Of a DNA stretch of 64,000 nucleotides, positions 1-64,000 are shown piece after piece. The stretch is from Bilabrum cf. latius. Taxonomy: Eukaryota. Numbering within the stretch: position 1 is the stretch's first letter; each line of letters starts with the position of its first letter. The stretch is taken from assembly GCA_965178125.1 (NCBI GenBank), contig OZ237745.1, positions 248,001 to 312,000 of the forward strand, written 5' to 3'. The position numbers and the translations under genes are program-made. The notes below the pieces were generated by a model. The model had not been told where the DNA came from and made no database searches. It saw only the letters and a program-made list of their open reading frames with translations.

Positions 1-2
1 CA

Positions 3-3000
3 GCGAGACGGGGCGGGGGTAGTCGTGCTGGCGGTGGGCAGCTCACGCAGCACGGGTACGATACCAGCTAGAAAGAGAAGGGGCAAACTCAAAAACTTCA
101 TGACATCCACGGCCAGCCCGCTTCCTTCTCGTCCTACCTCGACCGGACCGACGAGGACGAGGACAGGGACATGGACAGCCGGACTGGTGTGAGGCCTCCG
201 ACCCTCCCCCCTCGTCAAGGCCTTCTTCCAGGCTACCTGCACTAGCGCTCGGGTACCGCTGCTGCTGATATTGGTGTGACTAGTGCGGTTTCTGGCACGG
301 ATGTACCATCGAATTCTAGCAGTGCCAGTGCTATTGCAACTAGCAGAGCTGCGACCTTGCGTGACCCCATGCGAGGCAGCCTGCACGGGCACGGTCGGCT
401 TGCCCAGCAGGCATGGGGTGCTGCAGCTCGAGCTATAGGCCCAGTGCACGCGGCAGGCGGATTCTCGTTGTCGATCTAGCCTGCTGTGGACAGCAGTGAG
501 GCACGACAGCAGCCGCCAGTGCCTTAGTTTAGTTCTTTCCTCGGAGGCCGTGGAGCACTGCGGCAGAGCCATGACGGAGGTCGTGGTCTCGCCATTCTCA
601 GAGGCGGGTCCAAATTGCATCCACACGGCAAGAATGTGCCAGCGAGTGCGCGCCACTCCGGTCGTGAGCGAAACGCTGTCCCAGTGCCGAAGCCAGACAG
701 CGATCACGATCGGTCGGCCAGGCGGCGAAGGTCGATGCCACAGGCAGCCGAGCTTGCCGCCCTGCTCCGACAAGCCGAGGAGCAGGACCTCATCCAGTCC
801 ATGATCGAGGGCGAAATGCCATCGTTTGCTGCAAGCGACGCCAGCGGTCGCATCGCAACCAGTAGGCATGGTAAGCAGCGAAAGTCTCTCGGGGGTACTC
901 ATGGTCGTGCTGGACATGGGCCAAGCATGGTCGTGCTGGATGAGGCACTGCTGTCAGTATCCATGCAAGCCCCAGCTTTGCCCGATGAGATGCAAAACGA
1001 GGCCAACAGTGAAAACCATGATCAATAGGCTGATAGCTAGAACACGACAAGAGGCCAACGCGTTGTGCCCGGTGGATCGCGCTCCCGCAAGAAGCCAGCT
1101 CAATCAACGCAGCCCATCGGCAGGCAGCTGCCTTGGGAGGGGCAACAAGTACGACCGCAAGCAAGACCCAGCAGAAGCTCATCTGTCGATTCTAGCCAAA
1201 GACGATAGTCTGGACGATCGCTGGCAGCACCGGAGTATCACCCCGCGAAGAAGCGCAAGGAGCTGTAGCGCATTAGCTTTCTGGACACATCTCGACTCAC
1301 CGTTGGCTCGTATAGCCGGCAGTAGCCCGCTGGTGACTAGAATGGAAGCCGTTTCCTTGATGTTCAGAGTCACGCTCATGCAGAAACAGCTGAGCTTCGC
1401 AATACTTCTGGCGGACTAATTCATGATCGTGGGAGCACGGTCGGTTTAGGCCAGTAGCTTCGATCTGACCCCAGCAGCGCAGACTAGGCACCAAACGAAG
1501 CTGTATCGCAGGCAAAAGAGGGGGCAAGGCAAAGAAAACTACCATCAAGTGATGTATCACCTCCCAGTGACGAATCGGCGGCTTTGACGGACTCTGCAGG
1601 CCCTGCTCATCCGAGTGAGCCGGGGCGTGCGAGCCATGCACAGCCCGGGCCGCAACCGACGCGACCATCCGCGACCAATAGGCATACATTTGCAAGAGCC
1701 AGCCCCGCAGCTGCCATCCAGGCCCTTGCTACCATGCAGCCTCGAGCAGCTGATATGCCTCGTGGGACCATTGACCTGCAAGAGTGGTGGCGGGTGGGCT
1801 TAGATGGCACAGGCAGGCTGGCCATGCCGCCGGTGGAGCAAAGGTTTGACGAGCCGACGGCCGAGGCCATTGAAGTAGCAATAGAGGAAGCGCACGAATC
1901 GAATTCTAGCATCGGCAACCATTCCGGTGGCAGGAGCAGCAGTCGAGAAGACCATCGCCAGCTTTCGGCGGCCAGGCGGATGGGCGCACATCTCCAACGC
2001 GGGTCTTTCAGGGGCAGCTTGACACGTTCAGGTCCAATATCGCGGCAATCCACGCTGTACGAGCTTGTATTTCCCCAGAGGCAGTTGGGAGAGTCTTTTC
2101 GGAGGTAGTATGCCAAGCGGCCTGACGTGCTTGGCCGGGCAGGCATTCGCACGAAACCAGCCCGAGCTCCGCAGGCACGGATGTTAAAGCATGCACCTGG
2201 TGTTGTTGAGAATCAAGACGAGTACAGTCCGGACAGCAGTAGGCGGGTCAAGTCTAGTCGCTAGGGAAAAGTCCTGCAGGGTATCTCTAGTAGCAATGGC
2301 AGGGATGGTGGTGATGCAGAAGACGATGTCGATTCCAGCTTGCTCGATGTGAGCGACAGCGAGGGACAGCGGGGCCCAAGTCCGGCAGACAGCGGGGTGT
2401 CGCGACCGTTGTTACCCGCATAGCGGGAGATCCGTCCAGCGGGACGAGCGAGCGACGATGTTGCTGCTTGTGGGGGCTTGGCAGGCGTCGATGACAGCTT
2501 CTTCTCGGACGATGGCGATCAAGGCAGCCGGCAGCATCAGAAGCAGCAAGCTCTGCAAGCGCCACAAACGGGCGCCATGCAGCGCCCACGTCCTTCGAGC
2601 AACCAAGACGGGGATTCTAAATCCTCCATTGCCTAGAATACTGCTCCCGGCTCCCCTAAGCGGGGCAGTAGGCTGGCAGCCATGGAGCGTGCCAAGGCCC
2701 TTGTGGAGCGGCTGGACAGGGCAAGGGCCGAGAGGAAGATCCACGGAGAGCCACTGGTACGGAGGACCGAATCAGCGCACGAGTCCACGGTTGGACACCA
2801 TCCCGGGGCAGCGCAGCCCACCGGCAGGCTTCCTCCCAACAAACGGCCCAAGCTCAAGCCGTTGAAGCAACGGAAGGCAGGCAGCTCGCGAACGGCGAAA
2901 TCTGGGAGGCGAGGCTTGCGCAGCGGGTTGCAGACAAAGAGGCCCAGCCTGACTGCGACCAGCTCGGTCTCTGCCGTGGGCGCTCCCAGCGGCAAACAGA

Positions 3001-3500
3001 ACATCCTGGCCAAAGGTGACTTGAAGGGCAAGGCCAGGAGAGTGCCAACGGCCAAAAAGTAGGGTGTCCAGGGGCATGGGCATATGCGGAGCACCGGAAA
3101 GGCACGGGGTGGGGCCACAAAGCTGCGGTAGAGCTAGCGTGCCACTGGTACCGCGAGTACTGCTTCACCAAGCCTGGTGCGGTCTTCAGGTCACAGTCAA
3201 GGCCGTCGGAGCCGAGGCAGCGGAAGCCGCTTTGGGCGGCGAACTACAGCCAGTGCTCGACCGATAGGCAAGGGGAGAAATTCTTCCATGCCTCGCGATT
3301 TCCGGTCCCGGAAGCAGCGGCGAGTCGCAGCGGCGCGCGCTGGTTCTCGGGAAACGCTGCTAGCAGGGGCGAAAAAGCAGGACACGAGCGCTTTCTCCAG
3401 GCACGGTCTGGTTGCATTCGCTCGTGCGCCGATTCCAGGAGATAGGAAGCCCTGGGGATCTGTCGGGCAGGCCCTAGGGGAGCAGCCCAGGCGTGGGTGA
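3..3500 (+). CDS. Large low-complexity (S/G/A/R/Q-rich) hypothetical protein, 5'-partial, >1160 aa with TAG read as Gln
   Basis: Track ORFs 276..479, 615..1028, 1584..2108, 2682..3062 and 3177..3500 share one frame. Manual translation of the gaps shows about 19 TAG codons and no TAA/TGA until TGA 3498-3500. No recognisable domain. Confidence 0.75.
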
Positions 3501-3605
3501 CCTTGACCAAGTAGCCCCCCCCTCTAGCTCGGCGGCGCCGCTCACCCCCAAGACTCAGGGCCAGTGGTTCCGCTTGCTGTGTGCTCGGCATCGAACGTAA
3601 CAAGC

Positions 3606-6600
3606 ATGTTCAACCCTTGGGTTGTTGGTGGGGTATCGATCTCTTTGGTTGGTTTATGCATCTGTTTTGCAGTCGCTTGGGCCTCTTGCTGCGATCGCGC
3701 GACGAGGCATGCAAAGAGGAACTTTGGCGGACCTCGCCTGGCATTGGAATCCGCCTTGCTCACGCCGCGCCCGGCAGCCCCTCATACTTCAGCATCCATA
3801 AAGCTCTGGCTACAGCGGAGTATTGCAAATGAGTCTAACTTGTTGACCTCAGAGAAAGATCGAGGTGCCACGGAGGTGACGCACGCCAAGCGAGATATAA
3901 TCGCGGCAGATACGCGCAGAAACAGACTTTTCTTGCAAGCCAGCGAGTAGAACTGGCTCCAAGAAACGGTTCATAAGCTTCGTGTCCGCATGGCACGGCA
4001 CCGCCTCGTGTACTGGCAGGCCATCACGCAGTTCGTCGCGACGATCCTGAAGTCTGGGTGGAGGACCGTCCCCGTTGAAGCTACCGCAGCAGATACGGCC
4101 ACAATGCTTCGTGACGATAAAAGCATTGGGTAGGACATGCAGGCGCTGCTGGCGGCAGAGCACCTATGTGTCAGCCTGCTCGGATCTTGCCTCGGAGGCG
4201 GGCCGACCAGCAAGCTCGCCATCTCCAGATCGCTCTCGCAGATGCACCAGGCCCTCGCATTCTGGCACCCGGGCCTTGCGACAGAGCTGCAGCAAGCCCA
4301 AGTCGCGCCCGAGCTGTACGCCGGGGCCTGGTCGCAGAGCGCCTGGGCAGAGGTTGTGTCCCCACTGGAGGCGGCTACCCTGTGGAAGACCGCCGCGGAC
4401 TGCTCCCTGCAGCTCGGCACGACCGCCTCAAGAATAGTAGACATGCACTCGGTTGCCGTCATGGCGAGCCAGACAGCAGCGCTACGCACGGCGCAGTCGA
4501 GGGCGGGCAGCAGCAGTCGCGGGAAGCGCAGCGCGCAGTACGCCCAGGACGAAGCAATGATGACCATGCTGTCCCACCTGGCGGAGGTGAAGCGCGGCTC
4601 CATCCCGCTGGACTGGGGCGCGTGCATGCAGCGAGCGGTTGCAACCGCAAGAGCATCCCCGCGACTCCTGTGCCTGGGTGACGTGGCCCCAGCTGCCGTG
4701 CTCGATACCCTGAGGCTGCGGGGGCAGGTGCTCCGACTGGCCCGGCAGGCGAGCAGCTGGCTGGCGCAAGCAGCGGAAGGGGAAGAAAAGAGCAAGACGG
4801 GCGTGGGCGGGAGCACCAGCACAACGCAGCCCCTCCTGCTTGCCCTCAGGGCGCGGTGCGCGATATTCCGCGCGATCCTGCTGGCGGTCCTCGAACCCCC
4901 CGTGACCCCCGCAGTGGGGGCACTCCTCCTGAGCGGAGCCACGGCTCCGGGCCCTGCCCGACCCCCATCGGTGGTCGCGCGGGCAGAGGCAGCCGCATAG
5001 TCTGTCACGACGTGGGCAACCAACCAGCCGCCAGCACGCGATGCGAAGGCATAGGCAGCGGTGAAGGCGACCAACACCCAAAGCAGCGGTGGCAGCGGGG
5101 CTCGGGGCAGGTCGGCTACACCGCGGGCTGCTGCTGATTGCCCGTCGCCACGTGCTGGGCCGGAGGCCCTCGATTTCAGCGACGGCCTGACAGATCCACC
5201 TGCTCTTCCGACGGCCGCCGGGGCGCTGGCCAGGGCGGTCGCTGCATGCGTCGTGGACGATGCGCCGAGCTCCGACGGATTCCGCGGTCCATCGGTCGAG
5301 TCATCCAGTGCCCAGCAGCTTGCTGCACTGCCCTCCCTTTTGGCCCCTGCCTTGCTGGACGCTGCCAAACTAGGCAAGCAGGAGCTGCTGCGCTGCACAG
5401 CGGCATGTGTGGACGTGGATGATGCGCGCCGCTTGCTGGCTCACAGCGACATTGACCTGATCGACCTCAGGGAGGACGCATCGTGGGAGCAGCACGTTGA
5501 GCTGAAGCGAAGAATCATGCAGCCCGATGCTGCCGACCTGACTGGCCTCTCCGGCTCCAGAAGCTACGTGCCCCCATCACTGCCTGGCACATCGCGGAGT
5601 GACCGGACTGACAGGGCCAGTGCACGAGGAGCTGCTCCACGCGTGGGAGCTCCTGGACACAGTGCTTCAAGAGTGCGCGGCGCGAGTGGGTCAAGTGGTG
5701 CGAGTGGGGCATGCGCACTGCAAGCGAGTCCCAGGGCTCATTCAGTCTTGCCGTCGGTTGAAGGGACGTCGTCGGCGAGAGGGCGGGACTCCAGCGGATC
5801 ACCGGTCAAGCAGTGGCTGGCTGATGCAGACAAGAGCAACGGCAGGATGGAAAAAGAAGTGTCCACGGGCAGCATGAGCAGCGTGAATTCCTCTGCTACT
5901 CCGCACCCGTCTGCAATGGACAGTGCCGTGACATCGACACACCTTCCAACGCATCGTGACCCGCACCTCGCTAGCCCCCGGACAAGAGGCGAGGGTGACA
6001 ACGTAGGCGGTCTGCGCCGCGGGACTCTTCGATTACACCGCATTGCAGTGCAACTGCCAGCTGGCCACCGACGGCTGGTGGAACGCGCGGACGTCGCGGC
6101 AAGGGATGATGATTCGCTCACCGAGCGAGCCCTGGGCATCGGCCTGGCGCTTGCGATAGGGGAGGCTGAGAGGCAATGCTAGAGCCATCCACGCCAAGCA
6201 TAGTAGGTGTAGAGAGAAAGACTGGGTGTGACATAGCAGTCAGATGCGGCAGACAACCGCGACCCATCGACTGCTGCGCCCGAGCATCAGCACGCCGAAC
6301 TCGCGGTTTCGGCAGCACAGGTCAGTCCTGCTCGCATGAGGGCCAGTGGTGGGATGGCCCGGTCGCTGGCAGGTAGGAGAGAGTCAGGCAGCGGGCGGGT
6401 CGAGCTGACACCTAGCCGCGGGAGCAACCGCAGCGGCTCCGATGGCTCGGGGCGTGGTTCACTTGACCACCTGGAATCAGCGGCTGGAGTATCCGGCGGG
6501 GCCCTGCAGCAACAGCGGCAGCCACCAGCTCCCGATGCGGCAGCGGCCGGGCCAGCACCCATAGAGGTACCCAGCAGCTCTAGCAACGGGAGATTACGTG

Positions 6601-7322
6601 CTCCTCGCCGCAGGGTCACCGCGGCGCCGGTTCCGCAAGCGGATCTCCAGGCCATGTGGCCTCATCGGCCGTGGAGTGGGAAGGCGCTGGGGGCAGCCGA
6701 GATGCTGGCTCGGTGCCTGGCTTGGGGTGCCTGGAGGGCGGCGGGGGGACTGATAGGGGATATTTCGGTGCAACCAGATGGCAGTGGAGGTATTTCAGAC
6801 CTAGGTGCGCAGGCTAGGGGCGAGCATGCTGAGGGGCAGCTGCTGCGGAGAGTGCTTCGTTCGTCGGCAGAGATTCGCGGCGAGATGGACGACCTGCTCT
6901 AGCCCATGGGCGTGCAATCAGGGCCTGCAGATGCTGTGCCGATCGATGAGAAACTGTGTGGCAAGCGCGAGCTGAGCTTCGCCGAATCGGAGACTGGAAC
7001 GGTATCCTAGGCCTTTTCTGATGGTGCGACCAGAACGATTGGAATCGGTCGCAAGGGGCATGCGACCATGATGCGCGGCCTTCGCCAAGTGGTGGAAGAC
7101 ATTTCAATTGGATGCCGTATTGGGGCTAGTGAGGCTCCTCGAATGCAAGATGCTTTCGAGGGTGGTCCGGCTGGTGCAACGGCTCTAGTTTCGACTTCGC
7201 ACTCGGCTGGAGGAGCAGTTGTGCTGCTGGCCCATTCGAGCGTGTCAGTTCTGGCACGTGCAGCTAATTTGGTCGCGGCGCATGGAAGAATCCCAGGTGT
7301 AGCCTGCATGATACTCGTTTAA
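3606..7322 (+). CDS. TBC (Rab-GAP) domain protein with N-terminal TM helix and possible split rhodanese-like region, ~1238 aa
   Basis: One frame from ATG 3606 to TAA 7320-7322, broken only by TAGs. Hydrophobic N-terminus WVVGGVSISLVGLCICFAVAW. TBC-like motifs IIAADTRR (IxxDxxR), VYWQAITQFVATIL (YxQ) and HPGLATELQQAQVAPELYAGAW...LW. DARRLLAHSDIDLIDLR resembles the start of a rhodanese domain. Confidence 0.7.
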
Positions 7323-7541
7323 TTCACAATTTAAAATGCGGGGGTTCGACTAGTCTAGGTTCCGCAGCGTTACCGCCGGGGATTGCGCGGTGCCACCCTG
7401 GACAGGCCTCACAACTGCAGAAAACTGCGTTGCGAGCCACAGTGTTCTACCCGCGGCACAGCATAATTTAACCCAAGGGCGAGAAAACATTCAAATTCTC
7501 GAGCATTGTTACGTCCTTCAAAGCATAATAGAAGGCCAAGC

Positions 7542-10500
7542 ATGCTGTCGAGCCCGGCCTCGAACGGACAGGTACGCAACAACACAAAGGATGAACCTCC
7601 CGCTTGGAGAGTCTGTGGCGTGCATCCGATTTGGTGGGGTGCGTTGGTGCTGCTAGCATGTGTTTCTATCACAGCTTTGGTGTCGGTTCTCGCACAGAGC
7701 AGCCAGATAGATAGGAACTACGACACCTTCCAAGACAGGGCCCGGCTGCGAGTGAATGCTCTTGCGCAGGCATTCTACAGTCACTTTCCAGAGCTAGCCG
7801 GCTTGCGGGCTGTGCTTGAAGGAGATGCAACGAGCACTGAATATCTGGGACTGCGGCGTTTCGGTGCAGAGAGTATAGCAGATCAGATCGTCGCAGCAAA
7901 CCCTGGCAGGGTGTCTGGTGTCGGCTACAACTTAGAGGTGGATCGAGTCCATATCGGAGTAGTAGCACAACAGCTAGATGCAGTATATTCCAACAATGCC
8001 AACCGCGTGCAGGGCCAGGGGCTGCTGGCCTTCGGACCTACCGGCCTGCGGCCTTTGTCACAAGCGAATCAAACCGAGGTATCTTCTCGGCGATCCATGC
8101 CAATCGTCATGCTTGGTAATTACAATGACAGTACAGTGACAGCCATGGGCCTAGACCTTTCGACGAATGCTTTCCGTTTCAAGGCGCTCGAGACTGCGAC
8201 TCAATTCCAGTCGTTCGCGACTACTCCTCCACTCGTGCTAGTGTCGAGGACAGGACTCTAGCGAGGTATTCTGGTCGCAGCTCCGGTGTATTCGAATCGT
8301 GGAATGGAACCGGGAGGGGGCATCGACGTCCTCCCTCGGAACATCGACGTGGGCGCCCTCGCCGGAGACATCGCGCCCGGCATCAACCGCATCACCGGGG
8401 ACCAGAGGGTGGTGCAGCAGGAGCAATACACCCACAATGCGACCGATGCGTGCGGAGAGGCCTTCAGAGCTGTTTGCCTGCCCTTCACTTCTGCAGAGGA
8501 CGCGCTGGCTGCCTACAACCAGAGCCTCATCGACGTGCAAGAGGGCAGGAGGGAACACCCCCTGGAGCCGTGCAGCAGCAGGTGCGTGAACGGGCACATC
8601 ATGAGAGGGCACGTGATCGCGGCGTTTTTCTTTGCTGCGATCTCCAACGAAGCAGAGCTGGTGCGCGACGTGGATTCCCCAGTGGCCATCTACAGCGAGG
8701 ACGTGACCGACTTGGTGCGGGAAGCGGAGGAGAGGCTGAGCGACGGGGACGGCGGGCTCAACGGACAAATCGAGACCGAGTACGACGAGTATGCATATGC
8801 TGTGGCCTCTCCTGGATTTTAGCAACTGGCTAATTCGCCTCTCTTTGACCTGTTTTCCGTCGGCACAGATGCGGTGCCTCGTCATGACGTCCCTGCTGGG
8901 CTGGGTCAGTTCCAGTACGCCATCAATGACGTCAATCAGGTGGATGACCCGGCCTCCGACGAGGCTCAGGAGCAGGTCCTGAGCTACGTTAAAGAGCGTG
9001 ACTCGGGGGATGTGCGGGAGGTGCTGGGATACCTCGTCCCTGTGGGGAACAGGGTGTGGTCCGTCCACGTGGCGATCACTGATGAGTTCCTTGAAAATCA
9101 GGGCACCTCCGCACTCGTTGCGCCACTCCTGGCAGGAATCCTCATATCCATTGCTATCACTGCGCTCGTGGCAGGTGCGTTCATTCAGTCCAGGACACAA
9201 CAGCTGCGTGACCACAGGGAAAGATCGGAGCAGAAGGCTCGATTCGAAGCAGCACAAAAGGCCCACCAGATCCTCGTGTCTTTCGTGGTGCACGAGCAGC
9301 GCAATCCACTGCACCTGTGCAGTGGCAGCCTGGGCATGCTGAAAGAGGCCTAGGCAGGCGCGGGGGAGGCCACCGAGCAGGCTCTGGCCGTGCTTGACAG
9401 CGCCCTGAGGCGTAATAGAACCGTGGCTGCCCAGTGCGAGAGGGCGGCTGAGCGGCTGCTGACGGCGGCGCAGATGGACGACACGTCAGATGAGCTGGTA
9501 TCGAGCGAAGCTCCGGCCGCAGCTGGATCTTCGAGCCGGGGTGGCAAGCGGCTGGAGCAGCAGGCCAAGGCTCTGCGGGACCTTGGGTCAGCCAAGAGGA
9601 AGTTGGATGCGGGGGGGCAGCAGCTGCAGCACGCGAGACAGCTGGTGGGCCAGGCCCACGGCCAGATCCAGGCGGGTGGTGGCGACATGGACGTCATCCA
9701 CCAGGGCACAGAGACCCTACATCGGCTGGTGAACGACCTGCTCGACCTCAGCAGGCTGCATCAGGGCAAGCTGCCCATCGCACCCGCGCCCATGGACCCC
9801 CGGAGGTTGATCGTAGCAGTGGCCTCCAGCCACCAGTCGTTCGCAGAAGTGCCTCTTCGGTTCCACGTGTCTGCCTCTGTGCCCCCCGTGGTGATCGCAG
9901 ACGAGCTGAGGATCACGCAGATTCTCGCCAACGGCCTGACAAACGCGGCAAAGTTCTGCAAGAAGGGGTACATCATGGTAGACCTTCAGGTGCGGCTGAG
10001 GCCAGTCAGCAAGCAGATCGTTGAGGAGGAAATCAGGTCCAGCAGGTGGGCCCGCATGTACTATGAGAACGCTTCCAACTCGTCGTGGAATGTCCACAAC
10101 CACTTCAAGATGCTGCAATGGGCCATGGACCGAGAGGCCGAAGTTCTTGAGGAGACTGGAGCCTCAGTCACAAGCGATGGCTCAGTACGCCAGTTCGAGC
10201 AGAGAGATCTCGCTGAGACACGGAAAGCGCTCGGCATTATGGACCAAGTCGACGCACAGGCCGCTGGGATGGGGCAAGGATCAACCAACTGCATGTCTGG
10301 AAGTGCAGGTACGCTTGATGACGAGCAGGTGCAGCGCCACTTGCGGAAGATCAGGCAGGAGCAGCTGGATGCCTGCACCGACCTATGCGATGGATCCAAG
10401 GAGGCGGGGGCAAATCTACTGAGGGCAATTGAGGAAGCAAAGGCCAGCAAGTCATCGGCTCTGGGCGCACCGGTGCTTCGTAAAGTGAAGCGCTTTTGTC

Positions 10501-13500
10501 GTGGTGCGTCGTGCCGGCCGGTTGGCGGCCCTGTTGCAGCTACAATGGCTGCAGTGCCCAGCGCTGTGGACCGTGTGCTGCCCCCTGGTCGGCTGCTCAG
10601 CGGTTTCTCGCCAATGAATGATCGATCTGGCCGTTTGAATGGAAAGGATGTTGCTGCGCTTCCAGGGGTAGTTCGAGCTCTGGGGCTATTGGAGAGCGAT
10701 GGGGAGCGCTCTGCTTCTAGTCGGCTGGCGCTCGACGTGGAGACGCTGACGAACAGGGTGCTGCGACCGATGACCACAGAATCGATCGAGTTGGAGGCAG
10801 GCCAAAGTGATCTGGGCTTGGCTGCTGGAGCGGCTGGCCAACAGCCGCCATCTGACAAATCAGACGTCGATGCTGCTGGCAATCTCGCCAGCGCCACTAG
10901 CATGGATCACACGTACGTCCTGCCCATGCTCGTATTTAGGGTGATTGACACTGGCAGGGGCTTGGGCAAGGCGAACGCAGGCGGTCGTCAGTTATTTTCC
11001 GCATTTGTCACCGGCGATGCCAAGAAAGATGTCGCCTCATCGAAGGGAGCAGGCTCTGGTGCTGCTGGCAGGCCGCGCGAGAACACTGAGGAACTAGGAC
11101 GAAGTTCGGATTCCGAGTCACCGGACGGTCCGTCAGACGTTGAAAACTAGACTTCCTCTGGAAGCAGCGGATTCAATCCTGCGGCACCGGATGGAAGCGC
11201 CAGCTCAGTTGCCAAGCAGAAAGGTTCTGGCCTGGGGCTGGCTATGGCGGAGGAGCTGACCAAGCAGATGGGCGGGACCATCGGCCTGAGGACGGAGAAG
11301 AGGAAGAAGAGGACCGTGCTGGAGGTGGCGCTGCCGCTGCGGCCCCCGTGGCGCGTGGTCCGAAGGATGGAGGCAGGGGCGGTGAGCAAGCTGCCAAGGG
11401 ATGCCAGCGCAATGTGGGAGCAGCGACTGCAGGTGGAGATGCAGGCGGTGGAGCGTGCCATTTTACGACTCTCTCGAGGGGACACCAAGGGCGCTTTGGA
11501 TGAGTGCAGCGCCAGGAAGATCAGCAGCGAGTCTTACGGCACGGACAACGGCGGGCTAGTACAGGTGCCCCTAGTCGATGTCTCGGAATGCGACGCGGCA
11601 AGGCCTCCGAGCAACGTGTCAGCTGGTGCTGTCGAGTCCAAGACAGCTGGAAGCTCCGGCCGGAACGTCCATTCGTCTTTGGGCAAGAAGGACCCTCGCA
11701 TTGTAGACAGGCTTAATGACTAGCTCTCGCTGAGCAATGCATGCGTGCGCGGAGGTGACGCGCAGGCCTCAACCGGCACCGAGCGCGAGTTGCCGTTGCA
11801 GGGGTCTGCGTCGCCGACTGTTCAGAATCTGCGGCCTTCGGACACAGCGGCTGTCCCGCCGCTTGCATCAGCAATACCGCCTGCAAATCCGCCTGTGGTA
11901 TCTGGCGGGCAAACGCGCACAGGCAAGCAAGAAGGACGAAGCAGCGCAAGCCTCCTTGCGCCAGACCAGCAACTCCAAGAATCAACGCCTAGTGTATACC
12001 AGCGACGGACCCCCGCGGCAACGGGACTGGGACTGTCCTAGCGATCCAGATCCATCAGCAGGGTTGTTCCTGGGACGAAGCCTCCGTCCAAGACCAGCCG
12101 CCGGCAGCAAGCAGTGCTCCACGCTCTAGAGGAGGTTCACGCAGCCCTCAACGCAGGCCCACCTGACGATTCTGGTGCGGACTCTGCACGCCGGCCCGAC
12201 GGCAGCCAGGCTGTAGGGGAGGGCTCTGTGGATGCACTCGACATCCCAATCAAAGTCGACACGCTTGACGCCGTGCTGTCGCTCAAGAAGTCGTTGCTGA
12301 GAGCCTTGTTGGTTCACATGCGCTCCCTTAGCGGACGCTTCGACGAGTAGGAGCGAAGGGCAGTGGCAGGGGCTCCTGCACGGCCGGGAGACAAGCGGCC
12401 ACCGAGCGGCAGCAATCCGTCGACCGATGACACGAGCTAGAGCCAGAAGCGGAGAGCCGTTTCGAACCGAAATGCTTCTACCAATTCTGCCGGTACATCC
12501 AGGAGTGGCAGTGGTGGAGCCGAACTAACAAAAAGCACTCCGGTACCTGCTGCATCGGCCGCGGGGCGATGGTCAGAGCGCGTGAGGATGGGCCAGGACG
12601 TTGCATCCAGGAGGCGGGACCCGCGATTGGACAAGCTGGATGCTCGAGAGAACATCAGGAACGCATCACAAGCAACCACACCAAGCGACGGGAAAGCAAC
12701 GTCATCTTCTGGTGCTGCCGCAAGCTTGGCAGCTGCGGAAGGAGTCCCTGGCATGCAACCACCAAACAAGTGGTCTTCCAAGACGAGCGGGCCTACAAGG
12801 GATTCCTCTGACGGTAGGGTGCAGTCCTCGTAGATTGGCGACGATTTGACCGCTGTGGATAAAATGGATGACGGCAACTCTGACGGCTAGACGGACAACT
12901 AGGGTGACTCTGGTCTGCTGGCTCCGCGGGCCCGGCACCGGTCATCTGAGGCCTTCGAGGCTACGATTGGCCAATCATTGGAGCGTGCCACTGCTGGGGC
13001 ATCTTCCGGCGCTTCTGCGGTAAGCCTGCTGCGCGATGCCTTCAGGAGGGGTCTTGTAGGAAGCACCAGCACCAGCACCACATCCAGCACCAGAGACCGT
13101 CGGAGCTCCACGACACTGCCGAGCGCTAGTAGCGCGCGTGCAATGCAAACAGGTGGTGCTTCTAGTGCGGCTGCTGCGTCGTTGTCGCTCCCGGCGGGCG
13201 TGCTCAGCGGCCTGCATGTGCTCGTGGTAGACGACGAGCGGGCACTCCGCCGCATGGCTACTCGGATGCTGCAACGGCTGGGCGCGACGTCAGAGGAGCT
13301 TGAGGACGGGCACCAGTGCGAGGCGGTGCTGAAGGGCAGGGGGTAGCTGCCGCGACTCGAGCGAGACCAGGGCGCGAGCGCGGGCCCGGGTTCACCCGAT
13401 GGGAAAGCAGCCGGTAGTGGTGACAAGCAGTTCGATTTGATTCTGATGGATATCGTGATGGTGCACTCGAGAGGCACGGACGTGTGCAAGCACCTGCTGG

Positions 13501-14102
13501 AGGCCGGCTGCAGGGTGCCCATCTTCGCCATGACGGCCAACCACGACGCATGGAATCTGCCAGAGTATAGAGAGGCAGGCTTCTACGGCATTCTTCCCAA
13601 GCCATACTCGCAGAAGCAGCTGGCCCGGAAACTGACTGATCTGCGCTCAAGTGGTACGATTGATGCAGTGCGAGCCGAGCAACAGCGGTGGGCAGACAGT
13701 GCAGGCGCAGATGCAGCCGTGGAGCCTCGGGCTCTTCCGGTCCTATGGCTCTCGAGGGACTCGCAGCTTCATCCGGAGGACTAGCCAGCGCAAGCATCAG
13801 GTGAAAGGGCTGGACGCTCGGCTGTGGCCGAGTCTGGTGCTGCGGGTGGGAAGGTGCAAAGCGGATCTAGTGTGCCTGTGCGGACTGCCCGCGGCGGCGC
13901 ATCATCAGTGGAGCACTCTAGCAGGGCACAGCCAACGTAGACTGGCGCTGCCGGGGAGCAGAGTGCTGTCGGCGCTGAGCCGTCTACCTAGGTACGTTCC
14001 GGGGATGCAACGGACGTTGCAGGCCGATCGAAGCGTCGAGTCGTCAAGAAGAAGAAAAGGAAGGAGGAGGGAGGAAGCAGAGGCGGCGGAGAATAGTCGT
14101 GA
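7542..14102 (+). CDS. Membrane hybrid histidine kinase 1: TM-CHASE-TM-HisKA-HATPase-receiver, ~2186 aa
   Basis: One frame from ATG 7542 to TGA 14100-14102, broken only by TAGs. TM WWGALVLLACVSITALVSVL; CHASE-like GLDLSTNAFRFKALETA...TPPLVLV...GILVAAPVY; second TM; H-box FVVHEQRNPLH (His 9291-9293); LVNDLLDLSRL; N-box QILANGLTNAAKF; G1 VIDTGRGL; G2 GSGLGLA; receiver VLVVDD, LILMDIVM, IFAMTA, GILPKPY. Confidence 0.9.
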
Positions 14103-14247
14103 TGAGGGCCGCCCGGGGTGGGCGGTGCCTGTTTGCTATGGCTATGGAATGTACTGGATCCTGGATTGCTCCGGGATTCCTTGAGGTGAATAAGTACATA
14201 AGACGTTTTCTCAGTGTTCCTTTGTATCTTTAGCGGTTCATGAGTCT

Positions 14248-17200
14248 TCAGAACAATCCCGAGTTTGCCCCAGAATTGCGACTCATGGTTCGTTTCAGGG
14301 GATTCACACCGGAAAAGTTTCCTAATAGCTGCCCTTCACCCGATCCTGAGCCCTTGGCTCGATCTGTTGCTGCCTTGTGCGCCTACTTTTGCGCCTGCTT
14401 TTGTCTGAAGTAGCACACCCGCACAGACCCGATGATACCGCCAAGAAGCACAACACTGCACAATATGCTCCCGCACACGATCTGGAGCAGTTTTGGGAGG
14501 TCCGCCCGCCTCGGGACTCGAGCCTCATCTTCACCAGCCGTGCTCCCAAACCCAGGCGGTGCTGGGATGCCAGAAGTTACCCCGAGGTCAATCGTCGCAG
14601 CTCTACTGAAAACTCTGATCGAGCCGGCATCCAGTCGAACCGACTGGGTCAAGTAGAAGCTTGTTGGCTCAGCCTCTCGCAGGTCTCCCAGGAGCCCGCC
14701 GTTGGCGTCTAGGGGCTCGATGTAGGCGTGAAGGTTGCCAATTGCCCGTGGGGTGGGGAACAGGGGCTCGAAGGTGACGTCCAGAGTGACCGTAGTCGTT
14801 ATATTTCCGCCGAGTGGATGCTGCAGCTGCCTGTCCTGCCGCCGTAGATGCGGCAGTTGTCTCCCCAGCCGCCGCAGCGATGCTTCTGAAGAATACATGG
14901 AACTGTTCAGCGTGCCATAATTCACTCGCGTGATTGTTGCGTCAATAGCGTCTGTAATTCCGCTCGACACAACATCCTGAATGCTCCTTATTAGGCGGTT
15001 CATGACAGCAGCGGCAGCCCGACCACTGAACACAATGTCAGCGGAAACATGCAGGCCCCTCTTCGCTGTTGGCTCCCTGCATATCCCCACTGGCTCAATA
15101 GCATCGGTAATGGCGCCATTATGCGTGCCGTTGCTGCTTTCATCGGCCGCAATGCACGCTAGTCCGGCTCCGCAGGAGCCGCGGTGCTTGCACAGAGAGC
15201 CAATCTCGCACCTGCCACACTTGAGGTCATCGTCGCCGCAGTCAACGTCAGATTCATCACCATTCTACCGCTAATCCGCGCAACTTGGCGCGCTTTCTGC
15301 TGTGCTGGTCGCAGTACATGCACTCGATTGGCTCGCCCCACTCCTCGTGTACCCGAGGTCGCACACGCATGTCGCATCGCTGCTGCTCGACGCGTTAACG
15401 CTGGCCATACATGTGCCTCTCTGACCACAGTCAACGCCAATGCAGCCTATGGGTACCGGCGGCACTTCGCAATCCGGGCCAGCGTAGCCCGTGGCACATT
15501 CACAGGATCGCTCACCCACGCCCACTACCGTGCAGGTGCCATCCAAGCCGCAGGGAGGTCGCTAGCCCGCGGGATAGCTGCAAGGATCTGAGTCAGGAAG
15601 CACCCCATGAAGTAGCTACTATAGGTCGATGTCGACGATGTGGATCAGTGCTGACCGAGTTTCGATGTCATATCGACCGAAGAGCGCAGTCGCTGCTACC
15701 GTCGACCCGGTCCCCTGCGCCGGGGCGATCTCAAACTGCAGCTCTGGGCTTCCGGAAATGCTAACGTTAACGGCAGCACCATCGAGAGTTGTGGCGCCCA
15801 GTGTGGTGCCAGGCGAATTTCGCACCCTGCTGCCGGTGATCCAGCCGTACGAGGCACCTGTTGCTGCCGCTAGCCTGAGCCTATCCACTGCCTATGACAT
15901 GCTCGTATCGCTGGCAAGTCCATCGGCTGAGGGGTAAAGCGAGGCCAACTGATTGTAAGAGAGGGCAGACAAGCTTGCGTCGCTTGGCCAAATGATCGTT
16001 TCTACTCTGTCTTTCAGTTCGAAGAGCCATGTCCGCAGCTCTTCTGACGTGCCAGGCAGCGTGCCAGCCTGCAAGATCGAGTACATCAGGCTCGCCCCTC
16101 TCAGCTGCTGCTGCTGCATGATGGCTTCGTGCAAGTGCAAGCCAGGGATCATGGCGGAAAACCTGGAGGATGACAGCATTCCGCTGACAGAGAACACTGC
16201 ACCCGTGTCTGCTCCACTTCCGAACTCCCGAGTGATCGCATATGCCTCACCCACCGGCACACCTAACTCCACCAGTTGTACCGTGCCCCCCACGATACCA
16301 CCAGACGTAGCCAAGGTGATGGATAGCTAAAATTTGTCGTTTATGCAGGATAGAAGGAGGACTCGGCCAGATTGGGCAGCGGAGTCGTCGTGTCCGACGG
16401 CGACGTGTGTCTCGAACGCTGCAGCCGCTGCTGTGATGTTCGACCGCAGCCACTCCGACACGGCTGGAGTATCTGCCGAATAGTCCGAGCTTACCACAGA
16501 GTCTGTCGGTAGAAACACCAGGTATTTGCCGTCGTATGCTTCGTCCACTCTGTGAGCAGACAGCGGTGCAGCCGACTCTGCACCTGCACCCGTCAGCGCC
16601 TCCGCCACGTCAAGGAAGAGCGAGTACCTACTGTCCACGTGCACGTCCAATACATGCCGCTGCAAGTTGGTTCCCCGAGCGCGGGCTGCCTGGTAGGAAG
16701 GCAGCGTTGCCTTTGTTCCTTCGCTCAGGAGGAAGCCGTCGATCAGGGCCACCGGGCCATGCAGCGCTTCGGAGCCGGCGTCCTCCGCCAAGGCAGCCGA
16801 GGAGGCGTCAACAAGCTAACCTGTGCTAAAGACAAAGGATCCTGCGTCACTGAGTCTGCCCTGGATCAGCTCCCCGCCTTCCGTACGAAAGGGAATGCCT
16901 GCTTCTGCGTCTGCACGAGCGGACAGTTTTGCAAGCTGCATGCGGTGGTATCCTGTTACCAGGTGGTCTCCGAGAATCGACAGGAGCGCAGCGCAGCCAT
17001 CAGGTGACTTCTCTGTCAGTAGTCGTACATCAGACTGCTCTAGAGCATCCCAAGCGCTCTGCTTCGGAAGCAGTAGAGTAGTGGGCTCCACGCCGGCCTG
17101 GAAGGGTGGATTCAGCAGCTGCTCTACATGCGAGCGGCACGACGAAGACAGATTACCCATGATCTAGTGCGAGAGCGTCGTGACCCCTAATTTAGATATC

Positions 17201-18879
17201 ATCTGCGTCCTTGACATCGTGGGCGGCTCCAGTTCTTCAGGGATCAGGAGCTGCGCCGGCAGGTGCTCTGCTCCGCTCGGCGAGTGGAGGATATGAAGCT
17301 GGCCATCGTCCGCTCGCATTTCGGACTCAGGAAGCACAGATTCAACGGAAGAGGCCCTAACTGTGCCTATGATTTGGCCATTTCCGCTGTTGCCACCTTG
17401 CAGCGAAAGTGACACGGACGTCTCGCCCGCTGTTGCGTTGGGGGTGAGCGTCGCAGCCGATGCATGCACAGTCGCTAACGAGCCCACTCTCGTTGATGCC
17501 AGGCTTCGCGCAGACGCAGGAACGGAAATCTGATTGAAAACCAGGCCTGGGAAGACGTGATTCAGCAGCATCAGTCTTCGCCTCGTTCCTGAGTATTGGC
17601 CAGCTCCAACCTCGAGCACCTGCTCGGAGAGCCACGAGTCCACCATGGGAAAGCGAGCACGTGCCCGTTTATACTGCAACTCAGATGGTACCAGGATAGT
17701 GATATTGGTACTTGGACTGAGGGATCGAATCTGGCTACCAATCCCATCTTCCAATGCCCACAGCTATGCGAAGTCACCGTGTCTCGGGTCGAACAGGATC
17801 AGGTCTCGAATTATTTCGCTTTGAAACGCCGGGTTGTCCAGCGCAGACAGCGCCCCAGATCCTCGGAGTGGCGTAAGTAGTGTCGCAAAAGTCGATGCGC
17901 CCTTCACTACCACGCTGCTGCTTTCATCCACCAGCGAACCTCCCACTTCGACGCCTGTTGCGTCCTTGCGCACGGCGTGCTGGACGTTGCTATCCAGGGT
18001 TGCAACCGCGGTAACGTTTGCAGGCCGCGACTCCAGGGGATAGTGCGCCGCAAAATCGGAGGAAGTCAGCCGCGCGAGAGCTTTGTATACCACCTGCTGT
18101 TCTATTGCAGCAGTAGACTCCGCTTCGTGAAGCTGCCGCAACCTGTTGGCCGTGCCAAACGAAAGAATGTCGTCACGCACTAGATACAGCGTCTTTGCGA
18201 CAAGTAGCAGGCTTGAGCGAAGACCTGATTCACTATTTAGTATGTACGCCAAGTTGCGGGCACCAGCTAGTCTCATGGCTGCGGTGGTTTCCACGCTTGT
18301 GGCAACGATTTCGTCGAGCGCACGCTTGATGCCCACAGTGGAAGCCAACTGCGCGGAGAAACCATCAAGCAGGGCTCTTGATGAGCCATTGATGATTGCT
18401 ATGGGGTCATCGGGCTACAGGAATGGGTATAGGATTGCCTAGCCACCAAGACGAACTAGTCGATGAGACACCGACTTGTCCATGGTGGGCATCTCAGTCC
18501 CCGTGATATTCAGTTCATCAATGTCAAACGACCTACTAATCAGATGCCATTCGCACAGCTGCCTCTAGTAGCCGCCGGATACCTGAAATGGCAGCGACAG
18601 TATATCGAATGCCTCGCCGTATCCGGCAGCTCGAAGGGTCGTGAGCTGTTGCTGTGATGCGGGGCTGCTCGTGTCAGGCAGTAGGGCCAAGGTGCCAGGA
18701 TTGTTGAGCAAGACCTGTCCTACAATTTTCGGGGACGCAATCAAGAGCGCCTTGGCCAACCGTGAGTCCGAGCGCTCGAAGTGCTGCTGGACAGTAACGT
18801 CTTCCTGCACTGCTGCCCCAAATACGCAAGTAAACAAACAAAGCACAATACTTGAGAGAACCAAACGTTTACCGCACAT
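14248..18879 (-). CDS. Type I membrane adhesion-like protein: signal peptide, several fasciclin (FAS1)-like repeats, EGF-like and Cys-rich modules, TM, cytoplasmic tail, ~1543 aa
   Basis: Nine same-frame track ORFs join through TAGs from ATG 18879 to TGA 14250-14248. Signal peptide LVLSSIVLCLFTCVFG. FAS1 H1-like YLVFLPTDS, TLLLPKQSAW, TIIWPSDASL, ITILVPSE; H2-like GPVALIDGFL, LIHIVD. EGF-like CECATGYAGPDC and CVCDLGY; C-x5-NGDESDVDCG module; TM LLQIVCGSILCSVVLLGGIIG. Confidence 0.75.
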
Positions 18880-19098
18880 TTATTTCAGCTGTGAATGAAG
18901 CTTAAAATCTCGAGTGGAGCACGGAATTGTAACGTGACAATTGTCCGGAGCACATCTTGTTTTCGAAGCAAAACCCAATCAGTAGCACTAGTATCCCCAA
19001 CAGACACTAAAATCGTTGCAGGTTGTTCGTAAAGTAATAAATTAATATCTTCCTACAGCTTTTGCAGCCCAATCTTCACTGAAGGCGGTACATTTGGC

Positions 19099-21678
19099 AT
19101 GGCAGATTCCACAAGTGGTGCTGGTGGCATCCACCGGAGGAAATCGGTATCCCTGCTGGCGTCCGCGCGGCGAAGTTAGGCGTATTCGGTGTTTCAGGGC
19201 TTTTATACTGACGTATGGATGGCGCTCATATTTGCAGCGTGCTACTGCTTCTTAATGGTCCTGTTTTACGCGCTGACTGGGCGTGACAGCACGCTAGTAG
19301 GTACGCTGCTGGCCCGTCTGGTGCAATCTCTCAATGGATTTACGATTGCCAATGCTGCCTTTTGTCTGTTCATGGGTGCTGTAACGATGCTATACTACCG
19401 GGTGACTGCTCCAGTGTGCCCCCGCGAATTGGCCCGGCTCGAAGATGCCGTGCTGAAGTTGCGCACCAGGAGCCATTTCGAGCACATCTGGACTGGAATT
19501 CACCCCATTTCTCCTAAAGTATCTGCACCGATGCATTCGGTACGGTATATGGCGGGGGCATTGCCTCATTCGCCCCCCAAGGAGCAGGCGGGGTGTTACG
19601 ATAGCGTCGGAACAGACGACACCAGCACGAGATCAGCGTCACCACGAAGCGAGGGCGGTGCCTCACCAACATTGAGTGCATTCAAAGAACCAGAAGTCCA
19701 CGCTAGCAGATCGGATTTGCGCCAGGAAACGCGGGACGCTGGGCCAGTGACTGCCGGCTCACACGCAGACCCGAGCTAGCCGAGCACACCGAGCATGCCC
19801 ACCACGCACGCCGCCCAGAACCGAGGGCTTCCCGGGCGACTGCGGCTCTCGCCCGATGCAGGCACAAACAACCCTGATGAGTGCACTCGTCACACGGACG
19901 TGCCCCAGGTGGATATAGTCCTCGTGCACGGTCACAGCAGCGGGGCGGCCCTCTGGAGCTGCGTGGCCGACGAGCTGTGCCTGCACTGCAGTGCGGTGCA
20001 CCTGCTCGACATGCCGGGGTGGGGGCGCACTCCCCTTCCACAGTGCATGCGCGGGGAGCAGGACTAGGAGAAGGTGCTGGAGTTCGCGGCCGGGTCGGTG
20101 CTGTCGTACCTGGACGAGCGCGGTCTCGCGCCAGAAAGCACCGTGCTGGTGGGCCACAGCATGGGAGCTGCCGCTGTGGCCCTGCTCGCGAGGAAGCACC
20201 CCAGCAGGGTCCGACAGGTCATCCTGTGTTCCCCAGGCGCGGTTGTTCCCTGCATGGCCAGGAACGTGGGCTGGGCCTTGTGCCTCAAGTACTTGACCCC
20301 GTACCAGATCGCTCGATGGTCGGGGTCGTGGGGCGCCAGCTTCGGCGTGTGGCTGTACGAGAAGCTGTCGGGTGAGCACCCTGAGTATCCCCCGCTGTAC
20401 TACTAGCTGGGCTGCAACACCCTGTGGCAGGGTGCGGGCGACGATTGCGCCCGCAAGTTCGTGCAGCACAGCGCGACCATGAGCCACATCTGGTGGAGCC
20501 GGCCGGTGCTGCGCGAGATCCTCGCGCTTAAGGTGCCCGTGAGCGTGCTGTGGGGGGAGCACGACGAGATCTTCCCGGTGGATCACGGCAAGATGCTGGC
20601 ACACGTGCTGGGGAACAAAACGGACCTCTACGTGGTCAAAGGCGCAGAGCACAACCCCGCGCACACGGACAGCGCGGCGGTGGGCGCGTGCATTGGGGAC
20701 GCTGTCAGGAAGACAGTGGGCGCACCACGACTGTTGTGCGGGCCGCAGGCAGCTGCCGCCCGACGCACGGGGCGCAGTAACAGCAGCGGGAGCCGCAGCA
20801 GCAGCGAAAGCGACAGCGATGGCGTGGAAGAGGGCAATGCCGCGCAGTCCAGCGGCAGCTAGGCGAGCAACATGCCACGGAACTCTGCCGAGACGCAGCC
20901 GAAGCTCGGGCGGCATACCGGCATGCATGTCGAGCGGCTGGCCCCTGGACCGGCATGGGGAACTGATGAGATGCGCCTGCAAGCGGCCTGCGTCGATGCT
21001 CCGGCCGAGACCAGTGGAAGCGGCAACTGCGTTGAAGGCTAGGCGGGCAGCAGCTGCCGTGCCTCGGGGGCTGCATTGCTGGGCAGGGATCGGCGGTCTA
21101 GGGGCAGGTGCGTAGGGTGCGGGCACATGGTGGAGCAGAAGGGTGCCGAATGGAGGTGCGGGTGCGCAGCCTGGGCCTTCACCATGCACCCTTTTTCGCG
21201 CGCGAGAACGGAGGAGTCGCTTTGCCTTACGGAGAGGTTCCTCTGCTCGCTGCTGCGGGTGCCCTACAGACCAGAGGCGCAGACAGAAGCGGAGAACCAG
21301 ACCCGCGCCTATTGCAACGAGGAAGGCGAGGACGAGGACGTTGACCTTGTGCTTCCCGCAGCCTTTGACGCGAGCAGCTCGCGGGAGGTCGCGGGCGCGA
21401 GCTGGAGGCGGAACGAAGCTCGCATTGGAGCGGCGGGGGCGGCAGCGCCCGGCTAGGACGGCTGGATCCCGTTGGTGTCCAGCGAAACCAGCAATACCTT
21501 GGGGCCTGTTGGCAGCGACCGCAAGGACGGGAGCAGGGCCCGCCGCCGGAGCCGGAGCACCTCAGGCGCGTCCATGGCTGGGTCTGACGGCGAGTCGAAC
21601 GAACACCAGAATGAAACACATCCGAGCGCGGAGTGGTTCGTGGTGGAGTCCGCCAGAGCGCGGGACCGGACGGGATGA
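19099..21678 (+). CDS. Alpha/beta hydrolase (ABHD4/5-like lipase or esterase) with N-terminal TM helices, ~859 aa
   Basis: One frame from ATG 19099 to TGA 21676-21678 through TAGs. Motifs IVLVHGHSSG, LLDMPGWG, nucleophile elbow LVGHSMG, acid WGEHD, His GAEHNP. Two hydrophobic N-terminal segments. Confidence 0.85.
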
Positions 21679-21892
21679 CTGCAGGATCCATGGATCGAGT
21701 ACTAGCACTAAAAGTGCGGCCAGTATGCAGTAGGACATCACCTGGCTCAATTATCGAATGCACAGCAACACTTTCTTTCGTTTTATACGGCTTATGTAAA
21801 CAAGCATGCAGGAATCGCCCTGCGAACAACAAACTTGGAGGGCTTGACAACAGCGGGAGCTCAAACACTGCTCGGACGACCCGCCCGCTGAT

Positions 21893-23866
21893 TCAGCTGC
21901 CCAGTGCGCTGTAGGCTGCAGAGATGGAAACACCCGCGCCACCGCTCGGAGCAACCGGTCGCTTCACCGACTTGCCTGTGGCGCCGCCTGCGGCTGGGGC
22001 AGCCCGCCTTGCGACCATCTTGGATCCAGTGTGGCCTCTCATCGCAGCTGGCCCTGCGCCTCCGCTGGCAGCCGTGGCGCCGCCGATCTCGGACCTGCTC
22101 CTCTTCTCTGCCGCCACAGCGAGCCAGGAAGGCATCTTGCAGGCAGCTCCATCGCGCGTTGCCTCCACGCCGACCCACTCCCCCACCTTGGGGTCGTATG
22201 AGCACCGCAGCACTACCTCCTCCGCGTCACTGCTTCCACCAGACGAGGTGCCCTTGGATCCTGCCGACCCTCCCGCCCCTGGGTCGGCCGAGGCACCGCC
22301 TGTCGCTGCGGTTCGCTTGTTCAGCTTGCTCGCGTCAACAGTGAGCCTCAGTGGCAGCTCCTGGTAGTGACCCATGAACTGAATCCGGAACGTTGTGGGC
22401 ACCACGGCCCGGCCCCGCGCCGGCACGCTGGCATTGGCTCCGCCCGTGTCGCCGTGGGACAGCCCCACCACCTTGCCCTCACCCTCGACCACAGTGACCT
22501 TCCGGACTAGCTCGTACGGCGTCCCGTCCACGTCCTGGCCCGAGAGCTCAACGGATCTATTGCCGGACCGATCCACTCTCCCGGCCTTGACCTTGACGTA
22601 TCGCTTGAGACGGAAGGGCGGGATCTCGAGCCCCAGGGCCTGGGCCAGCTTGGCCGAGAAGACCTCGCACTTGGCGTGCACGACCAGCGCCGCGTCTCGA
22701 TCTAGAGGGGTCTTCTGCAGGTTGACGATCACCAGCTTGCCGGCCTTGCCTCCCCGGGCCCTGGACGGCTTCGCGACGTTGGCTGGGATGTCGGCGGCGG
22801 GTGTGACCGTGAGCGAAGAGCCCATGGCGAGGCAGACTTCGGCTCTGTCCCCCCAGCGGAACCCGTCGTCAATGGCTTTATCCGGGAGATCCTCCCCGAA
22901 GCTGCGAGGGCACAGATTAAACCAGGAACGGATGAATTTAGCGGATGGGGAACAAGGCTGGTGATGCCCACGGCACTCGTGCATCGCATTGCATCGCGTC
23001 GTAGTCCACGCCTCTACCTCTCTCACTTGATGATCGAGTCATGGAGATCACTCCTGCAGTGAGGACACTTCCTCCCCGTCCTGTGGTCGAACACGCTGAG
23101 GCCCCTCGCGCGGCACTTGAAGTCGCGGAGGTATTCCTGCCCGCAGCCCTTGGCGGGCCTGCCTCCCTTCTTGGTCGGTCGCCCCCCGCACAGCTCCAGG
23201 TTGCTATTGCCGTGGAGCTCGGAGAGCTTGCCTGGGGGAAAGGCCGACCGTCTGTGGAGGCCATCGGTGTTCTGCGAGACCAGGTGGTGCAGCATCCCGC
23301 CGCTCTCCATTGCACAGAGGGTCATGTGCGTGGGTGTGGGGATGGCCTTAAGCGTGCTGGCCACCGTCTTTGACTTGGTAGACCTGCGAGCCTTGTGCGC
23401 TCGTAGCTCCCACACGCCGGGACCGGTTGTTAGGCATGTCTTCATGCCCGATCTGAAGTCCGGGATTCCAGCTCTGCGGTACCGATCAAAATGCCATCAA
23501 GACGCACAAGTTTCCAAATATCAACACATTTTGAAGAAGTGTGCTCCCAACTGTCGGGACCTCGCGTACTCTGAACTCCGACAGAACGCAGGTATTTTGC
23601 TGATTCCATTGAGACGAGAACCTCACGCAGTACTTATTCCCGCCCCAGTAAAAGCGATCGTTGCCTTGCTAGCTCGGATCCAGGCTGCAGCCTGCAGCAT
23701 ATCAGTGAGATGCAGGAGCCTTCATATCACATAGGCCTAGGCCTACTGCAAAATAGCGACTGGTATTTGACTCCAATGAACTTACCATGGCAACCTTTCG
23801 GTTTAGTTCTTCCTCAGAGTCAAAGTACTCCTTCCTTTCATCACCTTTACGGGCAGTGTGTGCCAT
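21893..23866 (-). CDS. NAD-dependent deacylase, class IV (SIRT6/7-like) sirtuin; exons 23866-23786, 23691-23627, 23473-23027, 22901-21893; ~533 aa
   Basis: The spliced product restores KEYFDSEEELNRKV, FTGAGISTAAGIPDFRSG, LVSQNTDGLH, ELHGNS, DSIINFGEDLP, GSSLTVTPAA and IVNLQKTPLD. Ends at TGA; no TAG codons. Confidence 0.92.
22902..23026 (-). other. Spliceosomal intron 3 of the sirtuin (125 nt)
   Basis: GTGAGA...CCTCGCAG; removal restores SIINFGE. Confidence 0.9.
23474..23626 (-). other. Spliceosomal intron 2 of the sirtuin (153 nt)
   Basis: GTGAGG...ACCGCAG; removal restores GISTAAGIPDFR. Confidence 0.9.
23692..23785 (-). other. Spliceosomal intron 1 of the sirtuin (94 nt)
   Basis: GTAAGT...CTGCAG; joins NRKVAM to AAAWIRASK in frame. 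Confidence 0.8.
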
Positions 23867-24139
23867 CTCCTTGTTTCTTGGTTACTATACTGTGAGGTCA
23901 TGTTCCTGTTCTCGCCGATTCTGCTGGTTCCGCTCAGCCTGAAGGTCCGGAATCGGCGTGCGCGGCGCCATTCCGATATACGAAAAGTACACTATTCAAA
24001 AACTTACGCCCAAAATACCTAATACCTTGCTCCTAGTTCAGCAGCCAGTTTCCCGGGTACACCCCGGTACGCGGACGGATTTTATTAGAATTTTTATTTT
24101 AGATTCAACTCTCGATCTTCACCGTTTGGCCAAGGAGAC

Positions 24140-25897
24140 ATGCGGCAGGCTCCCCAGCAAGTAGGCAGCCGATTTTAGCCCATTAGTATTGCAGTTGGTG
24201 TTGCCGTTGGAGTGCTAGGAACTGTGCTCTGCCTGCAACTGCTGGAATCGAAGGCAGATCTTCAACCACGATCAAATGGAGCCAGCACCGTCGTGGCGCA
24301 GGAGCAAGCCGACGCACCGAAGCCGAGTTCAGCTAGTTCAGCCAGTCTTCGAGTGTCTGAACGCGAAGATATCCCTGCGGTGCCGTCCTAGTCCCCGGTT
24401 CCGTCTCCATCGTCCGTGGCTAGAGTCAAAAACGCGGCTACCAGCAGTATTGGTGGTACGAAAGGTGCTCTAACGCTCACACCCGAGCTGGCTAGGTCTG
24501 CTGCCACTGCTCTCGATTGCTAGGGTGTCTGCGAAATTGAGGTTCCGGAGGAACGGGTGCAACACACGGAAGGCGAGTACATCCCGAAATTGACAAAGCC
24601 TCTGTCTTGCAATCGGGTGATGCTCAGGATGCTTTCAACGTGCCCGGCCGTGTCGTGGCCTCCGCCGAAAGACCCCCCGGCAAAGTTGCGAGATGCGTAT
24701 ACCATGAATGGCCGGGCGAAGCTGACGAAGTGGTACATGTCACAAAGATACAGTGGGGGAAATGCAATGGTAAAATCGTGGAGCCCCGCATACATAGACA
24801 ATCTTGTCGAGGGGTCCAAAGACGAGCGAAAAATTACCGTCTATGACGCTCGCGTTGATCCGTACATGAGAAACGTGGTGAGAGTTGGATGCAATCGTTT
24901 CAAGCAGGCCTGGTTCTATCCTTCCTACTCACACAAAGGGCTGCTCCATCCATTTGCCCCGATTCAGGGTGTCCCACATGACCTTTCTTCTCGCAGTAAG
25001 TATCTCCTGTAATTTGCTGCCACGGGTAATGGCTCGTCTTGACACCGGTGCCCAGTGCCGTTTGCCCAACGCTGCCATCCATCGGGTCGAGGCAATGCTC
25101 ACTCGCTCCCTCACTATCTGCTTCGAGTCGCAGGTTCAGCTAGTACACCGCCGATTTGGAAGGGAAGATCGGCATGGTGATCGGCACTGAGAAGCCGTGG
25201 GTGGAAGCCCACCTTCTTGCCTTCGGCGCCAAGCACGTGATCACCCTAGAGTACGGCAGGATCGACAGCACCGACCCCAGGCTCACTCCCGTGGTGGCCT
25301 CCGAGATCGCCGCGCTTTACCTGCAGAAGGGCGGCGTGCAGGTAGACTTCATCGTCACGTATTCTTCCTTGGAGCACAGCGGGCTGGGCCGGTATGGGGA
25401 CTCTCTGAACCCGTTCGGAGACTGGGAAGCCATGGCGCAGTCGTGGTGCATGCTCAAGCCGGGGGGGCTCTTCCTCCTGGGCGTGCCCACCAAGGGCAAA
25501 CCGTACGACAAGGACGAAGTGGCGTTCAACGCGCACAGGTGAGAAGACGTCTCGATCCACCGTGTGGCGGGCAGCCTAGCAGAGCATCGATGCAGCTGCC
25601 GAGGTGGCGATCCCACTCCACGGGCACGGCTAGAAGCTAATCTCTGGCAAATCTGTTGTGCAGCTGTCCAGTTCACCGTTCCCTTGGCTACCACCCTTTC
25701 GCCTTTTTTCACGCTTGATTGATCGTTGCAGGTGGTACGGAAGCGGCCGCATCCGACATATGGCAGCGAACTTCGACTTCCTCCAGGTTTATGATGGCCC
25801 GGTAGACTTTAGCGGGCAATTCTTCGCCATGCGGAAGCCCGAGGACCCCGAGAATCGGCTGTACGTGCCCAATCCTGACGGGTCCATTCCTTCTTGA
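24140..25897 (+). CDS. DUF268-family (SAM-methyltransferase-like fold) type II membrane protein, multi-exon
   Basis: ATG 24140, N-terminal TM (ISIAVGVAVGVLGTVLCL), TAGs read through. Motifs GMVIGTEKPWVEA, SSLEHSGLGRYGDSLNPFGD, LKPGGLFLLGVP and FNAHRWYG (after removing intron 25539-25731). Ends at TGA 25895-25897. At least one more intron lies near 24878-25143 with unresolved boundaries. Confidence 0.8.
25539..25731 (+). other. Spliceosomal intron of the DUF268 gene (193 nt)
   Basis: GTGAGA...TTGCAG; removal restores NAHRWYG. Confidence 0.85.
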
Positions 25898-26293
25898 GTG
25901 CTGGGCGAGCATGCTACCTCGGCGGGGCGGTTCTTTGTTGAATGCCCTGCCCTGCGCACTGGCAGGGGCGCGTGAACCAGTCTCGGTCGGCAGGGAGTGA
26001 GATGCCTGATGAAGCCCGATACCCGGCGTTGGAAGCAAATTTCGAATCAAGGTGCAGCTCTTGTGCCCAGATACCCCAACGCTGAAGCTTGCTTGTTTCC
26101 ATTGCTCGATCCTGATTTTCGAGCAATCAATCCATTAATAACAAATCATCGAACCACGGTTCGTCGTATCCGGAATCACAACTGGTCGCTGCTTTTCGCG
26201 CGCAAGAGTTATCGTCCAGCCAGAGGCTGTCAGTAGCGTATACATCCTCTTCTTTAGAACAAACAGCCTAATTTTTCGGTTTAAAAAGTGAAT

Positions 26294-29200
26294 ATGGCAG
26301 GAAAGGCTGGAGATTCGCGAGAATTCCACATGAACAAAGTCTCTAAGCAGCTGCTAGAGGCAAGGGCGCTGTGCGAAGCTGATGGAAATAGCGGAAAAGT
26401 CGGGGCCAAAAACAAACTGTCTAGTATTCTTTCGAGTCCAGAAGGAAGGAAGTCTCTGGCTTCTGATACTCTGGCGTTTCGATCACCTTCCTTCGCGTCG
26501 CCCCAAGGCAAGAGTCGGTAGTCTGTCGCTGGTACCACCATGCGAACTGCAATACTGCCTTCTTCCGGCAACCAGCCAGAAAGATGCAGTCGTAGAAGAA
26601 GGAGTGATGCAGCAGCCATGTACGACAGCCCGATTCGCAAGCAACGAAGGCACGTGGTCGGCTCGGGCAGATCCAGGGCCACGGCGGCACTGCGTCACCT
26701 CGTCTCTCCCCCAAGGCGTTCCATCGCCGGCGGGGGCCTGCTCACTGCCTAGCGGGCCAAACACAGGCGGGAAAGCAAGGCCGAGATGCAGAAAGCTCTG
26801 CAGAGTTTCTGCTCCCCCTAGCCAGCCGCTTCGAATGGCAGCTGCGGCAGCAGAAGGGCCACCGGCACTGGCGGGTGCAACAAACTGCGGCGCAGACGAA
26901 GGACGCGCGGGGTGGTGGCCCCAGCGATGGATGCAGCGGAGCAAAGCGCCGACCCATCGCACGGTCCCGTGCAGCACCCCGCGGAGTGGTGTGACGAGGG
27001 CGAGTTGGGGGACCGCTCCAGTAGTAGCGGCACAGGCAGAGATCGGGACGATGCCACCGTCCAGACTGGCACGGCCAGCTACACATTGCCTGCGGATGGT
27101 TCCGCATCGATCGGCTCGCGTGCCTGTCTGAGCCCGTAGGACTGTGAGTCTGGTGGTGGTGGGAATGGGAACGGGAAAGGCGTCGAACCTTCGGCTGGAT
27201 CTAGCGATGGATTGGAGGTAGATGGTGGTGGAGCCTGCTATGAACTAGAGCAGGATGATGACGAGGTCGAGGGCGAGGATGAGGGCGAGGATGAGGGTGG
27301 GGGTGCAGACTCCTCCGAGCTGTTCGCCTCGATTGCAATGGCTGCCGCAGGGAGGGCACGCACAGTGTTCAGCCAGCCGTGTAGCAGGAGGGTGAGCAGG
27401 AGGGGAAGCGACGCCGGCGCGGCGGTGGTACCTGATGATGTTCCGGCGATTGCGCAAGATCGTGACGAGGACGGGGAGGAGGAGTCGTCACCAGCGAGAA
27501 GCTCCACCGGCGAGAGTGCCTCTACAGCCGTTGAAACAGCGAATGTACAATCTTCTGCTGCGGCAACAGAGCCAGCTGCGGCAACAGAGCCAGCTGCGGC
27601 AACAGAGCCAGCTGCGGCAACAGAGCCAGCTGCGGCAACAGAGCCAGCTGCGGCAACAGAGCCAGCTGCGGCAACAGAGCCAGCTGCGGCAACAGAGCCA
27701 GCTGCGGCAACAGAGCCAGCTGCGGCAACAGAGCCAGACACAGCAACATAGACCAATGCGGCAGTGGCAGCGGTCATACCCCGCAGTCATCAGTCATCAG
27801 AACGAGCGCCCCAGCAGCCCGAGTTGGGCAACCCTGACGAGATCCGATCCAGCACGCAGCGAGCCATCCGGGTGCTGGAGTCGGCGGTACAGCGGGCGCA
27901 GCAGGCCACCACCAAGTACATGATGAAGATGCAGCAGGGCAGCAAGGCACTGAAGGACGGTCCAGGAGATAGCGCCGGTCCACAGGCAGGCGATGGATCC
28001 ACAGCAGGAAGCAAGGGCAGTGCTTCCGGCGCTGGCGCTGTCAGCGGAGCTGGGAGCTCCTGCTGTATCGGGGACGAAGGCGCGCTGGCCATCGACGGCG
28101 CGGCAGGCGCGGCCACCCGCGAGCACGCGATATCTTGGGGCCACCTTCTGGTTCGCGTAGAGCGGGGCCGTTCAATTCCTCTGTTGCCTCCCTCGCACTC
28201 TCATGCGCTGTCAGTGGGTGCAAGCGGTCAACGCCGGGGAAGTGGCTGGACTCCAGCAACGACTGCGAGCTGGCAGGACCATCACGCCTCTCGTCGCGGC
28301 ATGATGCACGGCCGGCTGTCCAAGGGGCGCGCAGGAAGCGCAGCACCTGCTCAGTCTGCGGGCAATACCAGCGGCCGCGGCACGACGGGGGCCTCACCAG
28401 GCACAGATGACGCCCACGCCCACCACTACACCAAGTCTAGGCCAGTCCAGCTGCCCGCTCACGTGGCCGCTGAGGCGCCCATAGGGAACAAGTCGGCGTG
28501 GTCGCCCGCGACAGACGACATGGCTCCCATGGCCACGTGTCACGACACGGCAGAGTCCACGGGCGTGGTGCTGCTGCCCTCTGTGAGCAGTGAGTCCAGG
28601 CGGCTCCTGCAGGTGGTGAGGAGGCAGGGGTTCGAGGCTGCTGCGGCGCAGACGCCGCTTTCCGCTCGGCGCCGCCAGGTCATGGAGATTGGAGGTGGGC
28701 GAGGCGGCGCCAAGACGGCTGGCTTGCTGTCACGAACCGCGAGGCAGAGACTGGCACGCAGGGAGGGCGAGCCTAGGTCTGCTTCTGCTGAGCTAGGCAG
28801 GGTTGGAGACGGTGATGGCCATGGCGATGGTCACCGGCGCGATGAGATCAGCGTGCAAGGTGCCTGCAGCACTGGTGGAGGCTCTTCTGACTCTGACGCC
28901 ATCCAGCACGGGGCAAGACGCACCTTGCACGCTGCAAGTACAGCTTGCGAAGGACCGAGGTCTGGTGCAACGTCGCAGAGTAGTTCCAGTGGTGCTGCAC
29001 CAACGGGGCAGATTGGTATAGGTGCATCGCACGATGGTATTGGCGAGGAACAGGCCTGCGCCGCGGGTGCGTCCCCCGCTCTGCACTCCGTCGCCGGATC
29101 CTCCACGGCATTCGGCTCGAGCGGTAGCGCCAGGAGCCGGAGCAGCAGTAGCGCCCCACGATCGGTGCAGGGTACTCCAGGGCACGACTAGGCACGGACG

Positions 29201-29642
29201 CCCGTGCCACTACCTCCTCCTCCTCCAGCGGCAAGGGCCTCTGGAAGGCAGCCGGCTGGTCCGCAGCAGTTGCCGACTGTGCTAGAGGATGAGGATACCG
29301 CTAGTGCAGGTGATGGTGCAGCTGCTGGTGCTGGGTATCGTTTGGGTGAAAGCCCGGGTGCATTGAACTCCCGCGCAGGCGGCAGTTTGCTGCATTCTCG
29401 CGGCGCCAGCGAGCTTGAGTCTCGATTTGAGAGTGAAAGGGAGCACGATGCATCAGCCGCCGCCGATTCCTCACGGCAGCAGGCCATGTCGCTGGTCCTG
29501 GTGCCCGCGATGCCCCCGCCCGACCACGTGTCAGTGCGCGTGTGCGGTTTCCGGATGGAAGGTTCGTTCTGGGAAGGGAACCGAAGGCTGACCTATCGCA
29601 TCGTTACCGCGGAAGCGGTAGAGGACCGATCAGGGTCGGGGT

Positions 29643-29675
<33 letters not shown>

Positions 29676-30073
29676 TTGGGCAAGGGCACACGGATGGGCA
29701 GTCAGTCCCGCAGGGAACAAGGGCACGGGCGGATCCGCTGGAGCACTTGGGGTTCCCACCACCAGGAAGGGGCATGCGCTGGCGGGTGCTGGGAGACGTG
29801 CGCCGGAGGTACTCCGCCTTCGAGGCGGCGTGGGACAAGGTGAACGCCGCGTGCAGGCGCAAGCTGCGGTCCCACATGCCACCGAAAGCGCTGCTGAGTC
29901 TCTCGGGGGAAGTTGGTGCGCAGCGCTGCAGGGCGTTTCAGGGAATTTTGGACGAGTGGGTGGTGACGAGGCGCATGGCGGGACACAGGATCGTGAGCTG
30001 GTTCCTGGGCCTCTTTCCCGGGTCGGAACAGGATGCCGAGGCTGCCGGCGGGCTGGGGCGTGCTGCGAGCTGA
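26294..30073 (+). CDS. Largely disordered protein with a C-terminal PX (phox homology) domain, ~1259 aa
   Basis: One frame from ATG 26294 to TGA 30071-30073 through TAGs. PX-like VSVRVCGFR...LTYRIVT...VRRRYSAF...MPPKALL...QRCRAFQGIL...VSWFLG. Confidence 0.75.
27557..27736 (+). repeat. Perfect 18-bp coding minisatellite (GCTGCGGCAACAGAGCCA)x10 encoding (AAATEP)10
   Basis: Directly visible tandem array inside the PX-protein CDS. Confidence 0.97.
29642..29674 (+). repeat. TAG(CAG)10 microsatellite, a polyglutamine tract
   Basis: In-frame TAG 29642-29644 followed by ten CAG codons. Confidence 0.95.
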
Positions 30074-30192
30074 CTGCAGGCCGGCGAAGGGGTAGCTTAA
30101 TTTGAAGTTAACATCAGAGTGAGTACTGCATACACGATTGATCGACAGCATTTGGCAAGGCACGCCGACTGTCGGCGCCATCCCACTATCGG

Positions 30193-32478
30193 ATGATGAG
30201 AAGCAATAATGCGATGAACCGGGAAGCCGTCACCTTCATTCTTGCAATGCGACGAAGCTGCGCTCTGGAAGGCTCCGGCGATGAATCGGCAGTTCTAGAA
30301 GCCCTGGGTGGCCTGGCGATTTCGAATCCATCCGCTACCGTGATTCGTGGGATTAAAACTGCAGTGCGGCGTGACTGGGATCGCGAGGTGTCTAGCCTGG
30401 ACCGCGTTGCCATCATAACGGGCGGTGGCTCTGGCCACGAACCAGCGCATGTTGGATATGTTGGAAAAGGTATGCTCACAGCTGCAGTATGCGGGGAAGT
30501 GTTCGCGTCGCCGACAGTAGACCAGGTTTTTGGAGCGATCCTAGAAGTTGCATCGCCACGGGGAAAGTCGAAAGGAGTGCTCCTCGTCGTTAAATGCTAC
30601 ACTGGAGATCGTTTAAATTTTGGCATGGCTGCAGAACGCGCTAGAGCCTGTGGTATTGACGTTCGTATGGTGGTAGTGCAGGACGACGAAGCCATTCACC
30701 CTCGGTTCACGAGCGGACCGGATGGGAAGCCCTGCGAAGCCAAGGGGCCCGTGGGCAAAGCAGGAAGGCGGGGCTTGGCTGCAACTGTTCTGGTTCACAA
30801 GATTGCTGGAGCGGTCGCAGAAGCTGGAGCGTCCCTTGATGACGTGGAGCGAGCCGCAAAAAAGGCAGCCGCTGATGCCGGAACCATTGGCATCGCGCTC
30901 AGCACGTGCAGCCTTCCTGGCCGAACGGTTGACACTCGATTGGACGACGAAGAGGGACGAGCGCTCGGTCTGTGCCCGGCGTCTGGTCCCTTTCCAGTCG
31001 GAGCGAGCAGCGGTAGTGGTAGTGGAGCAGCTGCCGCCGGCGCTCAAGGCAGCGGGGCCGGTGGTGCGTCTGGACAAGATGGTGGTCTCCTCGCTGAATT
31101 CGGCATGGGGATTCACGGCGAGAAAGGGAGGAATATGGCCAGGGTTCGGTCCACGAAGCATGCAGCCGAGATGGTATCCTCGTCGCTGGCAGCAGCCATC
31201 GACCTATTCGGATCGGGCTCTACTAGCAGTGTCGTCATACTTGTCAACAGCCTGGGTGGAAGCTTAGACCTGGAGATATCTGGTGTCGCGTATCACGCAA
31301 CGAATTGGATCCGCGAGGCAGGCGCTGGGCGCGTGTCCGTGAGTCGCGTGTATTGCGGCAGGTACATGACCTCGATGGACATGAAGGGTTTCTCCATCAC
31401 GTTGCTGCCCGTGGACCCGGAAGGGGGCGTGCTGGGCCTCCTTGACGCAGCCACAACGGCCCCGGGCTGGATACCTGCTGTCGACCTAGATGTGGCTTCG
31501 TCAACTGCGAGGGGGGCCGGAGGGCAGCCCGTCTCGGGAGGCGGCAGCGGGGTGGCGGCTGCTTCGGGTGGGAGCTGTATGAAGCAGGGTGGAGTGCCGG
31601 CTTACCCAGACGAAATGGATGACACTGCGGCTGCGGGCGCTTCAGCAGCAGCACCGCCAGTTGCAGACGCTGGCGCCCAGGCATTGCAGCTAGCTCGGTG
31701 CATGCTGGGAGCGTGCGGTTCGTTGATGCTGGAAGCGAACAAGAAGGAAATCGCTAGGCTGGACACCCTGGCAGGGGACGGCGACTGCGGGGACACGATG
31801 GCGGACGCGGGAAGGCGAGTCGCGGCCTACGTGAACTATGCGGTACCGGAAGCAGCCAGCGACTGCAAGGGTGATGAAGACAGCCCCACCCGCATGGGGG
31901 CCTCCGTAAAGCCCGACGCGCAGGGTGTAAAGCTGGTGGATTTCAACGAGGCCTCTTCAGTGCTACGGGCCGTTGGGAGGGTGCTGGGCAAGGGGGTCGG
32001 CGGCACGTCCGGCGTGGTCTACGCCATGCTGCTGGGGGCGGTAGGGAGGCACCTGGAGAACTCCGTCCGAGGTGGTAGCGGTGTGACGAGTGTGTCCGTT
32101 TCTGGTGTGACGAGTGGTTTGCCTTGTTCTCCGGGTGATCTCGTGCGCGCGGTCGCCGCTGCGATCCAGGAGGTCTCATAGGCGGGGGGGGCCGCGAAGG
32201 GTGACAGCACTCTTCTCGACGCGGCTTGGGGTGCACTGAGCGGCATGGAAGAGGCCCTGTCGAAAGAGGAGGGATCGGGCGATGGTGCTGGCGCGCTGTC
32301 CTGGAAGAGTCTTCTAGAGGCAGCTGCTGCGGGGGCCCGGGCCGGTGCGGAGGGCACTGCCACGATGCAGTCAGCGGTGGGGAGGGCGAGCTACGTGGGC
32401 GAGCACAGCGTGGGGGTCATGGATGCTGGCGCGTATGCCCTGAGCCTCTGGGTGCGTGGAATGCTAGATTCGATGTGA
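30193..32478 (+). CDS. DAK: Dihydroxyacetone kinase / triokinase (Dak1+Dak2 domains), ~761 aa
   Basis: VAIITGGGSGHEPAHVGYVGKGMLTAAVCGEVFASP, YTGDRLNFG, EFGMGIHGEKG, GDGDCG, GGTSG. After TAG 32179-32181 the frame continues with GGAAKGDSTLLDA, GRASY and DAGA to TGA 32476-32478. Exact start uncertain. Confidence 0.93.
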
Positions 32479-32581
32479 CTGAACGGTACCGCTCGAGCAA
32501 GAGTATGCCTCACGGTTGCATGCCAGTGGCTCCGATCTTCTGTTGGTTGATCGCATTCTCATTCGCTCCAAACCTCATAGA

Positions 32582-34285
32582 ATGATAGCAATTGGTTTCT
32601 TACTCGTTAGTGCGGTATATGCTGACACTGAAGCTGCCCTAGCTCCGCTATTGACAAGTCAGTTCGAAGCGTACGGTCTGCACGAGCGATCAGCTGCTGC
32701 TGTTGCTCGATCCTACCTTGCCCTGGCGTGGGAAAGCCTGGATTCGGCAACCAGCAAAGCGCTGGCGGACGCTGCCGTTTACAAATTAGATCCTGTTGCC
32801 GAAGAATGGGAGACGTTCAGCACAGCGTCGTCCAACGACTGTCGTGCGGGCCAGGTACTGTCGTCGCTCACTGGCGTTCCAGGCGAGCTGGCGGTGACTT
32901 GGCAGACGTATGCCCCATTGGATCAAGGATCCTCAGTCATAACATCTGAAGGCTAGTTCTCTATCGCTACAGAGCGGCACTATGATGTGAATACGACGTA
33001 GTGGCTCGAGTGGGCACCGTACACGTATGGTGCGACTCTTTCTGGCTTGCAAGCCGACGCAATGGTCTCCTACACGGTGAACGGGTCATGTGATGGTGTG
33101 AAAGTCGAGTTGGGTCCATATGAGGCGCAGGCCCCGTTCGTACCCGACAAGAATGCGTCCCAGCCGAGCAGGAACACGGTTGTCGCTTTGTGGGGGGACT
33201 AGGGTGTCTTCGTGCCTCTAGGATGGGCTGTTGAGGGCGCAATGCAGGAAGATTACGGGCTTGATACTAAGAGCGGGACTGTGTCTGGCAAGCTCGACGC
33301 TAGAATCGTCGTCGGAGACATTTCGTACGCTGGCCTCGACATCAGCGTGCCTTCCCTCAACATCACCAACGGCGACGAGGAAGAGGCAATCTGGGACCTC
33401 TATGGCATGCAGCAGTCTGCCCTGGGATCAAGGCGCCCGTTTATGGTCACGTTTGGCAACCACGACAACTTCTACGACGCTATCGCGTTCTAGAATCGCT
33501 ATGCAACGCCGTCCACCCGTTTCGGGCTGAGTCACCCGATCGCGCCAGGACAGGACGCAGCAAGCAAGCCGAACGTACAGCCAAGCGGCAGCCCCTATTG
33601 GTACGCGTTCGAGGTGGGAAACGCCCACTTCCTCTCCCTCAGCTCTGAGCACGACTACTCCAAGGGCTCGCCCCAGTGGCTGTACGCCGAGCAAGACCTC
33701 AAAGCAGCGGCTGCGAACCGGGCCAACGTCCCCTGGATCGTGGTAAACTTCCACAGGCCCATGTACTCTTCCTACACGTCCGAATACCCCGCCCACCACC
33801 AGGGAGGCCTCCTGCAGGTGGACCTGGAAGCGCTCTTTATCGAGAACGGCGTGGACCTCGTGGTCAGCGGACACATCCACTCCAGGGAGCGAGTGCACCC
33901 CGTCAGCAACGGGACGGTGACAAACTTTCCCACCAATATCAGCACGCCCAGGGGCCCATCCCAGCTGTACAAGAACCCGGCGGCTCCCGCGCACATATGC
34001 GCGGCAACAGGCGGGGCCCTCTAGGAAGACTCGTGGGTGGAGCCCAAGCCCCAGTGGAGCGCGGTGAGGGCTTCTGGGTGGCTAGACTCGTACGGGTACG
34101 TCCATCTCGAGTTCGCCAACAGCACGCACATGCTAGCAGAGACGAGGGGACTTGCGCCCGTGCCCAACAACAGAACCAGTGCGGGACGGCAGGTGGTGCT
34201 CGAGGAGCTGGCTGCCGGTGGCAAACGGGTCGTGCTGGATGGTTCGCATGTGGTCGACTCGTTCTGGATTGAGAAGAGCGGTTGA
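32582..34285 (+). CDS. Secreted purple acid phosphatase (metallophosphoesterase), ~567 aa
   Basis: Signal peptide MIAIGFLLVSAVYA. All five PAP motifs lie in one frame across TAGs: GD(TAG)G, GDISYA, GNHD, FHRPMY, GHIHSRER. Ends at TGA. Confidence 0.9.
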
Positions 34286-34410
34286 GATGCGCTGATGTTC
34301 TAGATACTGGATGCTAGCTTGCCACAGTCACCGATCTGCGTCGTCCCGGATGGGCTGCACCAGGTCGAATCCTGATGATCATTCAAGCTTGAGTCTGCGT
34401 AGAGTACGAA

Positions 34411-37400
34411 TCACCCACGCGTCTTTTTGCCTCGTTTCTTCACCACTCGCCGCACCGGCTTCTATCCCCCACCACCGTCAAGCTGGGCACTTCCCCCTGC
34501 CACCGCACTTAATCCACCCGAGGTGCTGGAGCCTCTGAGCCCCGCTGTCCGCTGGGCGGGAGCGCTGGGATTTCTGTCCCCAGCGGCCACGTAGCTGCCC
34601 TTGCTGCTGCCACCGTCGTCTCCTCTCCAGGCTGACTTGACCAGGCTGGGCGTAGGCGCCGCGGTACCTGGTACTGCGCTGCTGCTCCTGCCATGTTCCA
34701 CGCTTGCTGCCCGCAGTTCAATCGATGCATCCTGCGTGCTGCCAGGGATTGAGTGTAGGTCAGACGGAGGTGTCGCCGCGTGCATGCCGGCTGCGGGACT
34801 GCCGGGGTCCGCTGCCGCATGATTTTTACGGCCAGTGCGATGTGAAGACCCGTCAGTCTCCGGGTAAAGCTGCTAGTCGACTGTCTTCCACACGTTGAAC
34901 GGGGAGTCGACAGACGCCCGCCCCCGCTGGAGAGCACCCCACCTTTGCTCTTCCTATCTCACTGAGGCGATTGTGTCACCATTGCGCAGATCAGCAAGCT
35001 TCTGGGCCAGCTGCTTCTGTGAGTATGGCTTGGGCAGAATGCCGTAGAAGCCAGCCTCCCTGTACTCTGGCAGATTCCATGGGTCGTGGTTGGCCGTCAT
35101 GGCGAAGATGGGCACCCTGCATCCCAGCTCAAGGAGGTGCTTGCACACGTCCGTGCCCCTGGAATGTACCATCACGATATCCATCAGGATTGCATCGAAA
35201 CGAGGACCAGTCGGCTCAGGAAGAGAGCTGGCTTTAGAACCGGCTCCTGCCGCGGCGCGCTTCCGCGGGCTGGACTTGGATGGAATGTGACCCCTGCCCT
35301 TCAGCAACGCTTCGCACTGCTGCCCGTCCTCAAGCTCCTACGAAGTCGCACCCAGCCGCTGCAGCATACGGGTAGCCATGCGGCGGAGGGCCCGCTCGTC
35401 GTCTACCACGAGCACATGCATGCCATTCAGCGGTCCAGAGGCGCCACGCGTGTGCAGGCTTTGCCCAGCGTTGGCTTCAGAGGAAGAAAAAGCCGATGTC
35501 TGCACCGGCTCTGGCCTGGTGATGCCAGACAGGCCAGACCGTGCATTGTTGCCTGACGTCTCTGCGCTGGCGCCCCTGCTTGTTCTCTGGACCTTTTGAT
35601 CGCCGGAAGCTGGACCGCTACCTTGGAGGCCTGCAGCAAAAGCCATCTCCAAAGCACGCAGCTGTGCTTTTCTTGAAGTAGCTGTCATTTGTACAGCCGC
35701 GCCTGAAACTGCTGCACCGCCTGCTTGTTGAGATGCTACCGGCTCCTCTTGAACCAGAGCGCCTCTTACGGGTGGCAGTACCAGTTTGCTACCCCCACCT
35801 TCCGGTGCGTCAGTCCCGCGTGCACCCATGTCATCAAGTATTTCTGCAACACCCGGAGCCCCATCTTTCGGAAGTTGGCCCTGCTGGTGATGATCGGTGC
35901 TGTGGCCTGATGCGAGTGCTCCTTCGAGCATCGAGCCAGGATGGGCTCCAGCCGATTCCTGATTGCCTTCGCCTGATGCCATCTGTCTCCTGTCACTGGA
36001 CAGCGACGCGATTGCGGCTTGGTCGAGCGAGGGCCGCCCCCGCAAGAGGTCTGCTTGCCGGCCCATCTGCATGCGTCGAGTCCATCGCCCGCTGGTTGTG
36101 CTTCCGGAGCGGCCGCGCCCGCTGCCACTCATACTACTTAGGCCGGATGCGGGATTTGCGTCGTGACCATCAATTGGGTTACTGTCGCCTTCAATGGCTA
36201 CCTTGAGACCTGACGTTGGTCGTGCAGCGACTGGTCTACTCGCTGCTCGCCGGATGCTGTGGTCGAATTGCCCAGACAACGATCTCAAATGCACGAGCAG
36301 GGCACGAAGCTAATTCCTGGCTAGCCTTACGAGCGCTTCCAGCAGGTGATTTGGTCCAGTGGACGATCGTGAACTGCCATCCTCCTTCGCTTCGTTGTCC
36401 ATGGCTCGGTTGATCACGTCTAGCGCAGCCAGCACCAGGCGCTCTCGTCTGCTATACCTCAGCTCGGCCCGTGACCTCCACTCACTTCTCTTTGGTAATT
36501 GTGCGCCAGTAACCTCACTGCCTGTCAATTTTTCCTTGCTGCTGCCTCCAGACTGAGTCGTACTGGATCCCTTTCCCTTGGTCGCAGCGGGCTGGTCAAT
36601 TCTATCCTAAGCTTCTTGCGAGCCAGAACCTTGCCCAGACAACGCATGCGTGCCGACTGCAGACCCACCCTGAGATCCCTTGGCATCGTTGTTAGCAATA
36701 CTCGACGAGCCGTCAATCTTGCCGAGGCCAGAGTCGGTGAAGCTCCTGAAGTCCTCGCTCCTGCACTGACTCGTGCCCCCGATGGCGCTCCTCCAGTGGC
36801 CTTGCGATCCCCTTCGTCGTAAGTCTCCATGCCTGGAATTGTCAGCGGCGAGGATACCCTCTTCGGATGACGTGCGGCGAACAAGTGCCTTGCCTTGCAT
36901 GCCTGCCGCAGCCGAGTCGTCCCCGCACACAACTGTGGCCGAGCACTCTGCCAGTGCGCCGTCCGGATCGTCTTGTGCTAGCTTGGCGCGTGCCCGCTCA
37001 ATCGCCTGCATCTCCACCTGCAGTCGCTGCTCCCACATGTCAGTCGCCTCCCTTGGCAGCTTGCTCACCGCCCCTGCCTCCATCCTTCGGACCACGCGCC
37101 ACGGGGGCCGCAGCGGCAGTGCCACCTCCAGCACGGTCCTCTTTTTCCTCTTCTCCGTCCTCAGACCGATGGTCCCGCCCATCTGCTTGGTCAGCTCTTC
37201 CGCCATGGCCAGCCCCAGGCCAGAACCTTTCTGCTTGGCAACTGAGCTGGCGCTTCCGTCGGGAGCAGTTGGCTTGAACATGGCTGCTTCGGATGCATGG
37301 CTGGTCAAGGAAGCATACGATCCCACAGAATCACCCTCAATGGCAACCTCGGCACCAGCTCCACCAGCACCACCCGTCTCACCCGGCGTAGATGCCTCCT

Positions 37401-40400
37401 AGCTGCTAGGTACCCCTGCAGCCTGCTTGTCAGCAGCCTCCTTGGCTGACGTCTCGCCCGTGACAAAGGCACCGAAGTATCCGCTCTTCCCATGCTTGTC
37501 ATCGTCCCCGCCAAGGCCTTTACCTGTGTCGATCACCCTGAACACGAGCATTGGAAGCACATAGGACACTTCAACCTTGGTACTGCTTACAGATGCATGT
37601 TTAGCGCCGGCTCGGGCATGCCCCCCTGGTCTTGCGGCCCGATCATCGGAGTCAGGATCGTCCATGGACTCAGATGTGGCAGCGCGAGAGAGCCGCGAAG
37701 TCATCTCTGACTCGAGCTCCAACCCGAGGCCCCTTGCTTGAGTGTCCGCTGGACGCTTGTGGGAGCTTTGCGAGCTGATGGCAGCACTACCGAGGGTCGG
37801 CGGGCCACTCAAAAGGAGCCCAGGTGGTAGTACCCTATCCACCGCGCTAGGCACAGCAGCCATTGCTGCTGCGGATGCACCCCCCCGAGGCGCGATAGAT
37901 GCTTCCTAACAGAACCTACGGGTGTTCCGCAAAACATGGCCACCGAGAGCATTCGGTTTCTTGGCGCGAGCTCGCTCAATGGCTGCCAACAAGCGCTCGC
38001 CTGCATCCCGGGAGCCGTTGCACAGCTCGACGCAGGACTCCAGCTGTTCCTAGCGGTCAGAGCTCCTGGACTGCTGCAGCCGGTACGCACCGCTCTGCTG
38101 GCCTCGCACAGTGCTGGAAGCGCAGCATACTCGAGCTGCTGAAGAGTCCGAATCAGGCGCTCCAGGCTTGCTTATGCCGAGCGCCCACTACGTTTGGTCG
38201 CCATCAACTGCTTGGAACTACTTGCTCTGTTCCGCGTCTCCAGTACCGGACTCGCTGCCTGCAGCGCCTCCGTCTTGGCTCTTCACCCACTGCAGCATCT
38301 TGCTCTCACCGATGGCAGCCAGTGATGGCATCGATGCCATGCCAAGGGATCCTTGCGACTGGTCCTTTCCAACATCATCATAATACATGCGGGCCCACCT
38401 GCTGGACCTGATTTCCTCCTCAACGATCTGCTTGCTGACTGGCCTCAGCCTCACCTGAAGGTCCACCATGATGTACCCCTTCTTGCAGAACTTTGCCGCG
38501 TTTGTCAGGCCGTTGGCGAGAATCTGCGTAATCCTCAGCTCGTCTGCGATCACCACGGGTGGCACAGAGGCAGACACGTGGAACCGAAGAGGCACTTCTG
38601 CGAACGACTGGTGGCTGGAGGCCACTGCCACGATCAACCTCCGGGGGTCCATGGGCGCGGGTGCGATGGGCAGCTTGCCCTGATGCAGCCTGCTGAGGTC
38701 GAGCAGGTCGTTCACCAGCCGATGTAGGGTCTCTGTGCCCTGGTGGATGACGTCCATATCGCCACCACCCGCCTGGATCTGGCCGTGGGCCTGGCCCACC
38801 AGCTGTCTCGCGTGCTGCAGCTGCTGCCCCCCCGCATCCAACTTCCTCTTGGCTGACCCAAGGTCCCGCAGAGCCTTGGCCTGCTGCTCCAGCCGCTTGC
38901 CACCTCGGCTCAACGATCCAGCTGCGGCCGGAGCTTCGCTTGAGTCCAGCTCATCTGACGTGTCGTCCATCTGCGCCGCCGCCAAGAGCCGCTCAGCCGC
39001 CCTCTAACACTGCGCAGCCACCGTCTTATTCTCGACTAGTGCGCTGTCAAGCACGGCCAGAGCCTGTTCGGTGGCCTCCCCCGCGCCTGCCGAGGCCTCT
39101 TTCAGCATGCCCAGGCTGCCGCTGCACAGGTGCAGGGGATTGCGCTGCTCGTGCACCACGAAAGACACGAGGATCTGGTGGGCCTTTTTGGCTGCTTCGA
39201 ATCGAGCCTTCTGCTCCGATCTTTCCCTGTGGTCACGCAGCTGCTGCGCCCTGGACTGAACGAACGCACCTGCCACGAGCATTGTGATGGCGATAGATAC
39301 AAGGATTCCTGCCAGGAGCGGCGCCACGATTGCAGAGTCTCCCTAGTTTGAATAGAACTGATCGGTGATCGCCACGTGGACGGACCACACCCGGTTGCCC
39401 ACCGGGACGAGGTATCCCAGCACCTCTCGCGTGCTCCTCGAGGCGCGGGCCTTAATATAGCTAAGGACCCGCTCCTGAGCCTCGTCGGAGGCCGGGTCAT
39501 CCACCTGATTGACGTCATTGATGGCGTACTGGAACTGACCCAGCCCAGCAGGGACGTCGTGGCGAGGCACCGCATCTGTGCCGACGGAAAACAGGTCAAA
39601 GAGAGGCGAAGTGGCCAGTCGCTAGAATCCAGGAGTTGCTACAGCATAGGCGTACTCATCGTACTCGGTCTCGATTTGTCCGCTGAGCCCGCCGTCCCCG
39701 TCGCTCAGCCTCTCCTCCGCTTCCCGCACCAAGTCGGTCACGTCCTCACTGTAGATGGCCACTGGGGAATCCACGTCGCGCACCAGCTCTGCTTCGTTGG
39801 AGATCGCAGCAAAGAAGAAAACAGCTACTGCGTGCCCCCTCATGATGTGCCCGTTCACGCACCTGCTGCTGCACGGCTCCAGGGGGTGCTCCCTCCTGCC
39901 CTCTTGCACGTCGATGAGGCTCTGGTTGTAGGCAGCCAGCGCGTCTTCTGCAGAAGTGAAGGGCAGGCACACGGCCCTGAAGGCCTCTCCGCAAGCATCG
40001 GTCGAGTTGTGGGTGTACTGCTCCTGCTGCACCACCCTCTAGTCCCCGGTGATGCGGTTGATGCCGGGCGCGATGTCTCCGGCGAGGGCGCCCACGTCGA
40101 TGCCGTCCGCTAGCATCTGCAGCCGGCCTTCGCCCTGCATACCCAAGGAAGAATATACGGGCGCGGCGACAAGGACACCCCTTGCCAGGCCAGTCCTTGA
40201 AACTAGCCGCAGAGGGCCTGTCGTTGCGAACTAATTTAGCCGTGCGGCTGCCTCCATAGCTTGAAGTCTGGGCACGTTTGTGGCCAGGTCCAGGCCAATC
40301 ACGTTTGCCGTTGAACCGTTAAAATCACCGACCATGGTGAGGGGTAAGGCTCGGCGGGCAGCCAGTGCAGTTTGGTTCGCGGCTGCGAGAGGTTCCAGGC

Positions 40401-40881
40401 CGCGACTCCCTATGCCGCGAAGCTCAGTGAAACGGAACCTCGCGCTGTCTGAGTATTCCTCGCTAAGTATTGCTGCTAAAGCATCCATGTGCACTCTGTC
40501 GACCTCTTTGGCAAACCCTACGCCAGAAACAGTTCCAATGTTGCTGCGCGTGACGCGGTCCGCCACGGCTTCGCTGCCCTCTAGGCGCACTCCAAAAGCC
40601 ACGTTCGAGGCAGATGACCCGGACAATGAGACCCGCAGTGCATCTATTTCTGGCAAATGGCTATAAAATGCCTGGACTTGCGCATTCACTCTGAGCTAAG
40701 CCCTCGCTTCAAATGTAGTTAGCACCCGGTCTTGCCTGTTTTCGTACGAAGAAAACGTAATCGCTCCGGTAACCAACAAACAAAGTATAGCAACAACACA
40801 AAGCCACCACACTGGGTGCAACCCGAGCACTGTTGCTACTGGTGGTTCGTCAACGATGCGTTTACCGCTGCCGTCAGTCAT
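34411..40881 (-). CDS. Membrane hybrid histidine kinase 2 (paralog of 7542..14102): TM-CHASE-TM-HisKA-HATPase-receiver, ~2156 aa
   Basis: One frame from ATG 40881 to TGA 34413-34411 through TAGs. Same H-box (FVVHEQRNPLH), N-box, VIDTGKGL, GSGLGLA and receiver motifs; collinear with copy 1 from N- to C-terminus. Confidence 0.9.
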
Positions 40882-41144
40882 GTCGACTGAAACTAGCCGG
40901 GTGAGATACTTCTGGCGAAATGAAGCAGGGAATCAAAAGTGGTAAAAGAGGAGACTATTCGTGGTGCAAACGGTGGCTTCGTCCCGCCGATTTGATCACA
41001 GATTGTGTACGAAATTGCTGTTGCTTTGCGGAGGTCGTTTTGCGACCAAAAACACACGGACTGACCGTCGCCAAATTGCGCAATACGCGCCGGGATCGGG
41101 CGGTGGAAGACAATTCAGACAAATGCAAAACAGCGATAATGAGC

Positions 41145-43313
41145 TCAAGTCTCCATCGCAGCTGCACCGCCGCTGCCTGCCGTGGCATCCGCCTTACTGC
41201 CAGCACCACCAGTCGCTGCCGCACCTTCAGCGGGCGGGTCCGTAGAAAACGGCTTGCTAGGGCGAATCGGGTGCATCCTCACGTACTTGTCGACGTCGAA
41301 CTTCCTCCTCGCGCCATCTAAAGTCATGGGCCGGATCTTGCCGGTCACAGCGGTCTCCTTGAATCCCATGTCGTGCACTCCCATGATCGCCCAGCCGACG
41401 CCGACGAACCCGTTCGGGTCCCGGCCGTCGATCGAGTACCTATCGTTGAGCCGTTGCGCGATCCGAAGCGCGTCCGCGGGCGTTTTGGTCCACTCGAGGA
41501 TCTTCTTGGCCCAGTACATGCGGCACCACCCGTGCATCTTCCCGTCGTGCACCATCTCGCTCTGCGCGGCATTCCACAGAGGGTCGTGCGTCCTTGCGCG
41601 CTCCAATTCCTCCTCACTGTACACTCTCCCCCTCGCGTCCCCCGTATGTTCCGCAAGGGTCTGCCTGGCCCATTGCGCGGCGCCCTCAAGGCTATCGTAC
41701 TAGGGATTGTACAAGCAGAAATTGTCGCTGATCTCGCGCCGGACGAGCACTTGCTCGGCGAACGACTGAGCAGACGTGCTCGCCTTCTTCACGAACAGGC
41801 CCTAAATGTCCGTCTCCGTGATGCGCATCAGCTCGAGGAGCACCCGCTGCGCCGAAATCTGCCCGAAGTGGATGTAGGGGCTGAGTCCGGAGAGCGCGTC
41901 GGGCTTGGTTGGATTCCTGCTGCTCTCTGCGTACCTGAGATAGGGTCGAGACAAGTACCGAGCAAGCGTCTCTTCGGCTGCTCGTTCCCCTGGCCTCGCA
42001 AAGGACACCTCCGGCACGCTCCAGTCGATCTGCAGCGAGGCCGCCACCTGCACCCAGTCGATCCAGCGGCCCTCATCGTCGAGCTGCGCCACGCAGGGAA
42101 CAGCGTCCCCGTCAAAGTCGCTCGAGGCCCGCCCGAACACGCCTTCCGCCACGTCTCCACTCCCTCCTTCTGCCGCTGCCGCTCCACCTGTCGCCGCCCC
42201 GCTGTCGGCAGCCCCTGCCCCAGCCCCAGCCCCAGTCCCCGCGGCCTCTCCCCCGGCACCCTCCATATTCTTCTTCCCCACTGGCATGGACCCATCGCGC
42301 TACGCCGCCCACGACTTCCCGAGGATCTCCGAGTCGTCCACCGCACTCGTCATCTTGATGAGCTGCGGGAATGCAGTGAGGTAGCCGTCAAGCCAAGAGT
42401 GCACCCTGGGCCTGAACGTCCTGGCGCCCACCTCCTGGCGGTCGGATGCCACCCAGGCTGGCACCACGTTGTGCGCGTCCACCTCGACTACCGCGGTCTC
42501 CTTGGGCACGCGCTGGCACACCTGCCGCTTCCAGTCCAGCCCCACCCGCAGCGGGCTGAAATCGGCAACGATGGTGCTTGCGCCGACGGCGCGGGCATAC
42601 CTGGGCAGCTGCTCCGTGGGGTTCCCCAGGAGGACTCGGAATGATATTCCCAGTGCGTGCAGGTCCTGCTCCACGTACCTCAGGCCGCGCAGCATGAAAC
42701 CGTACTGCCGCGCGGTGGCCTGCAGAAACTTCGGCACGAGGCAGAACACGACCACTAGCGTGGTCTTCTTCCGCATTGCCTGCGACTACGCGTGAACCAG
42801 CGCCCAGTTGTCCCTCACCCTCTGGTCTCGAGACATCCACAGGATCACAGGCCCTTTCGCATCCTTGGATCCCGGCTTCAGCCGTCGCCTCCGGCCCTTC
42901 TCCATGGATACGCTCTCGTCATAGTCCCATTCAACGCTATCATATATTCCATTGATACTTATTGGAGCGCGAAGACGCCGCAGCAATCGGGTGTACGGGT
43001 GCTCGTTGGGGTCGCCCGCCGACGCTTCAACAACAGCGGCATGGCGCGAGTTTACGGCGGCAATTCGCTTCAGCGACTGGTCGTGCCACAGCCTGAGTAA
43101 ACTAGCGCATGCCGATTTAACATCGCTCTGCTTTGAAGCCCGCATGAGCCGTCCGACCACGACGCCTGCTCGGCTTCGCTTCAGGGCCGAGACCGTGACT
43201 GGAACGTACTGCAAGCTTTCCAATACCTACTGCACCATACCAGCGTCATCACGAGCAAGTGACCGTTTCAAGTGCGCCAAATGAATCTTCAACGATGACA
43301 AGGGCGTTGTCAT
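41145..43313 (-). CDS. PHR: Class II CPD photolyase with an N-terminal TFIIS-N-like domain, ~722 aa
   Basis: One frame from ATG 43313 to TGA 41147-41145 with five TAGs. [95 protein letters not shown]. Confidence 0.95.
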
Positions 43314-43594
43314 GGCAGACAAAATGGGCCCCCGAGCTTCATGCGGATTATACCTTTAACAACTCCTTACAATGTGGCCGAACGAAAAAGTCACCGAATT
43401 CCGCTCACCAATAGGGCTACACGTGTACAAGCTGCTGCCCACTACCTTGCGTTGATCCTAAATACTCCTGGAATCCATACGTTTGTGTTGGGCCACTAGG
43501 TGCGAACCCAAATCTTGGCTAGTGCGACCGCCGCGGATCGGTTTAGGCAGCATCACCATTGGCCGGTCACCAGAACGCCAGCAAGAGCACACTA

Positions 43595-46500
43595 ATGTCA
43601 TCTAGAGCATCTAGCATATCGTCGGGCAGGGATATTGCTGTTCAGGCAGACGACGTCGAAATTCCTGCCATCTGGGTCAAAACAAAACTCCCAGACGATG
43701 AGGGTGGGCATGAGTACTTTTACCACGCACAGACGCGGGAATGCAGCTATAGCCCACCCCCAGAAGGAGAGAAAGTTTGCACGCAGGAAGAGTTCGACGC
43801 CCTCGTTGACGGAGATGCAGAGGGAGACGAGGACGAAGCTGATGAGATTGTCCTTACTCGAGATACCATCGATGACTGGAAGTTCATAACAGATGAAGAC
43901 GGCGATTCGTTTTGGTACAATAGTAAAACCAACAAGTCCATGTGGGACAACCCGCACGAACTATTGGCGAGGTAGCTGGGAGACGCTCCGCCGGCAGACA
44001 CATCCGCAGGTGCCACCCAGACCGTGAAAGCATTGCAAGACGAAGTGCAGTGAGTCTATGTCGCTTGTTCGCTACGATCCGAAGAGATGCGCAGAGTCAT
44101 CAAATGCTTGCGGGCGAATGGTTTGAGCAGTTGATGCAAGGACTGTAGGATGTGTCTTGACGCTGCAAGTCCGCCGCTGCAAGCGTAAACCAGATCAAGT
44201 TTTCCCGTATCGCTTCGTGCAACTCCGGAGTCAATCTCGCAGGCAGCTCAAGAAGCAGCTCGAAGACGCGAAGGCTCAGCTGAAATCGTCAGAGGAACGC
44301 CGCATCGCTGCCGAGGAGCGGGCAGACCGGCTCGAGGCTGAACTGAAGGACGTGCGAACGAAGAGTCCCGTCGGTAAGAGACCACCAAAGTAGAAACCAG
44401 CTACTAGTAGCAGCGGGGACTCGTCGCCGCGGTCGGGTGGATCCCCGACTTCGCAAGGAAGCAAACGAGCCGGAAACGCACTAGGAGGCAGCAGCGGCAG
44501 CGTGATCGCTACAAGCAGCAAGCAGCCGCCGGGGAAGGACGATATGTCGCCTTCCGCGTTTTCCAAGGGAGCTCCATCCTCCGCAAAGGCCGGCAAACCG
44601 TCTGCTGGCCGCGCGCCGCGGGCGCCGAGCGGCCAGCTGTCGACCGGATCCGTGGCTCCAGACCTGCTCCCCCGAGCCCGCAAGACGCAGAGCTTCCGAA
44701 GACGCTCCGACATATTCGACCTCAACGGCGAGGCGGACGGCATCGTCAGGCGCAGAGCCCGGTCGACGGACTCGTCACACGGCGGCAGGTCCGCTTCAGG
44801 AAGCGCCCAGGCATTGGCCCTGGGAGCGGTGGCGGCGGGCTCCTCTTCAGGGGAGGAAGACTCGGATGATGAGGAGCTGGTCGCGGGAAGCGGGGGCGGT
44901 TTCCCCAGCGCAAGTGCCCAGTACGAGGACGAGAAGGAGGACCCCAGGCGGGGAGACGCCGGACCCGTGGGCGACGTCACCGGGGAGCAGCTCTCATTCG
45001 TCAAGAGCGTACCGCTGTTCCACTCCTTGACCGAGGCGCAGATCGGGGTCCTGCTCAGGAGGCTGAGGAGGGCGCGATTCGCGGCAGGTGACGCGATCAT
45101 CAAGCAAGACAGCGTCGGGGCGAGGTTCTTTGTGATTGCCAGCGGGCGCGTGTCGGTGCACAAGAGCAGTGGAGTGCCGCCCGCCGAGCAGGTCAGGCGC
45201 TTCCGCTTGGCGCAAAAGGAGGACGGCGATGGGGAGGGCACCCAAAGCCCGGAGGCAGCCAAAGCCGGTGGAGGTCTCAAGAAGTCCAGCAGCTTCGGTG
45301 CATTGACCGGCGGGGGGGCAGTGGAACGTCTGGCGGCGGACCTTGCAGGGGGGAGGCCTAAGCCAGGGCACGTGCTGCTGGGGTCCTCGGCGCGTCAGCT
45401 GGGCTCTGGCATGGACGGTCAGGGGCGCGGGGGCGCCACGGGTGGCGTGGACATGCTGCGAGAGCTGGCCAAGCAGGTGGAGGGTCCCGAGGCCAGCTCT
45501 GAGGTGCTGTGGGGGCCCCAGGTGGCCGAGCTCTCCAAGGGATTCTTCTTCGGCGAGCAGAGCCTGATGACCAATGAGCCGAGGTCGGCAACCTGCGTCG
45601 CGGCAGTGGACACGGTCTGCTTCACTCTCGACAGGGAGGGCTTTTCGGATGTCCTGTCGGACGTGCAGGACCTGCTGGGCAAGTCGTCCAAGGAACACAA
45701 CACGGCGGAGACGCCAGAGGCGCTCGCTCTGGCCAAGCATGTCAATACGTACGCAGTGCTGCTTGCGGCAGCTCGGAGAGAGATCGTGGCGGGGGGCGCC
45801 TCGAAGGAGGCTGTGGCTCGATCCTCGGCGGAAGGGGGGGGAGACCTGGACGAGCTGGCCGGAGAGCCTGCCTTGGAGTGCAGGGTGGAGAACGACGCCC
45901 TCATGCCGGCGAGTCGCGCCCTCGTGGAGTCTATGACTGTGTTTGCTCCCGAGCACGGGGCGATCGACATGCTGCAGCGGTGCACGAGGGTGCTGTCCGG
46001 TCTGCTGAACGTGGAGCACTGCAGCCTCTTCATCTACGACGAGGACTCGCAGGAGGTTCTGGTGCACGGTGGATTCGAGTCGCAGGTTCGAGACCCGGAG
46101 AGGCGCGGAGCACTGAGCGACGAGGACGAATTCGAGCAGAGGATCAAGGAGCACCACAGCAGCACGGGGAGGAGGACGAGCCTCACAGGCAGGGGAACCG
46201 TGCTGACGCGCGTGCCGGCCCGGCAGGCCGGCCCCGTGGGATACGTTGCCGCTCGTAGGGAGACGGTCGTCGTGCCCGCCACGGAGTTTGACCTGCGGTT
46301 CCAGAGCCCCGGGGCGGGTGCTGCGGCTGGGGACGGGGGGGAGGCCACCGAGGAGGGCGGGCTCGAGGCGGCTGCAGCGGCCAGCAGCACGCCCGGCGTG
46401 GCCTGGCACGAGCTGGCCTCATCCTCCGCCCAGGAGCTGGGTTGGGACATGACGTACCAGAACCTCGCCAGGCGAGCTGTGGCGGGCGGGCTGCGCGCCG

Positions 46501-49500
46501 GTGGTGGCGTTGGCAACTCTGGGGATGGAGGCGACGATGACGACGCTGAGTGGATGGCCGGTCCAGGCGGTAGTGGTGAGGATGGCGACGACGGCGAATT
46601 CGAGCTGGATAGCATCGCTCTATGTCCGCTCATCGATTCATTTGGGAAGGTCATGGGCGTGCTCGCTGCAGCCAATAAAGGGAAGGGCTGCATGGGCGAG
46701 ACGGGCAGCGACCAGCAGCCCATCGCTGCGGCTGCCGCCGCGGCCGCGGCCGCCGCCGCAGCCCATGCAGCCGCGCAAGGCCGTGGCAAGCGGCCCTCCG
46801 CGAAGAAGGGCGCGCGACGGCTCTCGGCCATGCGATCCTACAACATGTTCGGCGGTGATGAGGACTCTACGCTGGAATCGAAGAGTGATGCGGGTGGCGG
46901 CCGCCGCCGGGCGTCCTCGTCTGTGAGCGGTCGCTCCCGCAGCGTGTCGGGCACGGTGCGTGCACTGACCGTGTCCCTGGACCACATCACCGCGCGTGAT
47001 GAGCTGGTGATCGAGGGTGTCGCCGAGGCCCTCGCCCTGGCACTCGAGCAGCGCAGCACGGAGTTCTCCGCCCTCTTGGGCGCCTCGCACACGGTACCTC
47101 TGCACACCCTCAGCAGCCAGTTCAGGGTGCAGCTTATGGGCGCGAGGGGCTTGCCTCCCAGCAAGGGCTGTACCATCTCCAAGTCCACCAAGCGCGCGAA
47201 GCGGGTGCCGTCCGGGTCCAAGGTACACGTCGAGGTTAGCCTGTTTCACGGTGGGAAGAGCCTGTGCCCTGGCAAGTCGGCCGACCCCGCTCCTCTCGTG
47301 CTCACGACTCGCGAGGACAAGATGAACACGCTGTCTTGCTCGTGGGCGTAGCACGTCTCTATGGACATCCGGTACTGCAATCTCCCAGCCGCCACAAGGT
47401 GCGTGTTCAACGTGAAGCACAGCACGGATGAGCCAGCGGGGTGGGCCGGCCTCTCCCTGTTCGACTTTCAGCAGGTCATGCGCTGCGGTGAGATCGAGCT
47501 GAAGCTTTGGCCCGGAGCAGCGGACGCTCACCTGGCGGCCACGACCACGAGCCTCAGCAACGACCTCGACGACAGCGCACCCGTCCTCATCGTCGGGCTG
47601 CATCGGTTCCGCGCACCCGTAGCTCGCGTTGCCGTGCCGCAGGGGTTCCTGCAGGCGGCAACGCGAGCTGCCGCCGCCAAGCAGCCTGGTCTCGCCGCGG
47701 CGCTCAAGGCGCACGCCGGCACGACCGAAGGTGGGATTTCTGCCGTTTCGGGAAGCGGTGGGGCGGGCGCTGCCGGCGGGGCTGGCGATGGAAGCGATGG
47801 CTCGTCGGGCGGTCGCGGCAGCGTGGTCGGTGCTACCGTTAAGGGTCCACGGGTGCGCAAGACAGCAAGCAGGGCAAGCGGGATTGGGTCCGCGGGCAAG
47901 TCTGCTGCGCCCGAGCCTCCGGACGTTGGACGGATCGTCACGTCGCCCGCGTGGTTTGACGATGCCTGGGCAGCACCCCTGCTGCTGTCCCGCGCGACCA
48001 AAGGCGAGTACTCCGAGTTGAGGGACAGGCTGGCCCACGTCGCCAAATCGGACCCTCTGTACGAGCTCAGCCCCGAGGAGGTGGACATCGTGTGGCGCTG
48101 CAGGCAGCACATTACCAGCGAGCCCAAGCTGCTTCCCAAGTTCCTGCTCGCCGTCAACTGGGCCTCCGGAGCCGCGGTGGCGGAGGCATACCACCTCCTC
48201 GATCAGTGGAGCCCGCCCTCACCCCTGCAGGCACTGCAGCTTCTAGACAGCCACTTCCCAGACCCCAGGGTCCGTGCCTACGCCGTGGAGAGGCTGGAGG
48301 AGATGGACGAGTCGGAGCTTGGGCAGTACCTGCTGCAGCTGTCGCAAGTGCTCAAGTATGAGCTCTTCACCGACTCGGCTCTCGCCCGCTTCCTCCTTCG
48401 CCGATCGCTGAGGCACCCTCGCGTGATCGGTCACCAGCTCTTCTGGCTCCTCAAGGGCGAGATGCATATCTCGGAGGTTGCTCCTCGCTATGGCGTCTTC
48501 CTAGAACAGTACCTGCGGAGCTGCGGGTCCCACCGCACGGAGCTGGGCCACCAGATGTTTGTCATGGCCAAACTGGAGCAGACCGCCATGCAGGTCAAGG
48601 CGGTGTCGGGTGGCAAAGAAGCGAGGAAGCGGTGCATCAAGGAGAGCCTTCCCCGCATCGTGTTCCCTGATCGCTTCCAGCTGCCTCTGTCTCCTCACAT
48701 GGTAGCCAAGGGGTTGCTTGTGGACAAGTGCCGCGTGATGAGCAGCAAGAAGCTGCCGCTGTGGCTCACCTTCGTGGCAGCGGATCCGGCCGATTCTTAG
48801 CCCGGAGGATCGGCCGGGGCGTCGGCTCCAGCAGCGAAGGCTTCCTCCGATGGCGGCTCTGCTTCCTCTGGTGCCGGCGCTGGGGGCGATATGGTAGCAG
48901 CGAAGAAGCCACACGAGACGCTCAGCGTTCTGTTCAAAGCAGGCGACGACCTGCGGCAGGACCAGCTTACTCTGCAGGTGCTCAAGGTAATGGACAAGCT
49001 GTGGAAGAAGGAGGGCCTGAATCTGAACATGAATGCCTACGGCTGCGTCAGCACGGGCGACGAGATCGGCATGCTGGAGATCGTGCTGGATTCGGCCACA
49101 CTCGCCGGTATCCTGCAGGAGAGTCTAGGCGAGGGCAGCGGCATTTTCCATAAGCTGTCTGCCGCCATGACTGCGTACCAGGACGACGTGATTCGGACCT
49201 GGCTGGAGGCGCAGCGAGACAACAAGTCTAACTGGGCGCAGGTGCAGGAGACTTTTTTGCTGTCGCTCGCTGGGTACTGCGTAGCAACGTATGTGCTGGG
49301 GATTGGCGACAGGCACAACGACAACATCATGATCCGGAGGGACGGGGCATTTTTCCACATCGACTTTGGCCATTTCCTGGGCAACTTCAAGAAGAAGTTT
49401 GGGTACAACCGGGAGAAGGCTCCCTTCATCTTCACCCCGGCACTCGCGCGCGTGCTGGACGGCACTGATTCCGCTACGTACAGGCGCTTCGAGGCGGTCT

Positions 49501-49745
49501 GCTGCAGGGCGTACAACGTGCTGCGGAAGCATTCGAACCTCATCATCACCCTGTTTTTCCTCATGGTGAACTGCGGGATCCCTGAACTACGGAGGCCCCA
49601 GGACATGAAGTGGCTGCAGGACAAGCTGATGCCCGACCAGAGCGATGAATTCGCTTCGGAACACTTTAAGGAGCAGCTCAAGATTGCAGTAAGCACGCGA
49701 GCTACTCAGCTGAATGACGCGGCACATCTGTTTGCCCACGCTTGA
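43595..49745 (+). CDS. Phosphoinositide 3-kinase (class I/II-like core) with N-terminal WW x2, coiled coil, cNMP-binding and GAF domains; exons 43595-44049 and 44243-49745; ~1985 aa
   Basis: WW motifs W...EYFYHAQTRECSYSPP and W...SFWYNSKTNKSMWDNP. cNMP: VPLFHSL, IIKQDSVGARFFVIASGRV, FFGEQSL...PRSATC. GAF: CSLFIYD, VGYVA, CPLIDSFGKVMGVLAAANK. C2; helical domain LQLLDSHFPDPRVRAYAV; kinase FKAGDDLRQD, LGIGDRHNDN, HIDFGHFLG. Ends at TGA. Confidence 0.9.
44050..44242 (+). other. Spliceosomal intron of the PI3K gene (193 nt)
   Basis: GTGAGT...CTCGCAG; removal gives a continuous coiled coil ALQDEVQQLKKQLEDAK. Confidence 0.8.
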
Positions 49746-50020
49746 TTTGTATTGTGAATCGGCGGGGCTTCCTTGAAGTCTCTTGTCGCGTGTACTATTT
49801 CACTGCTTTTTTCGGACGCATTCGGTTGCCTCTAGTTCTACAATTTTCGCTTCCGGCAGTCTGTGGCAACTCCAAATCAGAGACATCGTCACGTGCTGCA
49901 AGAGCTGTGCTTGCACATTGAAAATCCCCCACGGTCGACAACGTGAACACGTAGAAAACGTGAACCAATATGAAATTGAGGTAGTTGCGCACTTGAGACA
50001 CTCTATTGCCAGCCTTTGGT

Positions 50021-52960
50021 ATGGCTGGTGTTCTAGTTGCCCTTCGAGAGGTGCTTCAGGCCGGGGGCATACTGGTTGGGACTGATAAGCGATACTCCAA
50101 GGAAACACACCCCGTCGTGAAGCTTTAGGAAAGTGCGTACAGCCTATATTCTGTTCCAGCGTGCTTTCTTGACGACTCGTTGAACCAATACTGGGATTCT
50201 GGTGCCTCCAAGGTATAGCCAGCAGACACAACAGAGGCTTTGGCAGCCACTTCATTCACGCGAGTATGTACCAAAATAGAAGACGGAAAAATCCCGATTC
50301 AGCTTCCTCGACCCGATAGGCGAGACCGGCTGGATGATTACAGATTCCTTTACGCGAGCTGCATCCCCAAACCCAGTGTTACTGTCGTTGACAGCCAGGA
50401 CTCGTTGCACGCCAGTCCAAGAACCCAAGTGCATACGGATGTCTTGCAAAGTCATTCGTGGTCCGCTAATATCTGGGGCTGCAAGGCATGGCTCTTGGTT
50501 TCGCCTGCCGCAGCTTGCAAGCTATACCCCGGCATGGAAGTGGAGGAGCCCCACCCGCGAGGCCTGCCTCCGGACCAGGACCCCATACCAGACGTAACTT
50601 TGGAGTGGGATAGCGATGCAAAGGTTCTTGCCGCCTTTCAGCAGGAAGTTACGGATGCGTACAGCCGAGCGATCCCACAGGCAACCCCGCCAGCGCACCC
50701 TCCGCCAGAGGGCCACCAGACAGGCCCTAGACTGGCGGGTTCCACTGGCAAGCACAAGAGTTTTGAAAATGAAGTCTCACGCAGGCCTCCAGTAGAGCTT
50801 GCAGTAGACCCCCATCCTTTGTGCACACAGCCAGTCTGCCTCGCCGACGGGTCCATCGCGGTCGATCTTACTAGAGACAGTGGCACGGGCAACGCGATCT
50901 CAAGCAGAGCCAGCGAACGTGCTAGCCCTACAATGTGCGATGGGGCAAGCAAGGATAGTGCGCTGGGACAGGAGCGCCACCGGATGCAGGCAGTCGTGGA
51001 TGCACTCGAGCATCCGTTTTTAATCCTGCCCCCGCGGTCCAAAGCGAGCTCCCAGCCGCCTAGCGTGGCTCTAAGCGATAGTCAGGAGCGCAAGGAGACG
51101 TCGGGCAGTCCAGAAATAAAGGGTCCATCAATGGCTCATGCGCCTAGCATCGTCGTCGATAGTTGTGTTGCAGAGGCGGCGACCAGCTCTGACAGGCTTG
51201 CGCGCATTCCGCTGCTTCAGCGTATGGTGGAAGGAGCACACGACCTTCTCGATGGGCTTCCAAGCACCAGATATCCTGCAGACGCAAGCTCTGACGGCGC
51301 AAGTTCCGACAGCGCAAGCAAACAGCGAACTACTCGTCATTGTGGCATGGTTCATGAAGTTCACGACGTCATTTTGGATAGCAGCGCGAGTAGCCCGAGG
51401 TGGCCCGCTCCACTGGCTGTCTGGCTTGGTCCTCGGAGCGACAAGGAGAAAGGGACACCAAGTAGAAGAGATGAGCAGGCCGCGGATTCTTCCGAACCAC
51501 AAGCAGCGCGCCATAGTGCGGAAGCCTCTACCTCCGTGGGCGATGCAAAGTCCCCGTCGCCATCCCCGACCTCGTCAGCCACGTGTAGTCGGGTCTGGGT
51601 CCTGCAGCCGCCCGGGTGGCACATGTTCGTGCCCAGCGGGTGGCACCACCAGGTACACAACCTAACACCAGAGTCGCTGCCAGGAGCAGCAAAACGCCGT
51701 TCAACACCTTCGTTTGCGAAGTAGAAGGAATGCAGCGCGAAAGGTACAGTTGCATGCAAAGCTGCTGCCTAGCAGCCTTCCCAGCGTAGCTCTTGCAGCG
51801 TTACACCTGCACCTGCACCTGCACCTGCACCTGCACCTGCACCTGCACCTGCACCTGCACCTGCACCTGCACCTGCACCTGCACCTGCACCTGCACCTGC
51901 ACCTGCACCTGCACCATCATTAGCCCAGATGTCCAAGGACCTCGTCCTCAGTGTGAATCACAACTGGCTATCCTCTGGCTGCATCTCCTCAGCGTGGGCG
52001 CTCGTGGAACGGGAAGTCGCAACTGCTCGAAGCAACATCGGCGAGTTTGAGCTGCCGAAGGAGAAGATACAGGAGCTTGGCCGTGCCGGTGCGGACAAGC
52101 TGACTGCACCAAATAATCAGGACGGTGCTGTGGGTGATAAGGGTCGGCATAATGCGCTCAATTTGGATTGCATGTGCAGCATCGCGGCGTCGCCTTCCTT
52201 CAAGCGTGAGGAAGAACCAGCTCCCGCTCCCGCTCCCGCTCCCGCGGGTAAGCCGGTCGCAGGCTTCGACCTGGAGTTCGAGTGGCAGTGCCAGAGAATA
52301 GCAAAGGGCAGCTGCACGATGGACACTGCGGATTTTTCTAGGATGCTGCTGATCAGAGGGATGTGGGCAGTCCATTGGCTGGAACACTGGGGAGAGACCA
52401 TGGCAGTGCCTGTGGCAGGACGAGATAACGCCTCGGAATCCGGTGGAAGCTCTCCTCATTCATTGAGCAATAATGGGCGCACGGGCAGGGCAGTGCAGGT
52501 GCCGACCTGCGTGCCGCCAGGGATCGCCTGCCACTTGCCGCTGGCCCCTCCCAAGATGCGACGGCTGCTCCATCGCATTTGCAAGCACATCCGTTTCATG
52601 CAAGACACGTGTGTTCTGGTGCGGTGGGCTGAAGCGTGCTAGCAAGTTACCGCGCCCGCATCCCATTTAAAGCGTGTGTCCAGCACGGTAGATGCTTCTA
52701 GAAGCGCTCAGTCAGAGCCTAGATCCATCGCAGTTGGCGGTGTGGCAGGTGCAGAGGCAAGCGCAAGCATCGTGGCCTCAGCCGGTGGCTGGGAGAGCAA
52801 GAGCAGCCAGCGACATGAAACAGAAGAAATTGCGAGTTATGAGATCGAGTCTCCGCGGTTCTACTGCAGGATTGTACGTCCGGAAGCATGGTGGCCGCTG
52901 GAGACGGTGCGGCGTGTATTGCAGGCTGGCAGGTGCCTCGTCTAGCCAGAGAGCTTGTGA
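50021..52960 (+). CDS. JMJD4: JmjC 2-oxoglutarate/Fe(II) hydroxylase, JMJD4-like, with large insertions, ~979 aa; 5' end uncertain
   Basis: One frame through TAGs to TGA 52958-52960. FLDDSLNQYWD, DDYRFLY, HTDVLQSHSWSANIWGCKAWLL, QPPGWHMFVPSGWHHQVHNL and LSVNHNW match the JMJD4 pattern. Confidence 0.8.
51804..51911 (+). repeat. Perfect hexanucleotide microsatellite (CACCTG)18 encoding (Pro-Ala)18 inside the JmjC gene
   Basis: Directly visible; reads CCT GCA in the gene frame. Confidence 0.97.
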
Positions 52961-53143
52961 CAGCCAGCAGCTCCTAATTCCATCCAGAGTGGGTCACTAG
53001 CGATGCGATAAAATGAAATTCGATTTGAACGTGCTTGAGACTTATGGTATGGCTTGGGCGCCGCGCTATTTGCTATATGTTTGTCTCAATCGCGCACCAC
53101 TGCGGATCTGGCCGAGCGTAGCTTCGGCTAATACTGGAGCAAA

Positions 53144-53726
53144 TCATTCAGCGTGCTCCTTCTTTTCCAGCTGCTTGAGCTCCGAATTAAGCAATGGCCG
53201 ATTGGTCTGCAGCGCAATGAGTCCGCCGATCATCACGAAATTCTTCAGCATCTGAATGATGTTGGCCTGGTCATCAGGACCTTTGGGCAAGTGCATGATG
53301 AAAGTGACTGGGATCAGGTAGGCCAGCAAGGTCGGCACTGCGCAGTGCTCAAGTCCTACCAGTAGAAGAAGACCTCCAAGAACTTCCATCACAGTGGATG
53401 TGAGCAAAATGCCCCTCAGGACCATCGAAGTCTCCATGCCAAATCCGCCAGCGATTTGCTCGATAGTCGGCATCAGTCCAGCCGATTCCATCCCACCTGT
53501 GGACACCAATCATGCAAGTTAGTAGGCATTGAGGTAATCCAATGGAATCGTACAGCAATCAACGAATCATTTCGGATAGAGTTGGCAACGCCACAAACTG
53601 CAACTCACCTTTCATGTACGCCTGTGTACCGTCAAGATTCATGAACTTCATGGCTCCCATCAAAAAGATGACACTCATCAAAATGCGTGAAATCCATCGC
53701 ATACCAGAAGCTCCGACACCGCTCAT
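53144..53726 (-). CDS. DoxX/SURF4-family membrane protein; exons 53726-53609 and 53496-53144; ~156 aa
   Basis: SRILMSVIFLMGAMKFMNLDGTQAYM, EVLGGLLLLVG, YLIPVTFIMH, MLKNFVMIGGL; ends at TGA. Confidence 0.85.
53497..53608 (-). other. Spliceosomal intron (112 nt) with a canonical CTACTAAC branch-point sequence
   Basis: GTGAGT...CTACTAAC (53525-53518)...CCACAG; in-frame join YMKGGMES. Confidence 0.88.
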
Positions 53727-53895
53727 ACCTCCGTACTGCTGAAACTGCCGCCCAACCGACGTGGCCGTGGCGCCATTGCTCCGATCGAATGACCATCATG
53801 AGGCAAATTTCTGAAGATGCCACCTGGCATTGTGGCATCATTCTATGCGAATAGGGCCAGACAAAGATATGGACAAGGTGAACTGTTTGACTTAT

Positions 53896-55422
53896 TCACG
53901 ATTTACCAGGCCTGGGCGGCAGCACACCTGGCGGCAGCATGCCGCCAGACCCGGGCCCGGCACCGCCTCCAGCGCTGCCATTACCTCCAACCCCCGCGAT
54001 CCCACTCGTCACACCACCATGCATCGGACCCATAGGAGCCCCTCCATACCCAGGTGGGGGACCCATTGCGCGGGGGGGTCTGCCGAAGCCAAGGCCGGGT
54101 GGGGGCCCCATGGAGGCAGCACCGCCACCCACGCCGGCTTGCCCTCCCATCGGCATTCCCATCCCTGGCGCAAACCCCATCCCAGCCCCCATACCCATCG
54201 GTGGTCGCATCCCCATCCCCATTCCCGGCCCCATCCCCGGCCCCGGTCCCATGCCCATCCCCACGGGGGGGCCCCCATACCCACCTGGCCCCCCACCCGG
54301 CCCCGACGCAAGTGGGGGTCCAGTGCCACTGAAGCCAGCTCCATACCCGGGAGCCCCGCCCATGCCAAACGCCATGCCAGCACTGCTACTCGAGCCCTCC
54401 ATGCCAACATGCCCAGAGCCAGCACCACCGTGCGATGCAACCTGCCCAGAGCCAGCACCACCGTGCGATGCAACCTGCCCAGAGCCAGCACCACCGTGCG
54501 ATGCAACCTGCCCAGAGCCAGCACCACCGTGCGGTGCAACAGAGCCTCCACCGTAGTACCCATCGGTGGTGGGCCCCACGCCCATGCCCATGTTCATGCC
54601 CATGTCGGCTCCCATGGCTGTTGCTACACCAGTGCCCACACCACCGGCACCTGCAACCGCCACATCGGGCCGGGCAGTTGCCTGTGCCGCCACCCCTGCC
54701 AGCGCTCGGCCCGCCGATTGGGGTGCCTGCACAGGCTCATCTGGGCTAGCCGCGAACATCGTGTGCGGCTGTAGCGTCCGCTCCGGCTTTTTTGCGGCCG
54801 CCAGCATTCTCTCCGCCTGCGAACCGTGCCTCTCTCTCGAGCCGGGCTTCATGGCATACTGCACCTGGATGGGGCGGCCGCACAGGTGCCTGCCGTGCAT
54901 TGCTTCGATCGCCAAGTCTGACGATTCAAAGGTTTCGTACGAGCAAAAGCCGAATCCTCTTGAATTTCCCGTCGCAGGATCTCGTGCAATGTGCGCGTCG
55001 CCGTTGAGTGCGCCGAATGCCGAAAAGGTATCGTGAAGTACTTTCTCGTCAACCTCTGGCGACAGGCCTCCAATCCATAACTTGGCCCCCACGCCTTCAT
55101 CGCGAAAGCCTTTTCCATCACTGCTACCAGTATCACTACGAGTGACTCGAATGGGCCGTCCAAACAATCGAACCATGTTCATTACTTTGGTTGCGTACTC
55201 GGCGTCCAATTCTGTTTGATACTCGACAAAGCCGTAGCCCCTGTGCCCACCCCGGGCCGGATCCTTCGGCAATGAAACGCTTACTATTCGACCAACCTGG
55301 ACCATTAGCTCGTACAACAGGTCTTCGTCCACTTCGTCGGATATGCTTCCAACGAACACTGTGGCAGCCTAGTTGCGCTGTTCAATTATGTCGGCCCGCT
55401 TTGAGCTTCCAGACGCAGCCAT
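53896..55422 (-). CDS. SF3B4: Splicing factor 3B subunit 4 (SAP49): two RRMs and a G/P/M-rich tail, ~508 aa
   Basis: ATG 55422; EQRN(TAG)AATVFVG, GYGFVEYQTELDAEYATKVMNMVRLFGRPIRV, VGAKLWIGGLSPEVDEKVLHDTFSAFG, ERHGSQAERMLAA; ends at TGA 53898-53896. Confidence 0.96.
54411..54540 (-). repeat. 33-bp coding tandem repeat, about 4 copies, encoding VASHGGAGSGQ in the SF3B4 tail
   Basis: The + strand unit GCCCAGAGCCAGCACCACCGTGCGATGCAACCT starts at 54411, 54444, 54477 and 54510. Confidence 0.92.
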
Positions 55423-55686
55423 GATGCAAAATAAATGATATGCGTGCGCGCAATTTGTAGAAATTCGCGCGTGGATGTGGGGGTTGACTGTTGTGTCGGT
55501 GCTCATGTGACGATTGAGCTGTGGCACATCATGCGCCGTGTCCTCTTAATGTACTGTGAATTCGGTGGCTACGCTACTGCTTAAGAACAATCCCATTTTG
55601 TTAAGCTGGCCATTCCAAAGACTCGCAAGGAGCCAACACCCAGAAGGGCCAGCCGAATATTGCAAGAGCGGCAGAGGAACCAACCT

Positions 55687-57447
55687 TCACTTGCCCTCGC
55701 CGGCGGCAGCAGCCTCCGCAGCAGCAGCAGCCGCCGCCTTGGTCGGCACCTTGCCAGTGTACTCCTGCGCCTTGTCCAAAGCGCCCTGGACGTCCCCCAG
55801 CAAGTCGCTCTCCGTCTCGATTCCCACGCTCAGACGGATGAGGTCGTCGGTGAGGCCGAGCTTGGCACGGTGCGCCGGGGGAACAGAGGCGTGGGTCATG
55901 ATGGCAGGGCACTCGGCCAACGACTCTACTGCGCCCAGGCTCTCCGCCAGCACGAACACCTTGAGCTGCTCCAGGAAATGCTGCGCGCCCTCTAGCCCCC
56001 CCTCGATGTAGAAGGTCACCATGCCGCCGAACCCGCTCATCTGCTTCTTGGCCAGCTCGTGCTGCGGATGCGACTCGAGGCCGGGGTACACCACTTTCTT
56101 CACGAACGGGTGCTTCTCCAGCAGCTTGGACACCGCCATGGCATTGGACGCGTGCCTGTCCATGCGCACATGGAGCGTCTTGAGGCCCCTCAGAGCGAGG
56201 TAGGCCGCGTGCGGGCCCGCCACCGCGCCCACGCCGTTCTGCACAAACCTGAGCTTCTCGTCGAGCTCGTCGGAGCGGGTGGTCACCACGCCCATGACCA
56301 CGTCAGAGTGCCCGTTGATGTATTTGGTGACGCTAGACATGGAGAGGTCTGCTCCCAGGTCCAGGGGCTTCTGGAAGTGGGGGGACATGAAGGTGTTGTC
56401 AACCGCCAGGATCGCACCGTGCTCGTGCGTGACCTTGGCGAGCGCCTCGATGTCGCTGATCTTGAGCGTGGGGTTGGTGGGCGTCTCGACCCACACCAGC
56501 TTGGCGGGCTTGGCCTTCAGCGCGGCCTCTAGATTGGCGGGATCCGTCATGTCCACGAACTCAAATTCCATGCCGTACGTGGGAGCGGCCGTCTTGATCA
56601 TGTACCTGTGGGTTCCTCCGTACATGTCGTCCATGGCGATGATCCTGTCTCCGGACTTGAGCAGGTGCAGGATGGCGCTCGTGGCAGCCATGCCCGATGC
56701 GAAGGCGATCGAGTGCTTGCCGTTCTCGGCGGCGGCGACGGCCATCTCGAAAGCGGCACGCGTGGGGTTGTTCGTGCGCTGGTACCTGCGGGAGTGAATT
56801 CTAGAACCAGGGCATGGGGAGGAGCAGCGCATGGCCAAGCGGCGCTCTCGATCTCGATCTCGATGGGCGAATTGGGCGCTACGGGGTATGTGCTGGGAAC
56901 TCGGGATAGTGCGGCTGCTCAGCTCACTCAAATCCTTTGCCGTAGCTGTATGCCATGTCTTTTCCAGTGGCCAAGCCGGGAGTCAGCTGGGCGTATGTTG
57001 TCGCTAGAGAGATCGGTGGAGCCACTGCCCCAGTTTGTGCGTCGGGAGCCTGCGGTGTTCCAGGCGCAACCAGACAAATTTTATGCTAAACATGTATCAT
57101 TTGGGCAGAACACTAGCCCGGAAACTAGCACAGGTGGGGGTGAGACGAAGGGAACACTCGCAAGATTCACTGGCCCCAATAGCCGCAATCACACAGACAA
57201 ACCAGCGAATGTTGCATGATCTGTGCAGATCCGTACTGAGGAAATGCTACTAGATGAACTGTAGGCACGACCGCTGCTACATAAACTCTGTCTACAAGTT
57301 CACAGCAAGGCGACGTCACTCCAAGTCGTCAGCTAAAGGTTTTGTTCACCTCACCTGGCCAACGTGAATGATCTTGGTAGCAAAGCCGGCGTCAGCAAAG
57401 GCTGCATCACCGTGACCGCTGCTTCCAGATCCAGATGCGGCTGCCAT
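55687..57447 (-). CDS. CTH: Cystathionine gamma-lyase (PLP-dependent transsulfuration enzyme); exons 57447-57355, 57049-56928, 56785-55687; ~437 aa
   Basis: FATKIIHVGQ|APDAQTGAVAPPISLATTY...GFE|YQRTNNPTR, FASGMAA, VETPTNP, VDNTF, PLP-Lys motif SVTKYINGHSDV, LAESLGAVESL, LIRLSVGIE. Ends at TGA; no TAG codons. Confidence 0.93.
56786..56927 (-). other. Spliceosomal intron 2 of CTH (142 nt)
   Basis: GTGAGC...CCCGCAG; removal restores GFEYQR. Confidence 0.9.
57050..57354 (-). other. Spliceosomal intron 1 of CTH (305 nt)
   Basis: GTGAGG...ACCGCAG; removal restores IHVGQAPD. Confidence 0.88.
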
Positions 57448-57620
57448 GATGATTTACTGGTTGCTCGAAAGGATGTCGCCGCTTCGGCAGGGCAAGCGCA
57501 AATTTAATGTAACGAGCCCTTATCGGGAAATTGCAGACACGTGTATGCAAGTTCGGCAACTGAAGCATTTGCAAGGCAATTAAGGGTTGTCGAACAAATT
57601 GTATTATCTTTAGGGCTGCA
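57448..57620. promoter_or_regulatory. Putative bidirectional promoter region between the divergent CTH and PDI-like genes
   Basis: 173-nt AT-richer gap between head-to-head ATGs. Comparable divergent gaps at 18880-19098, 23867-24139 and 43314-43594. No specific element identified. Confidence 0.45.
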
Positions 57621-59177
57621 ATGTAGTCTTTGCTAGCAGTTGTTGCGCTACTATCCGCTGCATCCGTCATTTCGGCAGATGACAGCACCAGCACGGAGTC
57701 CACGGGACCAGTTCGTCTTGCTCCCGGCGAGATCATCGAATTGAGCGATAGTACATTCAATTCCACGCTTGAGACAGTAGAATACATGTTTATTGATTTC
57801 ATGTCCAAAAGCTGTGGTGTGTGCCGCAGGCTCAAGCCAGAAATTGAGGAGGCTGCCGCGGTCTTGCACCAGCAGGGCAGCTAGGCTTCGGTAGGGAGCG
57901 ATGAGTCTATTCTGAAGGGCGTGCAGTTCGTCCAAGTAAACGCGAACATTCAAGAGGAGCTATCCCTGCGGTTTGATATCAAGGCGACCCCCACTTTTAT
58001 GCTGCTGACCGGTGGCAAGGCGAAGTCTTCCAAGAAGTTTGTCATTGAGCAGCAGCCGACGTCCGGCGGGCTGGTCAGCGAGATTCGTTAGAAGCTTGGG
58101 CTAAAGCCAGTATCGAGGGTAAAATTAATTCCGGAATCTTGGAGCACAACGGACGTGTTCGGGTGGGTCTTCTGGAGGGGAGGCTCCACCGGGCGCCTGT
58201 CCACGACGCTGCTGTACTTTGCCCCTTCGGTAGATGCCACGGGCGAAGGCCCCAAGGCCGCAGCGGCGCTGGAGAGCGCGCTTCACGACCTCTCTAAGCT
58301 CCTGGGGGAGGATCCAGTTACCTCGTAGGTCAGGATCGCAGTTGTGCCCAAGTCGAGGGCAGACCTGCGCAAGGCATTCAGGCTGGGCGACGAGCCAGAG
58401 TCCATGCAGGGGCCCAGGGCGTTCCTTTACAGAGAACACGACGACCCGAAGAAGCTCGAGGTTCCCTTGGAGGTAAAGCCGACCCACGAGGAAACGGTCG
58501 GCGCGCTCGCAGCCTGGATCAGGGAACAAGACGTGCCCCTCGTCGACTTTCTCGAGGACGCGGCGGCCCTGAAGCGGTACAGGCAGAGGCAGGGCCTGGA
58601 TTTCGCCATGGTGTTCGTCCCGGAGGACGCGATCGAGATTCCTCCCGCGCGTAAGGACCTCATGAAGGACCTGGGCGAGCGGGTGAACGGCTGGGTGGAG
58701 CAGGGCTTGCTGTCCAGGGGCCAGCTTACCTTCTTGCTCGTGAACGGGCAGAAGTTCGCTGCCTGGTTCCCTGATTTTGGGCTGGAAAAGAGAGTCCTCC
58801 CAGCGATGGGGATCCACGAGCGCGGTGGGTAGCAGCTATGGGGCGAGGAGGCCGCCGCTGCCGCGCTGGAGGGGTCGCCCATCGACCGGATGTACGGGGC
58901 GGCAGGCAAGGAGGCCAAGGAGTGGGAGGCTGACGACACGGAGGCGTACAGGAGGCACAAGAAGCAGATCGAGGAGCAGAAGGCGGCAGAGGAGCACGAC
59001 GAGAAGGTAAAAAGGGGCGAGGCCACGCCCACGCCGATGCCGACTCCCAAGCCGTTCGGCAATGTGCCAGAGGTGCCACCCTCGGCGAGGGTTGAGCTGC
59101 CGTACGCCGAGATGGAGCAGCTGCTTCGGAAGCGAGCCAGCTTGGCAGAGGGCGGCAAGCGAGCGGAAGAGCTCTGA
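57621..59177 (+). CDS. ER protein disulfide isomerase / thioredoxin-fold protein, ~518 aa
   Basis: ATG TAG TCT TTG... gives signal peptide MQSLLAVVALLSAASVISA. IIELSDSTFN, FIDFMSKSCGVCRRLKPE (CxxC), RFDIKATPTF. C-terminal AEEL resembles a KDEL-type retention signal; ends at TGA. Confidence 0.82.
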
Positions 59178-59556
59178 GGTCTTTCGGGAAGAGCCGCTAG
59201 CACTTCATTGGTTGGAACGGGGCCAGCAACGTGCCGCGAACAGAGCGGTGGGTCCAGCTGCCCGCCGGGGGGGGATTTGGGCTGGCTGGCCGATTGATGG
59301 CGATGATGAGACTGCGGGGAGCTGTGCGATGAGCATGTAATTGCGGCGACCGCTCCACGTGGGTTTCATCGAATATCATTAGGGCTTTGACTACATTCGT
59401 CTGCAAGGATAGGCTATCGACAACTTGAAGGCCGTGATGCTGTGGTCGCCGCGCGTACTGCAGTGCCCGCAGATGCTTTCTGGTTCCGCTACCCTACCCG
59501 GACCTTCTCTTACAAAATTATAAGGAAATTCAGTCACGTGGAACTAAATCCTTCCC

Positions 59557-61794
59557 ATGATACTGCTTCTCATGTCTATCCTTGGCTTGGTTTATGCAAT
59601 CGAACCTGTTGCGTTCCCAGAACTGGAGTCCATGAGACAAGCACCACCAGGTACCGATGCGCAAGCTGCGTTGGTGTCGTCACATTCGATCAATGGCGAT
59701 GGTGGCGGAGGTACCTTTATTTTTGATGCTGATTCCCTGCTTCCAGATGATGATGGCTCCGTTGTAATGCCGCGGGGCGCATCACCTGGCTCGCCGGGCC
59801 GGTGGATCCGTCAAGCGAGTGGTAGATCAAAGCCTGAGTATTTTGGGGCTCGAGCCAACAATTCTACCATGGACTGCAGCTCCGCGTTTCAACGCGCATT
59901 AGACCGGTACGGTAGGGTGCAAGCCAGACCGGGCGAGTACTGGTTTCGGAACACGATTGTTATCAATACTGGATAGGTTATCGCTGGAGCATCAGTCGAC
60001 CTCACGAACCTCACACTTGCACCCGGTACCAATCAAGACCTTATCAGGTCGGCTAATTTCTCCAATTTTCACGGAAAAGCTGAGTGGTTCACGTACCAAG
60101 GTGTCCCAACGGGGTTCACGATCCGAGACGTCTCGCTCGTTGGCAACGCCGGCTTCATTACCGAGGGCGGCAACACCGCTGGCTCCGGCGTCAGAGTGTA
60201 CGCGAAGAGGTACATCCTCAAGAACGTGCTGTCCTACGGGTTTGCAGACTACTGCGTGTACTCCGAATGCGGCCAGGTGGTCGGCCAGCGGACGATGCGT
60301 GACATGCCCGAGTCCAGCATCGGTCCGCTGTGGGTCAAGGACTGCGGGGTGGCAAACCTGGGCTACTTCGGCTCGCATGATTCCATGCTAAACTACGTGC
60401 TATCGGCGGGCGGTCTCGGGGACGGCGTGCAAATCGGGCAGATCCAAGGGATCGTGACGGGCGAATCTGACGTCGGGTTCATCCACGCATATGGAGCCAA
60501 CGGGGCAGGCCTCAACATAAGCGCGGTGGTGCAGGCCAAGTACATCATCAGTGAGAGCAACCGCGGGCCCGCCTTACTATCTACGGCAAATAATCTCTTC
60601 ATCGGTATGCTGAAGGTATTCGAGAACCAGCCGCCACCGTACGCTGGATCTGCCGCCCAAGCCGTCGTGGACCTGCAGAACGACAGGGCCATGATCGGCA
60701 TGGCAGAAATCATTGGGAATTACGGCGGCCCCGTGGTACGCATCGCCGGCACCATGTCCGCCATCGAGTCGCTCAGGCTGCTGGGCGACCAGTCGCGAGG
60801 CCCTGGGCTGGTTGTGCAGGCCAACCAGGTGCGCGTGGGCGGGCAGATCGGCGAGTTTGGTACTGCTGGTCGAGTTGATGGCGAGCTAGACGTGCAGCTC
60901 GGTCAACCAGCTGCGGGACACCATTGGACCAGCAGGCCAAGCCCCTTTGCTTTTGCTGGCAGGGGTCGGGAACGAGGGCGGGAGGATCCTCTGGGCAGAC
61001 TTGTCGAGAGCGGAGAAGCAGGTGTTGCGAGTCCCAAGACACCACGGCTGTTTGGAGACAAAGCCATCCGAGGCGGTAGCTCAGGCGCGGAATAGAGCCA
61101 CGTCACCGGCCACTTGATAGCCTCCTGGACTAGGAATCTCGATGCAGCGCATAGCTCTTCAGGTGATACTGCCCCAGTTGACCCGCCGTTCGGATCGAGC
61201 GCCTGCGTGGTCCTCGGTCACCTGGCAGGCGAAAGCAGCGGTGCGGAAGGGCCACTTCCCAACATGCTGGAGCTTGACTTGGACATGATCGACTGCGATG
61301 CCTTCGTGGCTGCGCCGAACAGCACCGACAGCAAGATAACTGCTTCTCGCATTCGGATCAATGCCTACTCTGGGAATGTTTCCAGCATCGATGCGGGCCT
61401 GCTGGTGGGCGGGCCCGCCTTGTATGCCGGGTCAGACACGGAACTGTATGCCCTGGGGAGGGCAGCTGGCGGACACAGGAGGCGGACCAGGACGGGGGTC
61501 GTGCTGTCAGCTCCCGTGCCTGTGCAGGCTCCCGCGGTCATTGCGAATGTGACTGGTCTGGACCTGCTGGCAGACCCAGTGGCAGGGTAGTGCAGAGCGT
61601 GGATAGCTGGATATAATGGCTAGTGTGCAGAGCAATTTCCATCAATTTCTGCGCTCATTACGTCACCGTTAGACGGCCATGAGACCCGAGATGCCATGCA
61701 GGTTCGGGGGCACGTGGAGCAGAACAGTTGCGCAGGGTCTGTTCAGATTGCAATCCAGTGCGACGTTGGCGGCTGTGTTGAAGGTCGATCGTAA
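59557..61794 (+). CDS. Secreted beta-helix protein resembling phage tailspike / Pectate_lyase_3-type polysaccharide depolymerases, ~745 aa
   Basis: Signal peptide MILLLMSILGLVYA. GDGGGGTFIFD...DDDGSVVMP...GRWIRQ...PEYFGA...DCSSAFQRAL...PGEY motif series, then G/N/I/V-rich beta-helix-like sequence. One frame with four TAGs; ends at TAA 61792-61794. Confidence 0.7.
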
Positions 61795-62460
61795 AGGAGG
61801 CCACAAGCGCAGTCTGGTCCCAGGCCTGCCATTTATTTGCTCTTGATTACGTCAAGACTTTCCTGCGTCTGATCAATTGGGGCGCGAGATACCAAGTGGG
61901 TCGATGCATGTTTTAAGGAGAAAGGGTCTGATTCGTTGTTGACGTCGAATGGATGATTAGCGTCTGTGCGATGAGGATCCGGAGTCCGGATGGCTCTGCG
62001 AAGAAGAAGGAGAACGCGGCAACACTTTGTCCGTGGGTGGGAAGAGGACTAGTAGCGTTAGACATTGTAATTTGATTAACGGAAGAGGCAGTCCACGAAG
62101 AGTGGAGGTTGCATTTCTCCAATCAATCGCATCCATTCGGGGTGGAAGAGCTCAGGACTGACAGATTATCTTGAGTTCTTTTCCCATCCGCCCGGGCCCG
62201 GAGAACTCGTTGTGTGTCTCCGCTGGTGGACAAATCCATCGGCGGATTTGGCATATGGCGACGGCTCTGTGTTCGATGCCATGACTGGTTGAATCTGGGT
62301 GGTCGAGTCTGTAAAAGAAGCTTTCATGGAAGTCACGATGTCATGATGTCCTAAGCGTTGTCTCCGTGGCTATGCCCCACCCCACCCCACAGGGCTCCAA
62401 ACTTGCTGGCGCAGGCTGTCCACTCTACTCACTGCCGCCCCCTTGCAGGGAGCGCGGCTT

Positions 62461-63999
62461 TCACGTGATATCTACATCAGCCCATACAACTTGTTCTGCC
62501 TTCATAGGCGACTCGAATGGTGCAAGCATCCAGAATTTGCCTGCGTCGCGATACCTTTCTATGATACCATCACAGTACCCACGCAAGAAGAGTGCATGCC
62601 TCACGGCTCGCTCGCAGCGGCCCGTCAGAGTTGTGGAGTGTGATAAAGGGCCCAGGCCGTCGGCAGCCGCGATGGCCGTGGAGCAGTCGGACGGTGTGAA
62701 CTCTCCATCCGGAAGGTGCGATGCAGTGACTGATTGAAAGAGCTTTGGGTGGTAGGACTGCTCCATCAAGTGGACCATGGCTGCTCCCTGCTAAATACTC
62801 TCTGCGCGCAAATGAGAAGGTTGTCGAGCACCGCCCAACGACTAGACTAGAGACCGAACTTCCTCAATAGGAGAAGCTGCCCCAGTCAACAGAGCACCCG
62901 AAGTACACAGCTGGTCTAACAGTCGCACACTTTTGAGGTTAGAGCCTCGCAACTGCCTCGAAAACATGTCCCACTGCCTCACGGAAGGTGCGGGTTGGGC
63001 CGCCAGTTGCACTCTGTGAATGGCCAGAATTTCGATCAGGTCGGTTCTCGCCATCCACTTGCTCCGTATCTAGTTGAATGCACTGGTTCCAGATGCCATG
63101 ATCGTACGGGGTGCAACAATGAGTGGCCAGTATTTGTCTGGGCGCTGCCGTACCATCCACCAGGCGTCGTGTCTTGCTAGCTGCACCAGCAACGGCGACG
63201 CAGCTCGACCTACTAGGTCACCAACAGTGCTCCAGTCGCCGAGGCGGGCAGCATCTACGGAGGGAATGCTCTGCTTAGGCAGACCCGCGAGCGCAAACGG
63301 TCTATCCATTTCTGCCTAGGACTGATATCCTATGTCCTAGTACATTGGTGCCCCAGCGTTCAACTGAAGTGGGACGGGAGGACACTGCTGGAATTTGCTA
63401 GCCACGGCGGGCTTCAGCGACGCCACAGCAAAACGATTCTAGAAATGAATCGAGCCAGGCAGGACCGAGCCCTCCTTCAGCGCGTTTGCGTCTGCCTTCC
63501 GAATCAACCGATCGAAGGAAGTCACGTTGAAGTACTCGTCAACGTCCATGTTGATCATCCACTCGGCCAAGGGTTTGCCGTACTTGAATAGGAAGTGCAT
63601 CATCGAATGCGGCTGAGCCTCGTGTCTGTACCGCTGGTACTAGTCGGCGTGGCTATTTACTTTCCTGAAGGGCCATGATAGCTCGAGCACAGTAGGGTTA
63701 CGCCTGTTTGACACGTACGCCGTGTCTAGGCACCACTTGGAATATGGACTTGCAAGCTCAGGTGGCTGGGAGCACACCATTTTGCTACTGCTAGGGAAGA
63801 AATCTGCCGAGGGATCCACCGGGGCTTGCCGTGCATCGTCAAGCTGAATGCCCTCGCAGTAGAACTATACAGCCTGCACGGTCAGGCAGACGCCCTGTAG
63901 CCATTCGTCGTCATTCCGGTAGGCCACCACCGCCTCCACGCCCCGGTCAGCATGAAAAGCCGCCCATGACGCCATGTACCGCTCCTTGTCTTCCAGCAG
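62461..63999 (-). CDS. GT-A fold glycosyltransferase, GT92/DUF23-like, 5'-partial
   Basis: Frame open from the window end through TAGs to TGA 62463-62461. RYMASWAAFHADRGVEAVVAY, LSWPF, QPHSMMHFLFKY, EWMINMDVDEYF (DxD), RPDKYWPLIVAP. Confidence 0.65.
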
Positions 64000-64000
64000 C

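Follow-up and report, generated by a model that had tools for sequence, protein, structure and literature searches.

An intronless class II CPD photolyase gene with an N-terminal TFIIS-type domain, a candidate for transcription-targeted photorepair

The locus analysed here raises the question of whether a class II CPD photolyase and a TFIIS N-terminal domain (TND) are encoded in a single gene and, if so, what such a domain might contribute to a DNA repair enzyme. An earlier note on this window (the whole 64-kb stretch of DNA analysed) had placed a TFIIS-like peptide at 43086-43313, with no strand given, and we find that it is present on the minus strand, as codons 1-76 (43313..43086) of a 722-codon frame (Table 1). 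The accompanying statement, that the peptide reads in frame into the photolyase with no intron needed, holds insofar as a single frame does continue into the photolyase, but requires TAG to be read as sense; the frame contains five in-frame TAG codons and no TAA or TGA. We conclude that a single intronless, expressed gene lies here, encoding a class II CPD photolyase with a TND, an architecture whose reality we regard as close to certain.

Table 1. Features of the TND-photolyase locus, in window coordinates.
Feature	Coordinates	Strand	Details
Complete CDS, TND-linker-class II CPD photolyase, intronless	41148..43313	minus	722 codons, single frame with TAG read as Q
Stop codon TGA	41145..41147	minus	closes the 722-codon frame
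TND, residues 1-80	43074..43313	minus	Pfam match spans residues 29-77 (43083-43229)
Conserved linker, residues 81-155	42849..43073	minus	alignments; includes class II R.R.LK.G motif and M137
Photolyase N-terminal alpha/beta domain, residues 156-317	42363..42848	minus	PF00875, E 5e-34
Gly/Ala-rich low-complexity interdomain loop, residues 321-405	42099..42353	minus	insertion relative to other photolyases
FAD-binding helical (catalytic) domain, residues 406-690	41244..42098	minus	residues 408-679 match 3UMV residues 209-477
In-frame TAG, codon 29	43227..43229	minus	inside the TND; second Q of VQQVLESL
In-frame TAG, codon 176	42786-42788	minus	
In-frame TAG, codon 338	42300-42302	minus	
In-frame TAG, codon 504	41802-41804	minus	
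In-frame TAG, codon 538	41700-41702	minus	
In-frame TAA	43356..43358	minus	15 codons upstream of the ATG
Gap between divergent transcripts, ~106 nt	43314..43419	.	X5 contigs end at 43312 and resume at 43420

The need to read five TAG codons as an amino acid lends itself to an explanation by artefact, in which two adjacent genes have been joined by reading TAG as sense, or the TND profile has been matched by chance. Against this, TAG codons in the photolyase part fall in columns with a conserved Q; at codon 176, Q is found in 18 of 27 homologues. The comparison extends to a metagenome contig (L001; 72-80% identical) that carries an orthologous single frame at 1188-3386. Two of the window TAG codons are CAG in L001, which likewise has TAG at codons 29 and 176, and, in the other direction, a CAG of the window, coding for the near-invariant Q in the RDQR motif, is TAG in L001. 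Together with the presence of all five TAGs, unaltered, in the RNA-derived contigs described below, these Q-conserved columns and TAG/CAG exchanges make the reading of TAG as glutamine in the window gene well supported by sequence comparison. The L001 coding sequence terminates at TAA, and the in-frame TAA upstream of the window ATG probably acts as a genuine stop and bounds the frame on that side; TAAs across the 64-kb window occur in clusters or close to the starts of frames. The initiating Met is conserved and aligned as the start in L001, with no similarity between window and L001 upstream of it. A search for tRNA genes and Rfam matches found none in the 64-kb window, and so turned up no tRNA-Gln(CUA). 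The locus illustrates cleanly how TAG serves as a glutamine codon in a protist genome rich in GC and poor in introns.

Evidence for expression comes from contigs of sequencing runs X5-X7. These runs are not on record as RNA (they are labelled "RNA?", and X5 "probably DNA"), and the artefact explanation gains something from their not being certified as such; we infer that they are RNA-derived because their contigs lack both the GT..AG intron at 44050-44242 of the neighbouring gene and the intergenic stretches. The DNA run X1 contains that intron and the intergenic stretches, and is unbroken across the gap between the two divergent transcripts, a region that none of the RNA-derived contigs covers and that we presume to be their shared promoter. 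One X5 contig (42281-43312) runs colinearly through the TND, the linker and the photolyase N-terminal domain with 0 differences, and an X6 contig (42921-43300) and an X7 contig (42848-43223) likewise show 0 differences over TND codons, so that RNA-derived contigs from two studies are colinear from the TND into the photolyase. The fusion put forward in the earlier note is borne out by this single X5 contig, inferred to be RNA-derived, which spans both domains and also speaks against an artefact, and by the presence of PF00875 in the same frame; nor do all transcripts appear to begin downstream of the N-terminal segment, whose codons the RNA-derived contigs cover. The 3' UTR measures at least about 30-80 nt, with an X5 contig beginning at 41114 and an X6 contig at 41069. 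A TND-less isoform is possible, starting at M137, which is also Met in L001; transcript ends are beyond what the contigs can show. The parts free of contigs (a repeat at 42204-42280, and 42734-42920 in X6) reflect repeat or low depth and are uninformative.

We find that the N-terminus resembles a TND far beyond chance. PF08711 (TFIIS N-terminal/Med26; PROSITE PS51319) matches the whole protein at 29.1 bits (E 9e-7) and residues 1-154 alone at 32.5 bits (E 7e-8), with residues 29-77 aligned to profile positions 1-49 of 52; both scores exceed the gathering cut-off of 20.6 bits, which argues against a chance match to the profile. A phmmer search of PDB sequences, taken up to E 10, gives 14 matches, of which 13 are TNDs of PNUTS, TFIIS or MED26 (E 0.002-0.04; the top match is 9ci7, E 0.0019) and the fourteenth is TetR (E 0.41). 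The AF2 model of the window N-terminus places helices at residues 4-18, 21-36, 41-45, 48-59 and 63-97, in the expected order, at a mean pLDDT of only 52.7, and the fold comparison was made not with this low-confidence model but with that of a relative, P0145 (72% identical, without helix 1), for which pLDDT is 73-90 over residues 1-60. The best 10 Foldseek matches of the P0145 model are all TND/LW/IBD domains, with 8 of the 10 at an rmsd of 0.8-1.2 Å over 46-52 columns, at E values of 0.25-0.5, none reaching E 0.001. The TFIIS-like character that had been read from the peptide is thus upheld by the profile score and the PDB matches, with the P0145 fold comparison pointing the same way.

Comparison with L001 indicates that the TND is under purifying selection: over codons 1-80 the two proteins share 52 of 80 residues, and pN is 0.25 against a pS of 0.97 (pN and pS are given in place of dN/dS for the TND and linker, where synonymous sites are saturated, at pS 0.84-0.99). 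Basic residues K45, R46, R48, R55, R58, K61 and K66 fall within residues 41-97, which the model folds into helices 3 to 5, and K45-K66 may form the basic patch by which, together with two hydrophobic pockets, TNDs bind TND-interacting motifs (TIMs). TFIIS, MED26, PNUTS/PPP1R10, IWS1, Elongin A and LEDGF carry a TND, a right-handed five-helix bundle, to which the window domain is homologous, but in none of them is it joined to a DNA-acting enzyme, whereas the window TND is joined to a repair enzyme. The window TND scores 21.8 bits against PNUTS, 20.9 against TFIIS and 20.4 against MED26, values so nearly equal that they single out no TND subfamily and so no partner. Such equality suits the alternative that the TND serves as a general handle for nuclear or chromatin retention, stability or regulation, binding an acidic, phosphorylated, disordered partner with no specific link to Pol II elongation or to the transcribed strand; in the same vein, the specificity of TNDs depends on surface residues that are little conserved, and their partners vary widely (PMC9987994). 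Yet the characterised TND proteins named in that review all belong to the transcription machinery, and we consider a general handle unlikely, if far from negligible.

Residues 156-690 form a class II CPD photolyase, matching the rice enzyme 3UMV at E 1e-126 (with residues 140-319 matched in the N-terminal photolyase part) and that of Methanosarcina mazei, 2XRY, at E 6e-120. The best 6 PDB sequences are all class II (E 1e-126 to 1e-118), whereas class I, DASH and cryptochrome sequences reach E 4e-7 or worse, and in both trees that we built the window protein nests inside the class II CPD photolyases. The catalytic core, an alpha/beta domain and an FAD-binding helical domain, is that of the solved class II enzymes (3UMV, 2XRY), which have no TND; to this core the window protein adds the 80-residue TND, a 75-residue conserved linker and the Gly/Ala-rich loop of ~85 residues. 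The linker is identical to that of L001 at 57 of 75 residues and its motifs are common to Cafeteria, P0006, P0016 and P0008 in the alignment, whereas the loop is identical at only 39 of 76.

Across columns conserved at 85% or more, the window protein agrees in 141 of 154, and its 13 departures include W651F, R654T and F657T; the solved class II enzymes have W and R at positions 651 and 654. CPD photolyase activity is assumed here from sequence, and W651F and R654T cast some doubt on full activity. Departures of this kind from strongly conserved columns would be in keeping with a cryptochrome-like light sensor, in which the flavin domain gates the TND and light regulates transcription, with repair secondary or lost, and some members of the photolyase/cryptochrome family do have dual function. 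We nonetheless hold a light sensor to be decidedly improbable, given that the protein groups within the class II CPD photolyases, that the motifs LWNAAQ, MYWAKK and ILEW, whose W residues we take to be the class II tryptophan triad, are all kept, and that a dN/dS of 0.09 against L001 indicates strong purifying selection on the helical domain. Furthermore, W651F is also found in Cafeteria and L001, and retains an aromatic residue.

The suggestion that this architecture is undescribed does not stand. Precomputed Pfam annotation places PF08711 and PF00875 together on 7 of the best 120 photolyase homologues, the two domains are combined in an Atlas cluster of 105 proteins, mostly from chlorophytes (94% with PF08711), and Shikata et al. 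2019 (PMC6685483) report, for the stramenopile Chattonella antiqua, a class II CPD photolyase, Chaan_9990, whose N-terminal site holds a TFIIS domain. Chaan_9990 has the same architecture as the window protein, likened by the paper's description and not by sequence; the paper devotes a single sentence to it and puts forward no function. In the literature searched, we found no proposed function for the TND-photolyase architecture, and the window gene is a further instance of an architecture that is recorded but uncharacterised. Among named proteins, the N-terminal part is closest to that of Cafeteria roenbergensis (FNF28_06702/FNF29_06417; P0068, P0067; E 2e-10 in single-sequence and 9e-42 in profile comparison), which has TND, linker motifs and photolyase in the same order and shares F at 651. 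The two Cafeteria gene models, of 1141 and 1192 residues, have long acidic N-terminal additions that are possibly model errors, their TND is below Pfam detection and, unlike the window, Cafeteria uses the standard genetic code. That the fusion is also encoded, with the standard code, by Cafeteria and in seven other database proteins, and that the linker is conserved, weigh further against two genes joined artificially or a spurious domain, an explanation to which we give very little credence and which is already refuted for practical purposes.

How often this fusion has arisen can be judged from the position of the TND and from the trees. The domain is N-terminal in the window protein, Cafeteria, P0006, P0016 and P0025; the same two domains are found with the TND inside the interdomain loop in P0012 and P0021, and with the TND at the C-terminus in P0065 and P0080. 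Carriers of an N-terminal TND and those of an internal or C-terminal TND fall in separate clades of two trees, both computed without P0002 and P0004 (very long arthropod models) and the second containing 44 of 119 rows, picked by hand. Since P0012/P0021 and P0065/P0080 share a different clade, with Prymnesium parvum P0057, from that of the N-terminal form, we take the internal and C-terminal forms to be independent fusions. Such repeated, independent fusion argues for a specific selective benefit, and thus against a general handle. A custom TND HMM found no TND in P0005/P0144, which belong to the same clade as the window protein, so that the domain is dispensable in some lineages; with the same HMM, none was found in P0008/P0143, whose gene models seem to begin inside the domain. 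A word-based search with residues 1-155 gave no matches, and an exhaustive phmmer search with the same residues gave 8 proteins at E ≤0.001, of which four (P0145, P0068, P0147, P0148) are N-termini of TND-photolyases and one, P0150, has three TND-like repeats by the custom HMM. The remaining phmmer matches, P0146, P0149 and P0151, are repetitive proteins and were taken as spurious. A profile search for the N-terminal part among longer proteins found Cafeteria alone.

What might a TND do for a photolyase? The best explanation overall, to which we give even chances, is an expressed TND-photolyase gene whose product docks to the elongation machinery for photorepair. The TND, which binds TIMs, has been described as more enriched among regulators of elongation than any other fold (PMC9987994). 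In yeast, transcribed-strand CPDs, which block Pol II, are those worst repaired by photolyase, with a matching mutation excess, and photolyase is inhibited on this strand, probably by stalled Pol II (PMC12153352). The TND would dock the photolyase onto TIM-bearing elongation factors, and docking would enrich the enzyme on transcribed chromatin, or beside a Pol II halted by a dimer. Light would then revert CPDs in active genes without excision, including the transcribed-strand lesions that are poor substrates for a photolyase without such a tether. Transcription-targeted photorepair is made attractive by the repeated, independent origin of the fusion, and we place this particular chain of docking, enrichment and photorepair just short of an even chance.

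Photolyases bind lesions in the dark, and can stimulate excision repair. The window protein might accordingly act as a damage sensor or adaptor, in which the photolyase finds CPDs, also in darkness, and the TND brings in elongation or restart factors or marks the lesion for excision repair, a role that the ability of TNDs to build higher-order complexes via TIMs (PMC9987994) would favour. Sequence cannot tell such an adaptor apart from transcription-targeted photorepair, but the conservation of the catalytic core, at the 141 of 154 columns given above, argues that light-driven repair has been kept, and we find the sensor or adaptor role rather improbable.

Returning to transcription-targeted photorepair, a broader and more tentative proposal, which we hold to be possible but short of probable, is that TND-photolyases carry out transcription-coupled photoreactivation, an excision-free counterpart of TC-NER that protists and algae have invented at least three times, in N-terminal, internal and C-terminal form. 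Here TND-TIM contacts would let the enzyme ride on the elongating Pol II complex, or bring it there, and it would clear the transcribed strand of dimers. Tethering to Pol II gains indirect weight from the independent fusions at three positions, and also from the finding that photolyase is inhibited on the transcribed strand (PMC12153352). The likeness to TC-NER (CSB, UVSSA, ELOF1; bacterial Mfd) would be a functional analogy only, with no sequence relation, and would apply only if the enzyme does act on transcribed DNA in this way; TC-NER excises and resynthesises DNA, whereas the window enzyme would revert the dimer directly by light. A TND-bearing photolyase, acquired independently at three positions, suggests that direct damage reversal may be coupled to transcription in some eukaryotes, which, if true, would constitute a second route to transcription-coupled repair.

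The photolyase-like protein is encoded in one continuous minus-strand frame, read down from 43499 and interrupted solely by TAG codons, five of which fall in the photolyase frame (codons 29, 176, 338, 504 and 538), which holds no TAA. The peptide that the earlier note had picked out at 43086-43313 is exactly codons 1-76 of this frame, on the minus strand, and TAG-29 supplies the second Q of its 'VQQVLESL' run.

Coordinates of the photolyase gene and its surroundings
Feature	Position	Strand	Remark
Coding frame, 722 codons under TAG=Q	43313..41148	-	stop TGA 41147..41145
In-frame TAA, 15 codons above ATG 43313	43358..43356	-	closes frame if TAA is a stop
Residue 651, motif HDxGWxER	41359-41361	-	F in window, W in 24/26 homologues
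Residue 654, motif HDxGWxER	41350-41352	-	T in window, R in 26/26 homologues
WW-domain gene, divergent from photolyase	43559-44400	+	193-nt GT..AG intron 44050-44242

Comparative sequence evidence indicates that TAG is a sense codon, most likely for glutamine, and that TAA is probably still a stop; the apparent code is TAG=Q, with both TAA and TGA terminating. The reasons are that the codon-176 column holds Q in 18 of the 27 homologues aligned, that TAG and CAG interchange with L001 (a relative's metagenome contig), that L001 ends its coding sequence at TAA, and that TAAs in the window lie in a single cluster or close to frame starts, in contrast to the evenly scattered TAGs. The orthologue in L001 occupies one frame (L001:1188-3386) and shares TAG-29 and TAG-176 with the window; in the near-invariant RDQR motif the Q codon is TAG in L001 and CAG in the window, TAG-338 and TAG-538 of the window are CAG in L001, and GAG stands opposite TAG at two other positions. 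Long TGA-free frames across the window contain many TAGs and few TAAs. The inferred code resembles NCBI table 15 more than table 6, and no tRNA genes were found in the 64-kb window. If TAA is a stop, the in-frame TAA therefore closes the frame above the ATG. An out-of-frame ATG at 43342 (minus strand) opens a 10-codon upstream frame (43310-43342) and ends in a TGA that shares bases with the main ATG (as ATGA), relevant only if transcription starts upstream of 43342; the RNA-derived contigs described below end at 43312.

The assignment of the N-terminus to a TFIIS N-terminal domain (TND) holds: PF08711 (Med26/TFIIS helical bundle) matches residues 29-77 of the whole protein at 29.1 bits (E 9e-7, cut-off 20.6), rising to 32.5 bits on the N-terminus alone, and residues 1-155 draw 14 PDB sequence matches, of which 13 come from PNUTS, TFIIS or MED26 TNDs, the strongest at E 0.0019, and the remaining one from a TetR (E 0.41). 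AlphaFold2, run on residues 1-155 with a four-sequence alignment, predicts five helices (4-18, 21-36, 41-45, 48-59 and 63-97) at a mean pLDDT of only 52.7. A better model was obtained for P0145, a 72% identical database relative that lacks helix 1 because it begins just past TAG-29 (pLDDT 73-90 across residues 1-60); its top ten Foldseek rows against the PDB are all TND/LW/IBD domains (PNUTS, Iws1/Spn1, TFIIS, MED26, T. brucei LW, LEDGF), and for eight the rmsd is 0.8-1.2 Å over 46-52 columns, at E 0.25-0.5. No match in this search reached E 0.001, and given a 50-residue domain these matches support a TND fold in the model, not decisively.

Of 16 listed sequencing runs, 15 contain the stretch in whole or in part; none is registered as RNA, and four were compared. 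X1 carries the whole 3.6 kb, including the intron of the WW-domain gene, in a single contig, and is therefore DNA and may be where the window itself came from. In X5, X6 and X7, which come from two studies, the contigs skip this intron (GT..AG ends) and leave it uncovered; X5 also lacks cover at 40995-41113 and 43313-43419, with wider corresponding gaps in X6 and X7. From the intron skip and the uncovered intergenic stretches, all three are taken to be RNA-derived, although the automatic label, itself a guess, is 'probably DNA' for X5. They cover TND codons with no differences (X5, 42281-43312; X6, 42921-43300; X7, 42848-43223), leave all five TAGs unchanged and reveal no introns in the photolyase gene. 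The X5 contig runs from the TND across the linker and the entire photolyase N-domain, bearing out the claim of a fusion in one frame without an intron; a second X5 contig (41114-42203) covers what remains, and the two are separated at 42204-42280 by a Gly/Ala-coding repeat. Transcripts starting downstream of the TND, which the earlier note raised against its own proposal, are not what we find, since these contigs cover the TND codons; contigs cannot show transcript ends. A TND-less isoform starting at M137, a Met conserved in L001, is possible. Only ~106 nt separate the photolyase and WW-domain transcripts.

Just downstream of the WW-domain intron, a TGA-free frame (44127-49742, plus strand) has a cyclic-nucleotide-binding domain and a weak GAF match ahead of a PI3-kinase (PI3K_C2, PIK and kinase domains), which would be an unusual fusion in a provisional gene model. 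At 34414-40932 (minus strand), a hybrid histidine kinase of the CHASE type (CHASE, HisKA, HATPase_c, receiver) fills a 2173-codon frame with 17 in-frame TAGs.

Alignment with L001 starts at a shared start Met, where similarity begins. Codons 1-28, ahead of the Pfam match, retain 18/28 identical residues (pS 0.94, pN 0.23), codons 1-80 retain 52/80 (pS 0.97, pN 0.25) and the linker 57/75; dN/dS is 0.10 and 0.09 in the two photolyase domains. This identity, the pN/pS values and a helix-1 run, LK.HLAHL, common to Cafeteria roenbergensis and the window protein show that the entire N-terminal extension is coding and constrained.

The remainder is a CPD photolyase, as proposed, and belongs to class II: PF00875 matches residues 156-317 (E 5e-34), and among PDB sequences the whole protein matches the class II CPD enzymes of rice (3UMV, E 1e-126) and of M. 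mazei (2XRY, E 6e-120), with class I, DASH and cryptochromes at only ~E 1e-7. The LWNAAQ, MYWAKK and ILEW motifs, which we take to carry the three tryptophans of the class II triad, are intact in a 31-sequence alignment, and of the 154 columns in which ≥85% of 26 full-length homologues agree, the protein has the common residue in 141. Most of the changes at the other 13 are conservative, but they include W651F, R654T and F657T; the W at position 651 presumably lines the CPD pocket. Cafeteria has only W651F in common (R at 654, S at 657), while L001 shares W651F and T657 and has K at 654.

Precomputed Pfam annotation places PF08711 and PF00875 together in 7 of the 120 best photolyase homologues, all confirmed by our own scan, with the TND N-terminal (P0006, P0016, P0025), within the interdomain loop (P0012, P0021; residues about 225-306) or C-terminal (P0065, P0080; last 80 residues). 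The window protein's Gly/Ala-rich insert occupies the same loop as the TND of P0012 and P0021. An HMM from 11 TNDs of TND-photolyases adds two Cafeteria models (9/120), which the N-terminal 150 residues reach at E 2e-10 and a profile of them at E 9e-42. Four groupings recur in a FastTree tree (119 rows) and an IQ-TREE quick tree (44 hand-picked rows): the window protein and its relative P0003, which next join P0008, Cafeteria, P0005, P0007, P0006 and P0016 in a starred clade; P0025 among plant-type enzymes; the internal-TND pair and Prymnesium parvum P0057 sharing a starred clade; and the C-terminal-TND pair as a separate pair in that same clade. The differences in TND position are enough to imply a minimum of three fusions. 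The Atlas cluster of P0016 (105 members) has PF00875 in all and PF08711 in 94%; its members are eukaryotes, with Chlorophyta the commonest phylum (assigned for 20 members). P0150 (341 aa) has three tandem TND-like repeats by our TND HMM and no photolyase domain.

The suggestion in the earlier note that this architecture is undescribed finds no support here. Our literature search found no paper pairing photolyase with 'TFIIS N-terminal', and a sole relevant one with photolyase and TFIIS, in which Chattonella antiqua Chaan_9990, nested in CPD class II, has a TFIIS domain at an N-terminal site, its function not discussed in the part of the paper available (Shikata et al. 2019, PMC6685483). Because that part reports the domain without a function, the architecture is already recorded but uncharacterised, and the window gene is a new member.

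The available text of Cermakova et al. (PMC9987994) describes the TND as a non-catalytic five-helix scaffold, the most enriched fold among elongation regulators, which reads disordered TIMs via a basic patch and hydrophobic pockets. In yeast, according to the part of PMC12153352 available, photolyase is inefficient on the transcribed strand, probably since the dimer is masked by stalled Pol II, and mutations accumulate on that strand. The TND could be a generic nuclear or regulatory handle, the fusion could recruit in reverse, bringing factors to photolyase-bound lesions, or the protein could act as a cryptochrome-like light switch; an artefactual origin of the fusion is the sole rival that the evidence here rules out. 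On the best reading, we infer, the photolyase is tethered through its TND to elongation factors: those bearing TIMs would hold the enzyme, which may raise its concentration on transcribed chromatin or next to stalled Pol II.

Follow-up and report, generated by a model that had tools for sequence, protein, structure and literature searches.

Meaning of an in-frame TAG in SF3B4

SF3B4 is an essential splicing-factor gene, and its copy in the 64-kb stretch of DNA analysed here (the window) raises the question of what a TAG at its 18th codon means. The gene lies on the minus strand and starts with an ATG at 55422-55420. Translated with the standard code it reads MAASGSSKRADIIEQRN, then a stop, then AATVFVG. 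An earlier reading, made from the sequence alone, had described an ATG at 55422 and a TAG at 55371-55369 within EQRN-stop-AATVFVG, and exactly these letters were found. The frame has no other interruption and its 508 codons are open up to the TGA at 53898-53896 (Table 1).

Table 1 Features of the window that are discussed in the text
Feature	Position	Strand	Remarks
SF3B4 (SF3b49/Hsh49) CDS	53896..55422	-	508 codons, followed by TGA; RRM domains 1 and 2; Gly/Pro/Met-rich tail; one in-frame TAG
In-frame TAG of SF3B4, codon 18, read as Gln	55369..55371	-	ortholog column, CAG in L001, X5 contig
SF3B4 terminator TGA	53896..53898	-	SF3B4 of L001 likewise ends in TGA
CAA (Gln69) of SF3B4	55216..55218	-	TAG opposite in L001; coordinates derived from the codon number
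CHASE hybrid histidine kinase	34411..40932	-	17 in-frame TAGs; TGA end
Paralogous CHASE hybrid histidine kinase	7674..14102	+	16 in-frame TAGs; TGA end; start approximate
Class II photolyase frame	41145..43676	-	TAGs e.g. at 42788-42786, 42302-42300, 41804-41802, 41702-41700; TGA end
cNMP-binding/PI3K frame	44127..49745	+	3 in-frame TAGs; TGA end; extent is that of the frame
Purple acid phosphatase-like (PAP) frame	32483..34285	+	5 in-frame TAGs; TGA end
PDI-like thioredoxin protein	57564..59177	+	5 in-frame TAGs; AEEL then TGA; Pfam Thioredoxin E 9.5e-13
Cys/Met PLP enzyme (CGL), upstream of SF3B4	55592..57463	-	Cys_Met_Meta_PP E 3.6e-136; stop TGA 55689-55687
CGL introns	56784-56925, 57049-57353	-	spliced out in X5 and X6 contigs
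Small membrane-protein gene, downstream of SF3B4	53050..53731	-	intron 53494-53605 spliced out in X5 and X6 contigs

The protein has the features expected of SF3B4, i.e. two N-terminal RRMs (two Pfam RRM_1 domains, E 1.7e-34), the conserved RNQ(D/E)AT-Y-G entry and best similarity to SF3B4. Among solved structures its top phmmer match was residues 12-207 of human SF3B4 (5z56_4, E 1.2e-61); the matches also included yeast Hsh49 (E 3.1e-23). From a large protein collection, 2,115 candidates were drawn and 960 of them were hits; many of the matched proteins are called SF3B4 in their source annotations. The best 120 of the 960 hits were aligned; they are 52-59% identical to the window protein, with the exception of one predicted protein, P0001, at 82%.

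The TAG had been proposed to stand at a conserved Gln of the orthologs. In the alignment it lies under the Q of ERNQDATVYVG, which is Gln15 of human SF3B4, and 118 of the best 120 of the 960 hits have Q in this column, as the proposal had it; of the other two, P0006 has H and P0001 a gap. No second SF3B4 copy was found in the 64-kb window, where a tblastn search with the RRM region returned the gene itself and a next hit with E 2.2.

Constraint upstream of the TAG and transcripts of the locus

A counterpart of the locus in a close relative is the 7,049-bp metagenome contig L001, whose SF3B4 is 86% identical to that of the window and whose gene order is the same: PDI-like protein, Cys/Met enzyme, SF3B4 and small membrane protein. 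Comparison of the two SF3B4 genes showed that, of codons 1-17, seven are identical, nine are synonymous and one holds a conservative replacement (K>R); the counts for codons 1-95 are 38 identical, 47 synonymous and 8 changed. The 60 nucleotides 5' of the ATG match at only 18 positions. The stretch ahead of the TAG is rich in synonymous differences and the region before the ATG matches poorly, and therefore this stretch is translated in the frame of the downstream RRMs.

Contigs from four sequencing runs belonging to four studies (X1, X5, X6 and X7) were compared with positions 52500-57500, and no differing letter was found over the region in any of them. X1 contigs are contiguous like the genome and retain three introns. 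Contigs of X5 and X6 skip 53494-53605, 56784-56925 and 57049-57353, each of which is bounded by GT..AG on the minus strand, and they end at gene borders, e.g. at 55592. The run search returned no run that both matches the locus and is recorded as RNA; the run labels are guesses, and X5 was labelled ‘probably DNA’. Because of the spliced introns and of the contig ends at gene borders, we infer that X5 and X6 are RNA runs.

The TAG codon itself is covered by contigs of X1 and X5 without a difference. One X5 contig (record 12) spans 54504-55398, has no joint and no differing letter, and extends 27 nucleotides past the TAG, so the transcript keeps the codon and no intron excises it. This transcript cover consists of one contig from one run, and contigs are blind to rare variants; those of X6 and X7 either stop short of the codon or offer no useful bridge over it. 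An intron that removes the TAG was thus looked for in the run contigs and none was seen. The earlier view that a pseudogene is unlikely holds: the gene is not a pseudogene, given the constraint on codons 1-17 and a locus that is present in spliced contigs with its TAG neither spliced out nor edited.

TAG in other genes of the window

The earlier reading dealt with the TAG in SF3B4 as a single site; it is one among at least 59 in-frame TAGs distributed over at least nine genes of the window. When frames of at least 150 codons are considered, the standard code allows a maximum length of 986 codons, and with TGA as the sole stop the maximum rises to 3,532; the long frames of the TGA-only type are rich in TAG. 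Pfam domains lie downstream of TAGs, often of several, in the histidine kinases (CHASE/HisKA/HATPase/receiver) and in the PI3K, photolyase, DAK, PAP, ABH and PDI frames; the photolyase frame matches the rice photolyase with E 1.8e-122. DAK and ABH stand for dihydroxyacetone kinase and alpha/beta hydrolase.

Nine supported coding sequences with 9,814 codons, some of whose starts are estimates, contain 59 TAG, no TAA, 290 CAG and 80 CAA. TAG thereby amounts to 13.8% of the Gln-type codons. Its distribution within the genes is even, with 11, 10, 11, 12 and 15 TAGs in successive fifths of the coding sequences. The codon evidence comes from the 64-kb window and the 7-kb contig of the relative. In the window, in-frame TAG is widespread in conserved genes, as it is under NCBI table 15. 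The GC content of the window is about 60% (GC3 0.68); ciliates, by comparison, are AT-rich. The three introns near SF3B4 are of the GT-AG type and measure 112-305 nucleotides.

TAA and TGA as stop codons

TAA was found in frame in none of the 9,814 codons of the nine coding sequences and out of frame in 68 of 19,610 triplets. If TAA encoded Gln, the share of CAA (22% of CAA plus CAG) would predict about 16 in-frame TAAs, and the probability of finding none is about 1e-8.

All nine counted coding sequences of the window end in TGA, as do the Cys/Met enzyme gene and the small membrane-protein gene, and the homologies of the PI3K, photolyase and DAK frames reach near their TGA-closed ends. The SF3B4 and Cys/Met enzyme genes of L001 also end in TGA. 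The other two genes of this contig show TAA at the corresponding place. The small gene reads KKHK-TAA directly after its conserved C-terminal block, and the PDI gene reads SEEL-TAA, followed by three codons and a TGA, where the window PDI reads AEEL-TGA. A retrieval signal of the KDEL type must be C-terminal. The SEEL tail is KDEL-like and hence C-terminal, so TAA terminates the PDI of L001. Two long frames of the window that carry no annotation, 3507-7319 and 59548-61791, have TAA as their stop, which is at most suggestive of TAA termination in the window organism.

On these comparisons TGA is taken to be a terminator, and TAA to be no sense codon and still a terminator; for the window organism the latter is read from its absence in frame and from the two unannotated frames that it closes.

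Close relatives and the amino acid at TAG

The clearest information on the amino acid comes from close relatives. At SF3B4 codon 18, L001 has AAC CAG GCT where the window has AAC TAG GCT. Conversely, SF3B4 of L001 has a TAG of its own, in GYGFVEF[TAG]TELD, which faces CAA69 of the window (position 69 against 68, local identity 0.92), and two CAG codons of the small membrane-protein gene of the window face TAG in L001. TAG, CAG and CAA are thus interchanged between the window organism and L001 in both directions.

The four genes common to both contain 14 sites at which TAG in one organism faces another codon in the other. Seven of these sites have a Gln codon as partner; the partners at the remaining seven are K, S, I, G, T, E and R, each once. 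In the window/L001 alignments the self-conservation of Gln is 0.56 and its background frequency 0.028. With substitution frequencies drawn from these same alignments, the log-likelihood of the 14 sites is -37.3 for Gln, -46.5 for Lys, -50.5 for Glu and -61.3 for Ser, and Leu is outside the eight best residues.

Close kinship is also seen in a photolyase fragment, P0188, of which 228 of 248 residues are identical to the window protein and which has Q at the window TAG 42302-42300. Judged from these sequence comparisons, the close relatives settle the amino acid at TAG as Gln, the residue that the sequence-only reading had named from the SF3B4 site. P0188 ends exactly before the window CAG at 42032-42030; such an end fits a gene call made with the standard code if the organism of P0188 had TAG at this position. 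P0001, the SF3B4 hit with 82% identity, is a predicted protein with a start further downstream, and its N-terminal truncation is attributed to an in-frame TAG of the L001 type (GYGFVEF[TAG]TELD).

Distant homologs and paralogs gave a mixed picture. At photolyase residue 21, a TAG in the window, Q is the plurality residue (54 of 133 non-gap sequences). At residue 383, also a TAG, N is found in 47, D in 17, H in 15 and Q in 8 of 143 sequences, and the rice enzyme has Q. The column of one PI3K TAG holds E 12, Q 10 and K 7 times, and another PI3K site is within an insert. No conserved column was found at the five PAP sites among six homologs, and the DAK site is in a non-conserved column with F or K in the solved kinases. 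Between the two histidine kinase paralogs, TAG in conserved neighbourhoods faces GAG twice and CAG, TCG, GCA and TAG once each, and over all 29 TAG sites it faces CAG four times and TCG four times. These pairings are mixed (CAG 4, TCG 4, GAG 2), so they do not decide on the amino acid.

Genetic code and decoding machinery

Taken together, TAG very probably stands for Gln in the nuclear genes of this organism generally, with TGA and TAA retained as stops, a code of the NCBI table 15 type; the choice of Gln is a comparative one. With this code, the TAG of SF3B4 is a normal Gln codon inside a gene that is intact, transcribed and under selective constraint.

According to Panek et al. 2017 (PMC5304391), in the part that deals with decoding, an organism that translates UAG yet stops at UAA needs a tRNA with a CUA anticodon, which for Gln is one base away from tRNA-Gln(CUG). 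Weakened recognition of UAG by eRF1 is probably also needed, and the same part of that paper points to T32G in the GTS motif of Iotanema spirale. The window organism would likewise use such a tRNA-Gln(CUA), whose anticodon pairs with UAG and does not pair with UAA. Its eRF1 would have lost efficient recognition of UAG and retained that of UAA and UGA. tRNA scans of the window and of six related loci found no tRNA gene, an Rfam scan of the window and L001 at the gathering thresholds gave no match, and the 64-kb window contains no eRF1 gene. Genomic DNA is available for this organism, and the predicted tRNA-Gln(CUA) and the change in eRF1 are therefore directly searchable, which was out of reach for Panek et al. 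2017 (PMC5304391) with transcriptomes only.

Alternative explanations

A code in which TAG is ambiguous, with Gln as its meaning within genes and termination at certain gene ends (the Condylostoma, karyorelictid or Blastocrithidia type), is highly unlikely, and no positive sign of it was seen. One histidine kinase gene (HK_A) has a TAG two codons ahead of its TGA, so that either codon could be its true end, and the sample consists of about 15 gene ends. None of the nine window coding sequences, the Cys/Met enzyme gene, the small gene and the four genes of L001 needs a TAG stop, and the density of TAG, as counted by fifths, does not drop toward the ends of coding sequences. There is only a very slight chance that TAG encodes an amino acid other than Gln; Glu or Lys would then be the most plausible. 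The GAG codons that face TAG twice in conserved blocks of the histidine kinase paralogs, the PI3K column with E ahead of Q (12 vs 10), and the one K and one E partner among the 14 sites shared with L001 could be cited for it. The SF3B4 column, however, is free of E and K in its 119 residues (best 120 of 960 hits), Q is the partner at 7 of the 14 L001 sites where each other residue occurs once, the log-likelihood of Q exceeds that of K by 9.2 and that of E by 13.2, and P0188 has Q at a window TAG.

A table 6 code, with both TAA and TAG read as Gln and TAA scarce through high GC, is scarcely credible. It would draw on the genome's GC content of about 60% with GC3 0.68, and on the TGA ends of every examined window gene. 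About 16 in-frame TAAs were predicted, however, and none was seen in 9,814 codons although 68 occur out of frame, and in L001 TAA comes directly after the SEEL tail and directly after the conserved end of the small gene. There is practically no chance that a local defect or artefact accounts for the TAG, be it a pseudogene, a misassembly, an intron or RNA editing that takes the codon out, or a true start downstream. Such explanations build on the fact that the standard code breaks the frame at codon 18. Against them stand the same letters in contigs of independent runs, the X5 contig that runs through the codon unbroken and without any joint or changed letter, the purifying selection on codons 1-17, and the recurrence of in-frame TAG in at least nine genes and in the relative L001; a downstream start would in addition lose the conserved RNQ-ATV-VG entry into RRM1.

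Comparison with known codes

With Gln at TAG as the preferred reading, the nearest equivalent among known nuclear codes is that of I. spirale (Fornicata), for which Panek et al. 2017 (PMC5304391) describe UAG as Gln and UAA and UGA as stops. In both organisms UAG alone would have passed to Gln with UAA kept as a stop, and the same prediction of a tRNA-Gln(CUA) and a changed eRF1 applies. In the description of PMC5304391 UAA is the primary terminator of I. spirale, whereas the examined genes of the window organism all end in TGA. The two organisms are unrelated: stramenopile sequences are the nearest to SF3B4 of the window, and the GC content of the window organism is about 60%.

Table 15 is also the code given in the relevant part of McGowan et al. 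2024 (PMC11687900) for the phyllopharyngean ciliates Hartmannula sinica and Trochilia petrani and for Protocruzia tuzeti, where UAG is Gln. As far as that part describes them, these ciliates share with the window organism UAA and UGA stops, no sign of a dual meaning (here among about 15 gene ends of the window and L001), and UAG that is spread like a synonymous Gln codon. The C-terminal alignments presented there are overwhelmingly UAA (PMC11687900); the window, in contrast, is dominated by TGA ends and has GT-AG introns of 112-305 nucleotides.

Among the organisms listed in PMC5304391 as using table 6 (UAA and UAG both Gln) are many ciliates, hexamitin diplomonads, some green algae and Amoeboaphelidium. 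They share UAG as Gln with the window organism, which differs by the lack of in-frame TAA (0 of 9,814) and by the TAA stops seen in L001. UAG is given as Leu for rhizarian exLh and phyllopharyngean MAGs and as Ser for Scotinosphaera in the corresponding sections of PMC5304391 and PMC11687900. In these lineages UAG is uncoupled from UAA as in the window; the residue in the window would be Gln, and Leu and Ser are weakly supported there.

Lineage and significance

Among named sequences, SF3B4 of the window is nearest to those of the stramenopiles Chrysophaeum, Dictyocha, Pelagophyceae and Cafeteria (54-58% identity), and plants follow at 54-56%. Since the plant identities are close behind, this placement is a hint only. 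Placement through a protein atlas gave only generic PI3K clusters. The organism belongs neither to the ciliates nor to the fornicates; it may be a stramenopile. The code variant is common to at least two related organisms. We consider the chances about even that the window organism and the L001 relative form a clade, perhaps within or near the stramenopiles, in which UAG alone was reassigned to Gln independently of ciliates and fornicates. A search of Creative Commons papers in PMC and of bioRxiv found no published report of a code with UAG alone as Gln in stramenopiles or similar protists.

Nuclear changes of UAG with UAA kept as a stop are rare. Those named in the consulted part of PMC11687900 are to Gln in Iotanema, Protocruzia and two phyllopharyngean lineages, and to Leu and Ser elsewhere. 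If the present case is independent, a GC-rich, TGA-terminating and intron-bearing protist would test whether such a change needs AT bias or UAA-dominated termination. If the reading is true, the organism would offer a GC-rich contrast to theories that link the reassignment of UAG or UAA to AT pressure.

The same codon table is of interest for giant viruses. Code 15 is among the codes tested in the 2026 catalogue GVMAGs V2 (PMC13524828), a passage of which states that all confirmed giant-virus isolates come from hosts with the standard code. The viruses with code 15 and the window organism have the same codon table; the latter differs in being cellular, a eukaryote that has introns and genes for the spliceosome. 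A cellular lineage that reads TAG as Gln is a candidate kind of host for giant viruses that do so, and, more speculatively, the organisms described here could be such hosts. The code also bears on databases, as gene calling with the standard code already shortens public proteins of the clade, e.g. P0001 and P0188.

Occurrence in other samples and databases

Sequence of the window organism was found letter for letter in four sequencing runs, X5 to X8, which are filed under other organisms (coded B, C and D), so the organism seems to accompany other organisms' cultures or samples. Public protein predictions from its relatives, namely the SF3B4 entry P0001 and the photolyase fragment entry P0188, are cut off at TAG codons because gene calling used the standard code.

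An 11-residue unit occurs four times in tandem in the SF3B4 tail, and contigs were broken or mis-joined there in all four runs, from four studies, that were aligned to this region. The resulting 'skips' in run contigs are effects of assembly at this repeat and do not represent introns. Among contigs of the RNA-like runs, that of the small membrane-protein gene is the deepest by a wide margin, with a word depth of about 600 in X5. Pfam gave no match for this gene at E 0.01; the gene is conserved in L001, the syntenic metagenome contig of a close relative, where two TAGs face CAG codons of the window.

Gene families and gene structure

Features of the window (SF3B4 unit, GGAGSGQVASH)
Feature	Position	Strand
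Hybrid histidine kinase, very large (CHASE, HisKA, HATPase, receiver)	7674-14102	+
Sir2-family fragment	21896-23496	-
DUF268 fragment	25030-25539	+
Upstream low-complexity frame, perfect repeats	25976-30073	+
Hybrid histidine kinase paralog, very large (same domains)	34411-40932	-
Class I-like PI3K fused to N-terminal cyclic-nucleotide-binding domain	44127-49745	+
Downstream low-complexity frame, perfect repeats	49997-52957	+
Small membrane-protein gene, one intron of 112 nt	53050-53731	-
SF3B4 tail repeat	54400-54580	-

The two histidine kinases are identical at 1,182 of 2,001 aligned residues. Long near-identical blocks adjoin diverged low-complexity parts, a pattern that suggests a recent duplication or gene conversion. 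The architecture of the PI3K fusion is common to its closest database proteins, which often have GAF domains added and come mostly from metagenomes or transcriptomes.

Of the two long low-complexity frames, one carries an (AP)n run and the other ten copies of AAATEP and a poly-Q run directly after a TAG. No family match was obtained for the upstream frame; the downstream frame gave a weak JmjC/cupin match. The Sir2-family and DUF268 fragments look like exons of intron-containing genes. Some genes of the window are not single long exons. The frame at 3-3500 (+) ends in tandem stops (3498-3506), two TGAs separated by one codon, and the long frame that follows shares its phase.
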